Source: an uncultured Gammaproteobacteria bacterium (GTDB lineage: Bacteria > Patescibacteriota > Patescibacteriia > Patescibacteriales > GWC2-42-12). Taken from it: a DNA stretch of 64,000 nt. The stretch is taken from contig CAZHZE010000001.1 in the NCBI GenBank assembly GCA_964537265.1, forward strand, positions 27,103 through 91,102, given 5' to 3'. Each line of letters starts with the position of its first letter. Positions within the stretch are counted from its first letter, which is position 1. The position numbers and the translations under genes were made by a program. Below, piece after piece: positions 1 to 64,000 of the stretch. Under the pieces are notes generated by a model. It did not search any database, was not told the origin of the DNA, and saw only the letters and a program-made list of their open reading frames with translations.

Positions 1-2384
1 TGCAAGGCACGGCCGAAGTAGCCATGATTTTAGAACGCGCCAAAAAAGAAGCTGATAGAATCGGCGACGAATATATTTCTACCGAACATTTATTTTTATC
101 AATAATCGGCGTAAAAACAAAAGCTCAAGAAATTTTAATTAACGCCGGAGTTGAGTATGCTGAAGTTTTAAAAATTTTAGCAAAATTGCGCGGCTCGCAA
201 ACCATTACCGACCCGGAACCAGAATCAAAATTCAGAGTTTTAGAAAAATACGCCATTAATTTAACCGAGCTAGCGCGCCAGGAAAAACTTGATCCGGTTA
301 TCGGCCGTGATGAAGAGATTAGGCGCATTATGCAAGTCTTATCCAGACGCACAAAAAATAATCCAGTTTTAATCGGCGAAGCCGGCACTGGTAAAACAGC
401 GATCATTGAAGGCTTAGCGCAACGCATTGTAGCCGGTGATGTGCCGGAAACTTTAAAAGGCAAAGAATTGATTTCTTTAGACTTAGGCGCTTTAGTTGCT
501 GGTTCAAAATTTAGGGGCGAATTTGAAGACCGTTTAAAAGCCGTTCTAAAGGAAATAAAAGCCCAGGGCGGCAATATCATACTCTTTATTGACGAATTGC
601 ACACCTTAGTGGGCGCAGGCGCTTCTGAAGGCTCTATGGACGCTTCTAATATGTTAAAGCCGGCTTTGGCGCGCGGCGAATTAAAAGCCGTGGGCGCTAC
701 TACTACCCGTGAATACCAAAAATATATTGAAAAAGACGCGGCGCTAGAAAGGCGTTTTCAGCCGATTTATGTTTCTGAACCTTCGATCGAAGATACAATT
801 GCAATCTTACGCGGCATAAAAGAAAAATATGAAGTTCATCACGGCGTCCGAATTACTGATGACGCTTTAATCTCCGCCGCAAAATTATCTTCACGCTATA
901 TTACCGACAGATTTCTACCGGATAAAGCCGTAGATTTAGTTGATGAAGCAACTTCGGCTTTACGCATGGAAATAGACTCTTCGCCTGAAGAATTAGATAC
1001 TTTAAAAAGAGATATAAAACGTTTAGAAATTGAAAAAGCTGGTTTAAATAAAGAAAATAAACAAAACTCTAAACTTAAAGATATAAATAAAAAATTAGCT
1101 CAGCTAAAAGAAAAAGCTAACCAAATAGAACTTCATTGGCATAATGAAAAAAATGTTATTGCAAAAATAAGGCAATCTAAAAAACAAATTGATGAATTAA
1201 AAATTCAAGCCGAAATTATTGAACGCCGGGGCGATGATTTAACTCAGGTAGCGGAAATATTATATTCAAAAATCCCGGCGTTAGAGCAGGAAGTAAAAAA
1301 ACAAGAAACTGAACTCGTGAAAATACAAAGCGCCGGACAAAGAATTTTGAAAGAAGAAGTTGATGAAGAAGATATCGCTAAAGTAGTCGCCCGCTGGACC
1401 GGCATCCCGGTAGCTAAAATGCTTGAATCGGAAATAAAAAAATTAGCTAAAGCCGAAGAAGTTTTAAATAAACGCGTCATCGGCCAAGACGAAGCTATCA
1501 AATCAGTCGCTAACGCAATTAGGCGTTCGCGAGCCGGCATTAGCGAAGAGAAAAAACCCATCGGCTCTTTTATGTTCGTCGGCCCGACCGGCGTAGGTAA
1601 AACCGAACTGGCTAAAGCCATCGCCGAATTTATGTTTAACGACGAAAACGCTTTAGTAAGATTAGATATGAGTGAATTTATGGAAAAGCATTCGGTGGCA
1701 AAAATAATCGGCTCCCCTCCTGGCTATGTCGGACATGATGAAGGAGGACAATTAACCGATAAAATTAGGCGCCGACCATATAGCGTTGTCTTATTTGATG
1801 AAATAGAAAAAGCCCACCCCGAAGTCTTTAATATATTACTGCAAATTTTAGACGACGGCCGATTAACCGATTCAAAGGGCCGCTCGGTCAACTTCAAAAA
1901 TTCTATTATTATCATGACTTCTAATTTAGGCAATGAAGTTATTAAAGAATATTCTATCGGTTTTACCGATACGACCGACATAAAACAAGCCGCTACCTTG
2001 CGTAATGATGAAATGAAAGAAAAAATTGATCGGATTTTAAAAGATAATTTTAAGCTGGAATTTTTAAACCGTATTGATGAAATTGTAATATTTAAGAGCT
2101 TGAATAAAGATGTTTTATCGGAAATCGTTGATTTAGAATTAGCTAAGGTAGAAAAAAGATTAAAAAACAAAGAAATTAATCTTAAGATCGGCCTGAAAGT
2201 TAAAAAAATGCTAGCGGAAAAAGGTTATGATACGACTTACGGCGCCCGCCCGCTAAAACGCATTATTCAGAATGTAATTTTAGATGAACTGGCCATGGAA
2301 ATAATCGAAGGCAAAATTAAACAGGGCGATAAAGTAGAAATTAATCTTGGCATAAAAGACAAAATTTTAATGACCATAAAATAA
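1..2384 (+). CDS. clpB: ClpB-type Hsp100 disaggregase, 5'-truncated by the window edge
   Basis: The frame of ORF 24..2384 stays open back to position 3. Two AAA+ modules are present ([16 protein letters not shown] and [19 protein letters not shown]), separated by a long K/E-rich coiled-coil middle domain, with a C-terminal GARPLKR motif. Confidence 0.9.
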
Positions 2385-2431
2385 ACTCATACACTTATTC
2401 ATAAGTGTGCGGGAAATTCAGAATAAAAAGA

Positions 2432-2462
2432 AGCACCCTTTTTAAAAACAGGGTGCTTTTTT
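2432..2462. terminator. Intrinsic terminator hairpin between convergent clpB and ORF 2486..3154
   Basis: Stem AGCACCCT / AGGGTGCT, with an A-run upstream and a T-run downstream, so it can act in both directions. Confidence 0.6.
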
Positions 2463-2485
2463 GTTAATCATAAGTCCGATTTCCG

Positions 2486-3154
2486 CTAAGCAGGCTGGGG
2501 TATAAAATGGCCTCCGCGGATAGTTTTTCTTTTTCCCAGAAATTTTTTAATTCGCCGACCTGCGTCACGACGGGCATTTTTTATTTCACGCATACTTTTG
2601 CCGGCACGTTCAGCCTTTTTGGTTTTAACGAAAACATCGTTTCTCGTTGAGCCATGGAACCTTGGCTTGATAATAAAAGCATTGGGTTGCGCCGGCTCGG
2701 CAGGAAATAAATGAGGACAGCAAGGGCGATAATAATTTGCAATATCTTCCCGGTTTTTTAAAAGTTCCTTGCCTTCATCTTCTTCTTCACCGCGAAAAAA
2801 TATTGGCGCGTCCAGGCTGGGAATAATTGTTTCCTCTTTCCCCCGGTTGTCAATCATTGCGATAATGGCATCTTCCGATGATACAAAAGCGACGGAAGCA
2901 ATATCTAAAGGCGACATTACGCAAGATAAAATACTAACCGAGGGTATGACGCCACCTCCGGTTATGATTGCAACCAACTTCTCCTCGTCAGGAACGCGAA
3001 TCTTGCCGGCGCAATGTTTGAATTCTTCCTGAACCGATTGCGGCCAATTTTCTATGCCTAAAGCATTATGCAGCGGCATGATTTGCGCTTTTGTTAAATT
3101 TAAAGGAGCTACAACTTTCTTACCGCCTAAAAAAGAATCAGACCCCTTCTTCAT
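2486..3154 (-). CDS. Hypothetical protein with a strongly basic C-terminal tail
   Basis: 222-aa ORF with an SD-like GGGGGA 8 nt upstream of the ATG. No family recognised. The C-terminus is K/R-rich (KTKKAERAGKSMREIKNARRDAGRRIKKFLGKRK). Confidence 0.55.
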   Translation of the reverse strand: MKKGSDSFLGGKKVVAPLNLTKAQIMPLHNALGIENWPQSVQEEFKHCAGKIRVPDEEKLVAIITGGGVIPSVSILSCVMSPLDIASVAFVSSEDAIIAMIDNRGKEETIIPSLDAPIFFRGEEEDEGKELLKNREDIANYYRPCCPHLFPAEPAQPNAFIIKPRFHGSTRNDVFVKTKKAERAGKSMREIKNARRDAGRRIKKFLGKRKTIRGGHFIPQPA

Positions 3155-3328
3155 TATTAAAATCCCCCTTTCAAAAATTTATGAAATAACATTAACATAA
3201 TTCATAAAAAAAATCAATATACATCTTATATATTAAACTAATATTAGCAAAGTTATTTTTTGTAATTTGCCCAGAGCCTTTTCGTATACTATAATATATA
3301 ATATAACTCACAATTAAGCATTATAAAT

Positions 3329-4798
3329 ATGGCTAAAACAAAGCTATTATTATTATTTTTCTGTTTTTCTTTAGTTTTTGTATTTACTATTAGTGCGGCT
3401 AAGGCCGAAGGTTTTGATCCTAATAATATTATTAGCGATTTAGAAATTTTGGATTATACTTCCATGGGCTTAAATGAAATCCAAACATTCTTACAAAATA
3501 AAGGCAGTTATTTAGCTACCTATTCCTGCCCTGACGCTTACGGCATGATCAGAAAAGCTTCGGAAATAATTTACAATGCGGCGGCTAATAATTTTGACTG
3601 CGACGGCGCTGTTTTAAGCGATAATCCGACTATTGAAGAAAGACAAGCTAAATGCAAAAAAATAACTATCAGCCCGAAATTTCTTTTGGTGCTTTTGCAA
3701 AAAGAGCAAAGTTTAATTGAAAGAAGCACAACTCCGACTCAAAGAAGCCTAGATTGGGCGACCGGTTATGGTTGTCCTGATTCTGGCGGTTGTAATTCAC
3801 GCTGGCAAGGTTTTGGCAAACAAGTTAATTCAGCCGCTTTGCAATTCAGAGATTATATTGATAATCCGCAATATTATACTTACAAAGCCGGCAACACTTA
3901 TACTTTTACCAATACTGACGCCGAGCCTATGACCGTTACGCCGGCTAATCAAGCCACAGCCGCGCTTTATAATTACACGCCGCATGTTTATAACGGCAAT
4001 TATAATTTTTATAAAATCTGGCAACGCTGGTTCACAAAAATTTATCCCGACGGCTCGCTTTTGCAAGCTAGCGGAGAAGCTGGAGTCTGGCTATTGCAAA
4101 ATGGTTTAATTCGTCCATTTTTATCTAAATCAGCTTTGGTCTCTCGCTTTGACATAAATAAAATTATCATCGTAAATAAATCCGATTTGGATAAATATGA
4201 AAAAGGCACGCCGATTAAATTCGCTCAATATTCTTTAGTAAAATCTCCGCGCGGCACGATTTTCTTAATCGTTGATGATAAAAAACGCGGCTTCACTTCT
4301 ATGGAAGCTTTCAGAAAAATGGGCTTTAACCCCGAAGAAGTCGTTAGCGCCGCCTGGGAAGATATAAATTATTATGCCGACGGTCCGAATATTACCGCTA
4401 CCTCTACTTATCCGACCGGCGCTTTGCTGCAAAATAATAAAACCGGTGGAATTTATTATGTAATTGATGGCATCAAATATCCGCTAATAGATAAAATTTT
4501 CTTAACTACTAAATTTAAAAGTAAAAAAATCATAGCTGTAACTCCGGCGGAATTGGATGGATATGAAACAGCCAAACCTTATCTATTCGGCGACGGCGAA
4601 TTGCTTAAAACAAAAGATTCTCCTTATACTTATGTAATTTCCGGCGGAAAAAAACTTTTAATAACCTCGGATAAAGTCTTTACTAGTTTAGGTTATAAAA
4701 TCGAAAATGTTATAATCGTGCCTTCAAGCATTTTGTATTTATATGAAGCCGGCACTCCTTTAACCGAAGAATTATTGGTTAATAATAGTACTAATTAA
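3329..4798 (+). CDS. Secreted protein of unknown function, possibly cell-wall associated
   Basis: 489-aa ORF with an N-terminal signal peptide (LLLLFFCFSLVFVFTISAAKA). No catalytic motif recognised with confidence. Confidence 0.7.
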   Translation: MAKTKLLLLFFCFSLVFVFTISAAKAEGFDPNNIISDLEILDYTSMGLNEIQTFLQNKGSYLATYSCPDAYGMIRKASEIIYNAAANNFDCDGAVLSDNPTIEERQAKCKKITISPKFLLVLLQKEQSLIERSTTPTQRSLDWATGYGCPDSGGCNSRWQGFGKQVNSAALQFRDYIDNPQYYTYKAGNTYTFTNTDAEPMTVTPANQATAALYNYTPHVYNGNYNFYKIWQRWFTKIYPDGSLLQASGEAGVWLLQNGLIRPFLSKSALVSRFDINKIIIVNKSDLDKYEKGTPIKFAQYSLVKSPRGTIFLIVDDKKRGFTSMEAFRKMGFNPEEVVSAAWEDINYYADGPNITATSTYPTGALLQNNKTGGIYYVIDGIKYPLIDKIFLTTKFKSKKIIAVTPAELDGYETAKPYLFGDGELLKTKDSPYTYVISGGKKLLITSDKVFTSLGYKIENVIIVPSSILYLYEAGTPLTEELLVNNSTN

Positions 4799-4824
4799 AA
4801 TTATAAAATTAAAAATTTAATTTT

Positions 4825-5613
4825 ATGCCAATTGTATTTTCCGCCATTACGCCTCATCCGCCTATCGCCATTCCTACAATCGGCAAAGATAATGTAAAAC
4901 AGATCGAAGCCACAACTAAAGCTTTCTTAAAACTTGAGCAGGAATTATACGCCTCGCAACCGGATAGCATTATAGTTATTTCTCCGCATGGCTATTTGCA
5001 GGAAGACGCTTTTACTATAAATCTAAGCCCGGAATTTACGGCTGGTTTTGATAATTTCGGCGACCTAACGACTAAATTTACTTTAGCCGGAGATGTCGGG
5101 TTAGCGCATCAGATAAAAGAAAGTTTGGAAACAAAGGCCCGACTGCAGCTAAATAGCGAACCGGATCTTGACCATGGCGCGTCCGTGCCGCTTTATTTTT
5201 TAACTCAACATCTGCCTAAAATAAAAATAATCCCGCTTTATTATTCGGGATTGGATTTAAAAGCTCATTATGATTTCGGGCAAATGATAAAAAGTAAACT
5301 GACTAACTCCCCTAACCGAATCGCCATCATCGCTTCCGGCGACTTATCGCACCGTTTAATTAAAAACGCCCCGGCCGGTTATAGCCCTAAAGGAAAAAAA
5401 TTTGATCAAAAACTTATTGATTGTTTACTAAAAAAAGAAACCGAAGAGCTGATAAAATTAAAACCTGAATTTGTAGAAGAAGCCGGTGAATGCGGCTTAA
5501 AATCAATTATGATTTTACTCGGCATTTTAGAAGGCGTACAATACGAACCGCAGCTTTTTTCTTACGAAGGGCCGTTCGGCGTCGGCTATATGGTAATGAA
5601 TTTTAAATTATAG
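4825..5613 (+). CDS. Class III extradiol dioxygenase subunit B (LigB/Memo-like) family protein
   Basis: Family-typical motifs: PHPP near the N-terminus, ISPHG, DHGASVPL and ASGDLSHRL. Confidence 0.65.
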   Translation: MPIVFSAITPHPPIAIPTIGKDNVKQIEATTKAFLKLEQELYASQPDSIIVISPHGYLQEDAFTINLSPEFTAGFDNFGDLTTKFTLAGDVGLAHQIKESLETKARLQLNSEPDLDHGASVPLYFLTQHLPKIKIIPLYYSGLDLKAHYDFGQMIKSKLTNSPNRIAIIASGDLSHRLIKNAPAGYSPKGKKFDQKLIDCLLKKETEELIKLKPEFVEEAGECGLKSIMILLGILEGVQYEPQLFSYEGPFGVGYMVMNFKL

Positions 5614-5898
5614 TTTTTTCTTTCCGCCGTCAACGACTTTAAAAAAGTATTTCCATTTTTCTCCAGTCTGACATAATTCTTTAGTATCATTTAGGGCAGT
5701 TTCTATAATAACTCTTGGCTTCTGCTTGCAAACTTTAAAAACTGAATTTCTTTTGTTACTAGGCACGCTTAGTTCCTTAATTACGCGCAATGCCAAATCC
5801 TGCCAGGCGTAAGCCGGCGGTTTTGGCAGTAACCCCTTATTTTTTGCGCCTTGGGCGAATAAATCCCCTATTTTTTCCAAACCTTTATCTATTTGCAT
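5608..5898 (-). CDS. Small hypothetical protein
   Basis: 96-aa ORF convergent with the previous gene, with a 6-nt overlap of the stop regions. No recognised domain. Confidence 0.5.
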   Translation of the reverse strand: MQIDKGLEKIGDLFAQGAKNKGLLPKPPAYAWQDLALRVIKELSVPSNKRNSVFKVCKQKPRVIIETALNDTKELCQTGEKWKYFFKVVDGGKKKL

Positions 5899-5954
5899 AA
5901 TATAATTATATCATATATAGTTTAGAGTTGATAAGTTATATTTTTACTAATTTT

Positions 5955-6428
5955 ATGCCAATCTTAAAAATAATCACACAACCTAATTCTATATTAAGGA
6001 AAAAATCTACGGAAATTAATGTTAAAGACATAAAAAGCCGGGAACTGCAGGGCTTAATTTTATCTATGGGGAAAACCATGATAAAAAAAGACGGCGTGGG
6101 CTTAGCCGCTCCACAAATAGGAAAAAATATTCGCTTAGTCGTGATTAATTCTAAAGACGGAGTTTTTTGTTTAATAAATCCTAAATTTATCAAAAAATCC
6201 TGGGCGCGCGAACTCGGTCAGGAAGGCTGCTTATCCGTACCAGGAGTTTTCGGAAAAGTTAAAAGGCATAAAAAAATTAGTTTAACCTATTATAACCAAA
6301 AAGGTGAAAAAGTAAAATTAACCGCCGAAGGCATGATGGCGCGAGTTATTCAACATGAAGTTGATCATCTAGACGGAATTTTATTTATAGATAAAGCAAA
6401 AGATTTAGAAAAAGTGGAAGATAAATAA
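5955..6428 (+). CDS. def: Peptide deformylase
   Basis: Motifs GVGLAAPQIG, EGCLSVPG and QHEVDHLDG. I chose the ATG at 5955 (MPILKIITQPN) rather than the upstream TTG at 5928. Confidence 0.9.
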   Translation: MPILKIITQPNSILRKKSTEINVKDIKSRELQGLILSMGKTMIKKDGVGLAAPQIGKNIRLVVINSKDGVFCLINPKFIKKSWARELGQEGCLSVPGVFGKVKRHKKISLTYYNQKGEKVKLTAEGMMARVIQHEVDHLDGILFIDKAKDLEKVEDK

Positions 6429-6430
6429 TT

Positions 6431-7366
6431 ATGCAAAAAACAAAAATCATTTATATCGGCACGGCCGAATTCGGTCTGCCATCTTTTCAGGCTTTACTAA
6501 ACGAGCCTGATTTTGAAATTCCTTTGGTTATAACTCAGCCGGATAAACCAGCAGGCCGAAAACAAATTTTGACTTCCCCGCCGATAAAAATAGAAGCTGA
6601 AAAAAGAGGTATCACGGTTTTGCAACCGACGCATATTATAGATATTTTAGAAAAAATTTCTTTATTGAAACCGGACTTAATTATCGTTGCGGCTTATGCT
6701 CAGCTTATACCTGAGGCGATTTTGAATTTACCTAAATACGGTTGTCTTAATCTGCATGCTTCGCTTTTGCCTAAATATCGCGGTTCAGCCATAATCCAGG
6801 CAGCAATTTTAAACGGCGACGAGCAAACCGGAGTAACTATAATGAAAATGGATAAAGGGCTGGACACCGGACCAATTTTAACTCAAAATGCTATTAACAT
6901 AGAAGAAAACGATACTGCCGGAACATTATATGATAAATTATCGGCTATGAGCTCTGATTTTCTTATTAAAACCGTAAAGAAATATTTAGCCGGAGAAATT
7001 GAGCCAAAAATGCAAGATTCAAGCCAAGCCAGTTATGCTAAAGAGATAACTAAAAGCGACGGCTTAATAAATTGGAAAAAACCGGCCGCGGAATTAGAAA
7101 AATTTATTAGAGCCATGAACCCTTGGCCGAGCGCCTGGACCTGGCACGAAGGCAAACAGGTTAAAATAATTTGCGCGCAGAATAAACCTTTAGAAATAAA
7201 TTCTTATAAACCAGGTAAAACTTTTAAATATAATAATGGTTTGGCTGTGCAATGCGGCCGCGATGCTTTAATTATAAAAAAATTACAGCTTGAAGGAAAA
7301 AATGCGGTTACGAGCGAAGAATTTTTACGAGGCCATAAAAATTTTATTGGGACTATTTTAGGTTAA
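6431..7366 (+). CDS. fmt: Methionyl-tRNA formyltransferase
   Basis: Typical Fmt N-terminus (IIYIGTAEFG), the motif NLHASLLPKYRGSAIIQAAIL, and the def-fmt gene pair. Confidence 0.9.
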   Translation: MQKTKIIYIGTAEFGLPSFQALLNEPDFEIPLVITQPDKPAGRKQILTSPPIKIEAEKRGITVLQPTHIIDILEKISLLKPDLIIVAAYAQLIPEAILNLPKYGCLNLHASLLPKYRGSAIIQAAILNGDEQTGVTIMKMDKGLDTGPILTQNAINIEENDTAGTLYDKLSAMSSDFLIKTVKKYLAGEIEPKMQDSSQASYAKEITKSDGLINWKKPAAELEKFIRAMNPWPSAWTWHEGKQVKIICAQNKPLEINSYKPGKTFKYNNGLAVQCGRDALIIKKLQLEGKNAVTSEEFLRGHKNFIGTILG

Positions 7367-7372
7367 CGTTAT

Positions 7373-7444
7373 GCCGCCATCGTCTAACGGTTAGGACGCC
7401 AGGTTCTCATCCTGGTAATAGGAGTTCGATTCTCCTTGGCGGTA
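7373..7444 (+). tRNA. tRNA-Glu (anticodon CUC)
   Basis: Hand-folded cloverleaf: GCCGCCA TC GTCT AACGGTTA GGAC G CCAGG TTCTCAT CCTGG TAAT AGGAG TTCGATT CTCCT TGGCGGT A. It has a G1-U72 pair and no encoded CCA. Confidence 0.9.
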
Positions 7445-7451
7445 CTATAAT

Positions 7452-7482
7452 AAAAAACAGATGAACAATTCATCTGTTTTTT
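7452..7482. terminator. Bidirectional intrinsic terminator (tRNA-Glu / ftsI)
   Basis: Stem ACAGATGAA / TTCATCTGT with loop CAA, flanked by an A-run and a T-run. Confidence 0.65.
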
Positions 7483-7491
7483 GTAAACTAT

Positions 7492-9591
7492 TTATTTTTT
7501 ATCATCAACATTTCTTACCTTCGGCACCTGCCAGTAATTAAGCATATATTCAGCCAATTCTCCGAATAACGGCGCGGCCGAACTTTCCGCCCATTCGACA
7601 TCGCGCGGCTGATCAATTCTTACGAGCATGACAAATTTAGGATCATCGGCCGGAGCAAAGCCGGCGAATGAACCTATGTGAGCGCCAGCTTGATAACCGC
7701 CTTTTTTGTCCGGCACTTGCGCCGTGCCCGTCTTACCGGCTACATAATAACCTTTAACGCCGGCTTTTTTACCATGCCCATTCTCTACTACATTAACCAT
7801 CATGCCGCCTAAAAGCGTAGCAGCTTTTTCCGAAATTATTCTACCGATTACAGTCGGCTGTGTTTCAACTTTTGTTCCATCAGGATTAACTATTTCTTTA
7901 ACAATATAAGGTTTCATCATAACTCCGTTATTAGCTAAAGCTAAAAATGCTGAAACCATCTGAATAGGAGTAACCGCTATGCCCTGCCCGAATGAAGCCG
8001 TGGCGGCATAAAGTTCGCCGACCGAATTTTTATTTAAATTTTTTATATCCCCCTTGCTCTCGCCTTCTAATTCAATGCCGGTCTTTTCCCCAAAGCCGAA
8101 TTTTTTTACATAATCAGCGAACAAATTCGGCCCGATCGACCGCATAGCAAAAATTGCGCCGGTGTTTAAAGATTTTTCTAAAACCTCGGTCATGGTTTGC
8201 ACGCCGTTAGATTTATGATCGGAATTTTCTATTTTATATTTAGCGATTATAACCTGGCCGGTATCTTCATAAGTTGTTTGCGGAGTTACTTTTTCCTGGT
8301 CTAAAGCCATGGCCATGGTTAAAACTTTAAAAATAGAACCCGGCTCGTATTGGGAAAAAATCGCCGGATTAGTAAAAATTTTTATATCCTTAACATCTTT
8401 ATAACTATTACCATCATAATCAGGATTAGAACACATGGCTAAAACCGCCCCGGTTTTAGGCTCTAAAATTATTACGCTACCGCCATCGGCTCCATGCCTA
8501 GCCACCGCTTCGTTTAATTTCTGGCAGGCCGTAAATTGGATGGAACGATCTATAGTTAAAATTAAATCGCTGCCGTCGTTAGCTTTATTATATTCGCGGT
8601 CATTAATAATTATCGGCTTGCCCCTAGCATCTCTTTCAACTTTTATGGAGCCGGCTGAACCGGTTAATTCTTGATTAAAAAATTCTTCCAAACCGTATCG
8701 GCCCTTTTGATCATCGCCAACATAACCAACAAAGCCTAAAATATTGGAACCGATATTTTTTTCCGGATAAAAACGAAATGAACTTTCGGAAAAACCGATG
8801 CCGTCTATTTTTAATTCTTTTTTAATAGTTTCTTTTTTTTCCCTGTCATAATATGGAAATAGGATAGTGCCGGCGTCTATTTCCAAATCTTCGATTTTTA
8901 AAGCGTCGGCCGGATCGCTTAAACCTAAATAAAATTTCTTTAAAATTTCTTCATCAACTTTCTGCTCTAACGGCTCATAAACATCGCCGGGTTTATTAAG
9001 CCTCTCTAAATAAGCTTCAACGGCCTGTTTTTTTCTTAATTCAATTTCAGCTTCGCGTTTAATTTGCCTTAACTCTTGAAAAGTTTTATCGGCTAAAAGC
9101 GCTTGATGCGCGGCGATAACTTCAGCTTCTTTAATTTTATAGGCTTCATCTTTAACATCGCCCAAAACCTTTAATTTAGCTTTTAAACTTTCTTCATCTT
9201 CTTTTTTAAATATTTCTTCAACCTCTTTTTCTGTTTTTTCTTTTTTAAAAGTTATATAAAGCTGCTCGCCTATTTTATTAGCATCTTTTATATCTTTCGG
9301 CACGGCATAAAGCAAAGCAAAATCTTTATTGGTGGCTACCGGGTAAAGTTTATTGTCAGCGCTTTTTATGTCATTTTGCAAAAAAATCCGGCCACGAACC
9401 GGATTGATTAAATTATAAATTTGGTGCTGATCGGCGGCTAGCGTAGAATATAAATCATAATTAAAAATCTGCAAACTGATTAATTTATAAACAACTGCTC
9501 CGGCCAATAAAAAAATAATCGCGATTACTAGATTAATGCGACTATTATTTATTTTTTCGCTATTGCCCTGTCTTTTTTTCCAAAACGACAT
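7492..9591 (-). CDS. ftsI: Class B penicillin-binding protein (FtsI-like transpeptidase) with a long charged insertion
   Basis: N-terminal TM segment and transpeptidase motifs (SIFK = SxxK, SDH, KTGTA). It lies downstream of mraZ-rsmH-ftsL. A K/E-rich segment of about 150 aa sits in the N-terminal module. Confidence 0.85.
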   Translation of the reverse strand: MSFWKKRQGNSEKINNSRINLVIAIIFLLAGAVVYKLISLQIFNYDLYSTLAADQHQIYNLINPVRGRIFLQNDIKSADNKLYPVATNKDFALLYAVPKDIKDANKIGEQLYITFKKEKTEKEVEEIFKKEDEESLKAKLKVLGDVKDEAYKIKEAEVIAAHQALLADKTFQELRQIKREAEIELRKKQAVEAYLERLNKPGDVYEPLEQKVDEEILKKFYLGLSDPADALKIEDLEIDAGTILFPYYDREKKETIKKELKIDGIGFSESSFRFYPEKNIGSNILGFVGYVGDDQKGRYGLEEFFNQELTGSAGSIKVERDARGKPIIINDREYNKANDGSDLILTIDRSIQFTACQKLNEAVARHGADGGSVIILEPKTGAVLAMCSNPDYDGNSYKDVKDIKIFTNPAIFSQYEPGSIFKVLTMAMALDQEKVTPQTTYEDTGQVIIAKYKIENSDHKSNGVQTMTEVLEKSLNTGAIFAMRSIGPNLFADYVKKFGFGEKTGIELEGESKGDIKNLNKNSVGELYAATASFGQGIAVTPIQMVSAFLALANNGVMMKPYIVKEIVNPDGTKVETQPTVIGRIISEKAATLLGGMMVNVVENGHGKKAGVKGYYVAGKTGTAQVPDKKGGYQAGAHIGSFAGFAPADDPKFVMLVRIDQPRDVEWAESSAAPLFGELAEYMLNYWQVPKVRNVDDKK

Positions 9592-9610
9592 AAAATATCT
9601 ATTAGAATCT

Positions 9611-9660
9611 ATTAAAAAAATTAATGGCCGTAGAGTTTCGCTCGCTATTAAAAATTTTTT
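9611..9660 (-). promoter_or_regulatory. AT-stem hairpin with a conserved 21-nt loop in the ftsI leader (copy 1)
   Basis: The minus strand reads TTTAAT-AGCGAGCGAAACTCTACGGCC-ATTAAT. The loop at 9626..9646 matches 39674..39694 at 19 of 21 positions, in the same orientation relative to the downstream gene. Confidence 0.45.
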
Positions 9661-9672
9661 CTAAAAAAGTTT

Positions 9673-9999
9673 TTACTTTTTAGCCACAGCTTCAATTCCT
9701 GAATTTAAATAACTTACTTCGCCAACCGCCACCATTTTTAGCTCGCCGATTTTATCTTTTATATTTGCATAAGAGCTAGAAGTTAAAGCGCTAAGCTCAA
9801 GTTTATTATTAACTTCGACTAATTTACTTTTCTGCTGTTTAAGATCAGACAAAGCAAAACCTTTTATGGATAAATCATTGACGCCAGCCACATAATAAAC
9901 CGATAAAATAATTATAGCAAAAAATATGGCTTTGTTTAAATTTTTCAGATTAAAAACCTTTTTAATCAATGGCAATTTTGTATTTTTTGTTTTTTCCAT
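9673..9999 (-). CDS. ftsL: FtsL-like bitopic cell-division protein
   Basis: 108 aa with a single TM segment (AIFFAIIILSVYYVAGV) followed by a coiled-coil-like region. It sits between rsmH and ftsI. Confidence 0.55.
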   Translation of the reverse strand: MEKTKNTKLPLIKKVFNLKNLNKAIFFAIIILSVYYVAGVNDLSIKGFALSDLKQQKSKLVEVNNKLELSALTSSSYANIKDKIGELKMVAVGEVSYLNSGIEAVAKK

Positions 10000-10007
10000 A
10001 TTTGTTT

Positions 10008-10955
10008 TTATTTTTTGTTTGCTGCCCTGAGTTTAGCGCTCCTGGCTCGAGGATTTTTTAAGACCTCCTCCTCAGTTGGCCTTAAAATCTGGTTATTTAA
10101 TATTTTTAAACTAGCCTTATGACCGCATTGGCAGATTGGCATAGCGGGCGGGCAAAGGCAATCTTTAGATTCTTGTTTAAAATATTGTTTAACGATTCTA
10201 TCTTCTAAGCTATGATAAGAAATAATTACTAATTTACCGCCGGTTTTTAATAATCCAACTGCTTGAGGCAAAACCGCTTGTAGATTTTCTAATTCTCCAT
10301 TAACGGCGATACGCAAGGCCTGAAAAACTTTAGTAGCCGGATGTATTTTATCTTGAAATCTTTTAGGTATGTTTTTAATAATAATTTCTGATAATTCTCC
10401 GGTGGTAGTAATTTTTTTTAATTTGCGTTCGCTAACTATGGCTAAAGCTATTTTATAGGCGAACTTTTCTTCGCCATAATCTCTAAATATTTTAGTCAAA
10501 TCTTCAGCACTCCAAGTATTAATAATATTTTCCGCCGTCTCCCCTATCTTCTCGCCAAAATTCATTCTTAGCGGCGCAGTAGATAATTTAAAAGAAAATC
10601 CTCTGCTCCGGTCTTCGAGTTGAGCTGATGATAGCCCCAAATCAAGTACAATGCCGTCAAACTTGGCATTTTCTTTAAAATATTTTTTGACAATGATTTG
10701 TAAATTTTTAAAATTGTCATGTGCTAAAATTATGTTTTTATTTTTTATTTCTGTTTTAAATTTTTTTTGAGCGTTAGCTATGGCTATATTATCCAAATCA
10801 ACAGCTAAAACTTTTCCTTGACCGCCGATTTTTTCTAAAATCGCTTTGCTATATCCGCCGCCGCCTAAAGTGCAATCTATAAAACTTTGACCAATTTTAG
10901 GTTTAAAAATTTCCATTACCTCCTTAAGCATGACTGGCGTGTGTTTATATTCCAT
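10008..10955 (-). CDS. rsmH: 16S rRNA (cytosine1402-N4)-methyltransferase
   Basis: Motifs HTPVML, DCTLGGGGYS and DLGLSSAQL, plus dcw cluster position. Confidence 0.9.
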   Translation of the reverse strand: MEYKHTPVMLKEVMEIFKPKIGQSFIDCTLGGGGYSKAILEKIGGQGKVLAVDLDNIAIANAQKKFKTEIKNKNIILAHDNFKNLQIIVKKYFKENAKFDGIVLDLGLSSAQLEDRSRGFSFKLSTAPLRMNFGEKIGETAENIINTWSAEDLTKIFRDYGEEKFAYKIALAIVSERKLKKITTTGELSEIIIKNIPKRFQDKIHPATKVFQALRIAVNGELENLQAVLPQAVGLLKTGGKLVIISYHSLEDRIVKQYFKQESKDCLCPPAMPICQCGHKASLKILNNQILRPTEEEVLKNPRARSAKLRAANKK

Positions 10956-10966
10956 CGGCTTTTAAA

Positions 10967-11104
10967 TTACAAAATTAAAGCTCTTTGCCTTTGCGCCATA
11001 ATTTCTTTTAAAATTCCAGTATCAACCAGCGGCGCTTTTATAACTCTCACCTTTATGCTTTGCGCTTGCTTTCTTGGGCTTTGGCAAATAATTGATTTAA
11101 TCAT
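10967..11104 (-). CDS. Possible 45-aa ORF in the mraZ-rsmH spacer
   Basis: Hand translation gives MIKSIICQSPRKQAQSIKVRVIKAPLVDTGILKEIMAQRQRALIL. It fills an otherwise unexplained 206-nt gap. There is no homology evidence. Confidence 0.2.
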   Translation of the reverse strand: MIKSIICQSPRKQAQSIKVRVIKAPLVDTGILKEIMAQRQRALIL

Positions 11105-11161
11105 ATTTTTGTTTTTATTTTTTACCCTGGTAAATAATTGAATTTGCCCGGGCTAATTTTT

Positions 11162-11593
11162 TTACACTCCAAGCTCGCCTAACGCTTCGGCAATATCGGC
11201 GCTTTTCTTTTCAGTGCCTTTTTTATATTTATTCCAAGCTGTTTCATCCCAAATTTCTAAACGGTTATAAAGGCCAGCAATAATTAAATTCTTTTTTAAA
11301 CCGGCAAACTTTCTTAAATATTCCGGTAGCATAATTCGGCCTTGATTATCAAAATTAACATCCATGGCTCCGCCCAGCATTAAACGAGAAAAAGCGCGCG
11401 TGTTAGATTTACTTATTGGCAGCTTAGCTAATTTCATGGCCAGCTCCTGCCATTCTTTTTTAGAGTACAAAAAAAGGCAGTTATCCAATCCTTTAGTAAC
11501 TACTGCTCCGCTTTTTAATATGGCACGGAATTTGGCCGGAACCGCTACCCTGCCCTTATCGTCTAAATTGTGATTATATTCTCCGATAAACAT
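11162..11593 (-). CDS. mraZ: Transcriptional regulator MraZ
   Basis: Starts MFIGEYNHNLDDKGRVAVPAKFR and contains a second DxxGR repeat (FDNQGRIMLP). It is the first gene of the dcw cluster. Confidence 0.9.
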   Translation of the reverse strand: MFIGEYNHNLDDKGRVAVPAKFRAILKSGAVVTKGLDNCLFLYSKKEWQELAMKLAKLPISKSNTRAFSRLMLGGAMDVNFDNQGRIMLPEYLRKFAGLKKNLIIAGLYNRLEIWDETAWNKYKKGTEKKSADIAEALGELGV

Positions 11594-11614
11594 GAAAAAT
11601 TTTTATAAAGTGTT

Positions 11615-11672
11615 AAGGCCCACGAGAAGTCTGACCAGCGGCAAGCCGCTCTTCAGACCCCTTCTTTGCCTT
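11615..11672 (-). other. 58-nt GC-rich extended hairpin in the mraZ 5' leader
   Basis: The minus strand reads AAGGC..GAAG..GTCTGA-AGA-GCGG-CTTG-CCGC-TGG-TCAGAC-TTC..GCCTT, with a CUUG tetraloop and a 3x3 internal loop. It lies about 20 nt upstream of the mraZ ATG. Confidence 0.4.
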
Positions 11673-11792
11673 AATTAAATTTTGTTTCGTTAGGCACGAA
11701 ACTGGCCATTCTCGCCGGCGTTATTATCTTGGCCGGCTTTATTTTTATTTTTGTTTTTTTAAAAAAGCTTAGGATAAAGGATTTTACCGTTT

Positions 11793-11856
11793 CACCACTA
11801 TTCCCCACCGTTCACCATTATACTATAATTATATACCACTTAATGCCATTTGTCAA
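11793..11856 (-). promoter_or_regulatory. mraZ promoter with three MraZ-box direct repeats
   Basis: The minus strand carries TTGACA (11851..11856), a 17-nt spacer and TATAAT (11828..11833). Downstream follow TGGTG, TGGGG and TGGTG at exact 10-bp spacing (11813-17, 11803-07, 11793-97). Confidence 0.65.
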
Positions 11857-11991
11857 TGATAAGCTACCACTAAAATTACAGCTAAAATTAAAGTAAAAAT
11901 AATAAAAAATACCCACCGCCTGACCGATGGATATTTTATGAAAAATATTATGAAATTTTTTTTATTTAGTTATCAACAACTTTATCCACAT

Positions 11992-12369
11992 TTATTTCTT
12001 CTTCTCGGTTATATCCGGATCTCTGTCATAAACAGGTTCAATAATTTTAAAGCTTCTTTTTTCATTTCTTGCAGACTTGCTTTTGCCGCTTTTGCCTGAT
12101 ATGGCAATGTCTAGAGCATAAGCTAAAGCATTAGCCGTTACCACGCCGATACGCAATGAAGTAAACGAGCCTCCCCTATTTTCTATCTGTATATTTTTTA
12201 AATCTTTTAATTTTAACTTATTAGCTTTAACTAATTTATCTATGGCCGGTAAAAGTTTCTCCGCCTGCGTTCGCTCGGCTTTAATTTTTTTAAGCACAAC
12301 AATTCGACCTTTATTCTTAAGGCTAATTTCTATTAAATTATTTGGCGTGGTGTTGATATATAATGTCAT
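11992..12369 (-). CDS. tsaB: Short TsaB-like protein (N-terminal half only)
   Basis: The motif GGSFTSLRIGVVTANALAYAL resembles the TsaB GPGSFTGLRIG region. At 125 aa it is about half the usual length. Confidence 0.55.
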   Translation of the reverse strand: MTLYINTTPNNLIEISLKNKGRIVVLKKIKAERTQAEKLLPAIDKLVKANKLKLKDLKNIQIENRGGSFTSLRIGVVTANALAYALDIAISGKSGKSKSARNEKRSFKIIEPVYDRDPDITEKKK

Positions 12370-12450
12370 AAAATTACTATAACAAAAAAATAAAAATAAA
12401 AAAAGGCGTTTCTGTATTGCAAGAAACGCCTAGAAACTTAAACAATTTTA

Positions 12451-14205
12451 TTATGGCACGGATAAAACCAGTATTTGTTTTACCGAGTCATAATAACTGG
12501 ACCCTGCCATATCGGCATAAGAATTGGATGCGTAATCGCCGCCGTAATTCAATTCTAATGTTGTTGGTCTATCTCGTTCGGTTTCAAATTTACCCCAGCC
12601 GCTTGAATCATAGATAATTTGGTCGCCAGGAGACCAACTCGTGAAATTTCCTCGAACAAAAGGTTTGGCGATAGAGCCGGCAATATAATTGTTATTTAAA
12701 TAAATGACAACCTTGCCTTCGACAATATCATAACGCAACCAATTATCACCGTTTACTCCAGGAGAATTTCCGAATGGCGCTCGACCATATATGTATATCG
12801 AGCCATTGCAGAAACCGATCAAAAGAGTTCCTTTGTCTTTATTAAAATAAATAGAACCGCCAACATCTGCCCAACTGTTGCTATCGTGATCTCCGCCGTA
12901 ATTAAAATTTATATACTTATTGAATGTAACAATTTTAGCCTCATAGTATCCGTCCTTATTAAAATCGGTGATATTTTCTATATTCCAACTATTAAAATCA
13001 CCGGCTATAAAAGGATTGGTTAACAACCCGGTAGCTGGGATTGCTTCTTTCCACAACTCCAAATTGTATTCCCAACGATAATCAGGCAGTAGCTTAGCCG
13101 ACACTAAACGCACATATTTATCCGGGCTAAGTTCCGGCTCAACCGTAAAAGTAGAAGAAAAATTATCGACCATCTGATTGCCGGCTAAATCAATAACTGC
13201 ATTAGACGGTATACTAATAGCGTAATTTTCTCCCTTCACCAAACTATTGCTGGGCGTAAAAATATAAGTTGCTGTTTCGCTGTTATAGCTACCAGCGCCC
13301 TCGACAGAATTACCGGCGTTATTCTTCAAGGGATTAACGGCGAGAATGTTCGCTGACCTTATATCTTCTGAAAAATTAATCACAATTTTTGAAGTTGGAG
13401 AAATTCTAACGCTCTTATCCGCCGGCAATACCTTTATAACTTGTGGCGGAATAGTGTCTGCTATAATCTGAACTACGGTAAAAGACGAAAGAAAATCTCC
13501 AGCCATTTCATTATCGGAGCCATCAATCACTTTCCCCGCCAAAATTCTCACATGGTATTTTTCTCCAGCTAATAAATTACTGCTTGGCGTAAATAATAAA
13601 ATCTGGCTATTGTAAACCGCGGTTCCGGCTACTTCATGGCCATGATCATCAGTCAGTATAAGAGCTTCGAGAACGTCAGGAGACATAACATCTTCAGAAA
13701 ATGTGACTTGAATCAAGGCTCCTGCAGAAATATTGCTGCTTCCATCAGATGGCGATATAATATTTATTTTTGGCGCAATTATGTCAACTGATCCCTGTAA
13801 TACATTAAAAGACGAAAGAAAATCTTTAAGCATCGCATTGCCCGAATTATTTATCACTTTTGCCGCCAAAATTCTAACATAATATTGGCCTGGCTGAAAT
13901 GCTTTATCCGGAGTAAATGTTAAAACTCGGTTATTATACAAGGACACTCCTGATAAATCTTGACCGCTGTTGTTAGTAACCACTATTGCCTGGAGAACAT
14001 CCGCGTATATAACATCTTCAGAAAACGTAATAGTAATTATACCATTGCCCTCCGCATTTGCTCCGTCAGATGGCGTGATGCTTATAACTTCTGGTCTTAT
14101 AACCGGGGCGTTATTACCGCCTGAACCGCTGCCTCCACCACTACAACCCACCAAAAAAATAAATAAAAACCAACAAAACCACAACATTGTTTCTTTTCTT
14201 CTCAT
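12451..14205 (-). CDS. Surface lipoprotein with three SbsA-type Ig-like repeats and two C-terminal carbohydrate-binding-like modules
   Basis: Lipobox LVGCSGG. Three repeats follow of the form I.PSDG...I.(I/V)TFSEDV...YN...L.FTP...L..G..Y.V.I....V.D..GN.M. Two modules contain GDFNSW / GNFTSW and NYGGD..SNS(W/Y)AD. The SD is AAGGAGGAG. Confidence 0.75.
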   Translation of the reverse strand: MRRKETMLWFCWFLFIFLVGCSGGGSGSGGNNAPVIRPEVISITPSDGANAEGNGIITITFSEDVIYADVLQAIVVTNNSGQDLSGVSLYNNRVLTFTPDKAFQPGQYYVRILAAKVINNSGNAMLKDFLSSFNVLQGSVDIIAPKINIISPSDGSSNISAGALIQVTFSEDVMSPDVLEALILTDDHGHEVAGTAVYNSQILLFTPSSNLLAGEKYHVRILAGKVIDGSDNEMAGDFLSSFTVVQIIADTIPPQVIKVLPADKSVRISPTSKIVINFSEDIRSANILAVNPLKNNAGNSVEGAGSYNSETATYIFTPSNSLVKGENYAISIPSNAVIDLAGNQMVDNFSSTFTVEPELSPDKYVRLVSAKLLPDYRWEYNLELWKEAIPATGLLTNPFIAGDFNSWNIENITDFNKDGYYEAKIVTFNKYINFNYGGDHDSNSWADVGGSIYFNKDKGTLLIGFCNGSIYIYGRAPFGNSPGVNGDNWLRYDIVEGKVVIYLNNNYIAGSIAKPFVRGNFTSWSPGDQIIYDSSGWGKFETERDRPTTLELNYGGDYASNSYADMAGSSYYDSVKQILVLSVP

Positions 14206-14330
14206 GATCTGCTCCTCCTTTATATTCTTTTGTTTAAATTATTTTTAATGACCAAATTTCTTATATATAAAAGGAATATTAACTCCTTAATATCCCCTTA
14301 TTAATAAAACTAAATTTTATAATTAAACAA

Positions 14331-15506
14331 TTAAAAAAACCAAACTGCTATTTTTTGCGCTAATTTCAATCTGAAAAAATGTTTTTGTTTATTAGCGGCT
14401 TCAGCTAAGACTTGCCTATAAATTTTCGCGGTAGTAATAACTAATTTTGACCAATTATAATTTTTATTAACTTCCGCTTTGGCTAGCAAGCCGTATTTAT
14501 GAACTAAGGCCGTATGTTTTAATAAATAAACTAATTTTATCTTTAAACTTCTAACATTTTTATTTTTAAAATTTACTCCGCATTTTTTAATAACATCGGT
14601 ATTCTCTCTGATATCGCTTACTAAGACGCATTTTTTGTAAGCCATGGCTTCTAACAAAGCTATGGATAAACCCTCTGATTCGGAAGGTTGCACAAAAAGA
14701 TAAGCGTTGGAAAAAAGTTCAGCTAAAGTAGAGCCGACTTGATTGCCAGTAAAAATTATATTCTTATTGCCGCGAGTTGATTCTTTAAGTTTTTTTACAT
14801 AATTATCAGTATAAGCTCCGTCTCCGACTATAACTAACTTTTTCTTAGTTTTTATGCTTTTATAAGCATCAATTAAATATTGAACTCCTTTATGGCCTAC
14901 CAACCTGGTAACCGCTAAAATATATCCATCTTTTTCTAACCCCCATTTTTTTATTTGATTAACTTTTATCTGCTTCATTGCACTGACACCATTAGGGATG
15001 AAAGCGGATTTAATATTATGTTTAGATTTAGCATAATTGGTTAAAGATTGCGAAATGGTAATTACTTTATCAGCCGAATGGCAGGCAAATCTCTCAGCCA
15101 GTCTTAAGCAGGTTTTGGCTAAACGACCCCATTTCTGATGCTCATAACATTTAGTATGAAAAGTAAAAACTACCGGCACACCCGGTTTTAATAATTTAGC
15201 TAACCAGATTAAAGAAGACGGCCCGATAGAATGAAAGTGGATAACATCAACATCCCTTTTTATTAAATCTAAACAGGCGCGAAAAGTATGACTAATAGCG
15301 TCAAAATGTTTAGTGGCTATATTGGGCAAGCTAATTAAATTAACGCCTTTATATTTGCGTAAATCAGCTTTAGTATGATTCGGTCTGGTATAGACAAAAA
15401 CTTCATGGCCAGCTTTGGCTAATCGTGTTGACAGCTCTTCAACATGCCTTTCTACTCCGCCGAATTTGGCCGGAATGCCCTTTTGTCCGATAAAATATAT
15501 TTTCAT
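14331..15506 (-). CDS. GT4-family glycosyltransferase (DUF1972-type N-terminus)
   Basis: Starts MKIYFIGQKGIPAKFGGVERHVEELSTRLAKAGHEVFVY. The C-terminal region (QPSESEGLSIALLEAMA) carries the GT4 E-x7-E motif. Confidence 0.85.
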   Translation of the reverse strand: MKIYFIGQKGIPAKFGGVERHVEELSTRLAKAGHEVFVYTRPNHTKADLRKYKGVNLISLPNIATKHFDAISHTFRACLDLIKRDVDVIHFHSIGPSSLIWLAKLLKPGVPVVFTFHTKCYEHQKWGRLAKTCLRLAERFACHSADKVITISQSLTNYAKSKHNIKSAFIPNGVSAMKQIKVNQIKKWGLEKDGYILAVTRLVGHKGVQYLIDAYKSIKTKKKLVIVGDGAYTDNYVKKLKESTRGNKNIIFTGNQVGSTLAELFSNAYLFVQPSESEGLSIALLEAMAYKKCVLVSDIRENTDVIKKCGVNFKNKNVRSLKIKLVYLLKHTALVHKYGLLAKAEVNKNYNWSKLVITTAKIYRQVLAEAANKQKHFFRLKLAQKIAVWFF

Positions 15507-15668
15507 AATAAATTGCTATAAAACTTATCAATTTCCCTTATTTTAATAGCATTTTTTAAGCTTATTTTAGCTATTTAATGCCTATTTTTACCTAAAAAAT
15601 TATTTAACTTATAATTCTAACATAGAAAAATTGATTTGTCAAGTATGTTTAGCTCAGGCTGGCTATTA

Positions 15669-17396
15669 TTAGTTTTTGTCCATAATTATAAAAGCATAAT
15701 TATCACTCGATAAATCATTGGTTAAATCGCCAAATGATTTTTCAATATTTTCTCGAGTAAAATCATCGAAGAAATTATATTTTATATTGTTAAGCAATAA
15801 AATTTTCTTTTTGGCATTAGCGGCGTTAGGAATAATAGTTAAGGCAAAAGCTAAGCGGCAATTTTCATCCAGGCTGCCGACTTCATCAACCTGCCAAGTA
15901 AACATATTTTTCTTGTCGTCAAAGGTAAGCGTCCCCTTATTAACGCTGCTTTCATTCGACCAAATTACGCCGGCTGGCAGCTCGGCTGAAACTTGCAAAT
16001 CAGCCAGCTTATTGCCATGGTTTTTTAATTGCCAAAAAATCCAATACTTCGTCGGTATGCCGGCGACCGGCGGTATTGGCCCTACTCCGAGCTGATCGCC
16101 GTAAACGCTAAAATATCTTGTTTCAGCTTTAAATTGATAAGTGGTTTTTATTTTAGAAGTATCAGATGAATAATATCCTCTTAATAAATCTTTATTGATA
16201 TAATATTGCGCCACAGCCTTTACGCTAATTGCATCGTTAATAAGAATCTCGGAGCGGGAAAATTGAGCGGTTATTTCAATATCTTCAGCTTCGCCTGACT
16301 TGAAACTTCTATCAAAAATTATTTGTTTACCAATTAACCTAACAAAAGGCTTATTGGCCATTTTAACTGATTTTAAATTATGGCTGGGCTTATTGGCTGA
16401 TAAATCTAAAACCAAATTATCAATACTTTTATCGCCGGAATTTTTTAAGGTAATTTTATAAATAATATCATCATCAATATCAACAACTTGTTTATCCGGC
16501 TTTATTTTTATAGACAAATCGGTTTCTTTAACAACGAAAATGCCGGTTAAATCCGCTTGATTAACTTTTTTGCCATTGATCGACGCGTCGGCCACTAATT
16601 TTATTTCCGCTTTGTCCCCCGCCCCGTCATAAATTACGCTAAATTTTATAGTTAGATTTTCACCGGCTTTTAGCTGCTTTATTTTTAATTTATTGTTTTC
16701 TTTTTCTACTTTATTTTTATCTTCTTCCAAATTTAAAGATATGCCAGAATTAATAAAACTTAATTCTAAATCTTTCAAATCGAATTGGCTGATATTTTTT
16801 AAAGTCAGGGAAATAGGCGTGGGTTGGCCACGATATAAAAAACCAGAATTATCACAAGTTATTTTAAGGCTCGATAAATCAATATTTATTTTTCTGGAAA
16901 ATAATTCATTAATTAATTTTCCGTTTAATAAATAACTTACATTAAGTATTACCTCGGAAGAACTGCCTGGAGCGCCGATAAAAACCCCCTTAATTTTTAT
17001 TGCGCCATTGCCACCGGGTATTAAATGCCCGATTTCAAAACTATTAGTTTTTTTATGGAAAAAATTATCAGGCGAAACTTCTTCTAAAATAAAACCTTCG
17101 GGAGAATTAAAGGAAAATTTTGTTTCCTCTAAATTAACTTTGGAAGTGTTGGCATATTTTATTTGAAAAATTACTTCCTGGCCGCTAACAATTTTATCTT
17201 TATCATAAGACACGTCAAAAGACAGCCTGTTTTTATAAGAAAAATCTGTAAATTTAATGAAAATTATAAAAAATATTAATACCACGACCATTGACGCTAA
17301 AATTATATCTATGGCCAGATGGATTTTTCTTTCCCGGTAATGCCTGTCATATCTCCATCTTAAGTAATTATTCAATTTTCTAATAGTTTTAAACAT
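15669..17396 (-). CDS. Membrane-anchored protein with a repetitive beta-rich ectodomain
   Basis: 575 aa with one N-terminal TM segment (LAIDIILASMVVVLIFFIIFI) followed by repeated beta-sandwich-like segments. No family confidently recognised. Confidence 0.6.
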   Translation of the reverse strand: MFKTIRKLNNYLRWRYDRHYRERKIHLAIDIILASMVVVLIFFIIFIKFTDFSYKNRLSFDVSYDKDKIVSGQEVIFQIKYANTSKVNLEETKFSFNSPEGFILEEVSPDNFFHKKTNSFEIGHLIPGGNGAIKIKGVFIGAPGSSSEVILNVSYLLNGKLINELFSRKINIDLSSLKITCDNSGFLYRGQPTPISLTLKNISQFDLKDLELSFINSGISLNLEEDKNKVEKENNKLKIKQLKAGENLTIKFSVIYDGAGDKAEIKLVADASINGKKVNQADLTGIFVVKETDLSIKIKPDKQVVDIDDDIIYKITLKNSGDKSIDNLVLDLSANKPSHNLKSVKMANKPFVRLIGKQIIFDRSFKSGEAEDIEITAQFSRSEILINDAISVKAVAQYYINKDLLRGYYSSDTSKIKTTYQFKAETRYFSVYGDQLGVGPIPPVAGIPTKYWIFWQLKNHGNKLADLQVSAELPAGVIWSNESSVNKGTLTFDDKKNMFTWQVDEVGSLDENCRLAFALTIIPNAANAKKKILLLNNIKYNFFDDFTRENIEKSFGDLTNDLSSDNYAFIIMDKN

Positions 17397-17405
17397 ATGT
17401 TTTAT

Positions 17406-20400
17406 TTAAAATATATTTATATTAACCAAAATTTCATCAATATTGTCATTGTCTATATCGTTTACCGAAACATAGGCGCCTTGTCTGCTTTTTTTATCAG
17501 CAGCGAAAAATTGGCCTAAGAGCTTACCTTTATCGTCAAAAATTCTTACTTGCGGTCCGCCGCCCTGCCCGGCTCCGGCGATAATTTCGTCTTTGCCATC
17601 TCCGTTTATATCTCCTGAGGCAACGTTTACGCCGCCGCGAAAATTCTTGTCAAAAGCGAAAAATTGGCCTAAGAGCTTACCTTTATCGTCAAAAATTCTT
17701 ACTTGCGGTCCGCCGCCCTGCCCGGCTCCGGCGATAATCTGTTTAGTTAAATTATTTTTACTTAATTGAGCTACGGCAAAATTAATATTTATTTTTGAAG
17801 ATACGAAAGGGTTAAAGGAAAAAATAACTTTTCCGTTTTTATAAATAGATATTTTCCCTTCACCATCAACTATAATTTCTTTGGCCCCATCATTATTAAT
17901 GTCGGAAATTAAAATTTTAACTCCGCTGGCCATATTTGGTCGATAAGAAAAAAAACCGTTTCTAACCTGCTGGCCGAAAGAATTAAAAACGCGAATAAAG
18001 CCGCCGTTATAATAAGCGTTATTTTCTATTTCTTTCTGAATTTTTAAAGCGATAAATCCGTCGTTAGGCTTTAATTTAAACCAATTGATTTTTTCTCCGC
18101 TATTTACCATTGGATCTTGCGAGCCTTTTATTTTTTCAAATTCTTCTTTGCTAAAAACGTAAACTTGTTCAACTGAGGTGGAGTTAGTAATAACTATGCC
18201 GTTTTCAAAGTCACGACGCCATAAACCAGCTTGCACGGTTCCGTCTTTAGTATTAAGCAAATTATAAGCCTTAGACTCGGCGCGGCCAAGGTTAATATTA
18301 TACTCATCAAACCACCAAACCTGCGCATGATTCTGGTCGCCTTGATCATAAGAAAAATACCCGTCACCTAATAAAGCGCTAGTTAAACCAAATCTCATAT
18401 TACGCAATTTTTCCGCCCAGCTGCAATCGCCGTCGTTATCAATATTAGAATTAATTATATAAGTATATTTTTCATTGTTATTGTTGAGATAAACATTCAT
18501 TAATTTTGACCAACCATTAGCCCCTAACCATTTAACAGGAAAATTTTCCATCATTTCACCATCTAATTTATCTTTATAAGTCCCGGCAATATTCAAATTA
18601 GCAATTAATGGCAAGGGACTAATTTTTTGTTTAGTATTAACCAATAATTCATTAATGCCATTAAACCAATATTGATTTAAACCGGGCATATTAAGCTTGC
18701 CATTTAATCTTTTATCGGCCGTAACAATATCTCCATTATTTAACCAGTTTAACTCAGAAGAAACCATGTCATAAAAAATTCCATCCCAATTACCATCTGA
18801 TAAAATCTCATCTTTAACAAAATTGGGCAAATAATTTTTCCAACCGCTGCCAATATCCACTATTTTTATAGTAGGCCAGGTGCTATTAAAACTAATAATC
18901 CCATTAGAATTATCTCTAAGCCACCAATTGCCGCTATCAGCGGCTTGATAATTTTTTGCTCTGTATTCCGACCAATCGCCTATTCCTTGTGTGTTAACGC
19001 TCTGGCTAGGCACATAAGCAAAAATCTTTTCTTGCTGATTTTTCGATTTAATATTAAATAATAAATTAGGGGTTAATCTAGCCACTTCAGCGTCAAGAAC
19101 AACTAAATCATATTTAGATAATTCACTTAGGTGCTCTTCGGGAATAATTGGCTGTAAATAATAATTAGCTATTTTAGGAAAAACATCTTTAGAATCAAAA
19201 GCCTGCGTCGACGCAGGAATAAATAAAAAAGAAAGTAATAAAAAAACTGCAGTCGCGTATTTTTTAAAATTATTTTTTATCGAGCGCTTATCTATTAATT
19301 GCTGATAAAATTTTATAATTTCTGATAAATATTTTTCCGGCTGATATTTTGCGCTTACTAAAAGAGCCGCCTGGCTTAATTTTTTTTCATCGCCTTGGTC
19401 TAATTTATGGATGGCGGCGGCTAAACTTTTTTCATCTCCAGCCTTAAATAAGAAACCATTTTCACCATCAACTATCATTTCCTTTAAGCCACCGATAGCC
19501 GAGGCTATAATCGGTTTTCCGGCGGACAACGCCTCTAAAACTACATAGGGAAAATTTTCCGGCCAAATTGACGGAACTATAACTGCGCGAGAATTTATAA
19601 TATAATTATTTAAATCCTGGCCGTATTTTGCGCCGAGCATTTCTATTCTATCCGTTAATTTTAATTTTTCAATTAAATTTTTAATTTTTTTAAAATCTGG
19701 ACCAGCGCCGACAATTTTTAATTTAAACTTTTGTTCAGTTAAGGCCATGGCCTTAATTAAAGTATTAATACCCTTTTCTTCGGCCAATCTACCGTAATAA
19801 AGTAAATATGGCTCACTAGGTAATTTAGGCGTTGAGCCGGATAATGATGCATTATTAAAATTATTAAGCACTTTTATTTTATTTTCCGGAACGCCGAAAT
19901 TAACGCAAATATCTTTCATAAATCTGCTGGGCGCAATAAATAAATCTATTTTTTCATAAACTTTTTTAAAGCGGCAATAATAAGCTTCTAAACTAGCCAA
20001 TAAACTTTTTAAAAATGATTTTTTTAAACATTTATTAAGAGTACAATTATAATACTTTCCGCCGCGGCATTTATAGCAAACTTCTCCGCAAGTAAATAAT
20101 TTATAATTAGGACATATTAATTTATAATCATGCAAAGTCTGCACTATAGGAATATTATATTTTTTTAGAACATTAATAATCGACGAGCTTAATTGATGAG
20201 AAAAATTATGCAGATGCGCGATATCCGGCCGCTCTTCTTTAATTAATTTTTCCAATTGGTTCGCCGCTTCGCTATTATAAAATAATTTAAAAATATTTTT
20301 TAGGCTAAATTTTTCCAAACTAACTGGTTTAGAAAAATAACGGCTATAAGGCGTGGTTTCATTTTTTTTATCCTGCATGGAAAAAGGTATGACCTCATGA

Positions 20401-20492
20401 CCGGCCTTACGCAATAGATCGGATAAAACAAAAAAATGGCGCTCGGATCCGCCTTTTAAATAATAAAATTTATTTATTTGCAGAATTTTCAT
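17406..20492 (-). CDS. Fusion protein: GT4 glycosyltransferase, TM segment, putative glycoside-hydrolase-like domain and FG-GAP/VCBS repeats
   Basis: The N-terminal ~400 aa are GT4-like (PSIWPENFPYVVLEALSAG). A TM segment follows (ATAVFLLLSFLFIPAS), then a W/Y/D-rich TIM-barrel-like region. The C-terminus carries DINNDG / DINGDGKDEIIAGAGQGGGPQVRIFD repeats. Confidence 0.75.
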   Translation of the reverse strand: MKILQINKFYYLKGGSERHFFVLSDLLRKAGHEVIPFSMQDKKNETTPYSRYFSKPVSLEKFSLKNIFKLFYNSEAANQLEKLIKEERPDIAHLHNFSHQLSSSIINVLKKYNIPIVQTLHDYKLICPNYKLFTCGEVCYKCRGGKYYNCTLNKCLKKSFLKSLLASLEAYYCRFKKVYEKIDLFIAPSRFMKDICVNFGVPENKIKVLNNFNNASLSGSTPKLPSEPYLLYYGRLAEEKGINTLIKAMALTEQKFKLKIVGAGPDFKKIKNLIEKLKLTDRIEMLGAKYGQDLNNYIINSRAVIVPSIWPENFPYVVLEALSAGKPIIASAIGGLKEMIVDGENGFLFKAGDEKSLAAAIHKLDQGDEKKLSQAALLVSAKYQPEKYLSEIIKFYQQLIDKRSIKNNFKKYATAVFLLLSFLFIPASTQAFDSKDVFPKIANYYLQPIIPEEHLSELSKYDLVVLDAEVARLTPNLLFNIKSKNQQEKIFAYVPSQSVNTQGIGDWSEYRAKNYQAADSGNWWLRDNSNGIISFNSTWPTIKIVDIGSGWKNYLPNFVKDEILSDGNWDGIFYDMVSSELNWLNNGDIVTADKRLNGKLNMPGLNQYWFNGINELLVNTKQKISPLPLIANLNIAGTYKDKLDGEMMENFPVKWLGANGWSKLMNVYLNNNNEKYTYIINSNIDNDGDCSWAEKLRNMRFGLTSALLGDGYFSYDQGDQNHAQVWWFDEYNINLGRAESKAYNLLNTKDGTVQAGLWRRDFENGIVITNSTSVEQVYVFSKEEFEKIKGSQDPMVNSGEKINWFKLKPNDGFIALKIQKEIENNAYYNGGFIRVFNSFGQQVRNGFFSYRPNMASGVKILISDINNDGAKEIIVDGEGKISIYKNGKVIFSFNPFVSSKININFAVAQLSKNNLTKQIIAGAGQGGGPQVRIFDDKGKLLGQFFAFDKNFRGGVNVASGDINGDGKDEIIAGAGQGGGPQVRIFDDKGKLLGQFFAADKKSRQGAYVSVNDIDNDNIDEILVNINIF
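17502..17738. repeat. Perfect 84-bp direct repeat (17502..17585 and 17655..17738) inside the FG-GAP region
   Basis: The two stretches are identical, are offset by 153 bp (51 codons), and both encode IIAGAGQGGGPQVRIFDDKGKLLGQFFA. Confidence 0.9.
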
Positions 20493-21438
20493 AATGAATC
20501 ATCAGAAAATTATTCCGTAATAACCAAAAAACAAATTTAGGCCAATGTTTTTTAATGGCCATTCTAACCGTGCAGATCATCCAGTTAGAATTTTCATCAA
20601 CTTGAGCATCTGCTAAATTATTAAAACCATTAATTAAATTGCCCATTTTTTTATTAGAAATATCGCACGGGTAAATATCGCCGTATGGATCAACAAATAA
20701 ATTATATTTACCAGAATAATCCGGTAAAATTCTTTTACCGGTTAAAATAAATTCTCTTAAACCAAAAGCAAAATAAGCGCGCAACCATCTTTTAGGTGAA
20801 AAACTTTTTAACTCGCGTTTTATGAGCCAATCAAGCGCTTTAGCCATTTCCTGTTTTTTTTCTATGCGATTTTCAGCATCAAAATAATTATCGCCAGAGT
20901 GCACCGCGGCCAAAGTCATTTCTATATTTAACTCACGGCTTAAATTATAAACTTTAGGCAACTCATCTATATTATAATCACCTAAAGTGAAAGCTATTCT
21001 TAAATTTTTTAAACCAATTTTTTGTAAACCTTTTATGGTTGTCATAACTTTATCAAAACCTCCGGGTATGCCGCGAATTTCATCGTGCTTACCGCCAATA
21101 CCGTCTAAAGAAATAGCGATGCCGAAACTAGGAATAATTTTTCTTATTCTTTTGGCTCTCTCTATAATTAAATCAGTAGCAAAACCATTACTGGAAATTA
21201 TTATGGCGGCTTTAGGGCTGGTCTTAGAAATTACTGTTAAAACCTCTTCTAAATCACTTCTTAAAAATGGTTCTCCGCCAGTAATATTAATATTTGATAA
21301 ATCAGAGGGTATTTTATTATAAACATCAGCTTTTAAGTCGCTGATTAAATTTTTACGCCAAATATTGCACATTCTGCAGCGAGAATTGCATTGATAAGTA
21401 ACAGCTATAACTAAGTCTTTGCAGCTTGATTTTTCCAT
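20470..21438 (-). CDS. Radical SAM enzyme
   Basis: CNSRCRMC (CxxxCxxC) cluster near the N-terminus, GGEPFL, and a Cys-containing C-terminal extension. It overlaps the downstream GT4 fusion gene by 23 nt. Confidence 0.8.
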   Translation of the reverse strand: MEKSSCKDLVIAVTYQCNSRCRMCNIWRKNLISDLKADVYNKIPSDLSNINITGGEPFLRSDLEEVLTVISKTSPKAAIIISSNGFATDLIIERAKRIRKIIPSFGIAISLDGIGGKHDEIRGIPGGFDKVMTTIKGLQKIGLKNLRIAFTLGDYNIDELPKVYNLSRELNIEMTLAAVHSGDNYFDAENRIEKKQEMAKALDWLIKRELKSFSPKRWLRAYFAFGLREFILTGKRILPDYSGKYNLFVDPYGDIYPCDISNKKMGNLINGFNNLADAQVDENSNWMICTVRMAIKKHWPKFVFWLLRNNFLMIHYENSANK

Positions 21439-21507
21439 AATATTATTATAAATTTAATACATTGGATCTATTTACTCAATATTATATATTAACATAATTA
21501 TAAAAAA

Positions 21508-22848
21508 ATGTCAAATAAAAAAAGCACTATAATTCTATTCTTTATCGGGCTCTTACTAGTAAGTCTTTTTTTACTAATCAATCTAGAGGCTAGCGCAAAA
21601 ATTTTATTAGTTATCTTGTTTGGCATTTTTACGATCGCTTTTATAAAACCAATCTTAGGATTACTACTCTTAATAATTATAAGACCATGCTTAGATATTC
21701 TAACTGATCAAGCTATTATTACTACTGATCATTTTAGTTTAAACATTGCTTCAATTATTGCTGTTTTAACTATTCTATTCTCTATTATTATTTTAATTAA
21801 AAATTTTTCCAAAATTAAAACCTTGCCGCTTAAATATAGTTGGATTATTTTTGTCGCGCTAGCCATAATATCAATTTTTTTCTCTTACAGCCCCTATTTA
21901 AGCCTGGCTGAAAGCTTGCGCTTACTAAGCATCTTAGCTGTTTACATTTTAGCTTATTTATTAGTTGATTCAAAGCAAGATTTGCAGAATCTAATTAAAG
22001 CTATAATTTTTTCTGCTATTATACCCTCGTTCTTCGCTTTATGGCAATTCTACACCGATACTGGTTTGTCCATACCTTTCGAAGGAATTTATAACAGAAT
22101 TTACGGCACCTTCGCCCACCCTAATTTGTTTGCTTATTATATTTTATTGCCCATAGCTTTATCGCTTTTTATTTTTCTGAGCGGTAATAGAAAAAAAATA
22201 AATAATATTTTATACTTTTTGTTTGCTATATTTTTTACAATAATTTTATCTCTTACTTTTACTAGAGGAGCCTGGCTGTCATTTTTAATAATTTTGGCGG
22301 TAATCGGAATTCTCCGCTATCGCGCTTTATTAATCAGTGCCATAATTGTTTTAGCTCTAGCATATTTATTAATTGAACCATTAAACTACCGCGTTAATGA
22401 TTTAGTTGCTAACCGCTCCGATAGTTCAATCCAATGGCGAATTAATCTTTGGAATGATGCCAAAGAATATGTTAAAGCTCAACCTTTGCTAGGTTATGGC
22501 GCCGGTACGGCTAGCAACTTAATTCTTGATAAAAGAGGAGAGAAATTCGGCTCCAGCGATCCGCACAATGACTATTTAAAAATTGCTCTTGAAAATGGCC
22601 TTATCGGATTACTAACCTACTTAGCAATTATAGCTGGTTTGTTTATAAAGTTGATAAAAACATATTTTGGCGCCGAACAGCCTAAATTAAAAATTTTAAT
22701 TTTATCAATAATTGGCTTATTAATATCTTTCTATACCATGAGCGCCGCGGATAACATTTTAAGAAACACCGCTTTAATGTGGTCGTTTTGGGCGCTTATC
22801 GGCGGTGTCTTTACTATCTCTGCTATAACGAGCAATCAGAAAGAGTGA
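21508..22848 (+). CDS. O-antigen ligase / polymerase-like (Wzy_C family) membrane protein
   Basis: 446 aa and polytopic. It contains a periplasmic-loop-type motif (FTRGAWLSF ... GYGAGT ... DPHNDYLKIALENG). Confidence 0.8.
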   Translation: MSNKKSTIILFFIGLLLVSLFLLINLEASAKILLVILFGIFTIAFIKPILGLLLLIIIRPCLDILTDQAIITTDHFSLNIASIIAVLTILFSIIILIKNFSKIKTLPLKYSWIIFVALAIISIFFSYSPYLSLAESLRLLSILAVYILAYLLVDSKQDLQNLIKAIIFSAIIPSFFALWQFYTDTGLSIPFEGIYNRIYGTFAHPNLFAYYILLPIALSLFIFLSGNRKKINNILYFLFAIFFTIILSLTFTRGAWLSFLIILAVIGILRYRALLISAIIVLALAYLLIEPLNYRVNDLVANRSDSSIQWRINLWNDAKEYVKAQPLLGYGAGTASNLILDKRGEKFGSSDPHNDYLKIALENGLIGLLTYLAIIAGLFIKLIKTYFGAEQPKLKILILSIIGLLISFYTMSAADNILRNTALMWSFWALIGGVFTISAITSNQKE

Positions 22849-22875
22849 AAACAATCTCACAAATACTTTATCTTA

Positions 22876-22908
22876 TAAAAAAAGGTTCCGTTTGTTCGGA
22901 ACCTTTTG
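22876..22908. terminator. Bidirectional terminator
   Basis: Stem AAGGTTCCG / CGGAACCTT, with an A-run upstream and a T-run downstream. Confidence 0.6.
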
Positions 22909-22929
22909 TGTCTTTTTATTGTTTACTTT

Positions 22930-23604
22930 TTATTTATTGGCTGGCGTCCTTACGGTTATAAAACCATAAGAAGATGAGCAATACCAGTTACCTATAAACC
23001 CCTCGCAGTTATTCGTGCCAACACATTCTTTGTGCCAGCCGTTCCAGTCGGCCTTTAAGTCTTTCCAATAATCAAGGCCTAACTGCAAACAGATTTTACC
23101 TTGCAGTTTAAATTTTGCCTCCACTACATGGTGGGAGCCGTTTTTTACCTCGGCTCTCGATGTCCACCAATGCAATATCTTGTCCGGCGTTTCTTCGGCT
23201 TTTAAAACTAAACAGCCGTTCTCGAGACAAGAATTTTGGATTGGCTGATGCTTATCATCGGCGAACCAATTTGGTTGGCGGCTATATAATCCTCCTTTCT
23301 TTTTATCTAAAAAAGGAGAATCACTTTGGTCGTAGTTCTCTTCAGTAATAATTTTTTCATCGCCTTGCTCATTAATTTCAATGAGCCGAAGAAAATCAAC
23401 AAAGGCTATGCCGCCTTCTCCGCCCTGCTCAGTAGTAGTAGCAACTTGAGCCCAAGCAACAGCAGTAGAAAATCCCGCCGGCGCTTTTTGTCTTAGCACG
23501 TTCTGCTGTTTCCAGATTGCTCCATCTGGATACTTCTGGGTAGTGGCGCAAGACATAAGCAAAAACAATAAAAAGATCATCCCTATAATTTTTAAAATTT
23601 TCAT
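22930..23604 (-). CDS. Lipoprotein of unknown function (exported-protein block, gene 5)
   Basis: I chose the start at 23604 (MKILKIIGMIFLLFLLMSCATT) because AAAGGAGGAG lies 7 nt upstream. It has a lipobox LLMSC and a W/C-rich mature part. Confidence 0.65.
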   Translation of the reverse strand: MKILKIIGMIFLLFLLMSCATTQKYPDGAIWKQQNVLRQKAPAGFSTAVAWAQVATTTEQGGEGGIAFVDFLRLIEINEQGDEKIITEENYDQSDSPFLDKKKGGLYSRQPNWFADDKHQPIQNSCLENGCLVLKAEETPDKILHWWTSRAEVKNGSHHVVEAKFKLQGKICLQLGLDYWKDLKADWNGWHKECVGTNNCEGFIGNWYCSSSYGFITVRTPANK

Positions 23605-23700
23605 GATACACTCCTCCTTTATAAAAGTATTCTTATAAAAATTACGGAACATTATACATTAACATTTTTTTTAATTTTTGTCAACGCATAATACTTTTTT

Positions 23701-23737
23701 AAAAAAATACCCCGGTTTCTTTTATTAGAAACCGGGG
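23701..23737 (-). terminator. Intrinsic terminator after ORF 23762..24289
   Basis: The minus strand reads CCCCGGTTTC-TAATAAAA-GAAACCGGGG followed by TATTTTTTT. Confidence 0.7.
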
Positions 23738-23761
23738 GTTAATTATTTTATCTGTCGAGAT

Positions 23762-24289
23762 TTATTCCCAGGCCGGATAATCTCTTGGCACCGACTTTGT
23801 TTCGCCGGTACTGATTTTTGTAACGAACTGATACGCAATATTGCCTTTTTTGTCAGCTCGACAAAGTTCATCATCAGGGTTGATGTCTAACCAGAAAATT
23901 TTATTTTCTTTTGCTACTTTACCCCAACCCCTCAACATTATAATATCTGACTTTCCGGTACCTTTAACGGTTGCCGTGGCATATCTGCCGGACTTTTCCG
24001 TCTTCACTTTGTAATCGCCGATAGCAACTTTAACCCATTGACCATCAATGTACTCAGCGAAATCGAAATATAATGTCGGCACTCCATCTTTTTGTCTTTC
24101 GGAAAGAGGTATGGCTATTGTTATTCCTTTTTCTGCATCAGGAGCAACTTTCACATATTCTTTTCCGAAACCTAAGCCGCCAAAAGGTGATATAACTTTG
24201 GTATCAGCCGACGGCAATTGAAAATCCGCAAATGCCGTACCACAAACAAAAAACGACACAACAACTAACAACAACCACAACTTTTTCAT
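23762..24289 (-). CDS. Secreted protein of unknown function (block gene 4)
   Basis: Signal peptide MKKLWLLLVVVSFFVCGTAFA. SD AGGAGGAAGTT-ATG. Confidence 0.65.
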   Translation of the reverse strand: MKKLWLLLVVVSFFVCGTAFADFQLPSADTKVISPFGGLGFGKEYVKVAPDAEKGITIAIPLSERQKDGVPTLYFDFAEYIDGQWVKVAIGDYKVKTEKSGRYATATVKGTGKSDIIMLRGWGKVAKENKIFWLDINPDDELCRADKKGNIAYQFVTKISTGETKSVPRDYPAWE

Positions 24290-24336
24290 AACTTCCTCCT
24301 TATATTTTGTTTTATTTTTTTATTTTTCCCAGACTT

Positions 24337-26004
24337 TTAGTAAGACATGGGTTGATTGTGTAACGGTTCATTCAAATTATTAACATTTTCGACTTTCTCA
24401 AATATCGGCTGTTCCACTTTTTTATTGGTCAGCCAATCGTAAAAATCCATCACATACTCGCTAACATCAAGAAGAGCATAAATCTGATATTGATCGCCTT
24501 CGCCACTAAATATCTCTTTATAGATTGCTCCCAAGTTAAGAGACTTAACTTTTTTGTAAGCGAATTTAATATTCGGTCCAATTTCACCGAAATTAAACAA
24601 CCCATCGCTTGCCAAATTTCTTTGAGATAAACCAAATTCTTTTCCAAGTCCAGCTTTTATCGCCGGGGTTATCCGTAAATCACCGATATTAAAATCATAA
24701 ATGGCTTGATCGATGGTTACTTCGTACATCTTATTATCGCTTGTGTCAGGAGCTAAAGGTCCGTTGTCCCAATAATGCTTTTGATCGGCTTTGAAAACAT
24801 GCCGATATTCAGCATTTAGCTCTGTCTCAGGCAAAAACTTTTTGCCTTCGACTCTTCTCGCATAATAATTCAGATGGGCCGAAATAATACCTATTGCATC
24901 CTCCTGCTCGCTGCGGTATTTACCGGTGCCACCTTGTTCTATTGTTGTGCTACCGAAACCACCCTCATTATAAAGGCGGCCATACATAACGTCAATGTCG
25001 CCGTCATAATTTTTGAGGCCGTTTATAAACTTCAAGGAAGGACCAGCAGCCCATTCATTCCATTTATAATTATAGTCCTTGTCATGGCCTTCGCCACCAG
25101 ACAGGAACGCAGCAATACCACCGTAAAAATCCGTATCACCGACTTTACCGATGAAGCATCTTTCTCTGACTTTGAGCCAGTAATAATACCCATCGGCATC
25201 CTGATCCGAATGCGAATTTTCATAATACCCGGTTCCCATGATGAGATCGGTTTTGCAATGACCATTATATTCGCCGCAAGGCTCTTCCTTAACCTCTTCC
25301 ACCGGAATTTCTTCGGGCGGAATCAATAGAGCCATAGGCTCTTCGGGGGGCGCTGGTTCAGGCTCGGGCACAACTTCGGGTTCGGGCGGTGCAGGCGCAG
25401 GCTCGGCTACCACTTCGGGTTCCGGAGGCTTCGGCGCCTCTTCTTTCCACCAAGACCAATTACTGCAAATAAGCGGTTTGATAAGGTAATAAATATAACC
25501 ATCAAACTCAACCTTAGCATACATCTCTGCATCTAGCTGGTCTTCCGGCAACTGCACCTCGACATTATTACGAACCTTATAATTATCGTACATCTGTTGA
25601 GCAAACACTTTCCCAACTTCCATGCGATAAGGTTCACTTTGTTTTTTCTCAACGGCCGCTGTGAACTTCACTTTAACTTCTTCGGGGAGAAGATCAAAAA
25701 GATTCATCTCCATTGCTTTAATAAAATTTCTGCCGTCGAAAGGGTTTGTGCCGCCTTTTTCCCAAATAAAGGGAAAAGCCTTTTCTGGAATTTCCAGAGT
25801 CTGGCCGGGGTAAATCCTATTAGGGTTCTTAATCTCTGCTTCGTTCGCCTTGTAAACAGTTTGCCAATTAAGGCCATACTGCTTAGCGATCGAGGAGAGA
25901 CACTCGCCTTTCTTAACTGGGTGTTGCGTAGCCTGGGCAAGCCCGGTCACGCAAAACATTGTCAGAAAGGAAACGACAACTGCAAAAAATAATGTCTTCT
26001 TCAT
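24337..26004 (-). CDS. Secreted LysM protein with a Pro-rich linker and a beta-rich C-terminal domain (block gene 3)
   Basis: A signal peptide is followed by a LysM motif (GECLSSIAKQYGLNWQTVYKANEAEIKNPNRIYPGQTLEIP). Residues ~188-242 form a PEPEVV/PAPP linker. The last ~300 aa show alternating-pattern segments. Confidence 0.75.
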   Translation of the reverse strand: MKKTLFFAVVVSFLTMFCVTGLAQATQHPVKKGECLSSIAKQYGLNWQTVYKANEAEIKNPNRIYPGQTLEIPEKAFPFIWEKGGTNPFDGRNFIKAMEMNLFDLLPEEVKVKFTAAVEKKQSEPYRMEVGKVFAQQMYDNYKVRNNVEVQLPEDQLDAEMYAKVEFDGYIYYLIKPLICSNWSWWKEEAPKPPEPEVVAEPAPAPPEPEVVPEPEPAPPEEPMALLIPPEEIPVEEVKEEPCGEYNGHCKTDLIMGTGYYENSHSDQDADGYYYWLKVRERCFIGKVGDTDFYGGIAAFLSGGEGHDKDYNYKWNEWAAGPSLKFINGLKNYDGDIDVMYGRLYNEGGFGSTTIEQGGTGKYRSEQEDAIGIISAHLNYYARRVEGKKFLPETELNAEYRHVFKADQKHYWDNGPLAPDTSDNKMYEVTIDQAIYDFNIGDLRITPAIKAGLGKEFGLSQRNLASDGLFNFGEIGPNIKFAYKKVKSLNLGAIYKEIFSGEGDQYQIYALLDVSEYVMDFYDWLTNKKVEQPIFEKVENVNNLNEPLHNQPMSY

Positions 26005-26042
26005 GATCGTTCTCCTTTTTTGATTTTTGTTTTTTGTGTTTG

Positions 26043-26263
26043 GGCGACTTGCCTCTTCAAATAACTCGTATCTTAGATTTTATTTTTTATCTTTTTGGGC
26101 GCTATTGCGTCTTATCCAGCCAATGGCTTTCAAAGCATTCTCCAATTGGAGAACTTTTTTAAGGTTCCCCAATGGGGCGCCTTCCTAAGATAAATCATAA
26201 TTTCTTCGATTCTTATTACTTTTATTAAGCTCGACGCAACAAACAATTAATCCCGCATTGCGG
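26043..26263. repeat. Cluster of short GC-clamped palindromes with a CAAT(T)G core, in the leader of ORF 24337..26004
   Basis: Palindromes: CCGCATTGCGG (26253-63), CCCCAATGGGG (26167-77), TCTCCAATTGGAGA (26139-52) and AGCCAATGGCT (26118-28). Degenerate copies: GGCGACTTGCC (26043-53) and CGCTATTGCG (26100-09). Confidence 0.55.
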
Positions 26264-26266
26264 AAT

Positions 26267-27322
26267 TTATTTCTTGATTATCTTACTGTTATATACCAAC
26301 ACGCAGTTATTGTACTCTTCATACGTATTGGCTTTTTCACAGGGCGTGCCCTGGATAGAAAGTTTCACATTTTCCGGTAATAAACGTTCGGAATTGCGAA
26401 AATTTTTCGTCGCGATTGACGACGAAGCTACTGGTTTATAATTCTTCTCGTAGTACTCCAGCAATTCATAATAATCACCTGCTGTCAGTACTCTGTCCAT
26501 GTAGCCGGGTTGATTCAAATCTTCCTGAAATAATTGCTTTGGGATTTGAAAAACCTTAGATGCTAAAATATAAGCTCCGTAAGCTTGCGGAGTTAAAATG
26601 GGATATGTTGCTACCACATACCATCCTTCGCCAAAAAATTGCTTTACAAGCTTATCACGTCCGCTTTTTTCCAACTTCTTAAGAACTTCTTCAGGCAAGG
26701 CGGAATAAAAAGGAATATTATACTCCTTATAAATAGCCCGCACTTCCTTTTGCAGCTTCTGACCGACAAAAGAAGCATTAAGGTCAACCGCTCTTTCAAA
26801 AGCCTCGGTGCCGTTTTCATACAACATCGGGTTAACCTCGCTAACTCTCGGCAAAAAATTCTCGGCTTTTTCAGGATTAAATTTCCCAATGTCTCCGAGC
26901 TTTATATATTTCTCCGAGCGCGGATCGAAAATGCGTTTTCCAGCATGATCGGCAATTCCGATAAAAGTATTATCGAAATCAAACTTTACAGATACTGGAA
27001 TTAAAACGGTTAATTTATTACCCAACGTTTTCACGCCGAAAAATTCATAGAATTTCCAATCTTCACCGTCTTTGTAATAAACCGGCGTCATCCAGGCAAT
27101 CGAAACCTGTTCAATGCCTTCATCATTTAACAGAGCCGTATCGGCAATGTTTAATTTTTTCGGCAAAGGAACTTCTATTTTATAAACCGCTTTAATCGAT
27201 TCCGCTTTATTAAATTGCGGAACGGCGTACATCTCGCCCAGGACTATCTTTGAGTTACTCCCACACCCGCAAAACATAACCGCGACCATCAGAAAGATGG
27301 CCAAAAAGATATTTCTTTTCAT
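26267..27322 (-). CDS. Lipoprotein of unknown function (block gene 2)
   Basis: Lipobox VMFCGCGS. I chose the start at 27322 because AGGAGG lies 6 nt upstream; the ORF-track start at 27328 abuts the SD. Confidence 0.7.
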   Translation of the reverse strand: MKRNIFLAIFLMVAVMFCGCGSNSKIVLGEMYAVPQFNKAESIKAVYKIEVPLPKKLNIADTALLNDEGIEQVSIAWMTPVYYKDGEDWKFYEFFGVKTLGNKLTVLIPVSVKFDFDNTFIGIADHAGKRIFDPRSEKYIKLGDIGKFNPEKAENFLPRVSEVNPMLYENGTEAFERAVDLNASFVGQKLQKEVRAIYKEYNIPFYSALPEEVLKKLEKSGRDKLVKQFFGEGWYVVATYPILTPQAYGAYILASKVFQIPKQLFQEDLNQPGYMDRVLTAGDYYELLEYYEKNYKPVASSSIATKNFRNSERLLPENVKLSIQGTPCEKANTYEEYNNCVLVYNSKIIKK

Positions 27323-27333
27323 GTCCATCCTCC

Positions 27334-28083
27334 TTAGACTCGTTTGATTTGTCTGATTTTACCTTCGGCAATCAACTTATCAACCTGATCGCCGTATTTG
27401 TCTTTCCGACGCCAACACTGTCGTACATTTGCCTTGGCTTCGCCTTCTTTCTCCTTCCAAATCCGATCACCACCATTTTTGTGGCAAAAAGGAATGAAAT
27501 AACGATCAAGTTCAGCATTGTACTCAATTTCGGCCTCAAAAATACCATTTTCTTCAACCGGGACGAAAAACTTTTTATCAGTAACTGTTTGAGAAACTTC
27601 ATTTTTTTGCTCCGCTTGAACCGACGCTTGCTTTTTATCTCGAAGGAAAAAAACTATTGCAATGATAATTATTGCAAGGATAGCGAAGACAATTAAATTA
27701 TCTCTTCTTTCTTCTTGTTGTTTTTTAATTCTGTCTTTCCTATCTTCATCCATCTCTTTTACAATCTTTTGCGCATCTTTCAATGTCGCAATAGCTTCTG
27801 CAACTTGTTTTTTTGCTTCTTCGGGAGTTAACTTAGCTATCGGCCGATCAGATAGATAATAAACAATTTTCTGACCAACCACCACCTGCGTACCCAAATT
27901 TGGGTTCCACTGGTGTATCTCTTTAATGTTTATCCCCTGGACTTTCCAGGTGTACATCAATTCGCCGAGAGTATCGCCGACTTTTACCGTATAAATAACT
28001 TTCTCACCGGCAAATGCCAACGATCCGACTAACAACATAATCATAACCATTACAACCAAAATCATCTTTTTCATTTCCAACAT
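27334..28083 (-). CDS. Bitopic LysM protein: signal peptide, LysM, coiled coil, TM segment and cytoplasmic tail (block gene 1)
   Basis: LysM motif VKVGDTLGELMYTWKVQGINIKEIHQWNPNLGTQVVVGQKIVY, a charged helix, a TM segment (LIVFAILAIIIIAIVFFL) and a C-terminal domain of about 100 aa. An alternative start lies at 28074. Confidence 0.7.
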   Translation of the reverse strand: MLEMKKMILVVMVMIMLLVGSLAFAGEKVIYTVKVGDTLGELMYTWKVQGINIKEIHQWNPNLGTQVVVGQKIVYYLSDRPIAKLTPEEAKKQVAEAIATLKDAQKIVKEMDEDRKDRIKKQQEERRDNLIVFAILAIIIIAIVFFLRDKKQASVQAEQKNEVSQTVTDKKFFVPVEENGIFEAEIEYNAELDRYFIPFCHKNGGDRIWKEKEGEAKANVRQCWRRKDKYGDQVDKLIAEGKIRQIKRV

Positions 28084-28089
28084 CCTTTC

Positions 28090-28212
28090 CGTCCAATTGG
28101 ACGATTTTTGGGCAATTGCCCATTTTTATTTTTACTAACTAAATTGTCAAAGTTCTAATCTATAATCTGCCGATCTTAATTCACTTGAATCACGATCGTC
28201 GGCAATTGCCGA
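28090..28212. repeat. Three CAATTG-core palindromes around the block promoter
   Basis: CGTCCAATTGGACG (28090-103), GGGCAATTGCCC (28110-121) and TCGGCAATTGCCGA (28199-212). The last two share the 10-bp core GGCAATTGCC. Confidence 0.55.
28123..28150 (-). promoter_or_regulatory. Candidate sigma70-type promoter of the exported-protein block
   Basis: The minus strand carries TTGACA (28145..28150), a 16-nt spacer and TAAAAA (28123..28128). The predicted start falls at the GGGCAATTGCCC palindrome. Confidence 0.4.
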
Positions 28213-28249
28213 GTGGCGCAAATTCAGACCTCCATTCTCGGATAATTTT

Positions 28250-29119
28250 TTAATTATCCGAATATGGCTTTCCGAATATATTATTCATACTTCCCTGCTT
28301 AGAAATTTCTTCATTGTTATCTAAGTCATCATCACTATCTAAATCATTATTTATTTTATTTTCACTAAAATTAAATTCTGTCTCATCTAACGCTTCCGTT
28401 GGTTCGGCTACGCTCGCGAGTACAGCCGGCGCGAATTCTCGTTCTCGATAAGAATTATTTTTTTCTTCATGTTTATCGTGAGAATTTTTTGGCGCTAAAC
28501 TGACATTATATTTTTTTTCAGGATATAAATAAATATAAACGCCGGAAAAAATTAAACCTAGCACTAGGGCCAAATTAAAATTTAAAATTAAATTTGGTTT
28601 AACCGGATAGTTGCTGGTAATCGGATCATCAATTACTTTTATAGAAACATTATCTGCGCCACCATGATAAAGTCCATGTTTAGTTTGTAAAGTATAAACT
28701 ATGGCACGAGCAATCAAATCTGTTTGAGTGCGATCTTTATGATAAACATTAATTGTGATAATACCCGAGTCATTATTAGCTTTAGTGCTAACGGTTTTAT
28801 TCCAAGTCTTCATTTGTTTTTTTACTGTCTGACCGAAATAACTTTTATCAACCGCATAACCAGAGTTCAAAACATTTTCAAAAAATGAATTAGAATAAAC
28901 GACCTTGGCCAAGATGTTGCTTAAATACTCAGTTGATTTTGAAGCTGTGTACGGATCGGAGCTAATTGAGTTTTGAATTATTAGTATTTGAGAACTTGCC
29001 CCATATTTAAACGGTTGAACAACGGTTAAAATAGTGGCTAAAATTAAAAAAATAAAAACAAAAGACGCAATGGTGCTTTTTTTCTTATTTATTAGGGATA
29101 AATAATCTTTTAATTCCAT
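28250..29119 (-). CDS. Wzz-like polysaccharide chain-length determinant family protein
   Basis: An N-terminal TM segment follows MELKDYLSLINKKKSTI, a second TM segment lies near residue 200, and the C-terminal tail is acidic. This architecture is typical of the Wzz N-terminal domain family. Confidence 0.55.
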   Translation of the reverse strand: MELKDYLSLINKKKSTIASFVFIFLILATILTVVQPFKYGASSQILIIQNSISSDPYTASKSTEYLSNILAKVVYSNSFFENVLNSGYAVDKSYFGQTVKKQMKTWNKTVSTKANNDSGIITINVYHKDRTQTDLIARAIVYTLQTKHGLYHGGADNVSIKVIDDPITSNYPVKPNLILNFNLALVLGLIFSGVYIYLYPEKKYNVSLAPKNSHDKHEEKNNSYREREFAPAVLASVAEPTEALDETEFNFSENKINNDLDSDDDLDNNEEISKQGSMNNIFGKPYSDN

Positions 29120-29223
29120 ATAAATTGTTTATAAATAATTAATTAGTTTAACAGAGCATCTTAACACTTCTTTGGATTTTTGTCAAGATAAGGCAATTTT
29201 ATACCATATTTTGCCTAAAAAAA

Positions 29224-29250
29224 CAAAAAAACGGGTTTACGCCCGTTTTT
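29224..29250. terminator. Terminator hairpin
   Basis: AAAAAAACGGGTTTACGCCCGTTTTT: stem ACGGG / CCCGT flanked by an A-run and a T-run. Confidence 0.55.
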
Positions 29251-29275
29251 ATTATATTTTAAGATTATTTTAAAT

Positions 29276-30637
29276 CTAATTATTGTTTATCTGAAAAATT
29301 TTACCTACTGGCCAGCTTTTTTTATTAAATTCACCGTCAACAATCTGACTTTTTTTAAATTCTACATCAAAATAATACTCTGTTTTACCAATTGTTTTAT
29401 CTGACTTAATTCTTTCTATTACGACTTGCAAATTTTTATTTTTAAACTTCTTTTTGTAGCTATTAGCTAATTCAACACCCAACTTTCTTAATATTGCCGC
29501 TCGCCTATTTTTTTCTTTTTCTTCAACCTGATTTGGCATGCTCGCGGCCGGAGTTTTTTCATGGGCTGAAAAAGGAAAAACATGCAAACGGCTAAATTTT
29601 ATTTGTTGAATAAATTTTTTTGTTTCTTCAAAATCCTTTTTCGTCTCGCCGGGAAAACCGACGATCACATCCGTGGTGATAGCGACATCCGAAAGAACAC
29701 GCCTAATTTTTTTTACTTTATTTAAAAAATATTTTTTATCGTACGGACGATTCATTAATTTTAAAATTTTATCTGAACCAGCTTGCAAAGGTAAATGAAG
29801 GTGCTTACAAATCTTTTTTTCTTTAACCATCAAATTTATTAATTCATCAGACACTTCGGTAATTTCAATTGAGCTTAAACGCACTCGACCAAACTCGTTA
29901 ATTTTAATTATTTTTTTTATTAAACTAACTAAATTGTCATTGCGAGGAGCGCCAGCGACGCGGCGATCTAACTTACTATTTACTTTACAATTTGTTTGTG
30001 AGATTGCTTCGCTCCTTTTAGTCGCTCGCAATGACAGTTGCCTTTCTTTCCCATAAAGCCCTAAATGAATTCCGGATAATACAACTTCTTCATAGCCGTT
30101 TGCAACAGCTTTAGTAATCTCATTAATTATTTCTTTTTCCCCCCTACTTTTTAATTTTCCTCGTACATAAGGAATAATACAATAACTGCAATACTGTTCG
30201 CAGCCGTCTTGTATTTTTATAAAATAACGTGATCTATCGGTCGCGGCCAGCTTTATTTTTTTATCGTTTGGCGTTGAGCATTTTTTAAAAATTTTTTTAA
30301 TCGCTTTACTAGCATCTTTATCTTTTATAATATAATCGACTCCGGAGATTTTATTACCATTTAATCTTGGCCAACAACCTGCCAAAATTATTTTTGCTTT
30401 AGGATTTTCCTTTTTAGCTAATTTAACTATACGGCAGCTTTTTACTATAGCTGTTTTAGTAACCGCGCAACTATTAATAATAGCCATATCGGCATTTTTT
30501 TTGATCGCAATAAAACCAGCCATTTCCAACTCAGCGGCTAAAGATCCTGAATCATATTGATTAACTTTACAACCAAGGGTGTAAATTTTATATGTCTTTA
30601 CCCTGTTAAATACTATCTTGTTATCATGAACTGCCAT
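29276..30637 (-). CDS. mtaB: tRNA methylthiotransferase of the MtaB type (radical SAM), carrying an in-frame insertion
   Basis: UPF0004 N-terminal domain (YTLGCKVNQYDSG), radical SAM cluster CEQYCSYC, and VIVGFPGETKKDFEET. The YGKE...RVRLSSIE spacing is about 27-36 aa longer than in B. subtilis MtaB as I recall it. Confidence 0.85.
   Translation of the reverse strand: MAVHDNKIVFNRVKTYKIYTLGCKVNQYDSGSLAAELEMAGFIAIKKNADMAIINSCAVTKTAIVKSCRIVKLAKKENPKAKIILAGCWPRLNGNKISGVDYIIKDKDASKAIKKIFKKCSTPNDKKIKLAATDRSRYFIKIQDGCEQYCSYCIIPYVRGKLKSRGEKEIINEITKAVANGYEEVVLSGIHLGLYGKERQLSLRATKRSEAISQTNCKVNSKLDRRVAGAPRNDNLVSLIKKIIKINEFGRVRLSSIEITEVSDELINLMVKEKKICKHLHLPLQAGSDKILKLMNRPYDKKYFLNKVKKIRRVLSDVAITTDVIVGFPGETKKDFEETKKFIQQIKFSRLHVFPFSAHEKTPAASMPNQVEEKEKNRRAAILRKLGVELANSYKKKFKNKNLQVVIERIKSDKTIGKTEYYFDVEFKKSQIVDGEFNKKSWPVGKIFQINNN
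29936..30035. repeat. Palindromic repeat element of about 100 bp inserted in frame in mtaB
   Basis: Terminal inverted repeat GTCATTGCGAG (29936-46) / CTCGCAATGAC (30025-35), with further imperfect arm matches (GAGCG, GC(G/A)ATC). It translates to SLRATKRSEAIS...AGAPRND. Confidence 0.6.
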
Positions 30638-30702
30638 AAAAATTTATTCATATTATAAATCATATATTTATTATACCTCGTTATATTTAACGGGGTGAAT
30701 AC

Positions 30703-30724
30703 TAAAAAATCCCACTCAAGGGAT
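30703..30724 (-). terminator. Terminator after tRNA-Thr
   Basis: The minus strand reads ATCCC-TTGAGT-GGGAT followed by TTTTT. Confidence 0.5.
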
Positions 30725-30730
30725 ATTAAT

Positions 30731-30806
30731 TGGAGCCACCCGTCGGATTCGGACCGACGACCTACGGTTTACAAAACCGTTGCTCTACCAACTGAGCTAG
30801 GGTGGC
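30731..30806 (-). tRNA. tRNA-Thr (anticodon UGU), CCA encoded
   Basis: GCCACCC TA GCTC AGTTGGTA GAGC A ACGGT TTTGTAA ACCGT AGGTC GTCGG TCCGAAT CCGAC GGGTGGC T CCA. The T-loop reads TCCGAAT, so position 55 is C. Confidence 0.9.
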
Positions 30807-30823
30807 CTATTGAGAAATAAATA

Positions 30824-30845
30824 TGTGCGCCGTATTGGATTCGAA
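30824..30845 (-). pseudogene. Duplicate of the 3' end of tRNA-Lys (fragment)
   Basis: The plus strand TGTGCGCCGTATTGGATTCGAA matches 30945..30967 (TGGTGCGCCGTACTGGATTCGAA) with one mismatch and one indel. No complete cloverleaf can be folded. Confidence 0.6.
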
Positions 30846-30944
30846 GGGGCAAGCCCCACGCCGACACACAGTTTCGAATCCTTTATGAGAATTAAAAAAC
30901 CTTAATAATTTATTTTAAATTAAACTAAAAAAACAGCATTCTGC

Positions 30945-31020
30945 TGGTGCGCCGTACTGGATTCGAACCAGTGACCTTCTCCTTAAAAGGGAGCTGCTCT
31001 GCCAACTGAGCTAACAGCGC
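30945..31020 (-). tRNA. tRNA-Lys (anticodon UUU), CCA encoded
   Basis: GCGCTGT TA GCTC AGTTGGCA GAGC A GCTCC CTTTTAA GGAGA AGGTC ACTGG TTCGAAT CCAGT ACGGCGC A CCA. Confidence 0.9.
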
Positions 31021-31029
31021 GTAAATAAA

Positions 31030-31266
31030 TTATATTCTATTTTCTAAAAACTTTCTACCAAAACCTGTTTTAAAATATTTTTCTCTATTTAGGGCTTTAA
31101 ATTTATTATTACATGCCTCATAATATGCTAGCTTTAACGGCCTTCTGTCTCTAGTAGAAACTACCAAACCATTCTGATGTTCTAAAAATCTTTTTCTTAA
31201 ATCATGAGTAAACCCAATATATAATTTTTTGTCTTTTATGCTTTCTAATATATAAGTGTAATACAT
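31030..31266 (-). CDS. Small GIY-YIG nuclease family protein
   Basis: MYYTYILESIKDKKLYIGFTHDLRKRFLEHQNG contains the GIY-YIG motifs YxYIL and YIGxT. I chose the internal ATG at 31266; the upstream part of the 125-aa ORF looks non-coding. Confidence 0.8.
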   Translation of the reverse strand: MYYTYILESIKDKKLYIGFTHDLRKRFLEHQNGLVVSTRDRRPLKLAYYEACNNKFKALNREKYFKTGFGRKFLENRI

Positions 31267-31389
31267 GCTCTTAATACGCCAACTGAGCCCCGCCCGCCAT
31301 GCAAGCCAGCTTGCTGGCGTTGCGGGCGCGGTAACGGCGCGCAAATAAAAAACCCGCGCCAACGGATATGTTAATAATAAAATAACATA
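31267..31389 (-). other. GC-rich nested-hairpin block with a tRNA D-arm-like segment upstream of the GIY-YIG gene
   Basis: On the minus strand a 10-bp hairpin (GGATATGTTA / TAACATATCC) comes first. Next, CCGCGCCCGC pairs with GCGGGCGGGG around GCCAGC-AA-GCTGGC. Then GCTCAGTTGGC..GAGC matches the tRNA-Lys D-arm (11-mer plus GAGC, with a 7-nt insertion). Confidence 0.4.
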
Positions 31390-31450
31390 TCCTTTATAAA
31401 AATGCAAATATTTGGTGAAAATCTGTGGAAAAAAAGTGAAAATTTTGCCC

Positions 31451-31479
31451 TTGCTTAAACTAAACCTAAAAGGTATTAT
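31451..31479 (+). promoter_or_regulatory. Candidate dnaB promoter positioned for a leaderless mRNA
   Basis: TTGCTT, a 17-nt spacer and TATTAT, with only 6 nt between the -10 element and the ATG at 31486. Confidence 0.4.
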
Positions 31480-31485
31480 AACAAC

Positions 31486-32883
31486 ATGACTGACAAAAAA
31501 GATTCTATATCAAAATTACCACCGCAAAATATGGAGGCTGAGGCCTCTCTTTTAGGCTGTTTAATGATTGACAAAGACGCAATTTTTAAAATTGCCGATA
31601 CTTTAAAGCCGGAAGATTTTTATAAAGACAGCCATGGCATTATTTATGAAAATATGCGCGAATTATATGCGCGCCATGAACCGATTGATATTTTAACCCT
31701 TACTTCAAAATTAGAAGAAAAAAATAAGCTTGAAGTTGTAGGCGGACGCACTTATATAGCCGAATTGGCCAATACCGTAGCCACTTCGGCCCATGTAGTC
31801 CATTATTCTAATATTATACAACGCAAAGCCACTCTAAGACGCTTATTATCAGCTTCGGCCGATATTACTGAATTAGGCTATCGTGAAGATGAAGAAATAG
31901 AAAAATTGTTAGATGAAGCCGAGCAAAAATTATTCGGCGTTTCGCAAAAATATTTAAAAAATGTTTTTCAGCCGATTGATAACTTATTAACTGAAGCTTT
32001 TGACAGAATTGATGAGCTGCATAAACAAAGCGGAAAATTGCGCGGACTAGCTACAGGTTTTAACGATCTTGATAATTTATTGGCCGGTTTGCAAAAATCA
32101 GATTTAGTAATTTTAGCCGCTAGACCGAGCGTGGGCAAAACTTCTTTAGCTCTAGATATAGCCAGACAATCAGCTTTATTAAGCAAAATCCCTGTCGGTA
32201 TATTTTCTTTAGAAATGAGTAAAGAGCAATTAGTCGACCGCATGCTTTGCGCCCAGGCCAACGTAAGCTTATGGCGTATGCGCACCGGGAAATTATCCGA
32301 CAAAGAGGAAGATAATGATTTTTCACGCATCGGCGAAGCTATGGGAAAATTATCAGAAGCGCCTATTTATATTGATGATTCAGCCAGCTGCAATATTATG
32401 GAAATAAGAACTAAAGCGCGCCGCTTACAGGTTGAAAAAGGTTTAGGCTTATTAATCATCGACTATTTGCAATTAATGGAAGGACGTTCTAGCCACGGAG
32501 ATAACCGCGTTCAAGAAGTTTCAGAAATCACTCGCGGCCTTAAATCAATCGCCCGTGAATTAAATATACCCGTTTTAGCTTTATCGCAATTATCGCGAGC
32601 AGTAGAAATGGGTGGCGCTCAAGCCATACCGAGATTAGCGCATTTAAGAGAATCAGGATCCATTGAACAAGATGCTGATGTGGTTATGTTTATTTATCGT
32701 AAAGCCGCCGACCGCCACTATAATTACGACGATTTATCCGAAACCGATAAACATACAGGGGAAATTCATATTGCTAAACATAGAAACGGCCCGACCGGTA
32801 AGGTAGAATTATTTTTTGATGAAAATACTGTAAGCTTTAAAAATTTAGATAAAACCGGCCAAGAAGCGCCGCCTGAATACTAA
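31486..32883 (+). CDS. dnaB: Replicative DNA helicase DnaB
   Basis: The N-terminal motif PPQNMEAEASLLGCLM, Walker A ARPSVGKTS, LLIIDYLQLM and the C-terminal motif GSIEQDADVVMFIYR. Confidence 0.95.
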   Translation: MTDKKDSISKLPPQNMEAEASLLGCLMIDKDAIFKIADTLKPEDFYKDSHGIIYENMRELYARHEPIDILTLTSKLEEKNKLEVVGGRTYIAELANTVATSAHVVHYSNIIQRKATLRRLLSASADITELGYREDEEIEKLLDEAEQKLFGVSQKYLKNVFQPIDNLLTEAFDRIDELHKQSGKLRGLATGFNDLDNLLAGLQKSDLVILAARPSVGKTSLALDIARQSALLSKIPVGIFSLEMSKEQLVDRMLCAQANVSLWRMRTGKLSDKEEDNDFSRIGEAMGKLSEAPIYIDDSASCNIMEIRTKARRLQVEKGLGLLIIDYLQLMEGRSSHGDNRVQEVSEITRGLKSIARELNIPVLALSQLSRAVEMGGAQAIPRLAHLRESGSIEQDADVVMFIYRKAADRHYNYDDLSETDKHTGEIHIAKHRNGPTGKVELFFDENTVSFKNLDKTGQEAPPEY

Positions 32884-32893
32884 ATAAATTATT

Positions 32894-33175
32894 ATGTTCA
32901 ACAAACTAAAACAATTTAAGGATCTAAGAAACCAAGCCAAAACTTTACAAAATGCTTTAGCTCAAGAAACAGTGGAATATGAAAAAAACGGCATTAAAAT
33001 AACTATGAGTGGCAATATGGAAATAACTCAACTGTCTATTAACGCCGAATTTTCAAAAGAAAAATTAGAAAATATTTTAACAGAAGTAATAAATGAAAGT
33101 ATAAAACGCGCCCAGAAAGTCATGGCTAAAAAAGTTCAGGATATGGGCGGACTAAACGGAATGAATAATTTTTAA
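32894..33175 (+). CDS. ybaB: Nucleoid-associated protein YbaB/EbfC
   Basis: 93 aa with a typical sequence pattern, positioned immediately upstream of recR. Confidence 0.8.
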   Translation: MFNKLKQFKDLRNQAKTLQNALAQETVEYEKNGIKITMSGNMEITQLSINAEFSKEKLENILTEVINESIKRAQKVMAKKVQDMGGLNGMNNF

Positions 33176-33244
33176 TATCCTAATATTTAAATATTAAAAA
33201 TTTAGATATTATTTAAAAATTAAAAAATTAAAAATTCTTATTGC

Positions 33245-33841
33245 ATGCATTACCCCTCTTCTATCCAAAATCTGATTGATTACTTCTCTAAATTACCATC
33301 GGTTGGGCCTAAAACCGCTGAACGTTATGTTTTTTATTTATTAAAACAAAATCCTGAATTGCTGCAACAATTTGCTCAAGCCATAGCCGAACTTAAAGAA
33401 AAAACCACAATTTGCCAAATCTGCTTGTCTATCGCCGAAACTAACCCTTGTGTAATATGCTCGGATAAAAAAAGAAACAAAAACACGCTCTGCTTAGTTT
33501 CCGATACGCGAGACATGCTTGCTATTGAAGCAACTAAACAATATAACGGTTTATATTTTATTTTAGGCGGAGTTATAAATACTATTGAAGGTATTAAACC
33601 AGAACAGCTAAATATTAAAGCTTTGCAACATCATTTAAAAGTGAATAATATTGATGAGATAATTCTGGCTTTTAATCCCAACCTTGAGGGTGAAACCACT
33701 ACTATGTATATTGCTAAATTATTAAAACCTTTAAATATAAAAATAACTCGTTTAGCTAAAGGCTTGCCTATGGGGGCGGATCTTGAATACGCCGATGAAA
33801 TTACTTTAATTAATGCCTTAAAATATAGAAATAAAATTTAA
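33245..33841 (+). CDS. recR: Recombination protein RecR
   Basis: LPSVGPKTAERYVFYLL (HhH motif), a C4 zinc finger CQICLSIAETNPCVIC, and a Toprim region. Confidence 0.9.
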   Translation: MHYPSSIQNLIDYFSKLPSVGPKTAERYVFYLLKQNPELLQQFAQAIAELKEKTTICQICLSIAETNPCVICSDKKRNKNTLCLVSDTRDMLAIEATKQYNGLYFILGGVINTIEGIKPEQLNIKALQHHLKVNNIDEIILAFNPNLEGETTTMYIAKLLKPLNIKITRLAKGLPMGADLEYADEITLINALKYRNKI

Positions 33842-33879
33842 ATAAAATAAAAATAAATATAAAAAAATAAGGAGTAAAA

Positions 33880-34230
33880 ATGGCTCACAAAACTTTATCG
33901 GAACTTTCAAAAACATCACTTTTTGAAATAGTAAGTTATGTGCATAAAAACCACAACTTGTTGCCATACTCGAAAGGCAAACTTGCACCCATATTGCAAG
34001 AAAAAAAAATTATTGAAAAATTTATAGTATACGGTGAAGTCGGCGATAAGTCTGTGGTTGCTGAATTGTCAAAAGATCAATTACTATGCATAGCCTACTA
34101 TCGAAGAATCAATGACTCTAACGTTTTAAAACGTTTATTGTGGAAAATAATCTTAAATATTTTTCACAAAAAAAGAGTTGAAAAAATCTATCGGCAATAC
34201 CAAGAGTTGGAAGAAAAAATCATTAGCTAA
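33880..34230 (+). CDS. Hypothetical protein
   Basis: 116-aa ORF with AAGGAG 5 nt upstream of the ATG. No family recognised. Confidence 0.5.
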   Translation: MAHKTLSELSKTSLFEIVSYVHKNHNLLPYSKGKLAPILQEKKIIEKFIVYGEVGDKSVVAELSKDQLLCIAYYRRINDSNVLKRLLWKIILNIFHKKRVEKIYRQYQELEEKIIS

Positions 34231-34242
34231 ATTCAGTTTAGC

Positions 34243-34278
34243 AAAAACCCTGGCTCAAATGAGCGCAGGGCTTTTTTT
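34243..34278. terminator. Bidirectional terminator
   Basis: CCCTGGCTC-AAAT-GAGCGCAGGG followed by a T-run, with an A-run upstream. Confidence 0.6.
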
Positions 34279-34292
34279 AGTTATAAAAAATC

Positions 34293-34628
34293 TTAATCGA
34301 TTTTAGTAATTTCTACTTTCGTAAAAGGCTGGCGATGGCCGACATTTCTTTTATATCTGGTTTTATTTTTAAACTTAATTACGCTTATTTTTTTTCCTCT
34401 GCCCTGTTCTAAAATTCTTCCCTTTACCATTTCATCTAAAGCCGGCTGGCCTAATTTAATATTATCATCTTTAGCAATTAATAAAGTTTTAAATTCTAAA
34501 ATTTCACCGGCATCGCCGTTAATTTTTTCAATTTTTAATTTTTGTCCCTGGCTTACTTTATATTGTTTTCCGCCAGTTTTAATAACCGCTATCTTTGTTG
34601 GGTTGGATAATTCGCTTTGCATTGCCAT
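34293..34628 (-). CDS. rplU: 50S ribosomal protein L21
   Basis: AVIKTGGKQYKVSQGQKLKIEK ... KFKNKTRYKRNVGHRQPFTKVEI. Confidence 0.9.
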   Translation of the reverse strand: MAMQSELSNPTKIAVIKTGGKQYKVSQGQKLKIEKINGDAGEILEFKTLLIAKDDNIKLGQPALDEMVKGRILEQGRGKKISVIKFKNKTRYKRNVGHRQPFTKVEITKID

Positions 34629-34741
34629 ATAATTTAGAAAACCCTATTATCAAAATTAAATAATAATTTTATCTAACAAGGTGAATAAAAATTTTTATTA
34701 AAAAATAAAAGCCCGCTAAAATCAGGCAGAATATTAAAATA

Positions 34742-35770
34742 TTAAACTATTCTTTGCTTCCTGTCAAGATAAGCTAAAAAAACAATAACAATTACCATAA
34801 TAAACGTCAAAACGGTCAAAGCAAGAATTTTACCTTTGCTTTGCAAAAATAAAGCTGACAAACCGAAAACAAGGGAAATTATATAAAAAAACAAAACTGA
34901 TTTTTTAACGCCTAAACCTAAATTAAGCAAACGAAAATGCAAATGTTTCCTGTCGGCGAATTTAAATGGATTTTTACCATCCAATAAACGCCTAATTATA
35001 GTCCAAGCCACATCCAAAATAGGCACACCCATAACTAGCAAAGCTATAGCTATTTTACCGCCTGATATTATAGAAAGTACGCCTAAAGCATAACCCAAAA
35101 ATAATGATCCGCCTTCGCCTAAAAATATTTTTGCCGGGTGCCAATTAAAAACTAAAAATCCCAGACAAGCGCCAGCTAAAACTAAAGCGGCCAAAGCTAT
35201 ATCCGGCTGATAATATTTTGTTGTTAAAGTAAAAAGGAAAATAACAAACGAGCCTATAAAAGTTAAACCGCTGACTAAACCGTCCAAACCGTCAAGCAAT
35301 TTTGTTGTGTACATCATACCCAAAAGCCAAAAAGCAACTAAAATAGCCGACAGAGCCCCAAGATAAAAATAACCTCCAAACGGGTTAGTAATTTTTTCTA
35401 TTTCTACGCCGCCGATAATAACGCTGGCAATAGCTAAAATTGGCCAGATAATCTGCTGGGTTGGTTTTAATTTGTATTTATCATCAAAAAATCCGCCAAT
35501 CATTAGCCAAACACCGCCAATAAAAAATCCTAGCCAATGCCTAATTTCTAAATTTCCGGTCACTAAATCTTGGCGAAAAAAATATAATATAATAAAAAAA
35601 GCGAAAAAAATAGCTAAACCTCCTAAAAGCGGAACTTCCTGGGCATGAATTTTTCTTTCTATATCTGGCTTATCAGTAATTTTTAATTTAAAGGCTAATT
35701 TAATAACTAACCATGTTAAAAAAGCGGAAAAAAGAAAAATTATTGTAAAAATTTGCAAATAATAAAGCAT
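34742..35770 (-). CDS. Polyprenyl-phosphate sugar-1-phosphate transferase (MraY/WecA family)
   Basis: About ten TM segments and the motifs VPLLGGLAIF, FFDDKYKLKP and LLDGLDGLVSG. I cannot tell from sequence alone whether it is MraY or WecA-like. Confidence 0.75.
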   Translation of the reverse strand: MLYYLQIFTIIFLFSAFLTWLVIKLAFKLKITDKPDIERKIHAQEVPLLGGLAIFFAFFIILYFFRQDLVTGNLEIRHWLGFFIGGVWLMIGGFFDDKYKLKPTQQIIWPILAIASVIIGGVEIEKITNPFGGYFYLGALSAILVAFWLLGMMYTTKLLDGLDGLVSGLTFIGSFVIFLFTLTTKYYQPDIALAALVLAGACLGFLVFNWHPAKIFLGEGGSLFLGYALGVLSIISGGKIAIALLVMGVPILDVAWTIIRRLLDGKNPFKFADRKHLHFRLLNLGLGVKKSVLFFYIISLVFGLSALFLQSKGKILALTVLTFIMVIVIVFLAYLDRKQRIV

Positions 35771-35852
35771 AAAAAATTATCAACTTGATTTTTTCTAGAA
35801 ATAATGTAGTATAAAATTTATAAAATCAAAATATAATAAGGGGGTAGTAGAA

Positions 35853-36230
35853 ATGTGGAAAAGGTTTAACAAACAGATAGCTATCGGGGTTTTTGGTAAT
35901 TTTTTACCGTTGGGAGCTCATATACTCCTCGATTACTTATTCGAGGACGAAGAAACAGAGGGGTTTATATATAAACGCAACCCAACATTAAAAGATTTCC
36001 AAATACTGGATAAGATAATATGTTCGGTTGATGTTTATAAAAAATTTGAAACCGAGCTAACAAAATTATCAAAGAAGAAAAAAATAACTGTAGTATATGA
36101 ACATGACGTCAGCGCAGAGATAGATGGCATCAACAAATTATACATATGCCATAGCGACCAGACGTTAATAAACGCTGAACACAAAAGCATTCTTAAAAAA
36201 CCGGGTGCGAGTGGTTTCAGAAAAAAATAA
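35853..36230 (+). CDS. Hypothetical protein
   Basis: 125-aa ORF with SD-like AAGGGGG upstream. No family recognised. Confidence 0.5.
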   Translation: MWKRFNKQIAIGVFGNFLPLGAHILLDYLFEDEETEGFIYKRNPTLKDFQILDKIICSVDVYKKFETELTKLSKKKKITVVYEHDVSAEIDGINKLYICHSDQTLINAEHKSILKKPGASGFRKK

Positions 36231-36244
36231 AAAACGCTTTCATC

Positions 36245-36280
36245 AAGGACGAATATTAATTACATATTCGTCCTTTTTTT
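36245..36280. terminator. Terminator between convergent genes
   Basis: 12-bp stem AAGGACGAATAT / ATATTCGTCCTT followed by a T-run. Confidence 0.7.
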
Positions 36281-36302
36281 AATTTTTTATTTTTTCAATA
36301 TA

Positions 36303-39056
36303 TTATAATTCCCTAGCCTTTTCAACCTGCAACTTAGCTTCTTTATCTATAATAATTGTGTCTCTTCTTTTTAAACCATTAGCTAAAACTTGATTAGCGA
36401 TTTCATTTTCAATTTTTTCCTGGATTAAACGCCTAAGCGGCCGGGCGCCGAATTTAGGATCAAAACCTAAACCAGCTAATTTTTTTATCCCCTCTTCTTC
36501 ATATTTTAAACCAATGCCTTTGGTTTCCAAAAGCCGCTTAACTTTATTAAGCATTAATTTCGTGATACTTTCAACTTCTTCTAACCCCAAAGGTTTAAAT
36601 ACCACAACGCCATCAAAACGATTAATTAATTCTGGTTTTAAATATTTATTAAGTTGATCATTTATTAAAGACTGCTTTATAACATCAAGCGAAGCACCGG
36701 CGCGTATCTGATCTTGGATATAAACCGCTCCGATATTAGAAGTCGCAATAATAATGCAGTTAGTAAAATTTATTGTTCTGCCCATGCCATCAGTTAAACG
36801 TCCATCATCCATAACTTGCAAAAATAAATTTAATATATCAGGGTGGGCTTTCTCCAACTCATCTAAAAGAACCAGAGAAAACGGAGCTTTGCGCACGGCT
36901 TCGGTTAAATACCCTAAAGCTCCATTGGGCGAACCGATCATTTTTTCCACAGATTCAGGACGCTGATATTCACTCATATCTATTCTAACCATATAATTTT
37001 CATCGCCAAAATAAACCTCGGCAACGGTTTTCGCTAATTCTGTTTTACCGACTCCAGTCGGACCCAAAAATAAAAAGCTGGCGATCGGGCGTTTCTGTTC
37101 TCTTAATTCTGTGCGCGCGCGCCTTAAACTCGCCGCCACCATATCAACCGCCTCAGATTGGCCAATCATACGATTATGAATCTTTTCTTCAAGATTAAGC
37201 AAAGTCTCGCTTTCCTTCTCCGTAATTTTCGTTAAAGGAATTTTTGTTTTCTGGCTGACTATCTCAGCTACATCTTCAACATCAACCATGCTATTTATAC
37301 CTTTATCTTTAGAAACTTTAACCGCAATAGCTTCTAAAATATCTACTGCTTTAGCCGGCAAATATTTATCATGAATATATTTAGCCGATAATTCCACGGC
37401 TTTGGCAATGCTGGCGTAAGTAAAATAAACTTGAAATTTCGCTTCGTAAAATCCTATTTTACTTTCTATCATCTGAATGGATAAATTATTATTCGGTTCT
37501 TCTACCTCTACCTTAGACATAATTGAGCCAAGCGGTTGGTTTTCAATATACTTTACATAACTTTCCTGAGTAACGCTGGCTAAACAAATAATATTATGGC
37601 GGTCAATGGCATTCATTAAAACATCGGATAATTCCAAGCTTTCTTCTCCGCCGGCCGTGATGCCCATTAAATTTTCTATATTATTTATGTATAAAATAAT
37701 ATTGCCGGCACGGGCTACTTCATCAATTATAACCAAAAGCCTTTCTTCCGCTTGAGCGGCGGTAATGCCGCTTAGCAAACGAGAAATGTCCAATTCTAAA
37801 AGACGCTTATCCTTTAAAGTTTTTGGCACATCTTCTTCCACCATCTGTCTAGCAATTTGGCCAATAATTATATTTTTACCCACGCCGGGATTGCCGCAAA
37901 GTATTATGCCATTTTTACCGCTTTCTAAAATTTCAAATATTTGTTTAATTTCTTGCTCGCGCCCGACACATAATTCCAACCTTCCCCATTTAGCCGCCAA
38001 AGTTAAATCATATGCAAAATGATTTAGAATAGGCGTGGCTACGGCCGTGTAAGCTCTATCCATGGCATTGCCAGGTTTAAAGCGCGAAGCCTTTTTATAA
38101 AGATGGTAATTTTCTACTAGCCTTTCGCTAATAATAAACCATTGGATAACATTATTTATTTTATCATGATCAATTTCTAAATCGTAAAGCAATTCGCTTA
38201 AATTTTTATCTCGAGATAAAATAGGTAAAATAAAATGAATCGGTTCAACTTTTTTTTGTCCGGAATTTAAAGCGCTAATATAACTTTCAAAAAAAATTTC
38301 TTTAATTTCAGGCGATATTTCCGTCGATTGATTTATTGTTTCTACGGCCAATAATTGATTTTTTAATTTAGAAATTAGTTTAGCCGAATCAACGTTTAAT
38401 CGAGAAAAAACCGCTGACACTCCCCTGTCTTTCAATAAATTAAAAAATAAATGAATCGGTCTAACTTGACCATGTTTTGAAAAACTAGCTAAATTAAAAG
38501 CCTGTTCGATTGTTTTAATGGCGATCTGGCTAAAACCGCTAGAAACTTCAATTTTGTATTTATTTCTTGTCTTATTAAATTCCACCCAGTTATTAGGAGA
38601 TTTAAATTCATTTTTTTGGCCATATTTTATTTTTTTTATTTTTTGCTTGGACGCTTGTTCTTCGCTTAAACGATAAATTATAAACATATCTACAAGCAAA
38701 CTAAGCCAAAAAAATAAAATAAAGGGGCTTTTAACCCGCCAAAAAGAAAAAGCCGATAGGCCCTGAGTTTCTTGACCAGCTATTACCACCCAATATGTTA
38801 AAGCCATCAACCCGCCCAAACCGATAACTAAAGCCGACAAATTTAAAAATATATTTAAACCTTTTTTTAAATGCCTTAATTTTATAGCCGGCAGACTAAT
38901 GGGTAAACCCCAATAAAAAAATCTGCCTTCATAAATTGCAATAAGGCCGACGCCTGAACAATTTTTGCAAGATAATCCGTTATTAATTTTACCTGTACCG
39001 CCGCAAACCGAACAAGTTATATATTGAATGTTAGATTTTTTTATATCTTCGGACAT
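36303..39056 (-). CDS. Membrane-anchored Hsp100/Clp-family ATPase with an N-terminal zinc ribbon and a degenerate first AAA+ module
   Basis: N-terminus CSVCGGTGKINNGLSCKNCSGVG (two CxxCxGxG), then about three TM segments and Clp_N-like repeats. D1 has GNPGVGKN and ILYINNIEN in place of GxxGxGKT and hhhhDE. D2 is intact ([19 protein letters not shown]). There is no coiled-coil middle domain. Confidence 0.8.
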   Translation of the reverse strand: MSEDIKKSNIQYITCSVCGGTGKINNGLSCKNCSGVGLIAIYEGRFFYWGLPISLPAIKLRHLKKGLNIFLNLSALVIGLGGLMALTYWVVIAGQETQGLSAFSFWRVKSPFILFFWLSLLVDMFIIYRLSEEQASKQKIKKIKYGQKNEFKSPNNWVEFNKTRNKYKIEVSSGFSQIAIKTIEQAFNLASFSKHGQVRPIHLFFNLLKDRGVSAVFSRLNVDSAKLISKLKNQLLAVETINQSTEISPEIKEIFFESYISALNSGQKKVEPIHFILPILSRDKNLSELLYDLEIDHDKINNVIQWFIISERLVENYHLYKKASRFKPGNAMDRAYTAVATPILNHFAYDLTLAAKWGRLELCVGREQEIKQIFEILESGKNGIILCGNPGVGKNIIIGQIARQMVEEDVPKTLKDKRLLELDISRLLSGITAAQAEERLLVIIDEVARAGNIILYINNIENLMGITAGGEESLELSDVLMNAIDRHNIICLASVTQESYVKYIENQPLGSIMSKVEVEEPNNNLSIQMIESKIGFYEAKFQVYFTYASIAKAVELSAKYIHDKYLPAKAVDILEAIAVKVSKDKGINSMVDVEDVAEIVSQKTKIPLTKITEKESETLLNLEEKIHNRMIGQSEAVDMVAASLRRARTELREQKRPIASFLFLGPTGVGKTELAKTVAEVYFGDENYMVRIDMSEYQRPESVEKMIGSPNGALGYLTEAVRKAPFSLVLLDELEKAHPDILNLFLQVMDDGRLTDGMGRTINFTNCIIIATSNIGAVYIQDQIRAGASLDVIKQSLINDQLNKYLKPELINRFDGVVVFKPLGLEEVESITKLMLNKVKRLLETKGIGLKYEEEGIKKLAGLGFDPKFGARPLRRLIQEKIENEIANQVLANGLKRRDTIIIDKEAKLQVEKAREL

Positions 39057-39065
39057 GAAAAAAAA

Positions 39066-39446
39066 TTATAAAAATTGAAAAATTATTTCGTAAATAACAA
39101 ATATTGGGAATAAAACCCAAAAAGAAATAATTACAACAACAACAATCAGCCAACATATCATAATTAAACTTCTGACAATAATCTGCACCAAGCGCACAAG
39201 AAAACTTATCAGCATACCGGCAAAATCATATTGCGCATACATTGGACGAAAAATATTTTTTACCCAAACTAAAAGCGCCAAAGACTTTTCTTTGTCGCTT
39301 AAAAAATGCCCCATACTAATAAGCAAATCTAACAAGCCTCGGCCATACCACCAAAGCGGAAAATAAATAACATCGCGGATAAGTTCAATTATTATTTGGA
39401 TGCTATAAAAGACAAAACTATTGTTCATAAAATTAACAATTATCAA
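39066..39446 (-). CDS. Small polytopic membrane protein, apparently co-transcribed with the Hsp100 paralog
   Basis: 126 aa with 3-4 hydrophobic segments. Its stop lies 9 nt upstream of the start of ORF 36303..39056. Confidence 0.55.
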   Translation of the reverse strand: MIIVNFMNNSFVFYSIQIIIELIRDVIYFPLWWYGRGLLDLLISMGHFLSDKEKSLALLVWVKNIFRPMYAQYDFAGMLISFLVRLVQIIVRSLIMICWLIVVVVIISFWVLFPIFVIYEIIFQFL

Positions 39447-39496
39447 TTACGAATTTAAAATTTATAATTGATAATTGCAAATTAATAATTGATTTT

Positions 39497-39526
39497 ATTA
39501 TACCACATTCTTTCTGATTTTACCAA
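39497..39526 (-). promoter_or_regulatory. Candidate promoter of the membrane-protein/Hsp100 operon
   Basis: The minus strand carries TTGGTA, an 18-nt spacer and TGGTATAAT (extended -10). Confidence 0.45.
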
Positions 39527-39530
39527 ACGC

Positions 39531-39559
39531 TTGACACTAATTTAATTATTGTGTAATAT
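39531..39559 (+). promoter_or_regulatory. Candidate promoter of the secE-nusG-rplKA region
   Basis: TTGACA, a 17-nt spacer and TAATAT. A small GCCC-GACA-GGGC hairpin with a T-run follows at 39579..39598. Confidence 0.45.
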
Positions 39560-39658
39560 ATAATTATCAATAAATACCGCCCGACAGGGCTGTTTTTTAA
39601 AATTCTTTAAAAACTTTTTCAAAAAAGTTTTTAATATTTTCAAAAAATATAATGTATT

Positions 39659-39709
39659 AAGCTAAAATTTAATAGCGAGTAAAACTCTACGGCCATTAAA
39701 TTTTAGCTT
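39659..39709 (+). promoter_or_regulatory. Hairpin with a perfect 15-bp AT-rich stem and a conserved 21-nt loop in the secE leader (copy 2)
   Basis: AAGCTAAAATTTAAT-[AGCGAGTAAAACTCTACGGCC]-ATTAAATTTTAGCTT, ending 14 nt before the secE ATG. The loop matches the ftsI-leader copy at 19 of 21 positions. Confidence 0.5.
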
Positions 39710-39722
39710 AATAAATGTAAAT

Positions 39723-39911
39723 ATGAGCAAAATAATCAATTACATCAAAGCCTCGATTGAAGAAATGAAAAAAGTTACTTGGCCGACAAAAAAAGAAACC
39801 TACAACTATACCGTATTAGTAATTTTTATCAGTTTAGGCGTAGCTTTATTTTTAGGAGTTTTAGATTTAATCTTTAATAAAGGCTTAGAATATTTAATTA
39901 CCAATATTTAA
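39723..39911 (+). CDS. secE: Preprotein translocase subunit SecE
   Basis: 62 aa with EEMKKVTWPTKKE followed by a single TM segment. It lies immediately upstream of nusG. Confidence 0.8.
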   Translation: MSKIINYIKASIEEMKKVTWPTKKETYNYTVLVIFISLGVALFLGVLDLIFNKGLEYLITNI

Positions 39912-39921
39912 TCATCCCCAT

Positions 39922-40467
39922 ATGGCTAAACAAACATTAAATCAAGGCCGCCGCTGGTATGTTCTGCATACCTATTCCGGTTACGAAGAAAATGTATCGC
40001 AAAATTTAAAACAAAGGATTGAATCCATGGACATGGAAGATAAGATTTTTAATATTCTAATCCCTACGGAAAAAAAGATTAAAATTAAAAATGGAAAAAG
40101 AAAAATTGTTGAAGAAAAAATCTTCCCTGGCTATGTTTTAGTGGAGATGATCGTTAACGACGATTCTTGGTATGTGGTTAGAAATACACCTAACGTTACC
40201 GGTTTTATTGGCACAGGTACTATCCCGACTCCTATTTCTGAACATGAAATAAAAGATTTACAGAAACGCATGGGCGTTGAAGAGCCTAAATTTAAAATTG
40301 ACGTTTCAGTTAATTCACCAGTGCGTATTACCGACGGACCTTTTAAAAACTTAGAAGGTAAAGTAGCCGATATTGATGAAGCTAAGGGAAAAATTAAAGT
40401 TATAGTTTCCATGTTCGGTAGAGAAACTCCAGTTGAATTAGATTTCTTACAAATTAAAAAAATATAA
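39922..40467 (+). CDS. nusG: Transcription termination/antitermination factor NusG
   Basis: WYVLHTYSGYEENV, FPGYVLVEM, and a KOW region (VRITDGPFKNLEGKVADID). Confidence 0.9.
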   Translation: MAKQTLNQGRRWYVLHTYSGYEENVSQNLKQRIESMDMEDKIFNILIPTEKKIKIKNGKRKIVEEKIFPGYVLVEMIVNDDSWYVVRNTPNVTGFIGTGTIPTPISEHEIKDLQKRMGVEEPKFKIDVSVNSPVRITDGPFKNLEGKVADIDEAKGKIKVIVSMFGRETPVELDFLQIKKI

Positions 40468-40581
40468 CAATAAGTTAAAAGTAGAAAGTTATAAAGTTAT
40501 AAAGTAAAATTTATTTTATAAAAGCTTCTCTTTCATATAACTTTCAACTTTAAAAACTTTATAACTTTTAACTAACATAAT

Positions 40582-41004
40582 ATGGCTAAAAAAATATTGA
40601 CTAAAATTAAATTGCAGATTCCTGCCGGTCAAGCCAATCCTGCGCCTCCAGTAGGTCCAGCTTTAGGCCAACACGGTTTAAATATTGCTCAATTTTGTAA
40701 AGACTTTAATGATAGGACAAAAGACAAAATGGGAGATATTACGCCGGTTGAAATCACGGTTTTTGAAGATAGAAGTTATACTTTTATTTTAAAAACTCCT
40801 CCGGCCGCCGAATTAATTAAAAAATTCGCGAAAATCCCGAAAGGTTCTGGTAAACCTTTGTCGGAAAAAGTCGGCTCAATCACTAAGGCTCAACTCAAAG
40901 AAATTGCGGAAATAAAAATGCCCGACCTTAATGCTAACGATATTGAAGCAGCGATGAAAATTATTGCTGGTACGGCCAGACAAATGGGAGTAGAAATTAA
41001 ATAA
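40582..41004 (+). CDS. rplK: 50S ribosomal protein L11
   Basis: [27 protein letters not shown]. Confidence 0.95.
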
Positions 41005-41059
41005 TTAAATAATTTGTGGGAGCTTTAATTTATATTAAAGCGCTCGCACCACGAAACTT

Positions 41060-41731
41060 ATGACAAAAAAAACACAAGCGACAGTTGAATACGATGCTAA
41101 CAAAGCTTATTCAATCGCCGAAGCAGTTGAATTAACTAAAAAATTATCTAAAACAAAATTTGATGCTTCAGTAGAAGTTCATTTTCGCTTAGGTATTGAT
41201 ACAAAAAAAGGCGAACAGCAAGTCAGATTAGCTGTTTCCTTGCCGAACGGCACTGGTAAAACCGTTAAGGTAGCGGCTTTTGTAACCCCGGAAAAAGAAA
41301 AAGAGACTCGCGAAGCCGGAGCTGATTATGTTGGCGGAGATGATTTAATAAACGAAATTAAAAAAACCGAAAAGACAGATTTTCAGGTAGCCGTAGCCGA
41401 ACCAGCCATAATGAAAAACTTAGCCGCTATCGCTAAAATCTTAGGAACCCGAGGCCTTATGCCTTCACCTAAAAATGAAACTGTAACTCCTAATCCGGCT
41501 AAAGCCGTTGCCGAATTGAAAAAAGGCAAAGTCAGTTTAAAAAATGACGATACTGGCAATGTGCATGTAGCTATCGGAAAAATTTCTTTTGAGAATAATA
41601 AATTAGTAGAAAATTTTGAAACGCTCTTAGAAGCGATTAAAAAAGCTAAACCGGCGACTTCAAAAGGTATTTATATTAAAAGCGTTTACTTAAGTTCAAC
41701 CATGGGCCCTGGATTAAAAATTGCCTTATAA
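41060..41731 (+). CDS. rplA: 50S ribosomal protein L1
   Basis: FDASVEVHFRLGIDTKKGEQQVR ... GTRGLMPSPK. Confidence 0.95.
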   Translation: MTKKTQATVEYDANKAYSIAEAVELTKKLSKTKFDASVEVHFRLGIDTKKGEQQVRLAVSLPNGTGKTVKVAAFVTPEKEKETREAGADYVGGDDLINEIKKTEKTDFQVAVAEPAIMKNLAAIAKILGTRGLMPSPKNETVTPNPAKAVAELKKGKVSLKNDDTGNVHVAIGKISFENNKLVENFETLLEAIKKAKPATSKGIYIKSVYLSSTMGPGLKIAL

Positions 41732-41750
41732 ATTTAAACATCAATTAATA

Positions 41751-41781
41751 TAAAAACAGAGGTTTATAAAACCTCTGTTTT
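41751..41781 (+). terminator. Terminator after rplA
   Basis: Stem CAGAGGTTT / AAACCTCTG followed by TTTTT. Confidence 0.65.
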
Positions 41782-41791
41782 TATATTTAAC

Positions 41792-41822
41792 TCAAAAAAA
41801 GAGGATGCTACGCAAGCATCCT
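41792..41822 (-). terminator. Terminator after ndk
   Basis: The minus strand reads GAGGATGCT-TGCGT-AGCATCCTC followed by TTTTTTT. Confidence 0.65.
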
Positions 41823-41834
41823 CGGCTAATTTAT

Positions 41835-42290
41835 TTATCCCGGCCAAATTATTTTTTCTTCCCTGTTGGCATTTTCTGAAGAATCAGAAGAATGTACGGC
41901 GTTTCTTGAACCCGGGTCCATTTCGCCCGGCGGAGCTTTTATTCCGTACTTAGCTCTTATGGTTCCTTCTTCGGCAAGGCGAGAATCGGTGTGGCCATTT
42001 ATTTTTCTTACTTTCTTTATAGCGTCAGGTCCTTCAATAAGAAAAACAGCTGACTCGCCGGCCGTTGTTGTATCTAAAAGATTCTCGAAATAAAATTTAC
42101 CTTCATGAGCAGAATAAAATTCTGCTGCCTTTCTTCTCGTGAAAGTAAGGCGTAATCCTTTTACAATCTTTAAAGTTTGATCGGCCAGATAAAAAGATTT
42201 GATGTCTAATATAACATCATCGCCATAATCAATAAGAACATGAGGTCTGATCATAACCACTGTTTTTTCTACCTTATTTATATTAAACAA
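41835..42290 (-). CDS. ndk: Nucleoside diphosphate kinase (divergent)
   Basis: TVVMIRPH, GTIRAKYG and NAVHSSDSSENANREEKIIW match the NDK active-site His region. The start is TTG with GGAGGTG 5 nt upstream. Confidence 0.75.
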   Translation of the reverse strand: MFNINKVEKTVVMIRPHVLIDYGDDVILDIKSFYLADQTLKIVKGLRLTFTRRKAAEFYSAHEGKFYFENLLDTTTAGESAVFLIEGPDAIKKVRKINGHTDSRLAEEGTIRAKYGIKAPPGEMDPGSRNAVHSSDSSENANREEKIIWPG

Positions 42291-42374
42291 CCTTTCACCT
42301 CCTTGAAAAAATTTTATAAAAAATAAAAGAACATTTTTGTTAATTTTACATCATAATATTAAAAAGTCAAATCC

Positions 42375-42403
42375 TTGCTTTCTTATTTACCATTTGATAA
42401 AAT
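42375..42403 (+). promoter_or_regulatory. Candidate promoter of the dCMP deaminase operon
   Basis: TTGCTT, a 17-nt spacer and TAAAAT. Confidence 0.35.
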
Positions 42404-42519
42404 AAAAGAACTTTAAACCAATTAACAAAAAATAGTTAGTTGTTTTTTACTTTATTATTAGGCAATTTGCGGATCATATTTCCCTCTTTTTGGGAGCCGC
42501 CAAATAACATTATATCAAT

Positions 42520-43056
42520 ATGGCAAAACTCAAAGAACCAAAAATTTCCCGCTTAAGCTGGGATGAATTATTTATGAATATGGCCATTCTCTGCGCCAAA
42601 CGAACTGCTTGCCGTTATGTGGAAGCTGGCGCCGTTTATGTCGACCAAAATCACCGCGTAATTTCCATCGGCTATAATGGTCCGACCGAAGGCGATTATC
42701 ATTGCATTGATGTCGGTTGCGCTAAAGTTGACGGTGACCCACAAACTAAAGAATTAAAACGTTGCCGTGGCGCCCATGCAGAAATGAACGGCATTGCTAA
42801 CTCCGTAGATACAACCCGCCTAAGAGGCAGCATACTCTACACAGCCACTTTCCCCTGCTACGACTGTATGAAATCTTTAAATAATTCTGGCATTAAAGAA
42901 ATAATATATTTTGAAGAATACGAGAGAATAAAAGCCGGCGGCAAAGAGACTGAAAAAGAAAACGAGGCGCGCGAATTAGCTGATCGACGCGGCATAAAAA
43001 TAAGAAAGTACAACGGCAAAGTTTATTGCCAAGTTGATTTTAAAAACCACGAATAA
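42520..43056 (+). CDS. dCMP deaminase (ComEB/Dcd1 type)
   Basis: Zinc motifs GAHAEMNGI and PCYDCMK, plus a typical N-terminus (WDELFMNMAILCAKRTAC). Confidence 0.85.
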   Translation: MAKLKEPKISRLSWDELFMNMAILCAKRTACRYVEAGAVYVDQNHRVISIGYNGPTEGDYHCIDVGCAKVDGDPQTKELKRCRGAHAEMNGIANSVDTTRLRGSILYTATFPCYDCMKSLNNSGIKEIIYFEEYERIKAGGKETEKENEARELADRRGIKIRKYNGKVYCQVDFKNHE

Positions 43057-43057
43057 T

Positions 43058-43606
43058 ATGATTTTAGGAATTAAAAAACTCCACGAACTAGTAGAAAAAA
43101 TTAAATTAGTAGAAAACCTCTGCGAACGGGAAATGAATAATCCCGAAGGCGCCGGTTTTGATTTGCGTTTAGGAGAAATTTATGAACTCGAAGGCAACGG
43201 TTTTTTAGGAGTTGAAGAACGCGATACTCCTAAAATAAAATTAGTAGCTAAAAACGAATCGGAAAAGGGCGAAGCGGAAAATTTTTTTATTTTTGAACCG
43301 GGTAAATATTATTTAGTAAAAACTATTGAAAAAGTTAATCTGCCGGTTACTTTATCTGGTATAATTTTTCCTCGCACTACTATGTTTCGTTCTGGACTAG
43401 GATTATTTAACGGCATAGTCCAGCCTGGCTACTCGGGCGAACTTACCTTCGGCGTCTGCAATTTAGGTAAAAGCAATATTAAAATATCCTTTGGCGCGCG
43501 CATCGTTCATATTACTTTTCACGAAGTATTGGGTGAAGGCAATGAATATCGAGGACAATGGCAAGGCGGACGCGTGGCTACGGATGGAAAAGAGGTTCAG
43601 ATATAA
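43058..43606 (+). CDS. dcd: dCTP deaminase / dUTPase-superfamily protein (Dcd-like)
   Basis: FDLRLG, FPRTTMFRSGLGL and VQPGYSGELTFGVCNLG parallel E. coli Dcd VDVRLG, GRSSLARLGL and IDPGWSGCIVLEF. I chose the ATG at 43058. Confidence 0.75.
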   Translation: MILGIKKLHELVEKIKLVENLCEREMNNPEGAGFDLRLGEIYELEGNGFLGVEERDTPKIKLVAKNESEKGEAENFFIFEPGKYYLVKTIEKVNLPVTLSGIIFPRTTMFRSGLGLFNGIVQPGYSGELTFGVCNLGKSNIKISFGARIVHITFHEVLGEGNEYRGQWQGGRVATDGKEVQI

Positions 43607-43633
43607 AAAAGAAGGATGCTTTAAAGCATCCTT
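43605..43633 (-). terminator. Terminator after the small minus-strand ORF; the hairpin also closes dcd
   Basis: The minus strand reads AAGGATGCTT-TA-AAGCATCCTT followed by CTTTTTT. Confidence 0.6.
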
Positions 43634-43640
43634 GCGAAAA

Positions 43641-43796
43641 TTAAAATTTAATCCCCAAAAAATACATTACGAAGCAACTTAAAAAAAATAAAGCCGAACC
43701 TATTATTTTTGCTTTTTTGGGCATAACTCCTCCTGCTATAACCAAGGTAACTCCGGCCGCAGTAGTAAGACAAAGAATAAATTTTATTATTTCCAA
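43641..43796 (-). CDS. Candidate 51-aa two-TM membrane peptide (absent from the ORF track)
   Basis: Hand translation from a TTG start gives MEIIKFILCLTTAAGVTLVIAGGVMPKKAKIIGSALFFLSCFVMYFLGIKF. AGGAGG lies 8 nt upstream and the ORF has its own terminator. Confidence 0.45.
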   Translation of the reverse strand: MEIIKFILCLTTAAGVTLVIAGGVMPKKAKIIGSALFFLSCFVMYFLGIKF

Positions 43797-43876
43797 TATT
43801 ATTCCCTCCTAAATTTATTTTAAAAAATATTTAATTTTTTATTTTTATTTAATTAATACTAACATAGTATATTAAT

Positions 43877-44881
43877 ATGTCAAACCAAAACCACCCTGAA
43901 TATCAATACTTAAATCTACTTCAAGATATTTTAGATAACGGCTCAGATAAAAAATTATTTTTTACTCCCGAGGTGCTGCAGCAATATGCAGACAAAGGCG
44001 AAGAGCCGCCTTATATACGATCAGTTTTCGGCCGCCAAATTCGTTTTGATTTATCCAAAGGTTTCCCGGTCTTAACTACTAAAAAAGTTTTTACTCGAGG
44101 CATTATTGAAGAATTAATTTGGTTTCTATCCGGCAGTTCAAATATTAAATATTTAGCCGATCGCGATGTGCATATCTGGGATGAATGGGCCTGGAAAAGG
44201 TACCATAAATATTGTTTAGCTAATGCGCCGGCCGAAGATTTAACGCAAGCTGATTTTATAAAAAAAATAAAAGAATTGCCGGCTGACGATGAATTTGTTA
44301 AAACTTGGGGCGACTTAATTACTATTTACGGACGCATGTGGCGCCGCTGGCCAGCTTCGGACGGCCGCGAGATAGACCAATTAGGCTGGTGCATTCAAGG
44401 TTTAAAAGATAAACCATTTAGAAAATCTTATGTGGTTTCAGCTTGGAATCCTGATTTTATTTACGCTATGGCTTCAAAAGGCAACGCCAACGAAGTGCCG
44501 CCGTTTTGCCATACCACTTTTCAATTTCAAACCACTGGCGACGGTGTTCTGAATTTAGGTTTATACCAAAGAAGCGCTGATGTATTTTTGGGCGTACCAT
44601 TTAATATAACTAGCTATGCCCTACTTCTTCTGATGGTAGCGCAGGTTACTGGTTTAAAACCCGGAGAATTTGTCCATACTTTCGGCGATGTGCATCTTTA
44701 TTCAAATCATTTTGAACAAGCTAAATTACAACTATCGCGAGAACCCAAGCCTTTCCCGAGTATTAAATTAAATCCGAATATAAAAAATATAGACGATTTT
44801 AAATACGAAGATATAATTATAGAAGGTTATGATCCGCATCCGGCCATTAAAGCCGAAATTGCTAACATCGGAGGATTTTAA
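43877..44881 (+). CDS. thyA: Thymidylate synthase ThyA (long form with an internal insertion)
   Basis: [42 protein letters not shown] (catalytic Cys), [15 protein letters not shown] and FGDVHLY. Confidence 0.9.
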
Positions 44882-44882
44882 T

Positions 44883-45362
44883 ATGATTTCAATTATCTGC
44901 AACATCGCTAAAAATCGAGCTATCGGTTTTCAAAATAAATTGCTTTATGATATTCCGGAAGACATGAAACATTTTAAAGAAACTACAACCGGCCACGTTG
45001 TTATTATGGGAGAAAAAACTTTTCATTCCATGAATGATCGACCGTTGCCTAACCGCGTTAATATTATTTTAACTTTAGACAAAGACTTTAAGGCTGAAAA
45101 TTGCTTAGTCGCCCACTCCATCGAAGAATCAATTGAATTGGCCAAAGCGCAAAATAAAGGTGAAATATTTTTTATTGGCGGCGGCATGATTTATAAGCAA
45201 GCTTTGCCTTTCGCTGATAAATTATATTTAACTATTGTCGACGATGAACCGACGCAAGCTGATACTTTTTTTCCTGAATATCCAGAATTTAAAAACATTA
45301 TTAAAAAAGAAGACAAAGAATCAAATGGTTATAAATATAGCTTTGTAGAACTAATTAGATAA
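44883..45362 (+). CDS. folA: Dihydrofolate reductase
   Basis: MISIICNIAKNRAIG, VIMGEKTF, LPNRVNIILT and IFFIGGGMIY. GGAGGA lies upstream, and the ATG lies 2 nt after the thyA stop. Confidence 0.85.
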   Translation: MISIICNIAKNRAIGFQNKLLYDIPEDMKHFKETTTGHVVIMGEKTFHSMNDRPLPNRVNIILTLDKDFKAENCLVAHSIEESIELAKAQNKGEIFFIGGGMIYKQALPFADKLYLTIVDDEPTQADTFFPEYPEFKNIIKKEDKESNGYKYSFVELIR

Positions 45363-45414
45363 ATATTTATCCCGTTAGAAATTGCCAATTTAACGGACAT
45401 AAATAATTAATAGC

Positions 45415-46005
45415 ATGAAAACGCAAAAAAATAATATTTCTAACGGGGTGAAAAATAAAAAAGTTATCGCTATTATTGGCATGGCTGGATCAGGAAAATC
45501 CGCGGTAGTTAATTATTTACAGAAAAAATATGACTGGCCAAAAATTTATTTAGGAGAAGCCACTTTTAAACGCTTAAAAAAAGAAAAATTGGCCATTAAT
45601 TATATTAATGAAAGAATTATTAGAGAAAAAATCAGGCAAGAATTAGGCATGGGCGCTTACGCCAAGTTAGCTTTGCCTAAGATTACAAAAATTTTAAAAA
45701 TTAATAAAATAATCATACTCGAAAGCCTTTATAGTTGGGATGAATATAAAATATTTAAGAAAAAATTTAAAGAAAATTTTTTAGCTATAGCAGTAACCAC
45801 GCCAGCAAAAATTAGATTATCCAGACTTAAAACCAGATCAATACGCCCAATAAAAACCATGGCTGAATTAAATAAAAGAGACATCACGGAAATAGAAGGA
45901 ACAGATAAAGGCGGTCCCATCGCCGTGGCTGATTACACAATTATAAATGACGGCAGTTTAGAAAATTTACATAAACAGATTGACCAAATTATTAAAAAGA
46001 GTTAA
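45415..46005 (+). CDS. P-loop nucleotide kinase (UPF0200 / dNMP-kinase-like)
   Basis: Walker A IGMAGSGKS and a small kinase-like fold pattern. It sits inside the nucleotide-metabolism cluster. Substrate unknown. Confidence 0.55.
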   Translation: MKTQKNNISNGVKNKKVIAIIGMAGSGKSAVVNYLQKKYDWPKIYLGEATFKRLKKEKLAINYINERIIREKIRQELGMGAYAKLALPKITKILKINKIIILESLYSWDEYKIFKKKFKENFLAIAVTTPAKIRLSRLKTRSIRPIKTMAELNKRDITEIEGTDKGGPIAVADYTIINDGSLENLHKQIDQIIKKS

Positions 46006-46066
46006 ATTATAACTGAATTTTATCAAGGAGGAGTGCCTAAGGAGCACTCTTTTATTGTTTGTTAAT

Positions 46067-47116
46067 ATGGAAAAAAATCACGGAAAATTTATAGTGATTG
46101 ACGGTATAGACGGTTCAGGAAAAACCACCCAAACTAAACTTTTGGCGGAAAATTTAATGCAAGCTGGTTTTGATATAAAAATAATTGACTTTCCGCAATA
46201 CAACACAAAATCAGCCGGTTTAGTTGAAGAATATTTGAGCGGTAAATATGGTTCATTAGAAAAAGTCGGGCCTTATCGCGCTTCTATTTTTTACGCCTGT
46301 GACCGCTATGACGCCAGCTTCAAAATAAAACGATGGCTTAAAGAAGGAAAAATCATTATTTCCAACCGCTATGTAATGTCTAATATGGGTCATCAAGGCA
46401 GTAAAATAAAAAATTCTCTGGAAAGAAAACATTTTTTTAATTGGCTAAATCAACTTGAATACGAAATTTTTAATATACCGAGACCTGATTTAAATATTAT
46501 TCTACATCTTAAACCAGAAATCGCTAAAGCCTTAGTCGATCGAAGACAGAGGCAAGATTGGTTTAATAAAACCAGCGACATTCATCAAGCAGATTTAAAC
46601 CATTTAAAAAGAGCTGAACAAACTTATTTACAAATTGCTAACTCTCATCCTGATTGCGTTATAATTGAGTGCGCTAATGAGCGAGAAATTTTACCGCCAG
46701 CAGAAATTAATAATCTAATTTTCAGGCAAGTTATAAATAAATTAGCTTTGTTTCCTAAAGCAAATTTAAAAAACAAAAGGAAGATGATTATTGAAAGATT
46801 AACGCCGACGGCCTTCGCTCCGACTAAAGCCGATCACCAGCGGCCATTATTTAATTTATATTCAGCGGTCGGCATAACTATAAACTCAGGAGAGAATGCG
46901 GACATAAAAACCGGTTTAAAAATTTATTTGCCAAAAAACTATATCGGTTTGATTTTAGACTACCAGCCGAATTTAAAAAATAATTTGATAATTTTAAAAA
47001 ATAGAATTAACTGCGAAACTAACTCAGAAATTATTATTAATTTAACGAATTACAGCGACCAACCGCTAGCTATCCCGGCCGGACAAAAAATTGCGCAAAT
47101 GTTGATAATTGGCTAA
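46067..47116 (+). CDS. tmk: Thymidylate kinase fused to a degenerate dUTPase-like C-terminal domain
   Basis: The N-terminal part has FIVIDGIDGSGKTTQ and ACDRYD. The last ~110 aa align to Dut only at motif 4 (GQKIAQM). Motifs 1-3 are altered (FNLYS, LDYQPN, INCETNSE) and motif 5 is absent. Confidence 0.8.
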   Translation: MEKNHGKFIVIDGIDGSGKTTQTKLLAENLMQAGFDIKIIDFPQYNTKSAGLVEEYLSGKYGSLEKVGPYRASIFYACDRYDASFKIKRWLKEGKIIISNRYVMSNMGHQGSKIKNSLERKHFFNWLNQLEYEIFNIPRPDLNIILHLKPEIAKALVDRRQRQDWFNKTSDIHQADLNHLKRAEQTYLQIANSHPDCVIIECANEREILPPAEINNLIFRQVINKLALFPKANLKNKRKMIIERLTPTAFAPTKADHQRPLFNLYSAVGITINSGENADIKTGLKIYLPKNYIGLILDYQPNLKNNLIILKNRINCETNSEIIINLTNYSDQPLAIPAGQKIAQMLIIG

Positions 47117-47117
47117 A

Positions 47118-48632
47118 ATGATAAATATGAAATACGACGTAATTATCGGCCTGGAAATACATGCCGAATTAAAAACTAAATCTAAAATGTTTTGCTCATG
47201 CAATAACGACGCGCACGGTAAAAAACCTAACACTACGGTCTGCCCGATTTGCATGGCGCACCCGGGAACCTTACCGATTCCTAATAAGCAAGCTATTGAA
47301 TGGACGATCTTAATCGGCCTGGCTTTGAATTGTAAAATCAATGAACTTAGCAAATTTGATCGCAAAAATTATTTTTATCCTGACCTGCCTAAAGGCTATC
47401 AAATTTCCCAATATGATTTGCCTATTGCTTATGATGGATTTTTACAAATTGACGAGAAACCGGTTTTAATTACCCGCATTCATTTAGAGGAAGACACTGG
47501 CAAATTAATTCATCCAGCCGGAAAAAAACATTCATTAGTAGACTATAATCGCGCCGGCACGCCATTAATTGAATTAGTGACCGAACCGGTAATTCGCGAT
47601 GCGGCCACGGCTAAAAAATTCGCGATAGAATACCAGCAAATTTTAAGATCATTAGATATCTCTAACGCCGACATGGAAAAAGGAGAAATGAGATGCGAAG
47701 CTAATATCAGCGTGCAGGAAAAAGGCAAATGGAAATATGAGAATGGACAAATTTTACCGATTGGCGATTATAAATTAAATCCGAAAGTAGAATTGAAAAA
47801 TATAAATTCTTTCCGTTATATGGAAAAGGCCGTTGATTATGAAATTAAACGCCAAATAAAAGCTTTAGCGGACGGAGAAAAATTAGTTCAGGAAACTCGC
47901 GGTTGGAATAACAATAAAGGCATAACTTTTAGCCAACGCGTTAAAGAAACTTCAGCCGACTATCGATATTTCCCCGAACCGGATATTCCTCCGCTAAAAA
48001 TCAACCAAAAATGGATAGACAAAATTAAAGCTGGCATGAACGAATTGCCAGCGCAAAAAATTAAAAGATTTAAAGATGAATTTTTATTTTCCGATAAAGA
48101 AGCAGAAATTTTAGCTAGCGACCAATATCTGGCTGACTATACGGAAAAAGTTGTTTCCGAATTGCGCGCCTGGATAAATTCTACTGGCGATGACTGGGAA
48201 AGGCAAAAAAATAAACTAGCTAAAGCAACGGCTAACTGGTTAATTAATGAATTATTTAGACATCTAAAAATCGACGGCTTAAGCATTAAAAAAATAAAAA
48301 TTACTCCGGAAAATTTTGCTGAATTGATTTGCTTGATTTATCAAGATAAAATTAATTCTTCAGCCGCTCAAACTATTCTAGAATATATGTATAAAAAGGG
48401 CGGCGACCCGACTAATATTATGGCGGATTTAGGCTTGGAACAGCTTGACGATAAAGCAGCGCTGGAAAAAATTATTGCAGAAATAATTTTAAAAAATCAA
48501 AAGCAGGTTGAAGAATATAAAACCGGCAAAACTAATGTCTTACAATTTTTAGTTGGTCAGGTTATGGCCGCAACCAAAGGCAAGGCTAACCCTAAAATAG
48601 TAATTGAATTATTAAAAAATTTGCTAAAATAA
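47118..48632 (+). CDS. gatB: Asp/Glu-tRNA amidotransferase subunit B
   Basis: YDVIIGLEIHAEL, CPICMAHPGTLP, NYFYPDLPKGYQISQ and HLEEDTGK. The start could be 47118 or 47127. Confidence 0.9.
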   Translation: MINMKYDVIIGLEIHAELKTKSKMFCSCNNDAHGKKPNTTVCPICMAHPGTLPIPNKQAIEWTILIGLALNCKINELSKFDRKNYFYPDLPKGYQISQYDLPIAYDGFLQIDEKPVLITRIHLEEDTGKLIHPAGKKHSLVDYNRAGTPLIELVTEPVIRDAATAKKFAIEYQQILRSLDISNADMEKGEMRCEANISVQEKGKWKYENGQILPIGDYKLNPKVELKNINSFRYMEKAVDYEIKRQIKALADGEKLVQETRGWNNNKGITFSQRVKETSADYRYFPEPDIPPLKINQKWIDKIKAGMNELPAQKIKRFKDEFLFSDKEAEILASDQYLADYTEKVVSELRAWINSTGDDWERQKNKLAKATANWLINELFRHLKIDGLSIKKIKITPENFAELICLIYQDKINSSAAQTILEYMYKKGGDPTNIMADLGLEQLDDKAALEKIIAEIILKNQKQVEEYKTGKTNVLQFLVGQVMAATKGKANPKIVIELLKNLLK

Positions 48633-48708
48633 GCAAATAAATTAACAAAACTATTGACAAATTATATTTTGTATGATATAATATATTAATAACTATTAAT
48701 AAAAATTT

Positions 48709-49062
48709 ATGGAAATGTGGCCTGAAAATTTCAACAATAAAGAAAATATTGAGGAAAATAAGGATAGAAAAAAAAATAATTTACCAGAAAAAACTCAATC
48801 TGATTTAGAATCTGAACATTTTTCTCATTATATAACAGAAGCGCTCTACAAAATGGGCGAACCGGGTTTAGCCGAATTAATTCATGCTAAAGATAAAAAA
48901 ATAATGGCTTTAATTAATTTGGAAGCTCGCAAAGCCGCCATAACCGGAGATCAAGTTGAAAAAACCAATCCTGAAGGCTTTGATGTTGTAGAGCATATGA
49001 AAATGAGGGCGGAAATTTTTTCTCAACAATTAATACAAAATAAAGAACAATACTTCAACTAA
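48709..49062 (+). CDS. Hypothetical protein
   Basis: 117-aa ORF followed by a terminator. No family recognised. Confidence 0.5.
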   Translation: MEMWPENFNNKENIEENKDRKKNNLPEKTQSDLESEHFSHYITEALYKMGEPGLAELIHAKDKKIMALINLEARKAAITGDQVEKTNPEGFDVVEHMKMRAEIFSQQLIQNKEQYFN

Positions 49063-49077
49063 AATAATCTGTGCATA

Positions 49078-49112
49078 AATAAAATACCAGTATATAAAAT
49101 ACTGGTATTTTA
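49078..49112 (+). terminator. Terminator after ORF 48709..49062
   Basis: Stem ATACCAGTAT / ATACTGGTAT followed by a T-run. Confidence 0.65.
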
Positions 49113-49128
49113 TTTAATTTTAGCTGAT

Positions 49129-49277
49129 TTGACAGATTTTCTAAGAGTGGTATCATAAAAATAATGTATAAAATTAAATCAACTAAAATCAAATCATATA
49201 CCTGCTTGAACTTAATGTTCGAGAGGAAAACTATTTCCTAAAAAAATTCCCCGTTGCAAAAACGGGGAATTTTTTTA
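49129..49277 (+). ncRNA. Candidate small RNA or attenuating leader: promoter, AU-rich 5' part, three hairpins, intrinsic terminator
   Basis: TTGACA (49129-34), a 16-nt spacer and TGGTATCAT (-10 at 49151-56). Hairpins lie at 49205-23 (CTTGAAC/GTTCGAG) and 49224-39 (AGGAAA/TTTCCT). The terminator at 49245-77 is AATTCCCCGTT-GCAAA-AACGGGGAATT plus T6. Confidence 0.35.
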
Positions 49278-49342
49278 GAGCGTAATTTTAACGGAATAAT
49301 AATAAAAACAAAAAACAACGAACATTTTAATAGGAGGCTTTT

Positions 49343-49750
49343 ATGGATTGCTTGTACAAAAAATTTTGCGTTTTAGGAGGAATCGGTTGTGATGATGGCA
49401 ATAACTGCGGTGAAAAAATGAGACTCGACGATCTGGCCAAAGAAAAATGCCCTATCGCGCTTGAATCGGGCAAAGTGTTAGATTGCGATTTACCTTTATT
49501 TATCAGGGCTCTTATTCCGGGGCATGCATCATGCGTCCAAGGCGCTCAATGCATTTTCGCAAAATATTACCCCCAGCTCAGATCAGAAGGTTATGCCGGT
49601 AAATTAAATTCTCTCACCCGCAAAGAAATCATCCATTTATCCGCAGAAATAAAAACAACACTTCGTAGCGATTTTCCTCAACAACAATTAAAGTTTGGGG
49701 ACACTACCAAAGAAAGTCAAAGCAGTTTTACTTTTGCCGCCACCGCATAA
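49343..49750 (+). CDS. Cys-rich hypothetical protein
   Basis: 135-aa ORF with TAGGAGG 5 nt upstream of the ATG. It contains 10 Cys. No family recognised. Confidence 0.55.
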   Translation: MDCLYKKFCVLGGIGCDDGNNCGEKMRLDDLAKEKCPIALESGKVLDCDLPLFIRALIPGHASCVQGAQCIFAKYYPQLRSEGYAGKLNSLTRKEIIHLSAEIKTTLRSDFPQQQLKFGDTTKESQSSFTFAATA

Positions 49751-49769
49751 TAAACGGCTACGTACAAAT

Positions 49770-49806
49770 AAAAAAGGGTTGCACCAACGCGACCCTTCTT
49801 TTTATT
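49770..49806. terminator. Bidirectional terminator (ORF 49343..49750 / miaA)
   Basis: Stem GGGTTGC / GCGACCC with loop ACCAAC, flanked by an A-run and a T-run. Confidence 0.55.
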
Positions 49807-50710
49807 TTAAAAATGTTTTTACTAATTTTTTAATCTTCTTATCATCTTTTAACCAATTTATTTTTGCGCCTTGCTTCTCCCAACGCTTAAACCAAGTGAG
49901 CTGCCGTTTAGCGAATTGATAAATCGCGATGTTTAATTTTTTCACCATCTCATCATAAGAAAATTTATTTTGTAAATACAAGGCGATAAATCTATATTCT
50001 AATCCGAACTCTTCTAATTTTTTCCAACTCAATCCCCTTTTACGTAATTTTTTTATCTCCCCTATCATATTTTGTTTCTCTAATCGTTCAAGTAATCTTT
50101 TTAAAATTCTTTGTTGCAAAACTTCGCGGGAAATATTTACGCCGATAAGTAGAGCTTGATATTTTTTTTCCCCGGATCGGCTTTTAAAATTTTTATCCTG
50201 GCCTAAAATTTCTAAATATCTAATTAAACGGCGTTTATTATTTTTATCGCTTTGGTTAAGTTTAGCCACCATTTTCGGCGCGAGTTTTTTTAATTTATTA
50301 AACAATTCTAGGACGTTTAATTTATCTAATTTTTTCCTTAAAACTAAATCGCTTTTTATATCTGACAATTTATAGTTATCTATTACGGCCTGTAAATATA
50401 AACCGCTGCCGCCGGCTAAAATCGGCAATTTTCCGCGCTTTAAAATGTCGTCAATGGCTTTAAATGCCGCTTCCTGATACTTTGCTAGGTCAAACCTAAT
50501 CTTAGGGCTTACAACGTCAATTAAGTGGTACGGCACGCTATATTCGCTTAAATCCTTGCCTGTGCCAATATCCATGCCGCGATAAACCTGACGCGAATCA
50601 GCGCTCACGATTTCGCCATTAAATTTCTCGGCCAGCTTAACCGCCAACTTAGTCTTACCGCTAGCCGTTGGGCCTAAAATTACTAAAATTTTATTTCCGC
50701 TTTTTTTCAT
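49802..50710 (-). CDS. miaA: tRNA dimethylallyltransferase
   Basis: ILGPTASGKTKLAV, SADSRQVYRGMDIGTGK and LAGGSGLYLQAV. Confidence 0.9.
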   Translation of the reverse strand: MKKSGNKILVILGPTASGKTKLAVKLAEKFNGEIVSADSRQVYRGMDIGTGKDLSEYSVPYHLIDVVSPKIRFDLAKYQEAAFKAIDDILKRGKLPILAGGSGLYLQAVIDNYKLSDIKSDLVLRKKLDKLNVLELFNKLKKLAPKMVAKLNQSDKNNKRRLIRYLEILGQDKNFKSRSGEKKYQALLIGVNISREVLQQRILKRLLERLEKQNMIGEIKKLRKRGLSWKKLEEFGLEYRFIALYLQNKFSYDEMVKKLNIAIYQFAKRQLTWFKRWEKQGAKINWLKDDKKIKKLVKTFLK

Positions 50711-51947
50711 AATTGATTATCTCGCCTTCTAAGCCAAAATCTTTGGCTTCAATAATTTTTACATTTACGAATTTACCAATTAAATTATTTTTATTATTCT
50801 TCGCTATAAACTTAACATTTTTTTCCGTCGCAGTTTTACCGAACCATTGCCCCGTTTTACCTTTACCCTCAACTAATAATTTAACGGTTTTACCAAAATA
50901 TTTTTTATTATTAGCTAAAGCTGTTGAACTTAAAATTCTGGTTAATTTATTTTCTCTAACTTTCTTTTCTCTTAACGATACATTATCGCCTAATTTAAAA
51001 GAGGCTGTGCCTGGGCGAGGGCTATAACGAACGATATAAGCTAAATCAAATTTAATATCTTTCATTAATTTAGCAGTATTGCTAAACTGCTTTTTAGTTT
51101 CTCCGGGAAAACCAACGATAATGTCCGTAGTAATGCTGACGCCGGGCATAATTTTTCTAATTTTTTTTATTAAACCTTTATAATGCGCGACAGTATATTT
51201 TCTATTCATTAAAGCTAATATTTTATCATCGCCGGCCTGAATCGGCAGATGGATATGATGGCAAACTTTTTTAGAACTGGCAATAACTTTTATTAATTTA
51301 TCGCTCATGTCTTTAGGATGGCTCGTGATAAACCTAATCCAAAAATCACCTTTAATTTCATCAACCATTTTTAATAAATCAGCAAAATCAATTTTGCCTG
51401 ACTTATAACTATTTACATTTTGCGCGATTAAAACAATTTCTTTATAATTATTTTTAACTAATTTTTTAACTTCAGCTAATATCTCTTTAGCTGGCCGGCA
51501 GACTTCTCTGCCCCTAGCGTAAGGCACGACGCAATAAGAACAAAAATTATTACAACCATTACCAATCGGCACATAAGCGCTGAATTTAGATTCATACTTC
51601 GGGGCTATTTTCAAATAATCATTAGGGCACTTTGATTTCGTTATTTCATTAATCGGCAGCCAGACGTCTACATATTTTTTTAATCTATTTTTTACATCTT
51701 TTCTATTTACTAAGCAGCCGGTTAAAATTATTTTTGTCTTTTTATTAGCTTTTTTTATAGCTGGAATTAAGCCATAAATCCTATCTTCAGCCATCTGCCT
51801 AATGCCACAAGTATTAACCACAACTAAATCAGACTGATATTTTTTATCAGTCTTTTTATAACCTTGCTGCTCTAATAAACTAGCCACTCTTTCGCTATCA
51901 GATTTATTCATCTGGCAACCGATGGTAATAATATGATAAGTTTTCAT
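50691..51947 (-). CDS. miaB: tRNA-i6A37 methylthiotransferase
   Basis: TIGCQMNKSDSE, radical SAM cluster CNNFCSYC, IVGFPGETKKQF and a TRAM-like C-terminus. It overlaps miaA by 20 nt. Confidence 0.9.
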   Translation of the reverse strand: MKTYHIITIGCQMNKSDSERVASLLEQQGYKKTDKKYQSDLVVVNTCGIRQMAEDRIYGLIPAIKKANKKTKIILTGCLVNRKDVKNRLKKYVDVWLPINEITKSKCPNDYLKIAPKYESKFSAYVPIGNGCNNFCSYCVVPYARGREVCRPAKEILAEVKKLVKNNYKEIVLIAQNVNSYKSGKIDFADLLKMVDEIKGDFWIRFITSHPKDMSDKLIKVIASSKKVCHHIHLPIQAGDDKILALMNRKYTVAHYKGLIKKIRKIMPGVSITTDIIVGFPGETKKQFSNTAKLMKDIKFDLAYIVRYSPRPGTASFKLGDNVSLREKKVRENKLTRILSSTALANNKKYFGKTVKLLVEGKGKTGQWFGKTATEKNVKFIAKNNKNNLIGKFVNVKIIEAKDFGLEGEIINYEKKRK

Positions 51948-51952
51948 AAAAT

Positions 51953-53029
51953 TTATACTCCTAATTCTTTTAATATCTCTCTTTGCTTTCTTGATAATCC
52001 GGTCGGCGTTTTAACTATAACTTCAACTAAATGATCGCCACGCCCGCGTCCGTTTAAATGGGTTACGCCTCTGCCTCGTAAAATAAAAACTTTGCCGGAT
52101 TGCGTACCTTCAGGAATTTTTAAATCAACCGGTCCGTCGACGGTCGCAACTTCAATTTTATCGCCTAAAGCGGCTTGAGAAAAATTTATTTCTGCGCGGG
52201 ATTTTATGTTAAAACCATCGCGTTCAAAACGACGATCCGAATTAACTCTTATTTTTAAATATAAATCCCCTGTTTGCCCGCCTTTTACCGCTTCGCCCTG
52301 CCCGGATAATCTTATGGTTTCACCATTATCTATGCCGGCTGGTATTTTAATTTTCAAATTAACTATTTGTTGTGTTATACCGGCGCCTCGGCAAGCCGAA
52401 CATTTTTCTTTGAATGTTTTGCCTTCGCCGCCGCAATCATCGCAAGTCGTCTGCATTTGCATGTTGCCTAAAATAGTTCTTTGCACTTTTATAACTCGTC
52501 CTTTACCGCCGCAAGTTTTACAAGTTATAACTTCCGTTCCCGGTTCTCTGCCTTCGCCATTACATTTAGAGCATTTTACAGTTTTCTTTAAACTTATTTC
52601 TTTTTCTACACCGAAAACCGCTTCATTAAAATTAATAGTCAAGGCTACTTGTATATCATGCCCGCGCTTAGCGCTTCTATGTCTTGAACCACCGCCGCTA
52701 AAACCGAAAATATCACCAAACCCACCGAACATATCGCCTAAATCGTCCATATTAATATTAAATCCGCCATTAAAGCCTTCAAAGCCCCCAAAACCTTGAG
52801 CGCCACCAGCTTGGCCATATTGAAAAGACGAACCAAATTGATCGTATTGAGATCGTTTTTTAGGATCGCTTAAAACTTGATAAGCTTCATTGATTTCTTT
52901 AAATTTGGCTTCGTCGCCTGTTTTTTTATCAGGATGATGCTCGTGCGCTAATTTACGAAAAGCTTTTTTAATCTCATCAGGCGAAGCATTTTTATTTACA
53001 CCGAGTATATTGTAGTAATCTTTACTCAT
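51953..53029 (-). CDS. dnaJ: Chaperone DnaJ
   Basis: J domain (DYYNILGV ... HPDK), a G/F region, and four CxxCxGxG zinc motifs. Confidence 0.95.
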
Positions 53030-53042
53030 ATTAATTTATAAA

Positions 53043-53076
53043 CCCTCTCCTTACTAAGGAGAGGGCAGGGTGAGGT
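53043..53076 (+). repeat. Hairpin-plus-AGGGTGAGGT element, copy A (abuts the DUF559 stop)
   Basis: CCCTCTCCTTA-C-TAAGGAGAGGG followed by CAGGGTGAGGT. Confidence 0.6.
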
Positions 53077-53435
53077 TATATTTTTTCGCATTTCTCATTT
53101 ATAACAGTTAAAACCTCATCCATATTTTCTTTTATGTCATTATTTGTAAATCTAATTACTCTCAATCCTAAACTCTCAAAATATTTTTCCCTGATTGCAT
53201 CATCTGCAATTTCCTTATTAGTTGAATGGGTGGCTCCATCAATCTCAATAATTAATCTCTTCTTGGGACAATAAAAATCCACAATATATTTACCAATGCC
53301 AAATTGGCGTTTAAATTTATAGCCTAAATTTTTATTTCTTAATTTTGACCATAATTTTATTTCCGCCAAAATCCCCTGTCCCCTTAAAATTTTTCTTAGA
53401 CCTTTCTGCGATTTGAGATTAAATAATTGAGTCAT
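53076..53435 (-). CDS. DUF559 (Vsr-like endonuclease fold) protein inserted between dnaK and dnaJ
   Basis: YIVDFYCPKKRLIIEIDGATHS ... DAIREKYFESLGLRVIRFTNNDI matches the DUF559 pattern (DF...L.IE.DG..H...D..R...L...G..V.RF.N). Confidence 0.8.
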   Translation of the reverse strand: MTQLFNLKSQKGLRKILRGQGILAEIKLWSKLRNKNLGYKFKRQFGIGKYIVDFYCPKKRLIIEIDGATHSTNKEIADDAIREKYFESLGLRVIRFTNNDIKENMDEVLTVINEKCEKI

Positions 53436-53438
53436 GAA

Positions 53439-53470
53439 ACCTCCCCTAGCCCCTCCTTCGCAAGAAGGGG
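53439..53470 (-). repeat. Hairpin-plus-AGGGGAGGT element, copy C (inverted relative to copy A; supplies the DUF559 SD)
   Basis: The minus strand reads CCCCTTCTT-GCG-AAGGAGGGG, then CTAGGGGAGGT, then TTC and the ATG. Confidence 0.6.
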
Positions 53471-53501
53471 AACTATTTCAAAACTTTATTTACGCAATAT
53501 T

Positions 53502-55418
53502 TTATTTCTTTTCCGTAAATTCCCCTTCAATCGGTCCTTCATCTTTTTTCGGTTCTCCTGCTCCACCTTGTTCAGCGCCTGGCTGCGCTCCAGCGTCAGC
53601 GCCAGGTTGCGCGCCTTGCGCAGATTGGTACATGGCCGCGCCAATTCTCTGCGCGACAGTATTTAATGCTTCTAATTTCTTTTTTATTTCTTCAATTTGA
53701 TCGCCGTCTTTGGCTTTTTTCAAATCTTCAATTTTATCCTGCAATTCTTTTATGTCTTCTGGTTTCATTTTATCGCCGGCATCTTTAATTAATTTTTCTG
53801 TCTGAAAGATTACAGCTTCGGCCTGATTTTTCGTTTCTATCTGCTCTCTTTTTTTCTTGTCTTCTTCGGCGTGAAGTTCGGCTTCTTTCTTCATTTTTTC
53901 CACTTCTTCTTTGGATAGCCCCGAAGACGCCGTTATGGTAATTTTTTGTTCTTTATTAGTCGCTTTATCTTTGGCTTTAACATTTAAAATTCCATTAGCG
54001 TCTATATCAAAGCTAACTTCAACCTGCGGAATGCCGCGCGGAGCTGACGGAATGCCGTCTAAAATAAATCTGCCTAAAGTTTTATTGTCTGACGCCATCG
54101 GTCTTTCGCCCTGTAATACATGAATTTCTACGCTAGTCTGTCCGTCAGCCGCGGTTGAAAAAATCTGCGACTTTGAAGTCGGGATCGTGGTATTACGTTC
54201 AATTAATGGCGTAGCTACGCCGCCCAAAGTTTCAATGCCTAAAGTTAATGGTGTAACGTCTAAAAGCAAAACGTCTTTAACATCGCCCTGTAAAACTCCG
54301 GCTTGAACGGCCGCGCCCAAAGCCACGACTTCGTCCGGATTAACCGTTAAATTCGGTTCTTTACCGAAAAACTCTTTAACTTTTTTCTGAACTAACGGCA
54401 TGCGAGTCATGCCGCCGACTAAAATTACTTCTTCAATATCATTAACCGTAAATCCCGCGTCTTTCAAAGCTGATTGGCAAGGCGCAATAGTTTTTTCCAC
54501 TAAATCCCCGACCAATTCTTCAAGTTTAGCGCGCGTCATTTTCATAACTAAATGTTTTGGTCCGCTAGCGTCAGTCGTAATAAACGGCTGGTTGATTTCG
54601 GTTTCCATGGTGGTTGATAATTCAATTTTAGCTTTTTCCGCGGCTTCTTTAATTCTTTGCAAGGCTAAAGTGTCTTTTGACAAATCAATACCCTGATCTT
54701 TTCTAAATTCTTCAATGATCCAATTAATTATTCTTTGGTCAAAATCTTCACCGCCTAAATGCGTATCACCGTTAGTTGATTTAACTTCTACTGTGTCGGC
54801 CGAAACATCCAAAATGGAAATATCAAAAGTACCGCCGCCTAAATCATAAACCGCTATTTGCTGGCCTTTCTTTTTCTCAAAGCCATAAGCTAAGGCCGCG
54901 GCCGTCGGTTCATTAATAATGCGTTTAACGTCTAAACCGGCGATTTTACCGGCGTCTTTAGTCGCTTGCCTTTGCGAATCGTCAAAATAAGCCGGAACGG
55001 TAATAATCGCTTCGGTAATTTTTTCGCCCAATTTAGCTTCGGCGTCAGCTTTTAATTTAGCTAAAACCATGGCGGAAATTTCCTGCGGAGTATATTCTTT
55101 GTCAGACATTTTTATTTTAACTCCGCCGTTCGCTTTAACTATTGTGTATGGCGAAATTTTAATATCACGTTGAACTTCATCGGATTCAAAACTGCGTCCG
55201 ATTAAACGTTTAACCGCGTAAACAGTATTTTCCGGATTAGTAACAGCCTGCCTTTTAGCGGTCTGACCGACTAATCTTTCACCATTCTTAGAAATCGCTA
55301 CGATTGAAGGCGTAGTTCGATTGCCTTCAGCGTTTTCTAAAATCTTCGGCTGGCCGCCTTCGATAATGGCCATGGCCGAATTTGTTGTTCCTAAATCAAT
55401 ACCTAAAATTTTTGACAT
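53502..55418 (-). CDS. dnaK: Chaperone DnaK (Hsp70)
   Basis: [28 protein letters not shown], and a G/A/Q/P-rich C-terminal tail. Confidence 0.97.
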
Positions 55419-55443
55419 AATATTTATTAAATTTATTTATTAA

Positions 55444-55875
55444 TTATTTTTTATTTGTTTTAATCTTGATCGTTTTCGGTTTTGTTTCCGAAGCTTTTGG
55501 CACAGAAATTTTTAAAATTCCATTAACCGCTTCGGCGCTAGCTTTTTCGCCGATTACATGCGACGGCAAAGGCACGCTTCTGTAGAAACTACCGCGTCTG
55601 ATTTCTTTTCGGTAATAATTTTTATCTTCAACTTCACTTTTCTTTTCATTTTCGCCTTTAATAGTTAAAACATTATTTTCAATGGAAATATCAACTTTTT
55701 CCGGATCAATACCGGCTAATTGAGTTTCAATATAGACTTTATCTTTATCCTGATAAACGTCTATGGCCGGAACGTAACCGGCGAAACCGGTTCGAGCCGG
55801 CATAAAATCTTCAAACATTTTATCCATATCCTCGAATGATTCGAGTGATGGCATCCATTTTATAATTGGTGACAT
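55444..55875 (-). CDS. Hsp20 / alpha-crystallin small heat-shock protein
   Basis: PAIDVYQDKDKVYIETQLAGIDPEKVDISIENNVLTIKGE ... NGILKISVPK. SD AAGGAGA. Confidence 0.9.
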   Translation of the reverse strand: MSPIIKWMPSLESFEDMDKMFEDFMPARTGFAGYVPAIDVYQDKDKVYIETQLAGIDPEKVDISIENNVLTIKGENEKKSEVEDKNYYRKEIRRGSFYRSVPLPSHVIGEKASAEAVNGILKISVPKASETKPKTIKIKTNKK

Positions 55876-55926
55876 ATATTTATTCTCCTTGTCGCCATTT
55901 AGCCCGAAGCTAATATGGCCAATATT

Positions 55927-56574
55927 TTATTTTTTTAATTTATAAACTATAACTTTTGCCGGCTCTATAATTTTTCCGTTTAACTTATAACCGGCTTTAA
56001 TTTCTTTAGCCACTAAACCATCTAATTTTTCGTCTTCTGTTTCTTCATTACTTAACGCATCCATTAAATTATGATCAAATTTTTTGTCTTTAACCTTTAT
56101 CTCTTCAACACCAATTTTTTCTAAAACATCTTTAAATTGTTTAACTACATGCTTTACTCCGGTTATCCAATCATCCGTTGACTCGCCATTATGATGCGCA
56201 ATAGCCATTTTTAAATGATCATAAACCGGTAAAATTTCTCTTAACATCTGCTCATTAGCATAAACCGCAAATTCCATTTTTTCTTTAGCCGTTTGCTTTA
56301 ATAAATTTTGATAATCGGCTAAAGCGCGTTTATATTTATTTTCCCAACTATTTTCTTCTTCGGAAATAAATTCAAATCTTGGTTTTTTATTACCATCGAC
56401 TTCAACTTCTTCTAAAAACATTTTTTTGGGTCTGACCCAAATTTTACCCTGGCCGTGCATTTCCTGATAAACTACCATTTCTTCTTTAGTCTCTGTATCA
56501 ACGGCAGTATATAAAATTTTATATTCTTTACCTTTGTAATGCTTATAAATTCCCATTTTTATCTCTTCTGTCAT
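55927..56574 (-). CDS. grpE: GrpE nucleotide-exchange factor with an N-terminal DUF1653-like domain
   Basis: The N-terminal ~65 aa (GIYKHYKGKEYKILYTAVDTETKEEMVVYQ ... WVRPKKMF) fit my recollection of the DUF1653 pattern. The remainder is GrpE (RALADYQNL, ILPVYDHL, FDHNLMDA). Confidence 0.85.
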   Translation of the reverse strand: MTEEIKMGIYKHYKGKEYKILYTAVDTETKEEMVVYQEMHGQGKIWVRPKKMFLEEVEVDGNKKPRFEFISEEENSWENKYKRALADYQNLLKQTAKEKMEFAVYANEQMLREILPVYDHLKMAIAHHNGESTDDWITGVKHVVKQFKDVLEKIGVEEIKVKDKKFDHNLMDALSNEETEDEKLDGLVAKEIKAGYKLNGKIIEPAKVIVYKLKK

Positions 56575-56578
56575 AATA

Positions 56579-57265
56579 TTATTTTCCTATTAATGTATTG
56601 TTAATAAACTTAACTAAAGCTAAATTTTTTTCATAATCCATTCTGATCGGCCCTAAAATTCCAAATAAACCGATATTATTATTAAGCCTGTATTTATTTA
56701 AAACCGTGCCGCAAAAATCACCGAAAGGATTTTCAGCTCCTAAAAATATCTGCGGCCCGGTTTCAATTTTAGCAAAAATATTATCAATTATATCATCCAC
56801 CTGGTCGATGATTTTTGAAATGTCATAAATTAGTTCAGTTTGCATAAATTCAGGTTGGGATAAAAGATTAGAAATGCCTGTATAATATAAATTATGGCGA
56901 TGAAAAGCCCAAAAAACCGCGTTGCCGGAAACTTTCGCCAACTCTTTAGCCGCCTGCTTAAGGCTTAATTCGTCTTTATCTTTTAGTAACTTAGAAAAAT
57001 TTTTCATTTCCGAAATATTTAATTTTTTTTCAGACAAATTATTAACATACAAATTATAAGCTTTTTGAGTTGGGATTCGTCCAGCTGAAGTATGCGGCTG
57101 AGCTATAAAACCAGCCTGCTCTAATTCAGCCATTTCATTTCTGACCGTAGCCGAAGAAATATCTAATTTATATTTTCCAACTAAAACTTCCGACCCTACG
57201 GGAACGCCGGTTTTTATATGTTCTTTTATTATAGTATTTAGAATTAGTTCTTTTCTTTTATCCAT
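56579..57265 (-). CDS. hrcA: Heat-inducible repressor HrcA (short form, 228 aa)
   Basis: N-terminal wHTH (RKELILNTIIKEHIKTGVPVGSEVL ... SSATVRNEMAELEQAGFI.QPHTSAGRIPT) and a C-terminal GILGPIRMDYEKN. The middle region is shorter than the usual ~340-aa proteins. Confidence 0.85.
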   Translation of the reverse strand: MDKRKELILNTIIKEHIKTGVPVGSEVLVGKYKLDISSATVRNEMAELEQAGFIAQPHTSAGRIPTQKAYNLYVNNLSEKKLNISEMKNFSKLLKDKDELSLKQAAKELAKVSGNAVFWAFHRHNLYYTGISNLLSQPEFMQTELIYDISKIIDQVDDIIDNIFAKIETGPQIFLGAENPFGDFCGTVLNKYRLNNNIGLFGILGPIRMDYEKNLALVKFINNTLIGK

Positions 57266-57274
57266 ATATTATAT

Positions 57275-57313
57275 ATTATATAACATTTAGCACTCCTGTC
57301 AAGAGAGTGCTAA
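57275..57313 (-). promoter_or_regulatory. Perfect CIRCE operator overlapping the hrcA promoter
   Basis: TTAGCACTC-N9-GAGTGCTAA at 57287..57313. On the minus strand the N9 spacer contains TTGACA (57297-302), followed by a 16-nt spacer and TATAAT (57275-80). Only 9 nt separate the -10 element from the ATG. Confidence 0.85.
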
Positions 57314-57320
57314 AATATAA

Positions 57321-57357
57321 CCACCTCTCATTTATAAGGAGATGGTTAGGGTGAGGT
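57321..57357 (+). repeat. Hairpin-plus-AGGGTGAGGT element, copy B (degenerate, solo)
   Basis: CCACCTCTCATTTATAAGGAGATGG-TTAGGGTGAGGT. The tail is identical to copy A and the stem is partly decayed. Confidence 0.5.
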
Positions 57358-57368
57358 CTTGTCGAGAT

Positions 57369-57402
57369 AAAAAAAGAGGCTCTACCTAGAAGGTAAAACC
57401 TC
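57369..57402 (-). terminator. Terminator after ORF 57427..57666
   Basis: The minus strand reads GAGG-TTT-TACCT-TCT-AGGTA-GAG-CCTC followed by TTTTTTT. Confidence 0.55.
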
Positions 57403-57426
57403 AAACTTTTTTACTAAAATATTGCG

Positions 57427-57666
57427 TCAACTAGAAAGTCGATAATTATGAAACCACAAACGTCCGGCTTTAGTCGCCACAGCAATTCCTTTTTTATCTT
57501 CGCCAGTAATATAGCCAAAATTAATCAAGTATCTAAAGGTATGGCTATTTCCATATCGCTCAGCCAATTCATTTATGGTTAAAATTTTCTTACTTTTCTC
57601 AGCTTGTATAACTTCCCCTAAAATTCTCTTTGCATACTCTGGCACAGGATCATTCTCTAGCAGCAT
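57427..57666 (-). CDS. Small hypothetical protein (possible winged-helix fold)
   Basis: 79-aa ORF with AGGAGG 4 nt upstream of the ATG. No family recognised. Confidence 0.5.
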   Translation of the reverse strand: MLLENDPVPEYAKRILGEVIQAEKSKKILTINELAERYGNSHTFRYLINFGYITGEDKKGIAVATKAGRLWFHNYRLSS

Positions 57667-57712
57667 AAAACCTCCTTTTTAAAATGAACTTATTTACAAA
57701 TAAAAAATTTAT

Positions 57713-59659
57713 TTATTTTTTATCCTTAAAATACCAAGTTAAAACTTCATTAGCGACGGGTACAGCCACGCTTGAACCTTCGCCACCAGCTTCAATTAAA
57801 ATCGTAATGACTATTTCGGGATTATCATAAGGCGCAAAACCTGTAAACCAAGCATGAGTTGATTTAGTCGTTGACCACTGCGCCGTACCGGTTTTCCCAG
57901 CTACTGCCACCGGTACAGATTGCAAACTGCGCGCGCTGCCGGCCGTAACCGTTTGCCTCATACCTTCTCTGACAATATTTATGTTTTTTGAACTTACAAC
58001 GTTAATTTTCACTGGCTTATTATCTACTTCACTGGCTAATTGATCCTGGCTGTTTAAAATTTGTTTAATTAAATGGGGACGATATAACGAACCGCCATTA
58101 GCAAAAACCGCAGTATAATTAGCAACCTGAAGCGGAGTTACTAAAGTATCGCCCTGCCCTATCGCTAAATGATAAGTATCACCAATATACCATGGTTCGT
58201 CTTTGGTTTTTAATTTCCATTTTTCAGTCGGTAAAAATCCAGTAGCTTCTCCGGGCATATCAATGCCAGTTTGAGCATCTAAACCAAATAATTTTTCATA
58301 TTTTACCATGCGTTCGAGCCCAAGGCCGGTAAAATCCTGATAGCCGCCGCCGACATAATAGAAAAAAGTATTGACTGACTCGGCGAGAGCTTTTCTAACA
58401 TTAGTAGCGCCATGGCCGCCAGCTTTCCAGTCAGGAAAAAACCACTGACCGATTCGTATACCACCAACGCTTAAAAAACTAGTATTCTCGTCCACGATAT
58501 TTTCTTCAAGCGAAGCGGCCGCGATTACTGGTTTAATTACAGAGCCCGACGGATATTCACCGGAGATGCAACGATTAAACAAAGGCCGATCGGCATGATT
58601 AGCTATAGTTTGATATTGCTCGCTTGTCATGCCTTTAGTAAAATTGTTGTTATTAAAAGAAGGCAAACTTACCATAGCTAAAATCTCACCATTATTAGGG
58701 TTCATGGCAATAGCGCAAGCTTTATTTAGATGTAATTTTTGCAACTCATTTATAACCGACTCTTCTAATTTTTTTTGTAAATCAACATCAATAGATAAAA
58801 CTAAATTATTTCCATTCTCGCCAATTTCTTCATTAATAATTTTTTTTTCTTTACCTAGCGCATCAACTTCAATTTGCTTTTTGCCATTTATTCCCCTCAT
58901 TTCATTCTCCCAAAAATTTTCTATACCGGTTTTACCAATATAATCAATAGGCAAATAATCAGAACCAAACTTATCTAACTCTTTATTATTTATTTTGCCC
59001 GTATAACCTAAAATATGAGACAACGATAAGCTATATAAATTATATTCTCGCCTGGTTTTGTTGGTAATAACTACTCCGGGCATATTATCAGACTCTAAAT
59101 AAAGAATCATGGCTTTTTCATAATCAATATTATCAGCTATAAAAAGCGGCTGATATGATTCAAGCGAACCAGGTTCAACAACGGCTAATAGATCTTCTAT
59201 ATCTTCGGGTTTTAAATTAATCAAAATATCACTGACCCTTTTAATAATCGCTTGACGAGCTAAATTGTCTTTAGGCAAATCTGAGGGTATAAAATATAAC
59301 AAAAAATTAGCCGAATTTCTAACTAAAGTTTTATAATTTCTGTCATAAATTACTCCTCTTTTACTTTCCACTCTTTCAACCCTGATACGATTGCCTTCAG
59401 CCAATTCATAATAATAACTTCCTTTAACTATTTGTAGCCAGGCAGCGCGAGCCATAATTATTCCCAGAAATAAAAGAAAAAACAATTCAACTTTAAAAGT
59501 TTTATTGATATCGAAATTTTTTCCCACTGTTTCTCTGGCGGTCGAATCCTGCTCAAGCCAATCTTCAGCCGAACCTCTATCTAACTTACCTAATTTTATA
59601 TCGCCTTCCTTAACAGTAAAAGGATGATCTCGTTTAAATTTTCTTTTAAATAAAGCCAT
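57713..59659 (-). CDS. mrdA: Penicillin-binding protein 2 (elongasome transpeptidase)
   Basis: An N-terminal TM segment, SVIKP (SxxK), and KTGTAQ. It lies next to an mreD-like gene. Confidence 0.85.
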   Translation of the reverse strand: MALFKRKFKRDHPFTVKEGDIKLGKLDRGSAEDWLEQDSTARETVGKNFDINKTFKVELFFLLFLGIIMARAAWLQIVKGSYYYELAEGNRIRVERVESKRGVIYDRNYKTLVRNSANFLLYFIPSDLPKDNLARQAIIKRVSDILINLKPEDIEDLLAVVEPGSLESYQPLFIADNIDYEKAMILYLESDNMPGVVITNKTRREYNLYSLSLSHILGYTGKINNKELDKFGSDYLPIDYIGKTGIENFWENEMRGINGKKQIEVDALGKEKKIINEEIGENGNNLVLSIDVDLQKKLEESVINELQKLHLNKACAIAMNPNNGEILAMVSLPSFNNNNFTKGMTSEQYQTIANHADRPLFNRCISGEYPSGSVIKPVIAAASLEENIVDENTSFLSVGGIRIGQWFFPDWKAGGHGATNVRKALAESVNTFFYYVGGGYQDFTGLGLERMVKYEKLFGLDAQTGIDMPGEATGFLPTEKWKLKTKDEPWYIGDTYHLAIGQGDTLVTPLQVANYTAVFANGGSLYRPHLIKQILNSQDQLASEVDNKPVKINVVSSKNINIVREGMRQTVTAGSARSLQSVPVAVAGKTGTAQWSTTKSTHAWFTGFAPYDNPEIVITILIEAGGEGSSVAVPVANEVLTWYFKDKK

Positions 59660-59761
59660 ATTAATATTTCTTAACCATAATAAATATTTTTAATTTCATC
59701 GAAGTTAGCGTTTAAAAATTATGGCATTTTGTAATATTAAATACAATTTACCATGCCAAAA

Positions 59762-60283
59762 TTATTTACTATGATGAATTAAAAATACCGGCCTTAAACT
59801 TCGCCCCAAAAAATAAATTATGTAATAAATAATAAACGTCAATAAAAAATTAAGCCCAACCTGCTTTAAAATGGCAATAAAAAAATTACTATCAAATATT
59901 AAATCTATTTGGGCAAAAAATAAAACAAAAAAATAAATAATAACTCTATAAATAATAGTGGCCAAACCCGTTAAGGCTAAGAACGAATAAAGCGAGCGGT
60001 TAGTAAAAAAATTATTTAATAAAAATTTTGCAACAAAAATAGTCAGGCTTAAAGAGACAAGATAAGCGCCGAATGGTAAAAAAGAAAAAATTTCTAATAA
60101 AAAACCTGCTCCCACCGCCCACCAAGCGGCTAATTCGAGCCCGGAAAAACCTAAAATAAAAATTAAAATTACTAAAATTAAATTTAAATTAGCGGCCATG
60201 CCAGGTAAACCGCTAATAAAAGAAATTTGTAAAATTACCAAAAAAATTATTGATATAACATTGAAAATTATTTTAATTATCAT
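59762..60283 (-). CDS. mreD: MreD-like polytopic membrane protein
   Basis: 173 aa with about five TM segments. The call rests mainly on its position immediately upstream of mrdA. Confidence 0.45.
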   Translation of the reverse strand: MIIKIIFNVISIIFLVILQISFISGLPGMAANLNLILVILIFILGFSGLELAAWWAVGAGFLLEIFSFLPFGAYLVSLSLTIFVAKFLLNNFFTNRSLYSFLALTGLATIIYRVIIYFFVLFFAQIDLIFDSNFFIAILKQVGLNFLLTFIIYYIIYFLGRSLRPVFLIHHSK

Positions 60284-61713
60284 ATTAGTAAATTTTCCCC
60301 CACTCTAAAAATATCGCCGGCGCCCATAAGAACTACTATGTCATCTCTTTTTATTTTTCCGCGCAGATACTTTTCGCATTCGGCTAATGTTGAAATATAC
60401 TTTACTTCTTGCTCTATCCTAGAATCTTTATTATTATCTTTTATTTTTTCAACTAAATCTCGGCTATGGATACCGCCCTGAGCCTCGCGCGCCGATCCGT
60501 AAATATCGATAATAATTAATTCATCGATTCGGGCGAAACTTTTAGCAAAATCATTAAATAATGCTTTAGTGCGCGTAAAAGTATGCGGGTGAAATGCTAC
60601 AATCAAATTTCGCTGACCATATTTCTGGCGCACTGCTTCAATCGTGGCTTTTATTTCTGTTGGGTGATGAGCATAATCATCTATTATAATCGCGCCTCTA
60701 AACTCTCCTAAAACTTGCATGCGCCTAGCAGTACCATTAAATTCTTCTAAATATTTTCTGATTTTAAATAATTCAATATTTAATTCAACACAAGTAGCAA
60801 TAACCGCTAAAGCATTATAAATATTATGTTTGCCGCCAAGCTGAATAGAAAAATCGCCAAGCTCTTCGGCTCTAATCTCATCTTCATTATCGTCTACATC
60901 TTCCACGCCTAATTTTACTTTAAAATATTGCCGTCCATTATTATTTTTTATATCATAAGCCACATAATCAGCCGCTTCATCAATAGCGTAAGTTATGACT
61001 TTAGAGCGGCAATTTACCTGGGCAATTTTTCTGATTATTGGGTCATCAAAATTAGCAACTAAAAATCCTTTAATAGGTATTTTTTTTATGAATTCAATAA
61101 AAACATTTTTATAATCTTCCTCAGTGTGAAAAAAATCCGGATGATCATAATCAATATTATTTAAAATTACGGCTTTAGGCTGATAATTTTCTAGCTTATT
61201 TTGATATTCGTCGGCTTCAATTAATAAATAATCGGAATTTCCAATTAAAGAACAACCATTAAATTGCGGTACTTTAGCGCCGACCATAACATTAGGTTCA
61301 ACGCCGGACATTTTCATAACATAACCGAGCCAAGCCGTGGTTGTAGTTTTTCCATGCGAACCAACTACGGCTATACCGTATTTCTGATTAAAAATTTCAC
61401 CGAGAGCTTGCGCATAAGCCAAGGTTTTAATCTTTCCTTCTAAAGCGGCCTCAACTTCAATGTTGGTTTTAGCGTTATAGGCAGTAGAATAAATTATTAA
61501 ATCTGCGTCATCAGGGATATTGGCGGCTGAAAAATTTTCAATTACTTTAATGCCGCAATCTTTAAGAACAGGATCGGTCATATATTTTTCTGTCAAGTCA
61601 GAACCGCTTACTTTAGCGCCATTAGCAACCAAAAACTGGCCAAGCATTGTCATGCCCACGCCCTTAACGCCGATCATATATATCTTTTTAATTTTAGTAA
61701 AATCCATAAGCAT
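60280..61713 (-). CDS. murC: UDP-N-acetylmuramate--L-alanine ligase (MurC/Mpl family)
   Basis: IGVKGVGMTMLGQFLVANGAKVSGSD, VVGSHGKTTTTAW and DDYAHHPTEI. Confidence 0.85.
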   Translation of the reverse strand: MLMDFTKIKKIYMIGVKGVGMTMLGQFLVANGAKVSGSDLTEKYMTDPVLKDCGIKVIENFSAANIPDDADLIIYSTAYNAKTNIEVEAALEGKIKTLAYAQALGEIFNQKYGIAVVGSHGKTTTTAWLGYVMKMSGVEPNVMVGAKVPQFNGCSLIGNSDYLLIEADEYQNKLENYQPKAVILNNIDYDHPDFFHTEEDYKNVFIEFIKKIPIKGFLVANFDDPIIRKIAQVNCRSKVITYAIDEAADYVAYDIKNNNGRQYFKVKLGVEDVDDNEDEIRAEELGDFSIQLGGKHNIYNALAVIATCVELNIELFKIRKYLEEFNGTARRMQVLGEFRGAIIIDDYAHHPTEIKATIEAVRQKYGQRNLIVAFHPHTFTRTKALFNDFAKSFARIDELIIIDIYGSAREAQGGIHSRDLVEKIKDNNKDSRIEQEVKYISTLAECEKYLRGKIKRDDIVVLMGAGDIFRVGENLLI

Positions 61714-61774
61714 ATTTTAACTTTTAATGGCCGAAAAATCAATGGCTATAATTACTATTAAATCACTTATTTTT

Positions 61775-61807
61775 TAAATAAAAAACTGCACCATGCGCTG
61801 ATGCAGT
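61775..61807 (-). terminator. Terminator after the DHH-family gene
   Basis: The minus strand reads ACTGCA-TCAGCGCATGG-TGCAGT followed by TTTTTTATTT. Confidence 0.55.
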
Positions 61808-61832
61808 TATCTTATAATCCGAGAGGGACGGA

Positions 61833-62831
61833 TTATAAAAATAAATTTAGTTTACTTTTCATAAAATCGATAAATTTTTTATACTTTTCATCTCCTGGAA
61901 TTTGAATAGCGAAACCGCCATTTCCTTCTCTGCCGCCGCCGCCAACATATTCGCAAAATTTCTGGGCGTTAAAATCGCTATTTTTATCTTTATAGAAAAG
62001 CATGGTACTTAATGGCGGCAAAAAATAAACGCAGACGCCGTCAACCTGACCAGCAAATTTATCGCGTAATTTTGCCAAACTTTCTTTTTGCGGCATAATA
62101 GATTCGCCGCAGGTTATAGCGAATTTTTTGCCTTTTACCTGGAGGATAAAACAATTTTTAAACATCTTATCATTCGCCTGCGCTAGTTGTTTATTGGCTG
62201 AATCGATAATTTTCTGCAACCGCAAATTAAATTTTCCGTCGCGATACCAAAAAAAATCTTTGGCAATAAAATCAATCAAATCTGCCAGGCTTTGTATATC
62301 GTCTCCGGCGTTATGATATGAAATAATTTTCTGCAGACCAAGGCCACACTGTAAAAACATGCCATTAATATCTAATTTAGCCGGCGGATAGTCATTAAAT
62401 TGGGCAATTTGCGCCATTTTTTTCAAATAAGAATCGCCGGGAAATAATTTCCCCTGAATCAATTTTGATGTGCAAATTCCCTCTTTATCGCCCATGATTA
62501 TTTCATGACCGTATTTTTCCAACAACGGAATAAATTCTCGCGTGGCCGGATGGTGATCATACCATTCTATCTTTTCTGCTCGCTCGGCTAAAGTTTGTAA
62601 AATCGTTTCCTTTTTGCCCGAGAGCAAAAAATCTTTGCCGCTGATATCGCCGATATAAACTTTTTTACCTTCGGCTATATTAGCGGCGTAGGTAAAAGCT
62701 TTTTCCTGATCTTGGCCATATCCGCAAAAAATCAATAATATATCATCCATTAAATACTTTCTGAACATCAAACCGCTTATTATCCCGTCCACATCGCTCT
62801 TATGAATAATAACTATATTTTTATATTTCAA
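61833..62831 (-). CDS. DHH-family phosphoesterase-like protein
   Basis: IIHKSDVDGI (DxD), WYDHHPAT (DHH), and a C-terminal GGGGREGNGGF (DHHA1-like). The start is TTG with AAGGAGG upstream. Confidence 0.6.
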   Translation of the reverse strand: MKYKNIVIIHKSDVDGIISGLMFRKYLMDDILLIFCGYGQDQEKAFTYAANIAEGKKVYIGDISGKDFLLSGKKETILQTLAERAEKIEWYDHHPATREFIPLLEKYGHEIIMGDKEGICTSKLIQGKLFPGDSYLKKMAQIAQFNDYPPAKLDINGMFLQCGLGLQKIISYHNAGDDIQSLADLIDFIAKDFFWYRDGKFNLRLQKIIDSANKQLAQANDKMFKNCFILQVKGKKFAITCGESIMPQKESLAKLRDKFAGQVDGVCVYFLPPLSTMLFYKDKNSDFNAQKFCEYVGGGGREGNGGFAIQIPGDEKYKKFIDFMKSKLNLFL

Positions 62832-62942
62832 GGTGCAACCTCCTTAAAAAATTTTTTATTCTTTTGAAATTAACATAAAAAATACATATTGTCAATAATT
62901 GATTTTTAAAAATTTTTTGCTATAATTATTTAATAATTTAAT

Positions 62943-63509
62943 ATGCAGAATATAAAAAAACCCATTAAAATCGCAATTATTGCTTCTCACTCAACCGGAA
63001 AAACAACATTAGCTAAAGCTCTGGCTAAAAAAATTAAAATACCCTATCTTAAAAGCGATTTTGTCAGAGAAATATCCAAGGAGAAATTTAACGGCAAAAA
63101 ACTTCAGGAATTATCTATGAAAGAATTTTTTAATATGGAATTACTGCATTATCTAAAAAAATTAGAAGTAGCTATAAAAAACGAAAAATTTATTACTGAC
63201 GGCGGTTTTATTTTGGGGCCAATTTATCTTGGTTGTATGAACCCAAAATTAATAAACAAAATAAACTACCAAAAATTTCTAAATTTATGTATTAAGAAAA
63301 CTAAAAACATTTATACACATATAATTTATCTGCCACCGGAAATTGAGCTGGAAAATGATAGCTATCGACCCATGGATTTAAAATTACGTCGGCAAGTTAA
63401 CAATGTGATTTTAAAACTACTTAATAAAAATAATATAAAATATTTTACGACCACCGGTTCAGTTAATAACAGGGTTAACCAAATAATAAAATTTCTAAAA
63501 AATCATTAA
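62943..63509 (+). CDS. P-loop ATPase/kinase (NadR-like AAA_28 type)
   Basis: Walker A ASHSTGKTT and a small size typical of nucleoside/nucleotide kinase-like folds. Function unknown. Confidence 0.55.
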   Translation: MQNIKKPIKIAIIASHSTGKTTLAKALAKKIKIPYLKSDFVREISKEKFNGKKLQELSMKEFFNMELLHYLKKLEVAIKNEKFITDGGFILGPIYLGCMNPKLINKINYQKFLNLCIKKTKNIYTHIIYLPPEIELENDSYRPMDLKLRRQVNNVILKLLNKNNIKYFTTTGSVNNRVNQIIKFLKNH

Positions 63510-63542
63510 AAAAACAGACTTATTTAATAAGCCTGTTTTTTA
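63508..63542. terminator. Bidirectional terminator
   Basis: Stem CAGACTTATT / AATAAGCCTG (one mismatch), flanked by an A-run and a T-run. Confidence 0.55.
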
Positions 63543-63551
63543 GAATCTTTA

Positions 63552-64000
63552 TTATATTTTAAACTCGCTTGCCTGTTTTAATATTTTTTCTTCATCAAGC
63601 GTTTTTACATTTCTGTCCCGCATAATTATTTTTCCGTTTACAATAACATTTTCTACATCATTAGAATTAACGCAATAAGCTAAATGCGAATACGGATCAA
63701 AAATCGGGGTTAAATGCGGCTGATTTAAATTTATAGTAATTATGTCCGCCTTTTTATCAACCTCTAAAGAGCCGATTTCTTTTTCCGCGCCCATCACTTT
63801 AGCTCCATCAATAGTCGCCATTTTTATTACTTCTTTAGCGCTAATAGCCGTGGGGTCATAATTATTAACTTTATGCATTAAAGTGCAAGCACGCATATCG
63901 GAAAATAAATCTAATGTGTTATTGCTAGCCGCACCGTCAGTGCCTAACCCAACGATAATTTTCATATCTAACATTTTTTTAAGCGGCGCCACGCCTGATG
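63552..64000 (-). CDS. Amidohydrolase of the MtaD / chlorohydrolase family, N-terminal part outside the window
   Basis: The frame stays open to the window edge. SGVAPLKKMLDMKIIVGLGTDGAASNNTLD matches the conserved metal-ligand region of this family. Confidence 0.8.
   Translation of the reverse strand, partial: SGVAPLKKMLDMKIIVGLGTDGAASNNTLDLFSDMRACTLMHKVNNYDPTAISAKEVIKMATIDGAKVMGAEKEIGSLEVDKKADIITINLNQPHLTPIFDPYSHLAYCVNSNDVENVIVNGKIIMRDRNVKTLDEEKILKQASEFKI

Follow-up and report, generated by a model that had tools for sequence, protein, structure and literature searches.

ERIC/IRU elements of enterobacteria and Correia elements (CREE) of Neisseria are multi-copy, transcribed intergenic sequences of ~100–150 bp that form long RNA hairpins. 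Strains differ in the sites that are filled, and sites for RNase (III or E) that the elements create can alter the stability of the flanking cistrons. RNase III signals of T7 (R1.1 type) and hairpins of the ompA-leader type are intercistronic or 5'-terminal, protect the resulting ends with a hairpin, and can switch on translation of the cistron that follows. REP/BIME sequences are imperfect palindromes of ~35 nt with a 5' GTAG, found mostly at the 3' ends of genes and often arrayed. In eukaryotes, LARP1 reads the 5'TOP motif, a short pyrimidine tract without structure. Patescibacteria (CPR) account for a large share of bacterial diversity and are mostly uncultured, and to our knowledge almost nothing is known about the control of gene expression in this group.

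We analysed a 64,000-nt stretch of DNA (the window) that carries a module resembling ERIC and Correia elements in its size, copy number, transcribed intergenic siting, long hairpin and variable filling of sites. Unlike them, it is without terminal inverted repeats or visible target duplication, its orientation is nearly fixed, its junctions with stop and start codons are fixed, and its core is asymmetric and covaries. It has no sequence similarity to these elements and belongs to a different phylum. REP/BIME was rejected as an identification, since the module is a 60-nt hairpin in a 125-nt unit, is present in single copy at each site, and always lies before a start codon. With T7 R1.1 signals it shares long coaxial helices broken by an asymmetric internal loop and a location between cistrons or at the 5' end; the geometry of an RNase III signal (a coaxial helix of at least ~20 bp) is present in its 25 pairs, A·C mismatch and 4-nt 3' bulge. 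However, sequence conservation in the core goes well beyond the requirements of RNase III, a second hairpin and a conserved linker are also part of the module, and cleavage here is putative. Ribosomal-protein autoregulatory leaders such as L10_leader (RF00557) are likewise structured 5'-UTR elements before ribosomal-protein genes, but each serves one operon and mimics an rRNA site, whereas the hairpin of the module is common to more than 40 unrelated genes. The likeness to 5'TOP is a functional analogy only, that of a common leader element marking the mRNAs of ribosomal proteins and elongation factors; the element here is a 60-nt bacterial hairpin with a putative reader protein. A linear, A/U-rich string of boxA type with a hairpin 3' of it, in the nascent leader RNA of highly expressed operons, also recalls the lambda and rrn nut sites (PMC8632103), from which the module differs in loop type, copies per operon, sequestration of boxA in a palindrome, and proximity to the AUG.

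Copies of the module in the window

The preliminary description of the window had reported two copies of a 21-nt core with 19 of 21 positions identical, and this was borne out. AGCGAG(NN)AAACTCTACGGCC occurs exactly twice, 5' of secE and ftsI, with no occurrence expected by chance, and the NN positions (CG vs TA) are the sole difference between the cores. No further match to AGCGAGNNAAACTCTACGGCC was found in the window at up to three mismatches (0 expected from 100 shuffles). A scan of the window at Rfam 15 gathering thresholds returned three tRNAs only, a scan of 39560–39740 at E ≤ 10 gave only microRNA-type hairpin matches far below threshold, and eight module-bearing loci showed no Rfam match at the module. 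The earlier view that the motif is not a described one is thus in agreement with the lack of any Rfam family at the element, and a limited literature search (motifs, promoters, leaderless or intergenic sequences of Patescibacteria, CPR or Falkowbacteria, and the raw sequence) returned nothing relevant. The loop pattern had no match in IMG/VR viral contigs, and the module is therefore not a phage element. In two genomes of 66% and 57% GC (L010 and L011) the 19 specified bases matched with the flanks absent, and these matches were discarded as chance.

The secE copy is a full module of four parts (Table 1), and the gene 3' of it encodes SecE (Pfam, 3.2e-20). The arms of its A/T palindrome, boxA, are 10–13 bp long with 2–3 variable nucleotides at the centre; within the window the palindrome is present at the two module sites only, and as RNA it folds at -8.2 kcal/mol. 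The hairpin folds at -23.3 kcal/mol (z = -5.95) and matches the covariance model of the family (R1) with 90 bits (E = 3.6e-17). Its core reads A, G-C, a GAGU/ACUC helix with an AAA triloop, a UACG bulge, G-C and C. The 21 nt had been taken for an unpaired loop, which the folding contradicts: the bases pair internally to form one helix of 2 bp and another of 4 bp, the latter capped by an ARA triloop, with UACG conserved as a 3' bulge, the whole sitting atop an A/U stem of 17–19 bp. The secE stem, which had been described as perfect, comprises 19 bp rather than 15 and ends 9 nt, not 14 nt, before the ATG. No Shine-Dalgarno sequence is present in the 9-nt tail.

The module before secE is inserted downstream of a promoter-like site, a small GCCC/GGGC hairpin and a T-run. 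This promoter and the small hairpin are kept both in L069, where the module is present, and in L022, where it is absent before secE. Comparison of the filled sites (window and L069) with the empty site showed no clear target-site duplication, the flanks being short and A/T-rich.

In the ftsI copy, the left half of boxA begins directly after the stop codon (9673–9675) of the gene in the FtsL position and is fused to TTTTTAAT, followed by the core and then by ATTAATTTTTTTAAT; this copy lacks the linker, the TATAA box and the greater part of the 5' arm. Pairing is limited to TTAAT/ATTAA and an interrupted A/U run, and the folding energy (-7.3 kcal/mol, z = 0.27) is no better than that of shuffled sequence. 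The copy is still recognised by R1 (40.5 bits, E = 4e-6). The preliminary description had read the two copies as one fold conserved with changed flanks; this does not hold for the secE and ftsI pair alone, given the folding of the ftsI copy, but is strongly supported by covariation across the family. Nor does the ftsI copy represent an independent solution to the fold, as it is a ~55-nt deletion derivative of the module. In L111, whose FtsI is 82% identical, an orthologous full module (68.2 bits) carries the CG loop variant as well, and 6 nt separate its end from the ATG of ftsI. The module is absent before ftsI in L110, L112 and L113.

A possible third copy had been suggested before murC. The pattern TTAATAG-N10-40-CGGCCATTAA has exactly three matches in the window (ftsI, secE and murC) with none expected, and the flanks at the three sites are therefore related. 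A terminator-like hairpin and AAAAAATAAGTGA lie 5' of the murC flanks. The suggestion holds for the flanks only: the interior is different, R1 gave no hit at the murC leader (E > 10), the folding z is +1.32, and three relatives are without a module before murC, where synteny differs. The murC site is at best a decayed relic.

Table 1. Positions of the module copies and neighbouring features in the window
Feature	Position	Strand	Basis or remark
secE context: promoter-like TTGACA-N17-TAATAT	39531–39559	+	promoter scan, 10/12 matches
secE context: small GCCC/GGGC hairpin and T-run	39577–39598	+	
secE module part 1: A/T palindrome 'boxA', CTTTAAAAACTTTTT-c-AAAAAAGTTTTT	39605–39632	+	inverted repeat I2, 100% complementary
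secE module part 2: conserved A/U-rich linker AATATTTTCAAAAAATATAATG with 'TATAAn' box	39633–39654	+	
secE module part 3: 59-nt hairpin	39655–39713	+	folding, covariance model R1, family covariation
secE hairpin, 5' arm	39655–39673	+	
secE hairpin, structured core	39674–39694	+	match to AGCGAGNNAAACTCTACGGCC, window search
secE hairpin, 3' arm	39695–39713	+	
secE module part 4: 9-nt A/U tail AATGTAAAT, then start codon	39714–39725	+	start codon at 39723
ftsI copy, truncated module	9608–9672	-	R1 match; ATG of ftsI at 9591–9589
ftsI copy, core	9626–9646	-	match to AGCGAGNNAAACTCTACGGCC, window search
murC leader, possible decayed relic	61724–61761	-	TTAAT-AG...CGGCC-ATTAA flanks around an unrelated 21-nt interior

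Architecture, covariation and targets of the family

A 31-nt pattern over the linker retrieved 92 metagenome stretches, and 74 distinct hairpins were gathered via this upstream linker only, the loop sequence being unused. In these hairpins 95.8% of cells were paired, as compared with 31–53% when the partners were slid. Compensatory changes were seen in 16 of the 25 pairs, and the observed values were reached by none of 500 shuffles. Judged from this alignment, the hairpin fold is under selection. A21, G22, C23, C34, G39 and C40 are invariant, U35, A36 and C41 are conserved at more than 97%, and C37 and G38 at ~90%, while the apical closing pair covaries (C-G in 51 and U-A in 20).

The order of the module is A/T palindrome, AAAAAATATAAnG linker, hairpin, 5–14 nt and ATG. 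The element had been reported as far smaller than this; the actual module of ~125 nt occupies the entire intergenic space. Its 5' portion is an A/U palindrome hairpin 0–7 nt past the upstream stop codon, with optional GC mini-hairpins, and a conserved single-stranded A/U linker, AAAAAAUAUAAnG, lies between these and the long hairpin. The long hairpin, of 59–62 nt, is composed of a 17–19 bp A/U stem, an A·C mismatch and two invariant G-C pairs, with the conserved 3' UACG bulge, the covarying 4-bp helix and the ARA triloop at its apex. In other genomes, boxA was present upstream of 102 of 108 hairpins. The 5' side of the linker accepts insertions of GC mini-hairpins. The distance from boxA to the linker differs among copies by up to ~60 nt. 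A GC hairpin can also be accommodated at the hairpin apex. Any base may occupy the sixth position of TATAAn (T 37, G 33, C 21, A 16). An orthologous module is conserved like the neighbouring coding sequence (82% vs 82–88%).

Several other identities were considered and rejected. Pairing of the linker with the tail and AUG (inverted repeat I4) was no stronger than with permuted tails (duplex -1.68 vs -1.70). By eye, the G·A pairs of a K-turn are absent, a CTTGATA rolling-circle nick site covaries within the stem, GGCCGTAG of an RfaH ops element lies on the template strand, and the ATG of a candidate leader peptide hinges on the free N of TATAAn. An intrinsic terminator was also dismissed, there being no terminator-like site in 39440–39740 or 9560–9760 and the sequence after the long hairpin being A-rich.

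We found ~100 copies of the module in Falkowbacteria-like Patescibacteria, nearly all co-oriented with the downstream gene. The preliminary description had set the absence of further copies and of conservation in relatives, or a lack of orientation bias, as grounds for rejecting its proposal; instead, copies are many, they are conserved in relatives, and ~92 of 96 share the orientation of the downstream gene, the other 4 being inverted in place. Sense matches to the covariance model scored 49–92 bits and their antisense mirrors 30–47 bits. An ORF starts 5–35 nt past the module in ~85 of the 96 distinct modules, most commonly at 7–12 nt, and the distance from hairpin to ATG is 5–14 nt in ~80%. 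About 10% of the modules lie 50–118 nt from the ATG, so close spacing is not a requirement and may stem from genome compaction. On the other side, the stop codon of the preceding gene lies within 7 nt of the module's beginning in 63 of the 75 co-directional cases, and only 2 of 77 modules are in divergent intergenic regions against an expectation of 25%. These results support the proposal of a cis-acting structured element on the sense strand of 5' leaders.

Among the 81 distinct proteins encoded downstream of the hairpin, Pfam identified 20, of which 14 are ribosomal (L36, S11, L24, L10, L25, S7, L23, L20, L6, S5, S18, L5, L2 and L31) and 6 are not (EF-Tu, RpoB, AtpA, SSB, NDK and a pilin). 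Other targets include sugar epimerases, SecE, MraY, MurG and FtsI. The targets are unrelated genes, most of them highly expressed, and the specific link between envelope and secretion genes that had been suggested from the two window copies is not supported. No module was found at 19 tRNA genes or at the sole rRNA operon found (23S in L046); the module serves protein-coding genes only. Close relatives differ in the sites that are filled (secE as against nusG, ftsI, mraY and murG), and two modules may lie 1.6–2.6 kb apart inside ribosomal-protein clusters (L061 and L075). In L039 and L049, boxA and the linker stand directly before the ATG and the hairpin is absent.

The A/U stretch of 5–14 nt between hairpin and AUG carries no Shine-Dalgarno sequence. 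We rejected the idea that the module is a stand-in for the missing sequence: orthologues without the module also lack one, and the hairpin is therefore not simply its substitute. In the window as a whole, a Shine-Dalgarno sequence is present in only about a quarter of the genes.

A probable transcribed leader and competing explanations

Evidence for transcription of the module comes from rplJ, where it lies between an L10 leader (50.2 and 50.1 bits in two diverged genomes, gathering threshold 44) and the ATG. In one of the module-bearing loci (L016) a TTGACA-N16-TATTAT promoter is present upstream of the L10 leader. The location of the rplJ module downstream of both a canonical promoter and the L10 leader indicates that it is part of a transcribed leader RNA and not chiefly a promoter. 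Similarly, at the starts of the atp operon and of secE a conserved canonical promoter lies ahead of the module. We propose, with a probability of roughly 0.6, that the motif is the core of a multi-copy cassette of ~125 nt which is transcribed in the mRNA, as a 5' leader or intercistronic spacer, and acts in cis and post-transcriptionally on the next gene downstream. In this reading, the cassette moves among intergenic sites over evolutionary time. Some findings count against a leader RNA, namely the wobble counts in the stem (8 G·U vs 16 A·C mismatches, a test of the transcribed strand that is uninformative and does not favour the sense RNA), the modules that follow terminator-like hairpins, the versions without a hairpin, the modules at 50–118 nt from the ATG, the inverted copies, and the orthologues that have neither the module nor a Shine-Dalgarno sequence.

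Some of these observations would be easier to explain if the cassette were a portable ('mobile') promoter, with boxA as an UP element or terminator, AAAAAATATAAn or AAATAT as the -10 hexamer, transcription starting at the foot of the hairpin, and the hairpin as a flush 5'-terminal stabiliser. The module does have an A-tract and a TATAA box, and its boxA resembles the UP-element consensus; taking AAATAT as the -10 places the predicted start near the first firmly paired base. The 18 of 96 modules that directly follow a terminator-like GC hairpin with a T-run would be more easily explained by a promoter of their own, the hairpin-less versions lie 9–30 nt before the ATG, and the pattern of presence and absence resembles promoter turnover. 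However, no -35 hexamer is present 16–18 nt upstream of TATAAn, the base that would be T(-7) is random, and insertions of 20–60 nt occur between boxA and the TATAA box. The sole hit of a promoter scan in the module, TTCAAA-N18-TAAAAT (9/12), is lost in class-B copies, and the same clade possesses canonical TTGACA-N17-TATAAT promoters (mraZ, 23S rRNA and secE). A constitutive promoter at rplJ would bypass the L10 leader and the promoter upstream of it, and neither the depletion of modules in divergent regions nor their absence from rRNA and tRNA genes is expected of a promoter. We therefore regard this explanation as unlikely. Sigma-54 and sigma-28 promoters were dismissed by eye on account of wrong spacing, and a promoter for a single-subunit RNA polymerase was also dropped by eye.

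The rrn boxA is GCTCTTTAACAA in E. coli and GTTCTTTGAAAACT in Firmicutes or Mollicutes, and the 5' end of the module (CCTTTGAAAACTT, CTTTAAAAACTT or CTTTAACAACTT; CTTTRAMAAC) resembles it. This raises the idea of a nut-like site in which CUUU(A/G)A(A/C)AAC is the NusB/NusE boxA and the hairpin is boxB, and RNA polymerase is made resistant to termination across long, highly expressed operons; ribosomal-protein, rpoB, atp, pili and sugar operons are typical clients of antitermination. The sequence GTTCTTTGAAAACT is known as a PCR primer for the detection of mycoplasma among Mollicutes (PMC3019172), and in the lambda nut site a linear boxA lies 5' of the boxB hairpin (PMC8632103). Yet the apex, where a Y-R pair that covaries closes the loop, has an ARA triloop and not a GNRA-like pentaloop, the boxA-like string is mostly buried in the palindrome, and several modules can lie within 1–3 kb of a single ribosomal-protein cluster, where one site per operon would be expected. 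The only rRNA leader found in the clade (23S in L046) carries CATTAACAATC, which differs from the module sequence, and the tight spacing to the AUG would be unexplained. We consider antitermination an improbable function. We hold it to be equally improbable that we are dealing with a selfish miniature repeat of the MITE, ERIC or Correia kind, tolerated in intergenic DNA with no function for the host, despite the module's multi-copy nature and size of ~125 bp, the filled and empty sites among close relatives, the occasional inverted copies, the decayed copies in the window and the small GC palindromes nested in it. Such a repeat would not be expected to keep one orientation and tight junctions with stop and start codons, to have two internal palindromes with unrelated ends in place of terminal inverted repeats, or to show no clear target-site duplication between the filled and empty secE sites. 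The compensatory changes in both helices, the invariant core, conservation equal to that of adjacent coding sequence and enrichment before the most highly expressed genes also speak against it. The alternative raised in the preliminary description, a DNA operator through which a transcription factor co-regulates envelope and secretion genes, draws on the palindromes of boxA and the hairpin arms, which could be dimer sites, and on the genes that follow the two window copies. The arms covary rather than hold a fixed half-site sequence, the core is asymmetric and strand-specific, and the targets are dominated by the translation machinery; the covariation and gene list largely refute this reading, and we consider it very improbable.

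A possible mode of action and its significance

Within the reading of the module as a transcribed leader, its role is likely to be post-transcriptional, in the definition of 5' ends, in stability or in translation; the transcript ends, cleavage and binding partner invoked below are putative. The cassette could work as a natural 5'-UTR insulator. A protein or RNase would recognise the invariant asymmetric core, and the transcript would be cut within the A/U linker or the long stem. The upstream fragment would then retain a 3' hairpin, and the 5' end of the downstream mRNA would lie at, or immediately past, a stable hairpin and a short A/U leader of standard form. Highly expressed genes would in this way have their stability and their Shine-Dalgarno-independent translation fixed regardless of the upstream context. 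Taken as a whole, this specific mechanism of insulation and cleavage is tentative, and we place it somewhat short of even odds. In a more far-reaching version, which we consider speculative and unlikely, the hairpin would be the operator of a regulon-wide post-transcriptional control, in which one dedicated RNA-binding protein or endoribonuclease reads the core and thereby governs how stable dozens of mRNAs are and how they are translated independently of a Shine-Dalgarno sequence; these mRNAs are those for ribosomal proteins, EF-Tu, RNA polymerase, ATP synthase, pili and envelope enzymes. If true, bacteria would here possess an equivalent of 5'TOP in eukaryotes, and copying of the cassette before new genes would allow rapid rewiring of a regulon in minimal genomes.

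The module is a ready candidate RNA family, with ~100 instances and a calibrated model. It could be used as an annotation marker for highly expressed genes in metagenome-assembled genomes, or as a portable 5'-UTR insulator part. The filled and empty sites in close relatives provide a natural experiment on the spread of a regulatory cassette. The module may also bear on the translation of mRNAs that lack a Shine-Dalgarno sequence, and a leader strongly backed by covariation and common to genes for the translation machinery, RNA polymerase, ATP synthase, pili and the cell wall would offer direct access to the global control of expression in these bacteria.

Copies of the motif in the window and in relatives

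A preliminary description of this DNA, made by a model from the sequence, had placed a conserved 21-nt loop on AT-rich hairpins upstream of ftsI and secE, with a possible third copy before murC. The 21-mer, AGCGAG(NN)AAACTCTACGGCC, was indeed found before ftsI and secE only; no further match was seen in the window at up to three mismatches, and none was expected by chance. The secE copy folded with a stem of 19 bp (-23.3 kcal/mol, z = -5.95), but the ftsI copy, whose flanks had been described as paired, folded at the level of shuffled sequence, and the murC site did no better. R1, a covariance model of the hairpin, scored 90 bits at secE and 40.5 bits at ftsI. A pattern scan of the window restricted the flanks TTAATAG...CGGCCATTAA to the three sites, so that murC shares the flank pattern, but its interior is unrelated and R1 found no match there. 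An Rfam scan of the window returned three tRNAs only, and nothing credible at the motif. Pfam analysis of the neighbouring genes showed ftsI to be preceded by MraZ, RsmH and, in the position of FtsL, an ORF of 108 aa.

Scanning one genome per species with 19 specified motif bases gave 17 loci, of which 15 lie in AT-rich Patescibacteria-type MAGs (eight in one MAG and three in another); the remaining two, in GC-rich genomes, were rejected as chance matches. A protein 100% identical to the window MurC is publicly recorded, although no window locus was among the loop-pattern matches in species-representative genomes. To avoid circularity, metagenomes were then scanned with a 31-nt pattern from the boxA/linker region alone, yielding 92 stretches from many samples. 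A hairpin follows in about 100 of the 107 boxA/linker matches; in L039 and L049 the box stands directly before the ATG with no hairpin, two matches are truncated, and the others run off contig ends. Both upstream boxes are present at 102 of 108 hairpins, the other six being contig edges or slight variants. The search for more copies proposed in the preliminary description, made here with these patterns, gave about 100 in relatives. To judge by the protein names of close homologues, the clade belongs to Candidatus Falkowbacteria and related Parcubacteria-group Patescibacteria.

Anatomy and covariation of the module

All 15 Patescibacteria-type loci have a common architecture of ~125 nt, the module, which consists of a boxA palindrome (CTTTRAAAACTTTTT-nnn-AAAAAGTTTT), YAATAYTTTY 3' of it, CCC..GGG mini-hairpins each followed by ATAAAC in some copies, a linker (AAAAAATATAAnG), the hairpin, a short A/T tail and the ATG. 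Small GC palindromes (CCCGCCTAAGCGGG, ACCCTAAAGGGT, GCCCAAAGGGC) are recurrently inserted in the linker, as many as three in succession and usually with ATAAAC after each, and the apex of the hairpin can hold a related palindrome, CCTGCCCGTACCGTTCGGGCGGG; together they resemble a second family of very small repeats.

In the set collected without the loop sequence, the "loop" variants change pairwise (GAGT/ACTC, GGGC/GCCC, GAGC/GCTC, GGAC/GTCC, GAAC/GTTC), and the 21 nt proposed as a loop therefore have an interior that varies in a paired fashion. A single structure was tested on A2, an alignment of 74 distinct hairpins: an outer stem of 19 bp, then an A·C mismatch, two G-C pairs and a 4-bp helix capped by a loop of 3 nt, with a bulge of 4 nt on the 3' side. 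Paired cells amounted to 95.8%, against 31-53% with slid partners, compensatory changes occurred in 16 of 25 pairs, and these values were not reached in any of 500 shuffles. As the outermost pair (columns 2-60) is weak, the A of GTAT is in effect the start of the helix. Core positions A21, G22, C23, C34, G39 and C40 are invariant, U35, A36 and C41 are conserved at >97% and C37 and G38 at about 90%, and the triloop is A-R-A. The GGGC variant, and copies carrying a further GC hairpin at the apex, took on this model structure in thermodynamic folding. In the fetched loci, R1 scored 49-92 bits in sense, and 30-47 bits for the antisense mirrors.

Coordinates of features (L-numbers are loci from other genomes or metagenomes)
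Feature	Locus	Position	Strand	Remark
21-mer, ftsI copy	window	9626-9646	-	
21-mer, secE copy	window	39674-39694	+	
FtsI, PBP transpeptidase	window	7492-9591	-	Pfam
SecE	window	39723-39911	+	Pfam; then NusG
MurC	window	60280-61713	-	
secE promoter, then GCCC/GGGC hairpin and T-run within about 20 nt	window	39531-39598		
same	L022	about 960-1005	-	
same	L069	1034-1098		
Inverted intact module between two co-directional genes	L007	4556-4664	+	
same	L073, L086, L104			
GC palindromes	L003	7060-7135		
same	L111	9895-9915		
same	L115	7165-7225, 7270-7288		
same	L035, L054, L076			hairpin tips
-10-like box 6 nt before ATG, example starts	window	31486		
same	window	5898, 12369, 21438	-	
mraZ promoter	window	11780-11860	-	
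GIY-YIG nuclease ORF	window	31030-31300	-	
Hairpin past rplA	window	41747-41787		
Group I intron	L046	1210-1442	-	Rfam RF00028
23S rRNA gene	L046	1312-4218		

Position and transcription of the module

The advised check of strand bias and leader enrichment came out positive: an ORF starts 5-35 nt 3' of the hairpin in about 85 of 96 distinct modules (mode 7-12 nt), and just four have been inverted at their site. The one in L007 fills the infA-rpmJ spacer exactly and reads antisense into infA; in other genomes rpmJ has the module upstream in sense orientation. BoxA starts at most 7 nt past the upstream stop codon in 63 of 75 co-directional cases, so the module takes up the whole intergenic space. 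The downstream products identified by Pfam include ribosomal proteins (L36, S11, L24, L10, L25, S7, L23, L20, L6, S5, S18, L5, L2, L31), EF-Tu, RpoB, SSB, NDK, AtpA and a pilin; NusG, enolase, adenylate kinase, AtpF, PilT, sugar epimerases and glycosyltransferases were judged by eye. The module is absent at all 19 tRNA genes examined, and the sole 23S rRNA operon found has a canonical TTGACA-N17-TATAAT promoter without one. In L046, a group I intron (77 bits) at the 23S 3' end overlaps the last ~130 nt of the gene.

The spacer between hairpin and ATG is A/U-rich and lacks a Shine-Dalgarno sequence. Pairing of the linker with the AUG was tested and ruled out, and a wobble test for the transcribed strand was uninformative. 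In the window at large, a Shine-Dalgarno sequence precedes only 16 of the 64 genes, and many carry a hexamer similar to TATAAT at exactly 6 nt from the ATG on its 5' side (TTGCTT-N17-TATTAT-N6-ATG at the 31486 start), which suggests that leaderless mRNAs are widespread.

An A-tract and a TATAA box in the module, terminator-like hairpins preceding 18 of 96 modules, and the hairpin-less versions before an ATG would suit a promoter. However, a -35 hexamer is lacking, the sixth position of TATAAn is unconstrained, the distance from boxA to this box differs between copies by as much as about 60 nt, and clear promoters of the clade are canonical. Divergent regions are depleted of modules, holding 2 of 77, both at secE, against about 25% expected from the window gene order, a comparison whose p-value is indicative only, as the copies are not independent. 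Most telling, in two diverged genomes the rplJ module directly follows the Rfam L10_leader (50.2 and 50.1 bits; gathering score 44), with a TTGACA-N16-TATTAT promoter ahead of the leader in L016; control of rplJ by this leader means that transcription must pass through the module. A conserved canonical promoter also lies upstream of the module at the atp operon and secE. We conclude that the module is a transcribed leader or intercistronic RNA, which may in addition contain a weak internal promoter.

Beyond this transcription context, and the anatomy, covariation and strand and position bias demonstrated here, the invariant asymmetric core is predicted to be recognised by a protein or an RNase. 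The order of hairpin, conserved A/U linker and hairpin, with extra GC hairpins only 5' of the linker, fits a processing or insulation cassette, which would equip the upstream RNA with hairpins at its 3' end and give the downstream mRNA a 5' end of standard form, hairpin-capped or hairpin-derived, with a short A/U leader for Shine-Dalgarno-independent initiation. A nut-like antitermination site finds weak support in a resemblance of the module sequence to boxA of such sites; a translational operator is a further alternative. The module lacks defining features of nut sites and operon-specific ribosomal-protein leaders, as well as those of REPs, terminators and sigma-70 promoters.

Turnover among relatives and relation to known elements

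At secE, three close relatives (NusG 96-98% identical) have the same TTGACA-N17-TAATAT promoter and small hairpin with a T-run, present irrespective of the module. In the window and L069 the module lies between this hairpin and the secE ATG, whereas L022 carries it instead between secE and nusG. Identity between the window and L069 is 82% for the module, 82% for the secE and 88% for the nusG coding sequence. The atp operon in L013, L020 and L023 has a similar upstream arrangement; the arrangement may be a short attenuator or 5' hairpin leader. The perfect A/U-rich hairpin just past rplA (AUAUAAAAACAGAGGUUU...AAACCUCUGUUUUUAUAU), which R1 scored at 25.7 bits as a generic hairpin only, is likely a bidirectional terminator.

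Before ftsI, L111 (FtsI 82% identical) has a full module (68.2 bits) ending 6 nt before the ATG and sharing the CG loop variant with the window; L110, L112 and L113 have none, with gaps of 48, 23 and 8 nt. The window copy aligns with that of L111 minus about 55 nt (boxA right arm, mini-hairpin, linker and most of the 5' arm) and, on this alignment, is a deletion derivative with its core intact. In relatives murC has no module and a different upstream gene; the same relatives carry one before mraY (L114, 84.9 bits) or before murG (L115, 43.9 bits, with three mini-hairpins and an apex insertion).

Upstream of mraZ in the window, a canonical TTGACA-N17-TATAAT promoter is followed by repeated GGTGAA/GTGGGGAA units, presumably akin to the MraZ-box repeats of other bacteria. 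Small GIY-YIG ORFs occur between mraZ and rsmH in L111, at the end of L113, and in the window directly upstream of tRNA-Lys (78 aa, Pfam 1.4e-15), beside a GC-rich stretch resembling a tRNA 5' half (about 31270-31295, GGGGCTCAGTTGGCG), where Rfam detected neither an intron nor a second tRNA.

No Rfam family matches the module and limited literature searches found no description of it; the preliminary description, too, knew of no such motif. Functionally it is like transcribed intergenic repeats such as ERIC and Correia, and like T7-type RNase III signals and 5' stabiliser hairpins; unlike MITEs, it has no terminal inverted repeats. We rate the module as a multi-copy, structured, cis-acting leader RNA cassette, which makes a promising candidate RNA family, new and from a phylum that has been little studied.

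Follow-up and report, generated by a model that had tools for sequence, protein, structure and literature searches.

In Terrabacteria, proteins that combine a β-barrel with wall binding are known as tethers; OmpM/SlpA joins an N-terminal wall-binding module, an extended stalk and a C-terminal outer-membrane-type β-barrel in one polypeptide, with both termini on the wall side (10.1101/2021.05.31.446380). OmpA is built from related parts, namely a small membrane-anchor barrel, a proline-rich hinge and a peptidoglycan-binding domain. In Thermotoga, a Terrabacterium without LPS, the toga is a layer of β-barrels with hydrophobic belts, an Ompβ sheath that is anchored by Ompα and carries lipid only in patches (PMC10160955). 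Barrels of 12 strands are found in type Va autotransporters, where a helix precedes the barrel, and in the inverse autotransporters of type Ve (intimin/invasin), where a signal peptide, LysM and the barrel are followed by a C-terminal passenger of Ig-like or lectin domains.

Descriptions of Patescibacteria present them as monoderm and Gram-positive-like, with TonB-ExbBD and PilQ absent and no Gram-negative envelope seen by microscopy (PMC6744442, PMC11665869, PMC12102498, PMC12281837). For the CPR, a lack of outer-membrane systems has been reported (PMC6744442) and, with the group assigned to Terrabacteria, a loss of porins and SLH domains (10.1101/2021.05.31.446380); scenarios of outer-membrane loss and gain treat Patescibacteria as monoderm (10.1101/2021.05.31.446380, PMC8871954, PMC11665869). 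Among the papers that we searched, none described a LysM-barrel protein or an outer-membrane protein (OMP) in CPR.

The window that we analysed, a 64-kb stretch of DNA, comes from a Patescibacteria-type genome, in which an outer-membrane-type barrel is indeed as unexpected as the initial annotation had supposed for a CPR-like organism (PMC11665869, PMC6744442, PMC12102498). A predicted protein gene on its minus strand (24337..26004, ATG start) encodes 555 residues, with the layout that had been read from the letters beforehand, i.e. signal peptide, LysM, a domain of ~110 residues, spacer and β-rich C-terminal domain:

25930..26004, minus strand: Sec-type signal peptide, residues 1-25 (...GLAQA/TQ), from reading the sequence
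25786..25917, minus strand: LysM peptidoglycan-binding domain, residues 30-73 (PF01476, E=9e-13)
25435..25773, minus strand: family-specific α/β middle domain, residues 78-190, with a C180-x-N182-W motif (AF2)
25258..25434, minus strand: Pro/Glu-rich disordered spacer, residues 191-249, including a short aliphatic patch, MALLIPP (AF2 pLDDT 44-63)
25342..25419, unstranded: 39-nt tandem duplication, two copies, 79% identical, encoding PEPEVV.EP.PAP twice (repeat search)
24463..25257, minus strand: predicted 12-stranded OMP-type β-barrel, residues 250-514 (AF2, Foldseek, family column patterning)
24424..24462, minus strand: conserved amphipathic α-helix after the last strand, residues 515-527 (DSSP on both AF2 models)
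24337..24423, minus strand: disordered C-terminal tail, residues 528-555, and stop codon (AF2 pLDDT 30-50)

The protein belongs to a family of at least 318 clusters at 50% identity (representatives at E<=1e-3), from which 150 sequences were aligned for column statistics and for a deep AF2 model, while 92 members were scanned against Pfam. All credibly labelled members are Patescibacteria (Moran-, Falkow- and Gribaldobacteria), and as far as labels go the family is restricted to this group. Labels of 'Undibacterium' and 'Gammaproteobacteria' were considered as signs of non-CPR hosts and rejected, the examinable flanks (L009, L016) having CPR-type synteny. The gene is single-copy per locus. Its middle domain and its barrel are two newly defined domain families; current annotation says only 'LysM domain-containing protein', and the family goes unannotated in the hundreds of related bacteria that have it.

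At the N-terminus, the signal peptide and LysM of the initial annotation were both recovered. The signal peptide, MKKTLFFAVVVSFLTMFCVTGLAQA, was read straight off the sequence, and the LysM match reaches 48.4 bits against a Pfam gathering cutoff of 20.9. NCBIfam LysM models match as well, LysM being the only hit of the 555-residue protein in Pfam and NCBIfam; PDB sequence matches of the whole protein are likewise confined to LysM and include Kbp, SafA and Ecp6. In the family, PF01476 matches 60 of the 92 scanned members, and an N-terminal hydrophobic segment is kept in 135 of the 150 aligned ones. This segment begins more than 30 residues in for 7/150, and in some members (e.g. P0044 and P0063) segments of 18-20 residues resemble, by eye, a membrane anchor and not a cleaved signal peptide, so that their N-terminus would stay at the cell membrane.

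The domain said to follow LysM is present at residues ~78-190, where the deep-alignment model predicts two helices and a six-stranded sheet (pLDDT 95-98). Its C180-x-N182-W motif is near-invariant, with C180 in 140/150 rows and N182 in 138/150 and mostly gaps in the remaining rows, and the domain always accompanies the barrel in family members. Pfam gave no match to it in the query protein or the 92 members, and its profile returned only noise against PDB sequences. The GC-rich spacer of 55 residues had been placed at 25279-25443; residues 188-242 map exactly there, with a GC content of 0.62 compared to ~0.35 for the window. Internal short repeats had also been ascribed to it; it holds the 39-nt duplication, and TRF with default scoring reported no tandem repeat in the spacer. 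The family linkers, 43 aa at the median, contain 24% Pro, and 40 of 150 members have an aliphatic-Pro patch.

For the C-terminal domain, a membrane β-barrel or a β-solenoid had been proposed, with a soluble non-barrel fold with soluble homologues named as the contrary outcome. AF2, run on the 150-sequence alignment, predicted a closed 12-stranded β-barrel with a pLDDT of 95-98 (mean of the whole model, 87), after an earlier model from 7 sequences had already given 80-90 for the barrel; with a closed barrel, the solenoid was rejected. Foldseek found 188 PDB matches at E<=1e-3, the best 50 of which are all outer-membrane β-barrels. The closest structural likeness is to 12-stranded type Va translocators, led by Hbp (3aeh, E=4e-10) and BrkA (3qq2, TMt 0.59) and also comprising EspP, NalP, EstA and AIDA-I (E 4e-10 to 1e-7, TMt 0.5-0.6), while intimin and invasin are absent from these best 50. 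Sequence similarity to known OMPs is essentially nil: the barrel profile found no PDB sequence at E<=10, and Pfam OMP_b-brl matched one of the 92 members, at 1e-4. We have high confidence in the prediction that the C-terminal ~280 residues form a membrane-type β-barrel of 12 strands.

The alternation of hydrophobic and polar residues that the initial annotation had seen in this domain holds column by column across the 150 members, and so does not arise by chance in one sequence alone; all six peptides quoted in its support lie in predicted strands (3, 4, 6, 9, 10 and 11). When the alignment is mapped on the AF2 strands, alternate columns are 0.8-0.99 hydrophobic and 0.5-0.9 charged, for example in columns 335-341, 394-404, 427-436, 443-453, 473-483, 488-495 and 506-514, and Y/W/F are enriched at strand ends. 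From the geometry of the barrel, we infer that the hydrophobic face is its exterior. Turns on the side of the N- and C-termini are mostly 2-4 aa long; the opposite loops are variable and for the most part longer, reaching 15 aa. The belt of hydrophobic residues adjoins the short-turn side, which would place LysM on the 'periplasmic' side. Such strand patterning, aromatic ends and loop/turn asymmetry are the topology of an outer-membrane protein, and belts of ~10 residues, aromatic girdles, short turns and long loops are as in transmembrane β-barrels generally, the in/out orientation being the one deduced above.

The end of the barrel has its own character. Strand 505-513, the last one, gives way to the 13-residue helix 515-527, which keeps an amphipathic column pattern across the family, and then to the tail, and the C-terminal aromatic β-signal of BAM-dependent OMPs is missing at this position. 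The strand fits a polar-x-G-x-x-hydrophobic-x-hydrophobic pattern, as any amphipathic strand could. Genes for BamA/Omp85 (POTRA), Lpt, Lol and Tol-Pal were absent from the window and from 17 fetched loci, whose flanks of <=10 kb cover a small part of any genome. Taken together with the monoderm descriptions, a 12-stranded barrel type otherwise found only in outer membranes is here confidently predicted in a group thought to have a single membrane.

The barrel gene lies in an operon with a promoter-like site at one end and a strong terminator at the other, between two polysaccharide genes:

28250..29119, minus strand: Wzz-like polysaccharide chain-length determinant, upstream neighbour (PF02706, E=2e-6)
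27334..28083, minus strand: first operon gene, 249 aa, with signal peptide, LysM-like ectodomain, TM helix and conserved cytoplasmic C-terminal domain
26267..27328, minus strand: second operon gene, 353-aa lipoprotein with lipobox ...FCG/C
23762..24289, minus strand: last operon gene, 175-aa secreted protein (orthologue L001_169, E 2e-17)
23710..23737, unstranded: strong bidirectional terminator-like hairpin with an 11 bp stem (7 GC), closing the operon
21508..22848, plus strand: Wzy/O-antigen-ligase-like polymerase, downstream neighbour (PF04932, E=2.6e-22)

LysM in the 249-residue protein scores E=1.1e-3, below the Pfam cutoff; orthologues occupy the same position in L001, L003 and L006, the one in L003 with an OmpA-like ectodomain instead. 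The 353-residue lipoprotein has no Pfam or NCBIfam match and has orthologues at the same position in two loci (L001_341, E 4e-35; L003_341, E 4e-25), with a different lipoprotein in its place in other lineages. In most other loci examined, a small secreted protein gene comes after the barrel gene. The Wzz-like gene is found upstream in L001, L003, L005, L006, L013, L014 and L015, and Wzy_C downstream in L001, L003, L005, L014 and L016, so the envelope and polysaccharide neighbourhood recurs in most loci examined, from several divergent lineages.

Among the described systems, the protein most resembles a wall-to-outer-layer tether in the manner of OmpM or OmpA. With OmpM/SlpA it shares the succession of wall-binding module, extended stalk and C-terminal barrel, but the wall module consists of LysM and a novel α/β domain instead of SLH (PF00395 had no match in the protein or the 92 members), the stalk is proline-rich and not a coiled coil, and the barrel has 12 strands compared to 16-30; OmpM1 (8bys) is only a weak fold match (TMt 0.25), and the OmpM/SlpA hosts are diderm, whereas the phylum of our protein is considered monoderm. 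In OmpA, the domain order is reversed, the barrel has 8 strands and peptidoglycan is bound by OmpA_C, not LysM. The Thermotoga toga is a possible model, by analogy, for how a barrel could be held beyond the wall when there is no classical outer membrane, although in Thermotoga BamA is present and the barrels are trimeric and porin-like.

Our preferred reading, to which we give an even chance, is that this exported envelope protein connects a hydrophobic outermost layer, which contains lipid, with the peptidoglycan of the same cell. Once exported through Sec, the protein would bind peptidoglycan by its N-terminal LysM, probably along with the family-specific α/β domain; the proline-rich spacer of ~55 residues would act as an extended stalk; and the C-terminal 12-stranded barrel, with its hydrophobic exterior, aromatic girdles and charged lumen, would be embedded in the outer layer of the producing cell, both of its termini facing the wall, and would presumably be assembled there without BamA. 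The protein would function like OmpM/SlpA or OmpA as a tether, and may also be a narrow channel. It would be expressed together with a membrane protein that binds peptidoglycan, a lipoprotein and a small secreted protein, beside the Wzz/Wzy genes.

The comparisons above bear on several other readings. That the domain is no membrane barrel, but a soluble or wall-embedded β-structure or a prediction artefact, would suit an organism expected to lack an outer membrane and a sequence without homology to known OMPs; we regard this as very unlikely, as two independent AF2 runs agree (pLDDT 95-98) and every strand of the 12-stranded barrel has one strongly hydrophobic and one charged face, the former of which cannot be buried in water, needing lipid or a tight protein lattice. 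The likeness to inverse autotransporters suggested by the initial annotation, which does extend to the signal peptide, LysM and the 12-stranded barrel, did not survive closer comparison. The model has no passenger after the barrel (the tail measures 28 aa, with a family median of 19 aa), indicating that the protein is not an inverse autotransporter; neither the protein (E<=1) nor any of the 92 members (E<=0.05) matched such a family in Pfam, intimin and invasin are missing from the leading fold matches, and both proceed from LysM to the barrel without the additional middle domain and spacer. We accord this reading next to no probability. A classical type Va-like autotransporter, whose barrel would export LysM and the middle domain to the surface for binding of host peptidoglycan, agrees with the best fold matches and with the order of N-terminal cargo and C-terminal 12-stranded barrel. 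It is nonetheless improbable: the Autotransporter family PF03797 is matched by neither the query nor the 92 members, identity to autotransporter barrels is 10-14% at an RMSD of 6-7 Å, and there is no β-helical passenger. Moreover, where an α-helical pore-spanning linker should precede strand 1, residues 191-249 are Pro-rich and disordered (pLDDT 44-63) with only a 3-residue helical turn, the conserved helix instead following the barrel, and members with apparent N-terminal membrane anchors could not free their N-terminus.

Two further explanations accept a membrane barrel and assign it another task. β-Barrel porins partner polysaccharide export in diderms, as do AlgE, PgaA, BcsC and the myxobacterial Wzp porins, and the barrel could be the terminal channel of the adjacent Wzx/Wzy-type pathway; Wzz-like, Wzy-like and glycosyltransferase genes flank it in most lineages examined, and the PgaA barrel (4y25) is among the fold matches, if weakly (TMt 0.32). 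Known polysaccharide porins have 16-18 strands, however, while 12 strands and a conserved, highly charged lumen suggest a narrow or closed pore. We consider this decidedly unlikely, and since such a conduit still requires an outer layer, it would refine the tether explanation, not replace it. Alternatively, the barrel might insert into a host-cell membrane, e.g. the outer membrane of a Gram-negative host, as an anchor or nutrient pore, with LysM holding the peptidoglycan of the epibiont or of the host. Cultivated Patescibacteria are obligate epibionts that must draw nutrients from their hosts by means unknown (PMC11665869), a host-directed barrel would account for an OMP-type fold in an organism that itself has neither outer membrane nor BAM (PMC6744442), and the long flexible Pro-rich spacer could span two cells. 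However, the gene lies in a housekeeping envelope and polysaccharide operon and not with type IV pili, T4SS or lytic enzymes, and some members are apparently held by an N-terminal TM segment. In addition, spontaneous insertion into a foreign membrane is not known for monomeric 12-stranded barrels, and the pore-forming toxins that are known build theirs from oligomers; on balance we find this explanation unlikely.

Outer-membrane-type β-barrels, along with BamA and a tethering system, serve as genomic markers for a second membrane. A phylum-specific, conserved, single-copy, operon-encoded and wall-anchored OMP-like barrel may mean that these cells possess a hydrophobic outer layer so far unrecognised, that such barrels are assembled and used without BAM, or that they are delivered into a host membrane; each of these bears on envelope evolution or on the feeding of ultra-small epibionts, and each is testable. 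A periodic 'S-layer' has reportedly been seen on ultra-small groundwater cells. It is conceivable, if doubtful, that a large Patescibacteria branch (Parcubacteria-type: Moran-, Falkow- and Gribaldobacteria) is not truly monoderm, and builds a lipid-containing or toga-like sheath around the LysM-anchored barrel, assembled without a recognisable BamA, in which case that 'S-layer' could be barrel protein. The family would then be either a remnant of the outer membrane or its reinvention, in the textbook lineage of outer-membrane loss.

As to the wider window, scans for tRNAs and Rfam families returned three tRNAs and nothing else. A prophage or plasmid origin was rejected on the housekeeping gene context, and a horizontal island likewise, as the Pro-rich spacer largely accounts for the local rise in GC and relatives have the cassette in synteny.

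The 555-residue LysM-barrel protein very probably ends in a 12-stranded barrel of the outer-membrane-protein (OMP) type, and it occurs in a phylum where such a barrel is not supposed to exist. Its parts are as follows (window coordinates or protein residues):

24337-26004, minus strand: ORF of the LysM-barrel protein, 555 aa
N-terminus: typical Sec signal peptide, cleavage …GLAQA↓TQ
Residues 30-73: LysM domain (PF01476, E=9e-13, exceeding the curated cutoff)
Residues 78-190: α/β middle domain, two helices and six strands, confidently modelled by AlphaFold2
Residues 188-242 (DNA exactly 25279-25443): Pro/Glu-rich spacer
25342-25419: 39-nt tandem duplication in the spacer DNA
Residues 251-263, 270-288, 291-308, 311-328, 333-350, 363-380: barrel strands 1-6 (AlphaFold2, 150 sequences)
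Residues 394-412, 426-440, 443-456, 472-483, 486-498, 505-513: barrel strands 7-12 (same model)
Residues 381-393 (DNA ~24826-24864): conserved 13-residue turn, the sole long one on the terminal side
Residues 515-527: conserved amphipathic helix after the last strand

The initial annotation had described a signal peptide, a LysM domain, a GC-rich 55-aa spacer with internal repeats and six β-like peptides; all of these were found, with the spacer coordinates exact and its GC content at 0.62 versus a window average of ~0.35, so that the description was correct in every checkable detail. In a sequence search against the PDB, all matches were confined to the LysM domain. The middle domain, which matched neither Pfam nor PDB sequences, always co-occurs with the barrel and contains a near-invariant C180-x-N182 (C180 in 140 and N182 in 138 of 150 rows, the remainder being mostly gaps). 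The spacer is disordered in this protein; across the 150-sequence alignment it has a median length of 43 aa and 24% Pro, and a short patch of aliphatic residues and Pro, such as LLIPP, occurs in 40 of the 150 spacers. In family member P0019, an additional β-rich insertion of ~90 aa (residues ~190-285) separates middle domain and spacer, indicating that the stalk region tolerates domain insertions. Five members (P0040, P0083, P0099, P0118 and P0137) possess CxxCH (c-type haem-binding) motifs, which in four cases lie among the first ~60 residues, before the LysM and middle domains; P0099 has two, further in.

A first AlphaFold2 run, based on seven relatives from a word-indexed search, already yielded 12 long antiparallel strands with pLDDT values of 80-90, and the 150-sequence alignment raised these to 95-98 in the barrel (mean 87 overall). 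With either model, Foldseek returned about 180 PDB matches at E<=1e-3, of which the best 50 are all outer-membrane β-barrels, lending strong support to the earlier suggestion of a membrane β-barrel. Highest-ranking are the 12-stranded translocators of classical autotransporters, Hbp (3aeh, 4e-10), BrkA (TMt 0.59), EspP, NalP, EstA and AIDA-I, followed by porins, BamA and OmpM. At identities of only 10-14% and an RMSD of 6-7 Å, the resemblance is at the level of the fold; a barrel-domain profile found no PDB sequence at E<=10, and in a Pfam scan of 92 members one reached OMP_b-brl (1e-4) and one BBP2_2. The proposed analogy to inverse autotransporters of the intimin/invasin type did not hold: neither protein is among the best 50 Foldseek matches, and their defining feature, a C-terminal passenger, is missing, the terminal helix being followed only by a tail of 28 aa (family median 19 aa, maximum 130 aa).

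We judged membrane character from column statistics over the 150 aligned sequences rather than from model coordinates. Nearly every strand alternates between positions that are hydrophobic in a fraction of 0.8-0.99 and almost devoid of charge, and positions occupied mainly by D/E/K/R or Gly (for example columns 335-341, 394-404, 427-436, 443-453, 473-483, 488-495 and 506-514). Aromatic residues cluster at strand ends (252, 274, 286, 311/313, 333, 363, 381, 390-391, 412, 436, 457, 483, 506). Turns on the side of the termini mostly comprise 2-4 residues, while the opposite loops are mostly longer (<=15 residues) and variable, with strands 2-6 reaching well past the hydrophobic belt on this side. 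Together, these features constitute the canonical OMP layout. Glycines aside, no motif of the barrel is as conserved as Y-x-R-R-x-x-G-E/K-K-W-F-P-E in the turn at 381-393, where the middle domain or an operon partner may dock.

These statistics bear directly on the alternative that the C-terminal domain is a non-membrane fold, which the lack of sequence matches would permit: such a hydrophobic face cannot be packed inside a barrel of 12 strands, suggesting that it contacts lipid or a tight protein lattice. A type Va-like autotransporter displaying its LysM domain outward is a rival reading that the ranking of translocators would fit. The OMP-type layout places LysM, middle domain and spacer on the 'periplasmic' side. 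The best-supported reading, to which we give an even chance, is that of a tether in the cell's own envelope, in which LysM would bind the cell's own peptidoglycan and the barrel would sit in an outer, hydrophobic layer. Diderm Terrabacteria have tethers of similar function and layout, OmpM/SlpA (10.1101/2021.05.31.446380); OmpA is comparable too, though with reversed domain order. The family adds a fresh form, with two unannotated domains, to the known combination of a wall-binding module with an outer-membrane barrel.

An outer-layer tether sits awkwardly with the prevailing view of Patescibacteria as monoderm. Neither TonB-ExbBD nor PilQ is present in them, and microscopy points to an envelope that is not of the Gram-negative kind (PMC6744442); reviews class them as monoderm (PMC11665869), they have a monoderm-type T4SS (PMC12102498), and Minisyncoccus, a cultured representative, is reported to be Gram-positive (PMC12281837). 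Genes for BamA, Lpt, Lol and Tol-Pal were all missing from the window and from the fetched loci, which cover only a fraction of a genome. The toga of Thermotoga, a β-barrel sheath with lipid in patches only (PMC10160955), illustrates that barrels can make up an outer layer even where there is no classical outer membrane. In a rival reading, these epibionts would insert the barrel into a host's membrane.

The gene lies in a four-gene operon that starts behind a promoter-like site (upstream of 28083) and is closed by a strong hairpin; the list gives its first gene, the hairpin and the gene beyond it:

27334-28083, minus strand: 249-aa protein with signal peptide, LysM-like ectodomain (E=1e-3, sub-threshold), one TM helix and conserved cytoplasmic C-terminal domain
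23710-23737: hairpin with perfect 11-bp stem (7 GC pairs) and T-runs flanking on both strands
22930-23652, minus strand: 240-aa Cys-rich lipoprotein, lipobox LMS↓C

The hairpin is likely a bidirectional terminator between a 175-aa gene and the 240-aa lipoprotein gene. Relatives of the 249-aa protein have an OmpA-like ectodomain in locus L003 (5903-6703) or retain only TM helix and cytoplasmic domain (L006). L001, the closest relative with this synteny, lacks the 240-aa lipoprotein gene; on a Moranbacteria-like contig (L014, 10777-11571), the same neighbourhood contains a distant homologue (23% identity, E=2e-16). Across lineages whose barrel proteins are only 20-30% identical, a cassette order is kept, with accessory genes varying somewhat: Wzz-like protein, membrane protein with peptidoglycan-binding ectodomain and conserved cytoplasmic domain, lipoprotein, LysM-barrel, small secreted protein, Wzy-like polymerase and glycosyltransferases. 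Another rival reading makes the barrel the terminal channel of the neighbouring polysaccharide pathway.

An exhaustive HMMER search with a family profile lacking LysM retrieved 318 cluster representatives at E<=1e-3, 195 of these at E<=1e-10. All credibly labelled members are Patescibacteria ('Patescibacteria group', Candidatus Gribaldobacteria, Falkowbacteria, Moranbacteria), and each locus has just one copy of the gene. It also occurs on contigs labelled 'Undibacterium sp.' (L016, JBGSBW010000017.1) and 'uncultured Gammaproteobacteria' (L009, L011). L009 and L016 share the CPR-type gene order of the other loci (RRF, RseP, Wzz, lipoprotein, barrel, Wzy) and are therefore probably mislabelled, through mis-binning or default labels. 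Databases name members only 'LysM domain-containing' or hypothetical proteins, and a literature search found no published description of the family.

The remainder of the window is ordinary chromosome, with PBP2, Mur ligase, DnaK/J, DnaB, GatB, ribosomal protein L1, NusG and two ClpB-like genes:

36303-39056, minus strand: ClpB-like AAA+ gene
24-2384, plus strand: ClpB-like AAA+ gene

Three ORFs had no Pfam match: 3329-4798 (plus strand, 489 aa; no NCBIfam match either), 2486-3154 (minus, 222 aa) and 61833-62831 (minus, 332 aa). The 917-aa ClpB-like copy has an N-terminal extension of ~180 aa without Pfam match before a weakly matched Clp_N domain. At 17406-20492 (minus strand), a 1028-aa protein fuses a GT4 glycosyltransferase, a GHL15 putative glycosyl hydrolase and FG-GAP repeats, which are separate genes in L003. 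A 353-aa ORF at 46055-47116 (plus strand), adjoining thymidylate synthase, fuses thymidylate kinase to a dUTPase domain.

Follow-up and report, generated by a model that had tools for sequence, protein, structure and literature searches.

The locus and its relatives

The 64 kb stretch of DNA analysed here (the window) carries an operon in which every gene lies on the minus strand, in the order wzz-like, p249, p353, p555 and p175. Leader A separates wzz from the p249–p353 pair, and leader B separates that pair from p555–p175. The first gene past leader A, p249 (27334–28083, minus strand), encodes a signal peptide, a LysM domain, a transmembrane helix and, in the cytoplasm, a conserved domain of ~80 residues (about 165–249). 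The p353 product is a lipoprotein, and the p353 stop codon directly precedes hairpin B0 of leader B, which serves p555 (24337–26004, minus strand), the gene of a secreted LysM protein. A promoter-like site of wzz was located at 29186–29158. Together with the operon layout and with hairpin H0 at the end of wzz, which has no U-tract on its 3′ side, this site points to transcription of both spacers on the minus strand; start sites and co-transcription of the operon are likewise suggested by structure and conservation.

The gene order is kept in Patescibacteria, and the orthologous loci in related genomes match it. A p353-based search retrieved no loci beyond those of the same strain (L001, L002) and a distant one (L003), and homologues were then collected via p555 and Wzz. 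The strain is also present in SRR11845623 and SRR11845625. The comparison set comprised eight lineages in all, which are related to one another, and several helices are invariant among them and hence uninformative. One alignment (A1) was too divergent for scanning loci.

The locus is mosaic: between lineages L004 and L030, Wzz is 93% identical, compared with 36% for p249 and 57% for p555. Such a pattern would suit single-stranded DNA or cruciform recombination sites of the attC type, through which gene cassettes downstream of wzz are exchanged, and folded single-stranded DNA sites are strand-specific and tolerate G–T pairs. However, no integrase or recombinase lies near the locus within the window, the hairpins are far shorter than attC and occur in arrays of three to five, gene order and hairpin positions are conserved, and the junction and long-range helices described below fit RNA better. 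We regard recombination sites as highly improbable.

Palindrome census and chance expectation

The spacers 26005–26266 and 28084–28249 contain seven palindromes that are GC-clamped and centred on CAAT(T)G, in agreement with a preliminary description of this DNA. In plus-strand coordinates, the leader B spacer contains CCGCATTGCGG (26253–26263), CCCCAATGGGG (26167–26177), (T)TCTCCAATTGGAGA(A) (26138–26153) and AGCCAATGGCT (26118–26128), and the leader A spacer contains CGTCCAATTGGACG (28090–28103), (T)GGGCAATTGCCC(A) (28109–28122) and TCGGCAATTGCCGA (28199–28212). Four of them are perfect, spanning 12–16 bp. The same description had listed two degenerate copies and a set of GCCCAAA tails, which are present too (26091–26111, 26036–26055 and 28104–28112), and had confined the family to the two leaders. 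This confinement held, as a single extra member was found in the 64 kb, TGGCATTGCCA at 38063–38073, which is within chance level, and all convincing copies in the window lie inside the two spacers. A loose relative proposed outside them, GGCAATTTGCGG at 42461–42472, lacks complementary arms and was not retained as a family member. Among the 13 CAATTG sites in the 64 kb, four fall inside the two spacers, all with arms of at least 7.

A comparison with shuffled sequence, also suggested in the preliminary description, was made using dinucleotide shuffles of the whole window and shuffles of the spacers themselves (2000). The family count over the whole window (8 versus 3.7 ± 1.8 in dinucleotide shuffles) is unremarkable by itself. 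Members with arms of at least 7 numbered four, compared with 0.35 in these shuffles, and seven members lie within 2.3 kb, for a shuffle mean maximum of 1.3 (largest 3). With the spacers shuffled, 0.04 members were expected in the two spacers (largest 2 in 2000), which contain seven. These tests exclude a chance cluster.

Structure of leader A

The elements of leader A lie on the minus strand. H0 (28237–28262) is an 11-bp AU-rich stem-loop, UUCGGAUAAUU-AAAA-AAUUAUCCGAG, and the stop codon of the wzz-like gene lies within it. It is kept in seven lineages, with one pair shifting from A-U through G-U to G-C. Adjacent to it, RNAalifold predicted a three-way junction of 74 nt (28158–28231), made up of the closing helix P1 and the arms HA and HB. 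A covariance model of this junction (R1) gave a single match in each lineage, with no further match in the rest of the window, and it recovered the copy of L033, a lineage absent from model building, with an E-value of 1.8e-10. Pairs 58:140 and 59:139 of P1 change from G-C/C-G to A-U/U-A in three lineages. HA (28199–28212; UCGGC-AAUU-GCCGA), which is palindrome TCGGCAATTGCCGA, has one pair that appears as G-C, G-U or A-U across lineages and another that appears as U-A or C-G; its loop is GAUU in all six other lineages retaining it, and it is not recognisable in L036. HB (28171–28198) is an extended stem-loop, CGAUC..GAUUC-AAGU-GAAUU..GAUCG, in which three pairs are altered on both sides and G-U pairs are abundant on the sense strand.

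Between the junction and hairpin H1 sits a conserved linear box, CUUUGACAAUU (28142–28152). Its TTTGA is invariant across the seven lineages of alignment A6, and a longer form, TTTGACAAT, can be read in each of the eight sequences. H1 (28109–28122; UGGGC-AAUU-GCCCA, −8.3 kcal/mol), which is palindrome GGGCAATTGCCC, has the orthologues GGGC-AGUU-GCCC, GGGC-GAUU-GCCC and CUGC-UUUGG-GCAG. H2 (28090–28103; CGUCC-AAUU-GGACG) has the orthologues GUCC-AGUU-GGAC, UCCC-GAUU-GGGA and CCAC-UUUGG-GUGG, and its end abuts the ribosome-binding site of p249, GGAAAGGA at 28083–28090; H1/H2 end 0–15 nt before this site. The fold stability of leader A corresponds to a z-score of −4.6.

The linear box contains TTGACA, and the preliminary description had read this region as a promoter with a −35 element and a start site. 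This geometry is not conserved: because the box lies anywhere between 1 and 22 nt from H1, depending on the lineage, a −35 role for CUUUGACAAUU is doubtful. TTGACA-17-AAAAAT was rejected as the p249 promoter on account of this varying spacing and of the upstream hairpins, which covary like RNA, and p249 is more likely to be transcribed by read-through from wzz. Small open reading frames in leader A were also discarded, since on reading the sequences their frames vary between lineages.

Structure of leader B

The elements of leader B also lie on the minus strand. B0 (26249–26267; −8.7 kcal/mol), which is palindrome CCGCATTGCGG, consists of AAUUCCGC-AAU-GCGGGAUU, with AAUUGUUUGU on its 3′ side. 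It resembles a weak, leaky terminator, has an orthologue with one G-U pair in L004 (UCUCGC-CAU-GCGGGA), and probably stands outside the series of loop-specific hairpins. The domain of ~210 nt at 26036–26245 is predicted to be closed by long-range helices into a multibranch fold bearing B1–B4, with GUUUGUUGC (26235–26245) pairing with GCCCAAAC (26036–26055) and UUUAUCUU with AAGAUAAA. The fold stability of leader B corresponds to a z-score of −5.7. Across the predicted structure, which comprises the closing helices and two branch hairpins, pairing extends to 91.6% of cells, compared with 39–48% when the partners are slid, and nine pairs are altered on both sides, a result matched by none of 500 shuffles.

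B1 (26167–26177; CCCC-AUU-GGGG), which is palindrome CCCCAATGGGG, corresponds to CCUCC-AGUU-GGAGG, GGUUGC-GAUU-GCAACC and UUUCUGC-UUGGG-GCAGAAG in relatives, with stems that are all different. B2 (26138–26153; UUCUCC-AAUU-GGAGAA, −8.4 kcal/mol) corresponds to UCUCC-AGUU-GGAGA, UCUCC-GAUU-GGAGA, AUAGUC-AAUU-GACUAU and AACUGC-UUUGG-GCAGUU. B3 (26118–26128; AGCC-AUU-GGCU, −4.0 kcal/mol) corresponds to AUGGC-AGUUG-GCCAU, GCC-GAUU-GGC and AUGC-UUUGG-GCAU. In the window genome, the loops of B1 and B3 are of 3 nt, and B4 (26091–26111) is decayed to GACGC-AAUA-GCGCCCAAAAAG; elsewhere, its orthologue reads CGCUG-GAUU-CAGCG, followed by CCGAAAAAAG.

The GCCCAAA tails that the preliminary description had attached to the repeat units are not part of a repeat unit, as the motif in leader B is the 3′ strand of the long-range helices, which are invariant and have conservation as their sole support. 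The UUUGGGC of L007 is not this motif but the sense-strand hairpin loop of that lineage. A TATGAT box is conserved in leader B, and if it is a promoter, B1 would lie near the 5′ end.

Strand specificity and covariation

The comparison of orthologous leaders, another step suggested in the preliminary description, revealed hairpins at the same positions in seven related lineages, with stems that vary by compensatory and G-U substitutions. Pairing stands at 96% in H0, HA and HB, with six pairs altered on both sides; none of 500 shuffles reached the covariation score, and sliding the partners reduced pairing to 25–55%. For H1, H2 and B1–B4, curated tables contain wholly different stems at matching positions. 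Leader A contains 300 Watson-Crick pairs, 41 G-U pairs and 13 non-pairs when read in sense, compared with 300, 1 and 53 in antisense, and its consensus fold has an energy of −46.1 kcal/mol in sense versus −30.5 in antisense, with the sense strand more stable in seven of seven lineages. The consensus energies of leader B, derived from a poor alignment, are equal (−21.4 in sense versus −21.5 in antisense), and single sequences favour sense. Hairpins with AGUU or GAUU loops closed by C-G number ~20 in sense and none in antisense within the leaders. In general, the leader hairpins have 4–7 GC-rich pairs, nearly always a C-G closing pair, and a loop of 3–4 nt, with individual stabilities of −4 to −8.7 kcal/mol. 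A cmscan search of Rfam 15 gave no leader matches at the gathering threshold, and only unrelated chance matches (E 2.7–8.2) at E ≤ 10.

The pairs are strand-specific and maintained by compensatory and G-U changes, as in a cis-acting leader RNA. The palindromes are very probably the DNA image of short stem-loops of the sense (minus) strand in two structured leader RNAs, and the comparative analysis shows the hairpins as branches of larger conserved folds, which are predicted to combine a three-way junction with two hairpins in the case of leader A and to form one closed multibranch domain in that of leader B. Perfect palindromes would occur in the window genome because its AAUU loop happens to be self-complementary. 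Of the two readings offered in the preliminary description, the small hairpin with an AAUU-type loop is supported, and made more precise, by covarying stems, strand-specific loops, G-U pairs on the sense strand only, and the larger RNA folds.

The other reading, namely operators in duplex DNA to which a dimeric or looping transcription factor binds, drew on the four perfect palindromes and on two copies sharing GGCAATTGCC, which do lie 90 bp apart and flank the promoter-like TTGACA-17-AAAAAT. However, the arms in the window (GGGC, GUCC, CUCC, CCCC, AGCC and CGGC) have only the inner C/G in common and therefore no common half-site. The DNA centres in the seven other lineages are CAGTTG, CGATTG, CATTTG or CTTTGGG, so that two-fold symmetry is lost and all copies point in one direction, and the GGCAATTGCC copies diverge in every other lineage, with GAUU in HA and AGUU or UUUGG in H1. 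Furthermore, pairing is retained through G-U intermediates, which are meaningless in duplex DNA, the promoter geometry is not conserved, and the palindromy is accounted for by the chance self-complementarity of AAUU. Operators are consequently very unlikely, and the looping repressor was abandoned with them.

T-runs follow H2, H1 and B2 on the plus strand, as they would in intrinsic terminators of antisense transcription. This explanation is scarcely credible, as antisense pairing is much worse, the A-tracts are absent in L032 and L007, and no plus-strand gene needs termination. Nor do the hairpins resemble terminators on the sense strand, where B0 alone has a U-rich tail, which is weak, and H1, H2 and B1–B3 are followed by A-rich or mixed sequence.

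Loop identity and proposed mechanism

The hairpins of any one genome appear to share the same loop, which is AAUU in the window genome. The core that the preliminary description had called constant is so within this genome but not beyond it, since orthologous hairpins have C-AGUU-G, C-GAUU-G, C-AUUU-G or C-UUUGG-G, always in sense orientation and non-palindromic. GAUU is found in at least seven hairpins of L032, and AUUU was seen in L036. The series is not fully uniform, however: HA, whose role may be purely structural, stays GAUU in six lineages whatever the loop of the other hairpins, and the 3-nt loops of B1 and B3 in the window genome also speak against uniformity. Between close relatives, the loops seem to have changed jointly on orthologous stems that stayed the same. 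L004 (AGUU) and L030 (GAUU), the pair with 93% identical Wzz, have identical H1 and H2 stems with both loops switched from AG to GA, and L033 (AGUU) and L032 (GAUU) are sister lineages in the Wzz tree.

Given this apparent uniformity inside genomes and joint change between relatives, we propose that the loops are repeated recognition sites for a trans-acting factor, most likely an RNA-binding protein, which would co-evolve or be co-inherited with them. Binding at H1 and H2 near the ribosome-binding site of p249, and at the multi-hairpin platform before p555, would control both gene pairs together, through translation and/or the stability of their mRNA. To this statement as a whole, namely two structured leaders with loops read by a co-evolving factor that controls the operon post-transcriptionally, we assign a probability of roughly one half.

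Part of the evidence could also be accommodated by passive elements of mRNA stability or processing, whose loops are not read and whose stems shield the polycistronic mRNA from ribonucleases or set processing sites. Their models would be intercistronic hairpins of the REP or puf type, or the stabiliser hairpins at the 5′ terminus of strongly expressed genes for surface proteins. Such hairpins have an established role in mRNA stability, and those found here are moderately stable, occupy intercistronic spacers in an operon that encodes secreted envelope proteins, and include B0, with its likeness to a leaky terminator, and B1, near a 5′ end should the TATGAT box be a promoter. This account leaves unexplained why loops are identical within a genome on differing stems. 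In addition, loops that differ between genomes argue against a single thermodynamic optimum, and those of H1 and H2 switched jointly on identical stems between L004 and L030. We know of no extra-stable tetraloops that include RRUU loops, and consider passive elements unlikely.

Covariation backs both the three-way junction of leader A and the closed domain of leader B, and these would also suit a self-contained structured RNA, whether it is a compact tertiary fold or a sensor of the riboswitch kind, whose identical loops make intramolecular tertiary contacts. Against this, few unpaired nucleotides are conserved beyond the loops, the junction strands are variable, loops of 4 nt are too small for kissing, the AUUU of L036 lacks self-complementarity, no receptor sequence was seen to co-vary with the loops, and Rfam gave no match even at E ≤ 10. 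A self-contained RNA is therefore improbable. All RRUU loops are self-complementary once G-U pairs are allowed, but loop-loop kissing or self-complementarity, considered as the conserved property, was rejected on the AUUU loops of L036 and on loop size.

The p249 cytoplasmic domain as a candidate reader

The cytoplasmic domain of p249 is a speculative candidate for reading the loops. It had no match in Pfam, and a profile search of the PDB returned empty. An AlphaFold model from the single sequence was too poor to use (pLDDT 48), and one from a six-sequence alignment was good (pLDDT 89), with a predicted beta4-alpha2-beta topology. Compared with the PDB, this model had a best E-value of 0.57, with weak, non-significant matches to the PURA, Whirly, MRP and Sub1 folds. 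Kinship to a protein with eight Brinker-type HTH repeats (phmmer E 8e-7) received no support from a profile-profile comparison (probability 0.6%). Residues of the domain co-segregate with loop type no better than with other groupings; one column (N, T, S and A for AAUU, AGUU, GAUU and AUUU, respectively) fits perfectly and is not significant. The residues ARRS occur in this domain in the GAUU lineages and also in those that encode P0132 and P0133.

It is a long shot that p249 is a membrane-anchored sensor whose rare, conserved cytoplasmic domain binds the genome-specific loops of both leaders, which would provide the operon with its own RNA-protein recognition code. Under such a scheme, the extracellular peptidoglycan-binding domain (LysM or OmpA-like) would be swapped between lineages, translation or membrane tethering of envelope mRNA would be tied to the state of the cell wall, and loop and reader would change specificity together upon recombination of the locus.

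Relation to known systems

CsrA/RsmA regulation acts through several hairpins with a GGA loop in mRNA leaders and sponge RNAs. The leaders described here similarly present a set of short stem-loops whose stems vary around one conserved loop, and one hairpin abuts a ribosome-binding site, where binding could control translation. Their loops, however, are of the RRUU, AUUU or UUUGG type without any GGA, genomes differ in the loop they display, and the hairpins are embedded in larger conserved folds. The boxB hairpins of lambdoid phage nut sites are read by arginine-rich peptides of the N protein and share with the leader hairpins a GC-rich stem of ~5 bp and a small lineage-specific loop that co-evolves with its reader, as proposed here. 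Unlike the leaders, boxB has a GNRA-like pentaloop and occurs once per nut site with boxA nearby; the leaders lie in a non-phage setting, have three to five copies each with RRUU-type loops of 3–4 nt, and contain no boxA-like CGCUCUUA visible on reading their sequences.

The Patescibacteria include TM7, that is, Saccharibacteria. The lysM leader motifs, of which one comes from TM7, are orphan structured RNAs in the 5′ leader of genes with a LysM domain (2017, PMC5737381). They resemble the present leaders as structured RNA 5′ of LysM-domain genes, and differ in that the latter have no match in Rfam 15 at E ≤ 10 and combine a hairpin array, a three-way junction and a closed domain. As with REP/PU elements and 5′ stabiliser hairpins, GC-rich palindromes lie between operon genes and possibly act on mRNA stability. 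REPs occur as hundreds of near-identical copies across a genome, whereas within the 64 kb the palindromes number seven and are confined to one operon, where stems vary, loops are conserved and positions are orthologous, unlike REP/BIME. The perfect palindromes of 12–16 bp and the two similar copies 90 bp apart are reminiscent of dimeric-repressor operators, but relatives lose the symmetry and keep the base-pairing potential, including G-U. A literature search on RRUU tetraloops or CPR LysM operons found nothing relevant.

To our knowledge, almost nothing is known of how Patescibacteria (the candidate phyla radiation) regulate their genes, and these bacteria cannot be cultured on their own. The locus provides a compact, testable case, with two undescribed structured leader RNAs, supported by covariation, in an operon for peptidoglycan-associated surface proteins, and with repeated loops that behave as a specificity code differing between close relatives. 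If a reader protein exists, the lineages would provide naturally orthogonal RNA-protein pairs and offer a way to study envelope control in these minimal cells. As a practical warning, a self-complementary RNA tetraloop alone can yield a run of perfect DNA palindromes.

Palindrome clustering and operon context

The seven palindromes, two degenerate copies and GCCCAAA tails of the preliminary description were all found at their reported positions. When palindromes centred on CAATTG, CAATG or CATTG with arms of 5 nt or longer are counted as members, the total of eight in 64 kb is by itself unremarkable (3.7 ± 1.8 in shuffles). However, seven of the eight lie inside 428 nt of spacer, against 0.04 when the spacers are shuffled, arms of 7 nt or longer occur in four (0.35 expected from shuffles), and shuffles never place more than three members inside 2.3 kb. 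The clustering thus exceeds chance. The "loose relative" (42461–42472) has no complementary arms.

Both spacers belong to a minus-strand envelope operon encoding a Wzz-like chain-length protein (28250–29119), p249 (27334–28083; signal peptide, LysM domain, transmembrane helix and C-terminal domain), the lipoprotein p353 (26267–27328), the secreted LysM protein p555 (24337–26004) and p175 (23762–24289). Leader A is the wzz–p249 spacer (28084–28249) and leader B the p353–p555 spacer (26005–26266). A terminator and a promoter-like site lie upstream of wzz, and a strong bidirectional terminator hairpin (CCCCGGUUUCU...AGAAACCGGGG) after p175 (23710–23737), also kept in the related contig L004 (12174–12200), is probably the operon end. 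The order MiaB-like, Wzz, p249-like, p353-like, p555-like, p175-like, Wzy(-) and radical-SAM was found again on contigs of eight lineages: the window (with L001 and L002); L028; L004 (with L005, L009 and L018); L030 (with L006, L019, L029 and L031); L032; L033 (with L034 and L035); L036 (with L037 and L038), annotated as Falkowbacteria; and L007 (with L010). L008 and L003 carry more distant operon versions, and a p555 homologue is annotated as Patescibacteria group bacterium.

Covariation, strand and larger folds

From the comparison of eight related lineages, we assign a probability of roughly 0.9 to the leaders forming sense-strand RNA hairpins within conserved folds. In a seven-lineage alignment of leader A, stems H0, HA and HB were 96% paired, compared with 25–55% with slid partners; six pairs were altered on both sides, and none of 500 shuffles reached the covariation score. 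Within HA, one pair occurs as G-C, G-U and A-U, and another as U-A and C-G. Curated comparison of H1, H2 and B1–B4 (the last four in leader B) revealed differing stems at matching positions, with GUCC/GGAC, UCCC/GGGA and CCAC/GUGG in H2, and CCCC/GGGG, CCUCC/GGAGG, GGUUGC/GCAACC and UUUCUGC/GCAGAAG in B1.

The RNAalifold structure of leader A comprised 300 Watson-Crick pairs, 41 G-U pairs and 13 non-pairs on the sense strand, against 300, 1 and 53 on the antisense strand. As these counts use the structure predicted on the sense strand, the reverse-complemented alignment was also folded independently, yielding consensus energies of -46.1 kcal/mol (sense) and -30.5 kcal/mol (antisense); in each of the seven sequences the sense strand was the more stable, by 7–17 kcal/mol. 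For leader B, whose alignment is poorer, the two consensus energies tie, and for all six sequences folded singly the sense strand is preferred. The window leaders were much more stable than their dinucleotide shuffles (z-scores of -4.6 for A and -5.7 for B), with single hairpins at -4 to -8.7 kcal/mol.

In leader A, H0 spans the stop codon of wzz and is followed by a three-way junction of 74 nt (closing helix P1, HA and HB), a conserved CUUUGACAAUU box, H1, and finally H2, whose end adjoins the ribosome-binding site. In 292 kb searched with a covariance model built on the junction, each lineage yielded exactly one copy and nothing else was detected; the copies include that of L033 (E 1.8e-10), which has a 31-nt insertion and was excluded from model building. 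Long-range helices close leader B, among them GUUUG(UUGC) with (GCC)CAAAC and UUUAUCUU with AAGAUAAA; the supposed GCCCAAA tail is here one strand of the closure. When the closing helices and two branch hairpins, which make up the whole predicted structure of leader B, were counted together, paired cells amounted to 91.6%, compared with 39–48% with slid partners, and nine pairs were altered on both sides, a level attained in none of 500 shuffles.

The preliminary description had offered either hairpins or a dimeric operator with looping. Sense-strand covariation and the larger folds uphold the former; the latter was not supported, with neither a half-site nor conserved symmetry. A terminator array was likewise discarded, there being no sense-strand U-tract except a weak one after the leader B hairpin B0, as was a REP element, since the hairpins are confined to one operon. 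Upstream of the supposed -35 box the covariation is of the RNA type, and the distance from box to H1 varies (1–22 nt); at the sequence level, the two observations suggest read-through of the spacers from wzz and p353.

Two conserved segments permit dual readings. AUGGAGGUCUGA (28224–28235, minus strand) is kept in all lineages as AUG-GAG/GCG-GUC-UGA/UAA and is either a mini-ORF of three codons or no more than the P1 5' strand; the UGA/UAA change is also compatible with a G-U to A-U pair change. GAAAUUAUGAUUUAUCUUAGG (26184–26204, minus strand), nearly invariant in five lineages, could be the -10 promoter box (TATGAT) of p555 or a strand of the leader B closing helix, roles that are mutually exclusive within the same transcript.

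Loop sequences across lineages

At the positions of the window palindromes, the other lineages carry short GC-rich inverted repeats with different, non-palindromic centres. The perfect palindromes of the window are a side effect, because its AAUU loop is its own reverse complement. The closing pair is C-G in nearly every leader hairpin, and within the leaders C-G-closed hairpins with AGUU or GAUU loops number about 20 on the sense strand and zero on the antisense strand.

Sense-strand loops in the window are AAUU in HA, H1, H2 and B2, and AUU in B1 and B3, with B4 decayed. HA is GAUU in the following six lineages. L028 has AGUU in H1 and H2, its contig ending before B1; L004 has AGUU in H1, H2, B1 and B2, AGUUG in B3 and no B4; and L033 has AGUU in H1, H2, B1, B2 and B4, with B3 aberrant. 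L030 carries GAUU in H1, H2, B1 and B4 and AAUU in B2, with B3 absent, and L032 carries GAUU in H1, H2 and B1–B4. L007 shows UUUGG in H1, H2, B2 and B3 and UUGGG in B1, with B4 absent. L036 loops are for the most part AUUU.

Within one genome, loops are thus nearly uniform and stems diverse, and loop type does not follow the Wzz tree. L004 and L030 have 93% identical Wzz and the same H1 and H2 stems, yet both loops are changed by the same two bases (AG versus GA); the sister lineages L033 and L032 present the same contrast. Copying among hairpins cannot account for this concerted change, because the orthologous stems are retained.

The logic of one loop per genome may extend to more distant operon versions such as L003, where an exact 14-nt repeat, TGCGCGTAGGTGCA, with the hairpin UGC-GCGUAGGU-GCA, occurs in two leaders (2254–2267 and 4239–4252). 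L003 also has a hairpin, CGCAG-GAUU-CUGCG, together with an inverted repeat of 16 nt that could adopt alternative structures.

A putative loop reader

Stability by itself does not call for identical loops, yet they are near-uniform per genome. Selection by one trans-acting reader is the simplest reading of the loop patterns. The specificity of such a reader would shift or be exchanged along with the locus. A protein is more likely than an RNA, given that loops of 4 nt are too short to sustain stable RNA–RNA pairing and AUUU is not self-complementary. Judging from the eight lineages, we give even odds to a co-evolving factor recognising the hairpins as repeated sites.

Downstream of wzz the locus is mosaic: identity between L004 and L030 falls to 36% for p249 and 57% for p555. 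The L028 and L030 junctions have the same score (98 bits, three-way-junction model) and the same reading, with Wzz merely 72% identical. Together, these patterns suggest recombination inside the operon (L004 versus L030; L032 versus L033, from wzz to p555).

That p249, encoded by the first gene downstream of leader A, is the reader is speculation. In its family (27334–28083, minus strand; L030, 1781–2602; L033, 7082–7882; L007, 478–1326), the extracellular peptidoglycan-binding domain is either LysM or OmpA-like, swapped between lineages, and past the transmembrane helix lies a conserved domain of about 80 residues for which the positive-inside rule predicts a cytoplasmic location. This latter domain is very rare (six representatives among 1.84 billion proteins) and has no Pfam match. 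Its AlphaFold model from six sequences (pLDDT 89) has four strands, two helices and one strand (beta4-alpha2-beta), with no significant match among solved structures in the PDB. A tempting match to Brinker-type HTH repeats was lost in profile–profile comparison, and co-segregation of domain residues with loop type was not significant.

Relation to known systems

The two leaders are structured RNAs of an envelope operon in Patescibacteria and have not been described before; a genome-specific loop common to all their hairpins sets them apart. Functionally, the arrangement works most like CsrA-site arrays, which are arrays of protein-binding hairpins, and boxB, a protein-binding hairpin with a lineage-specific loop, but the defining features of both failed: the GGA of CsrA sites is missing, as are the pentaloop of boxB and boxA. 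Conceptually, the orphan lysM leader motifs, one of them from TM7 (Weinberg et al. 2017, PMC5737381), come closest in the literature; there is no match to them here. Neither leader matched an Rfam family; the sole Rfam matches in the window were the genes for tRNA-Thr(UGU) (30731–30806, minus strand), tRNA-Lys(UUU) (30945–31020, minus strand) and tRNA-Glu(CUC) (7373–7445, plus strand).

Further long perfect palindromes outside the CAATTG family, AAGGATGCTTTAAAGCATCCTT (43612–43633), CCCTCTCCTTACTAAGGAGAGGG (53043–53065), TTAAGGCCATGGCCTTAA (19739–19756) and CCTGCGTCGACGCAGG (19202–19217), probably include some terminators. The GC content is 40–49% in the envelope gene block (23000–28100) and 30–33% in its flanks; as synteny is kept in relatives, composition or codon usage (proline-rich linker, high expression) appears more likely than a recent island.
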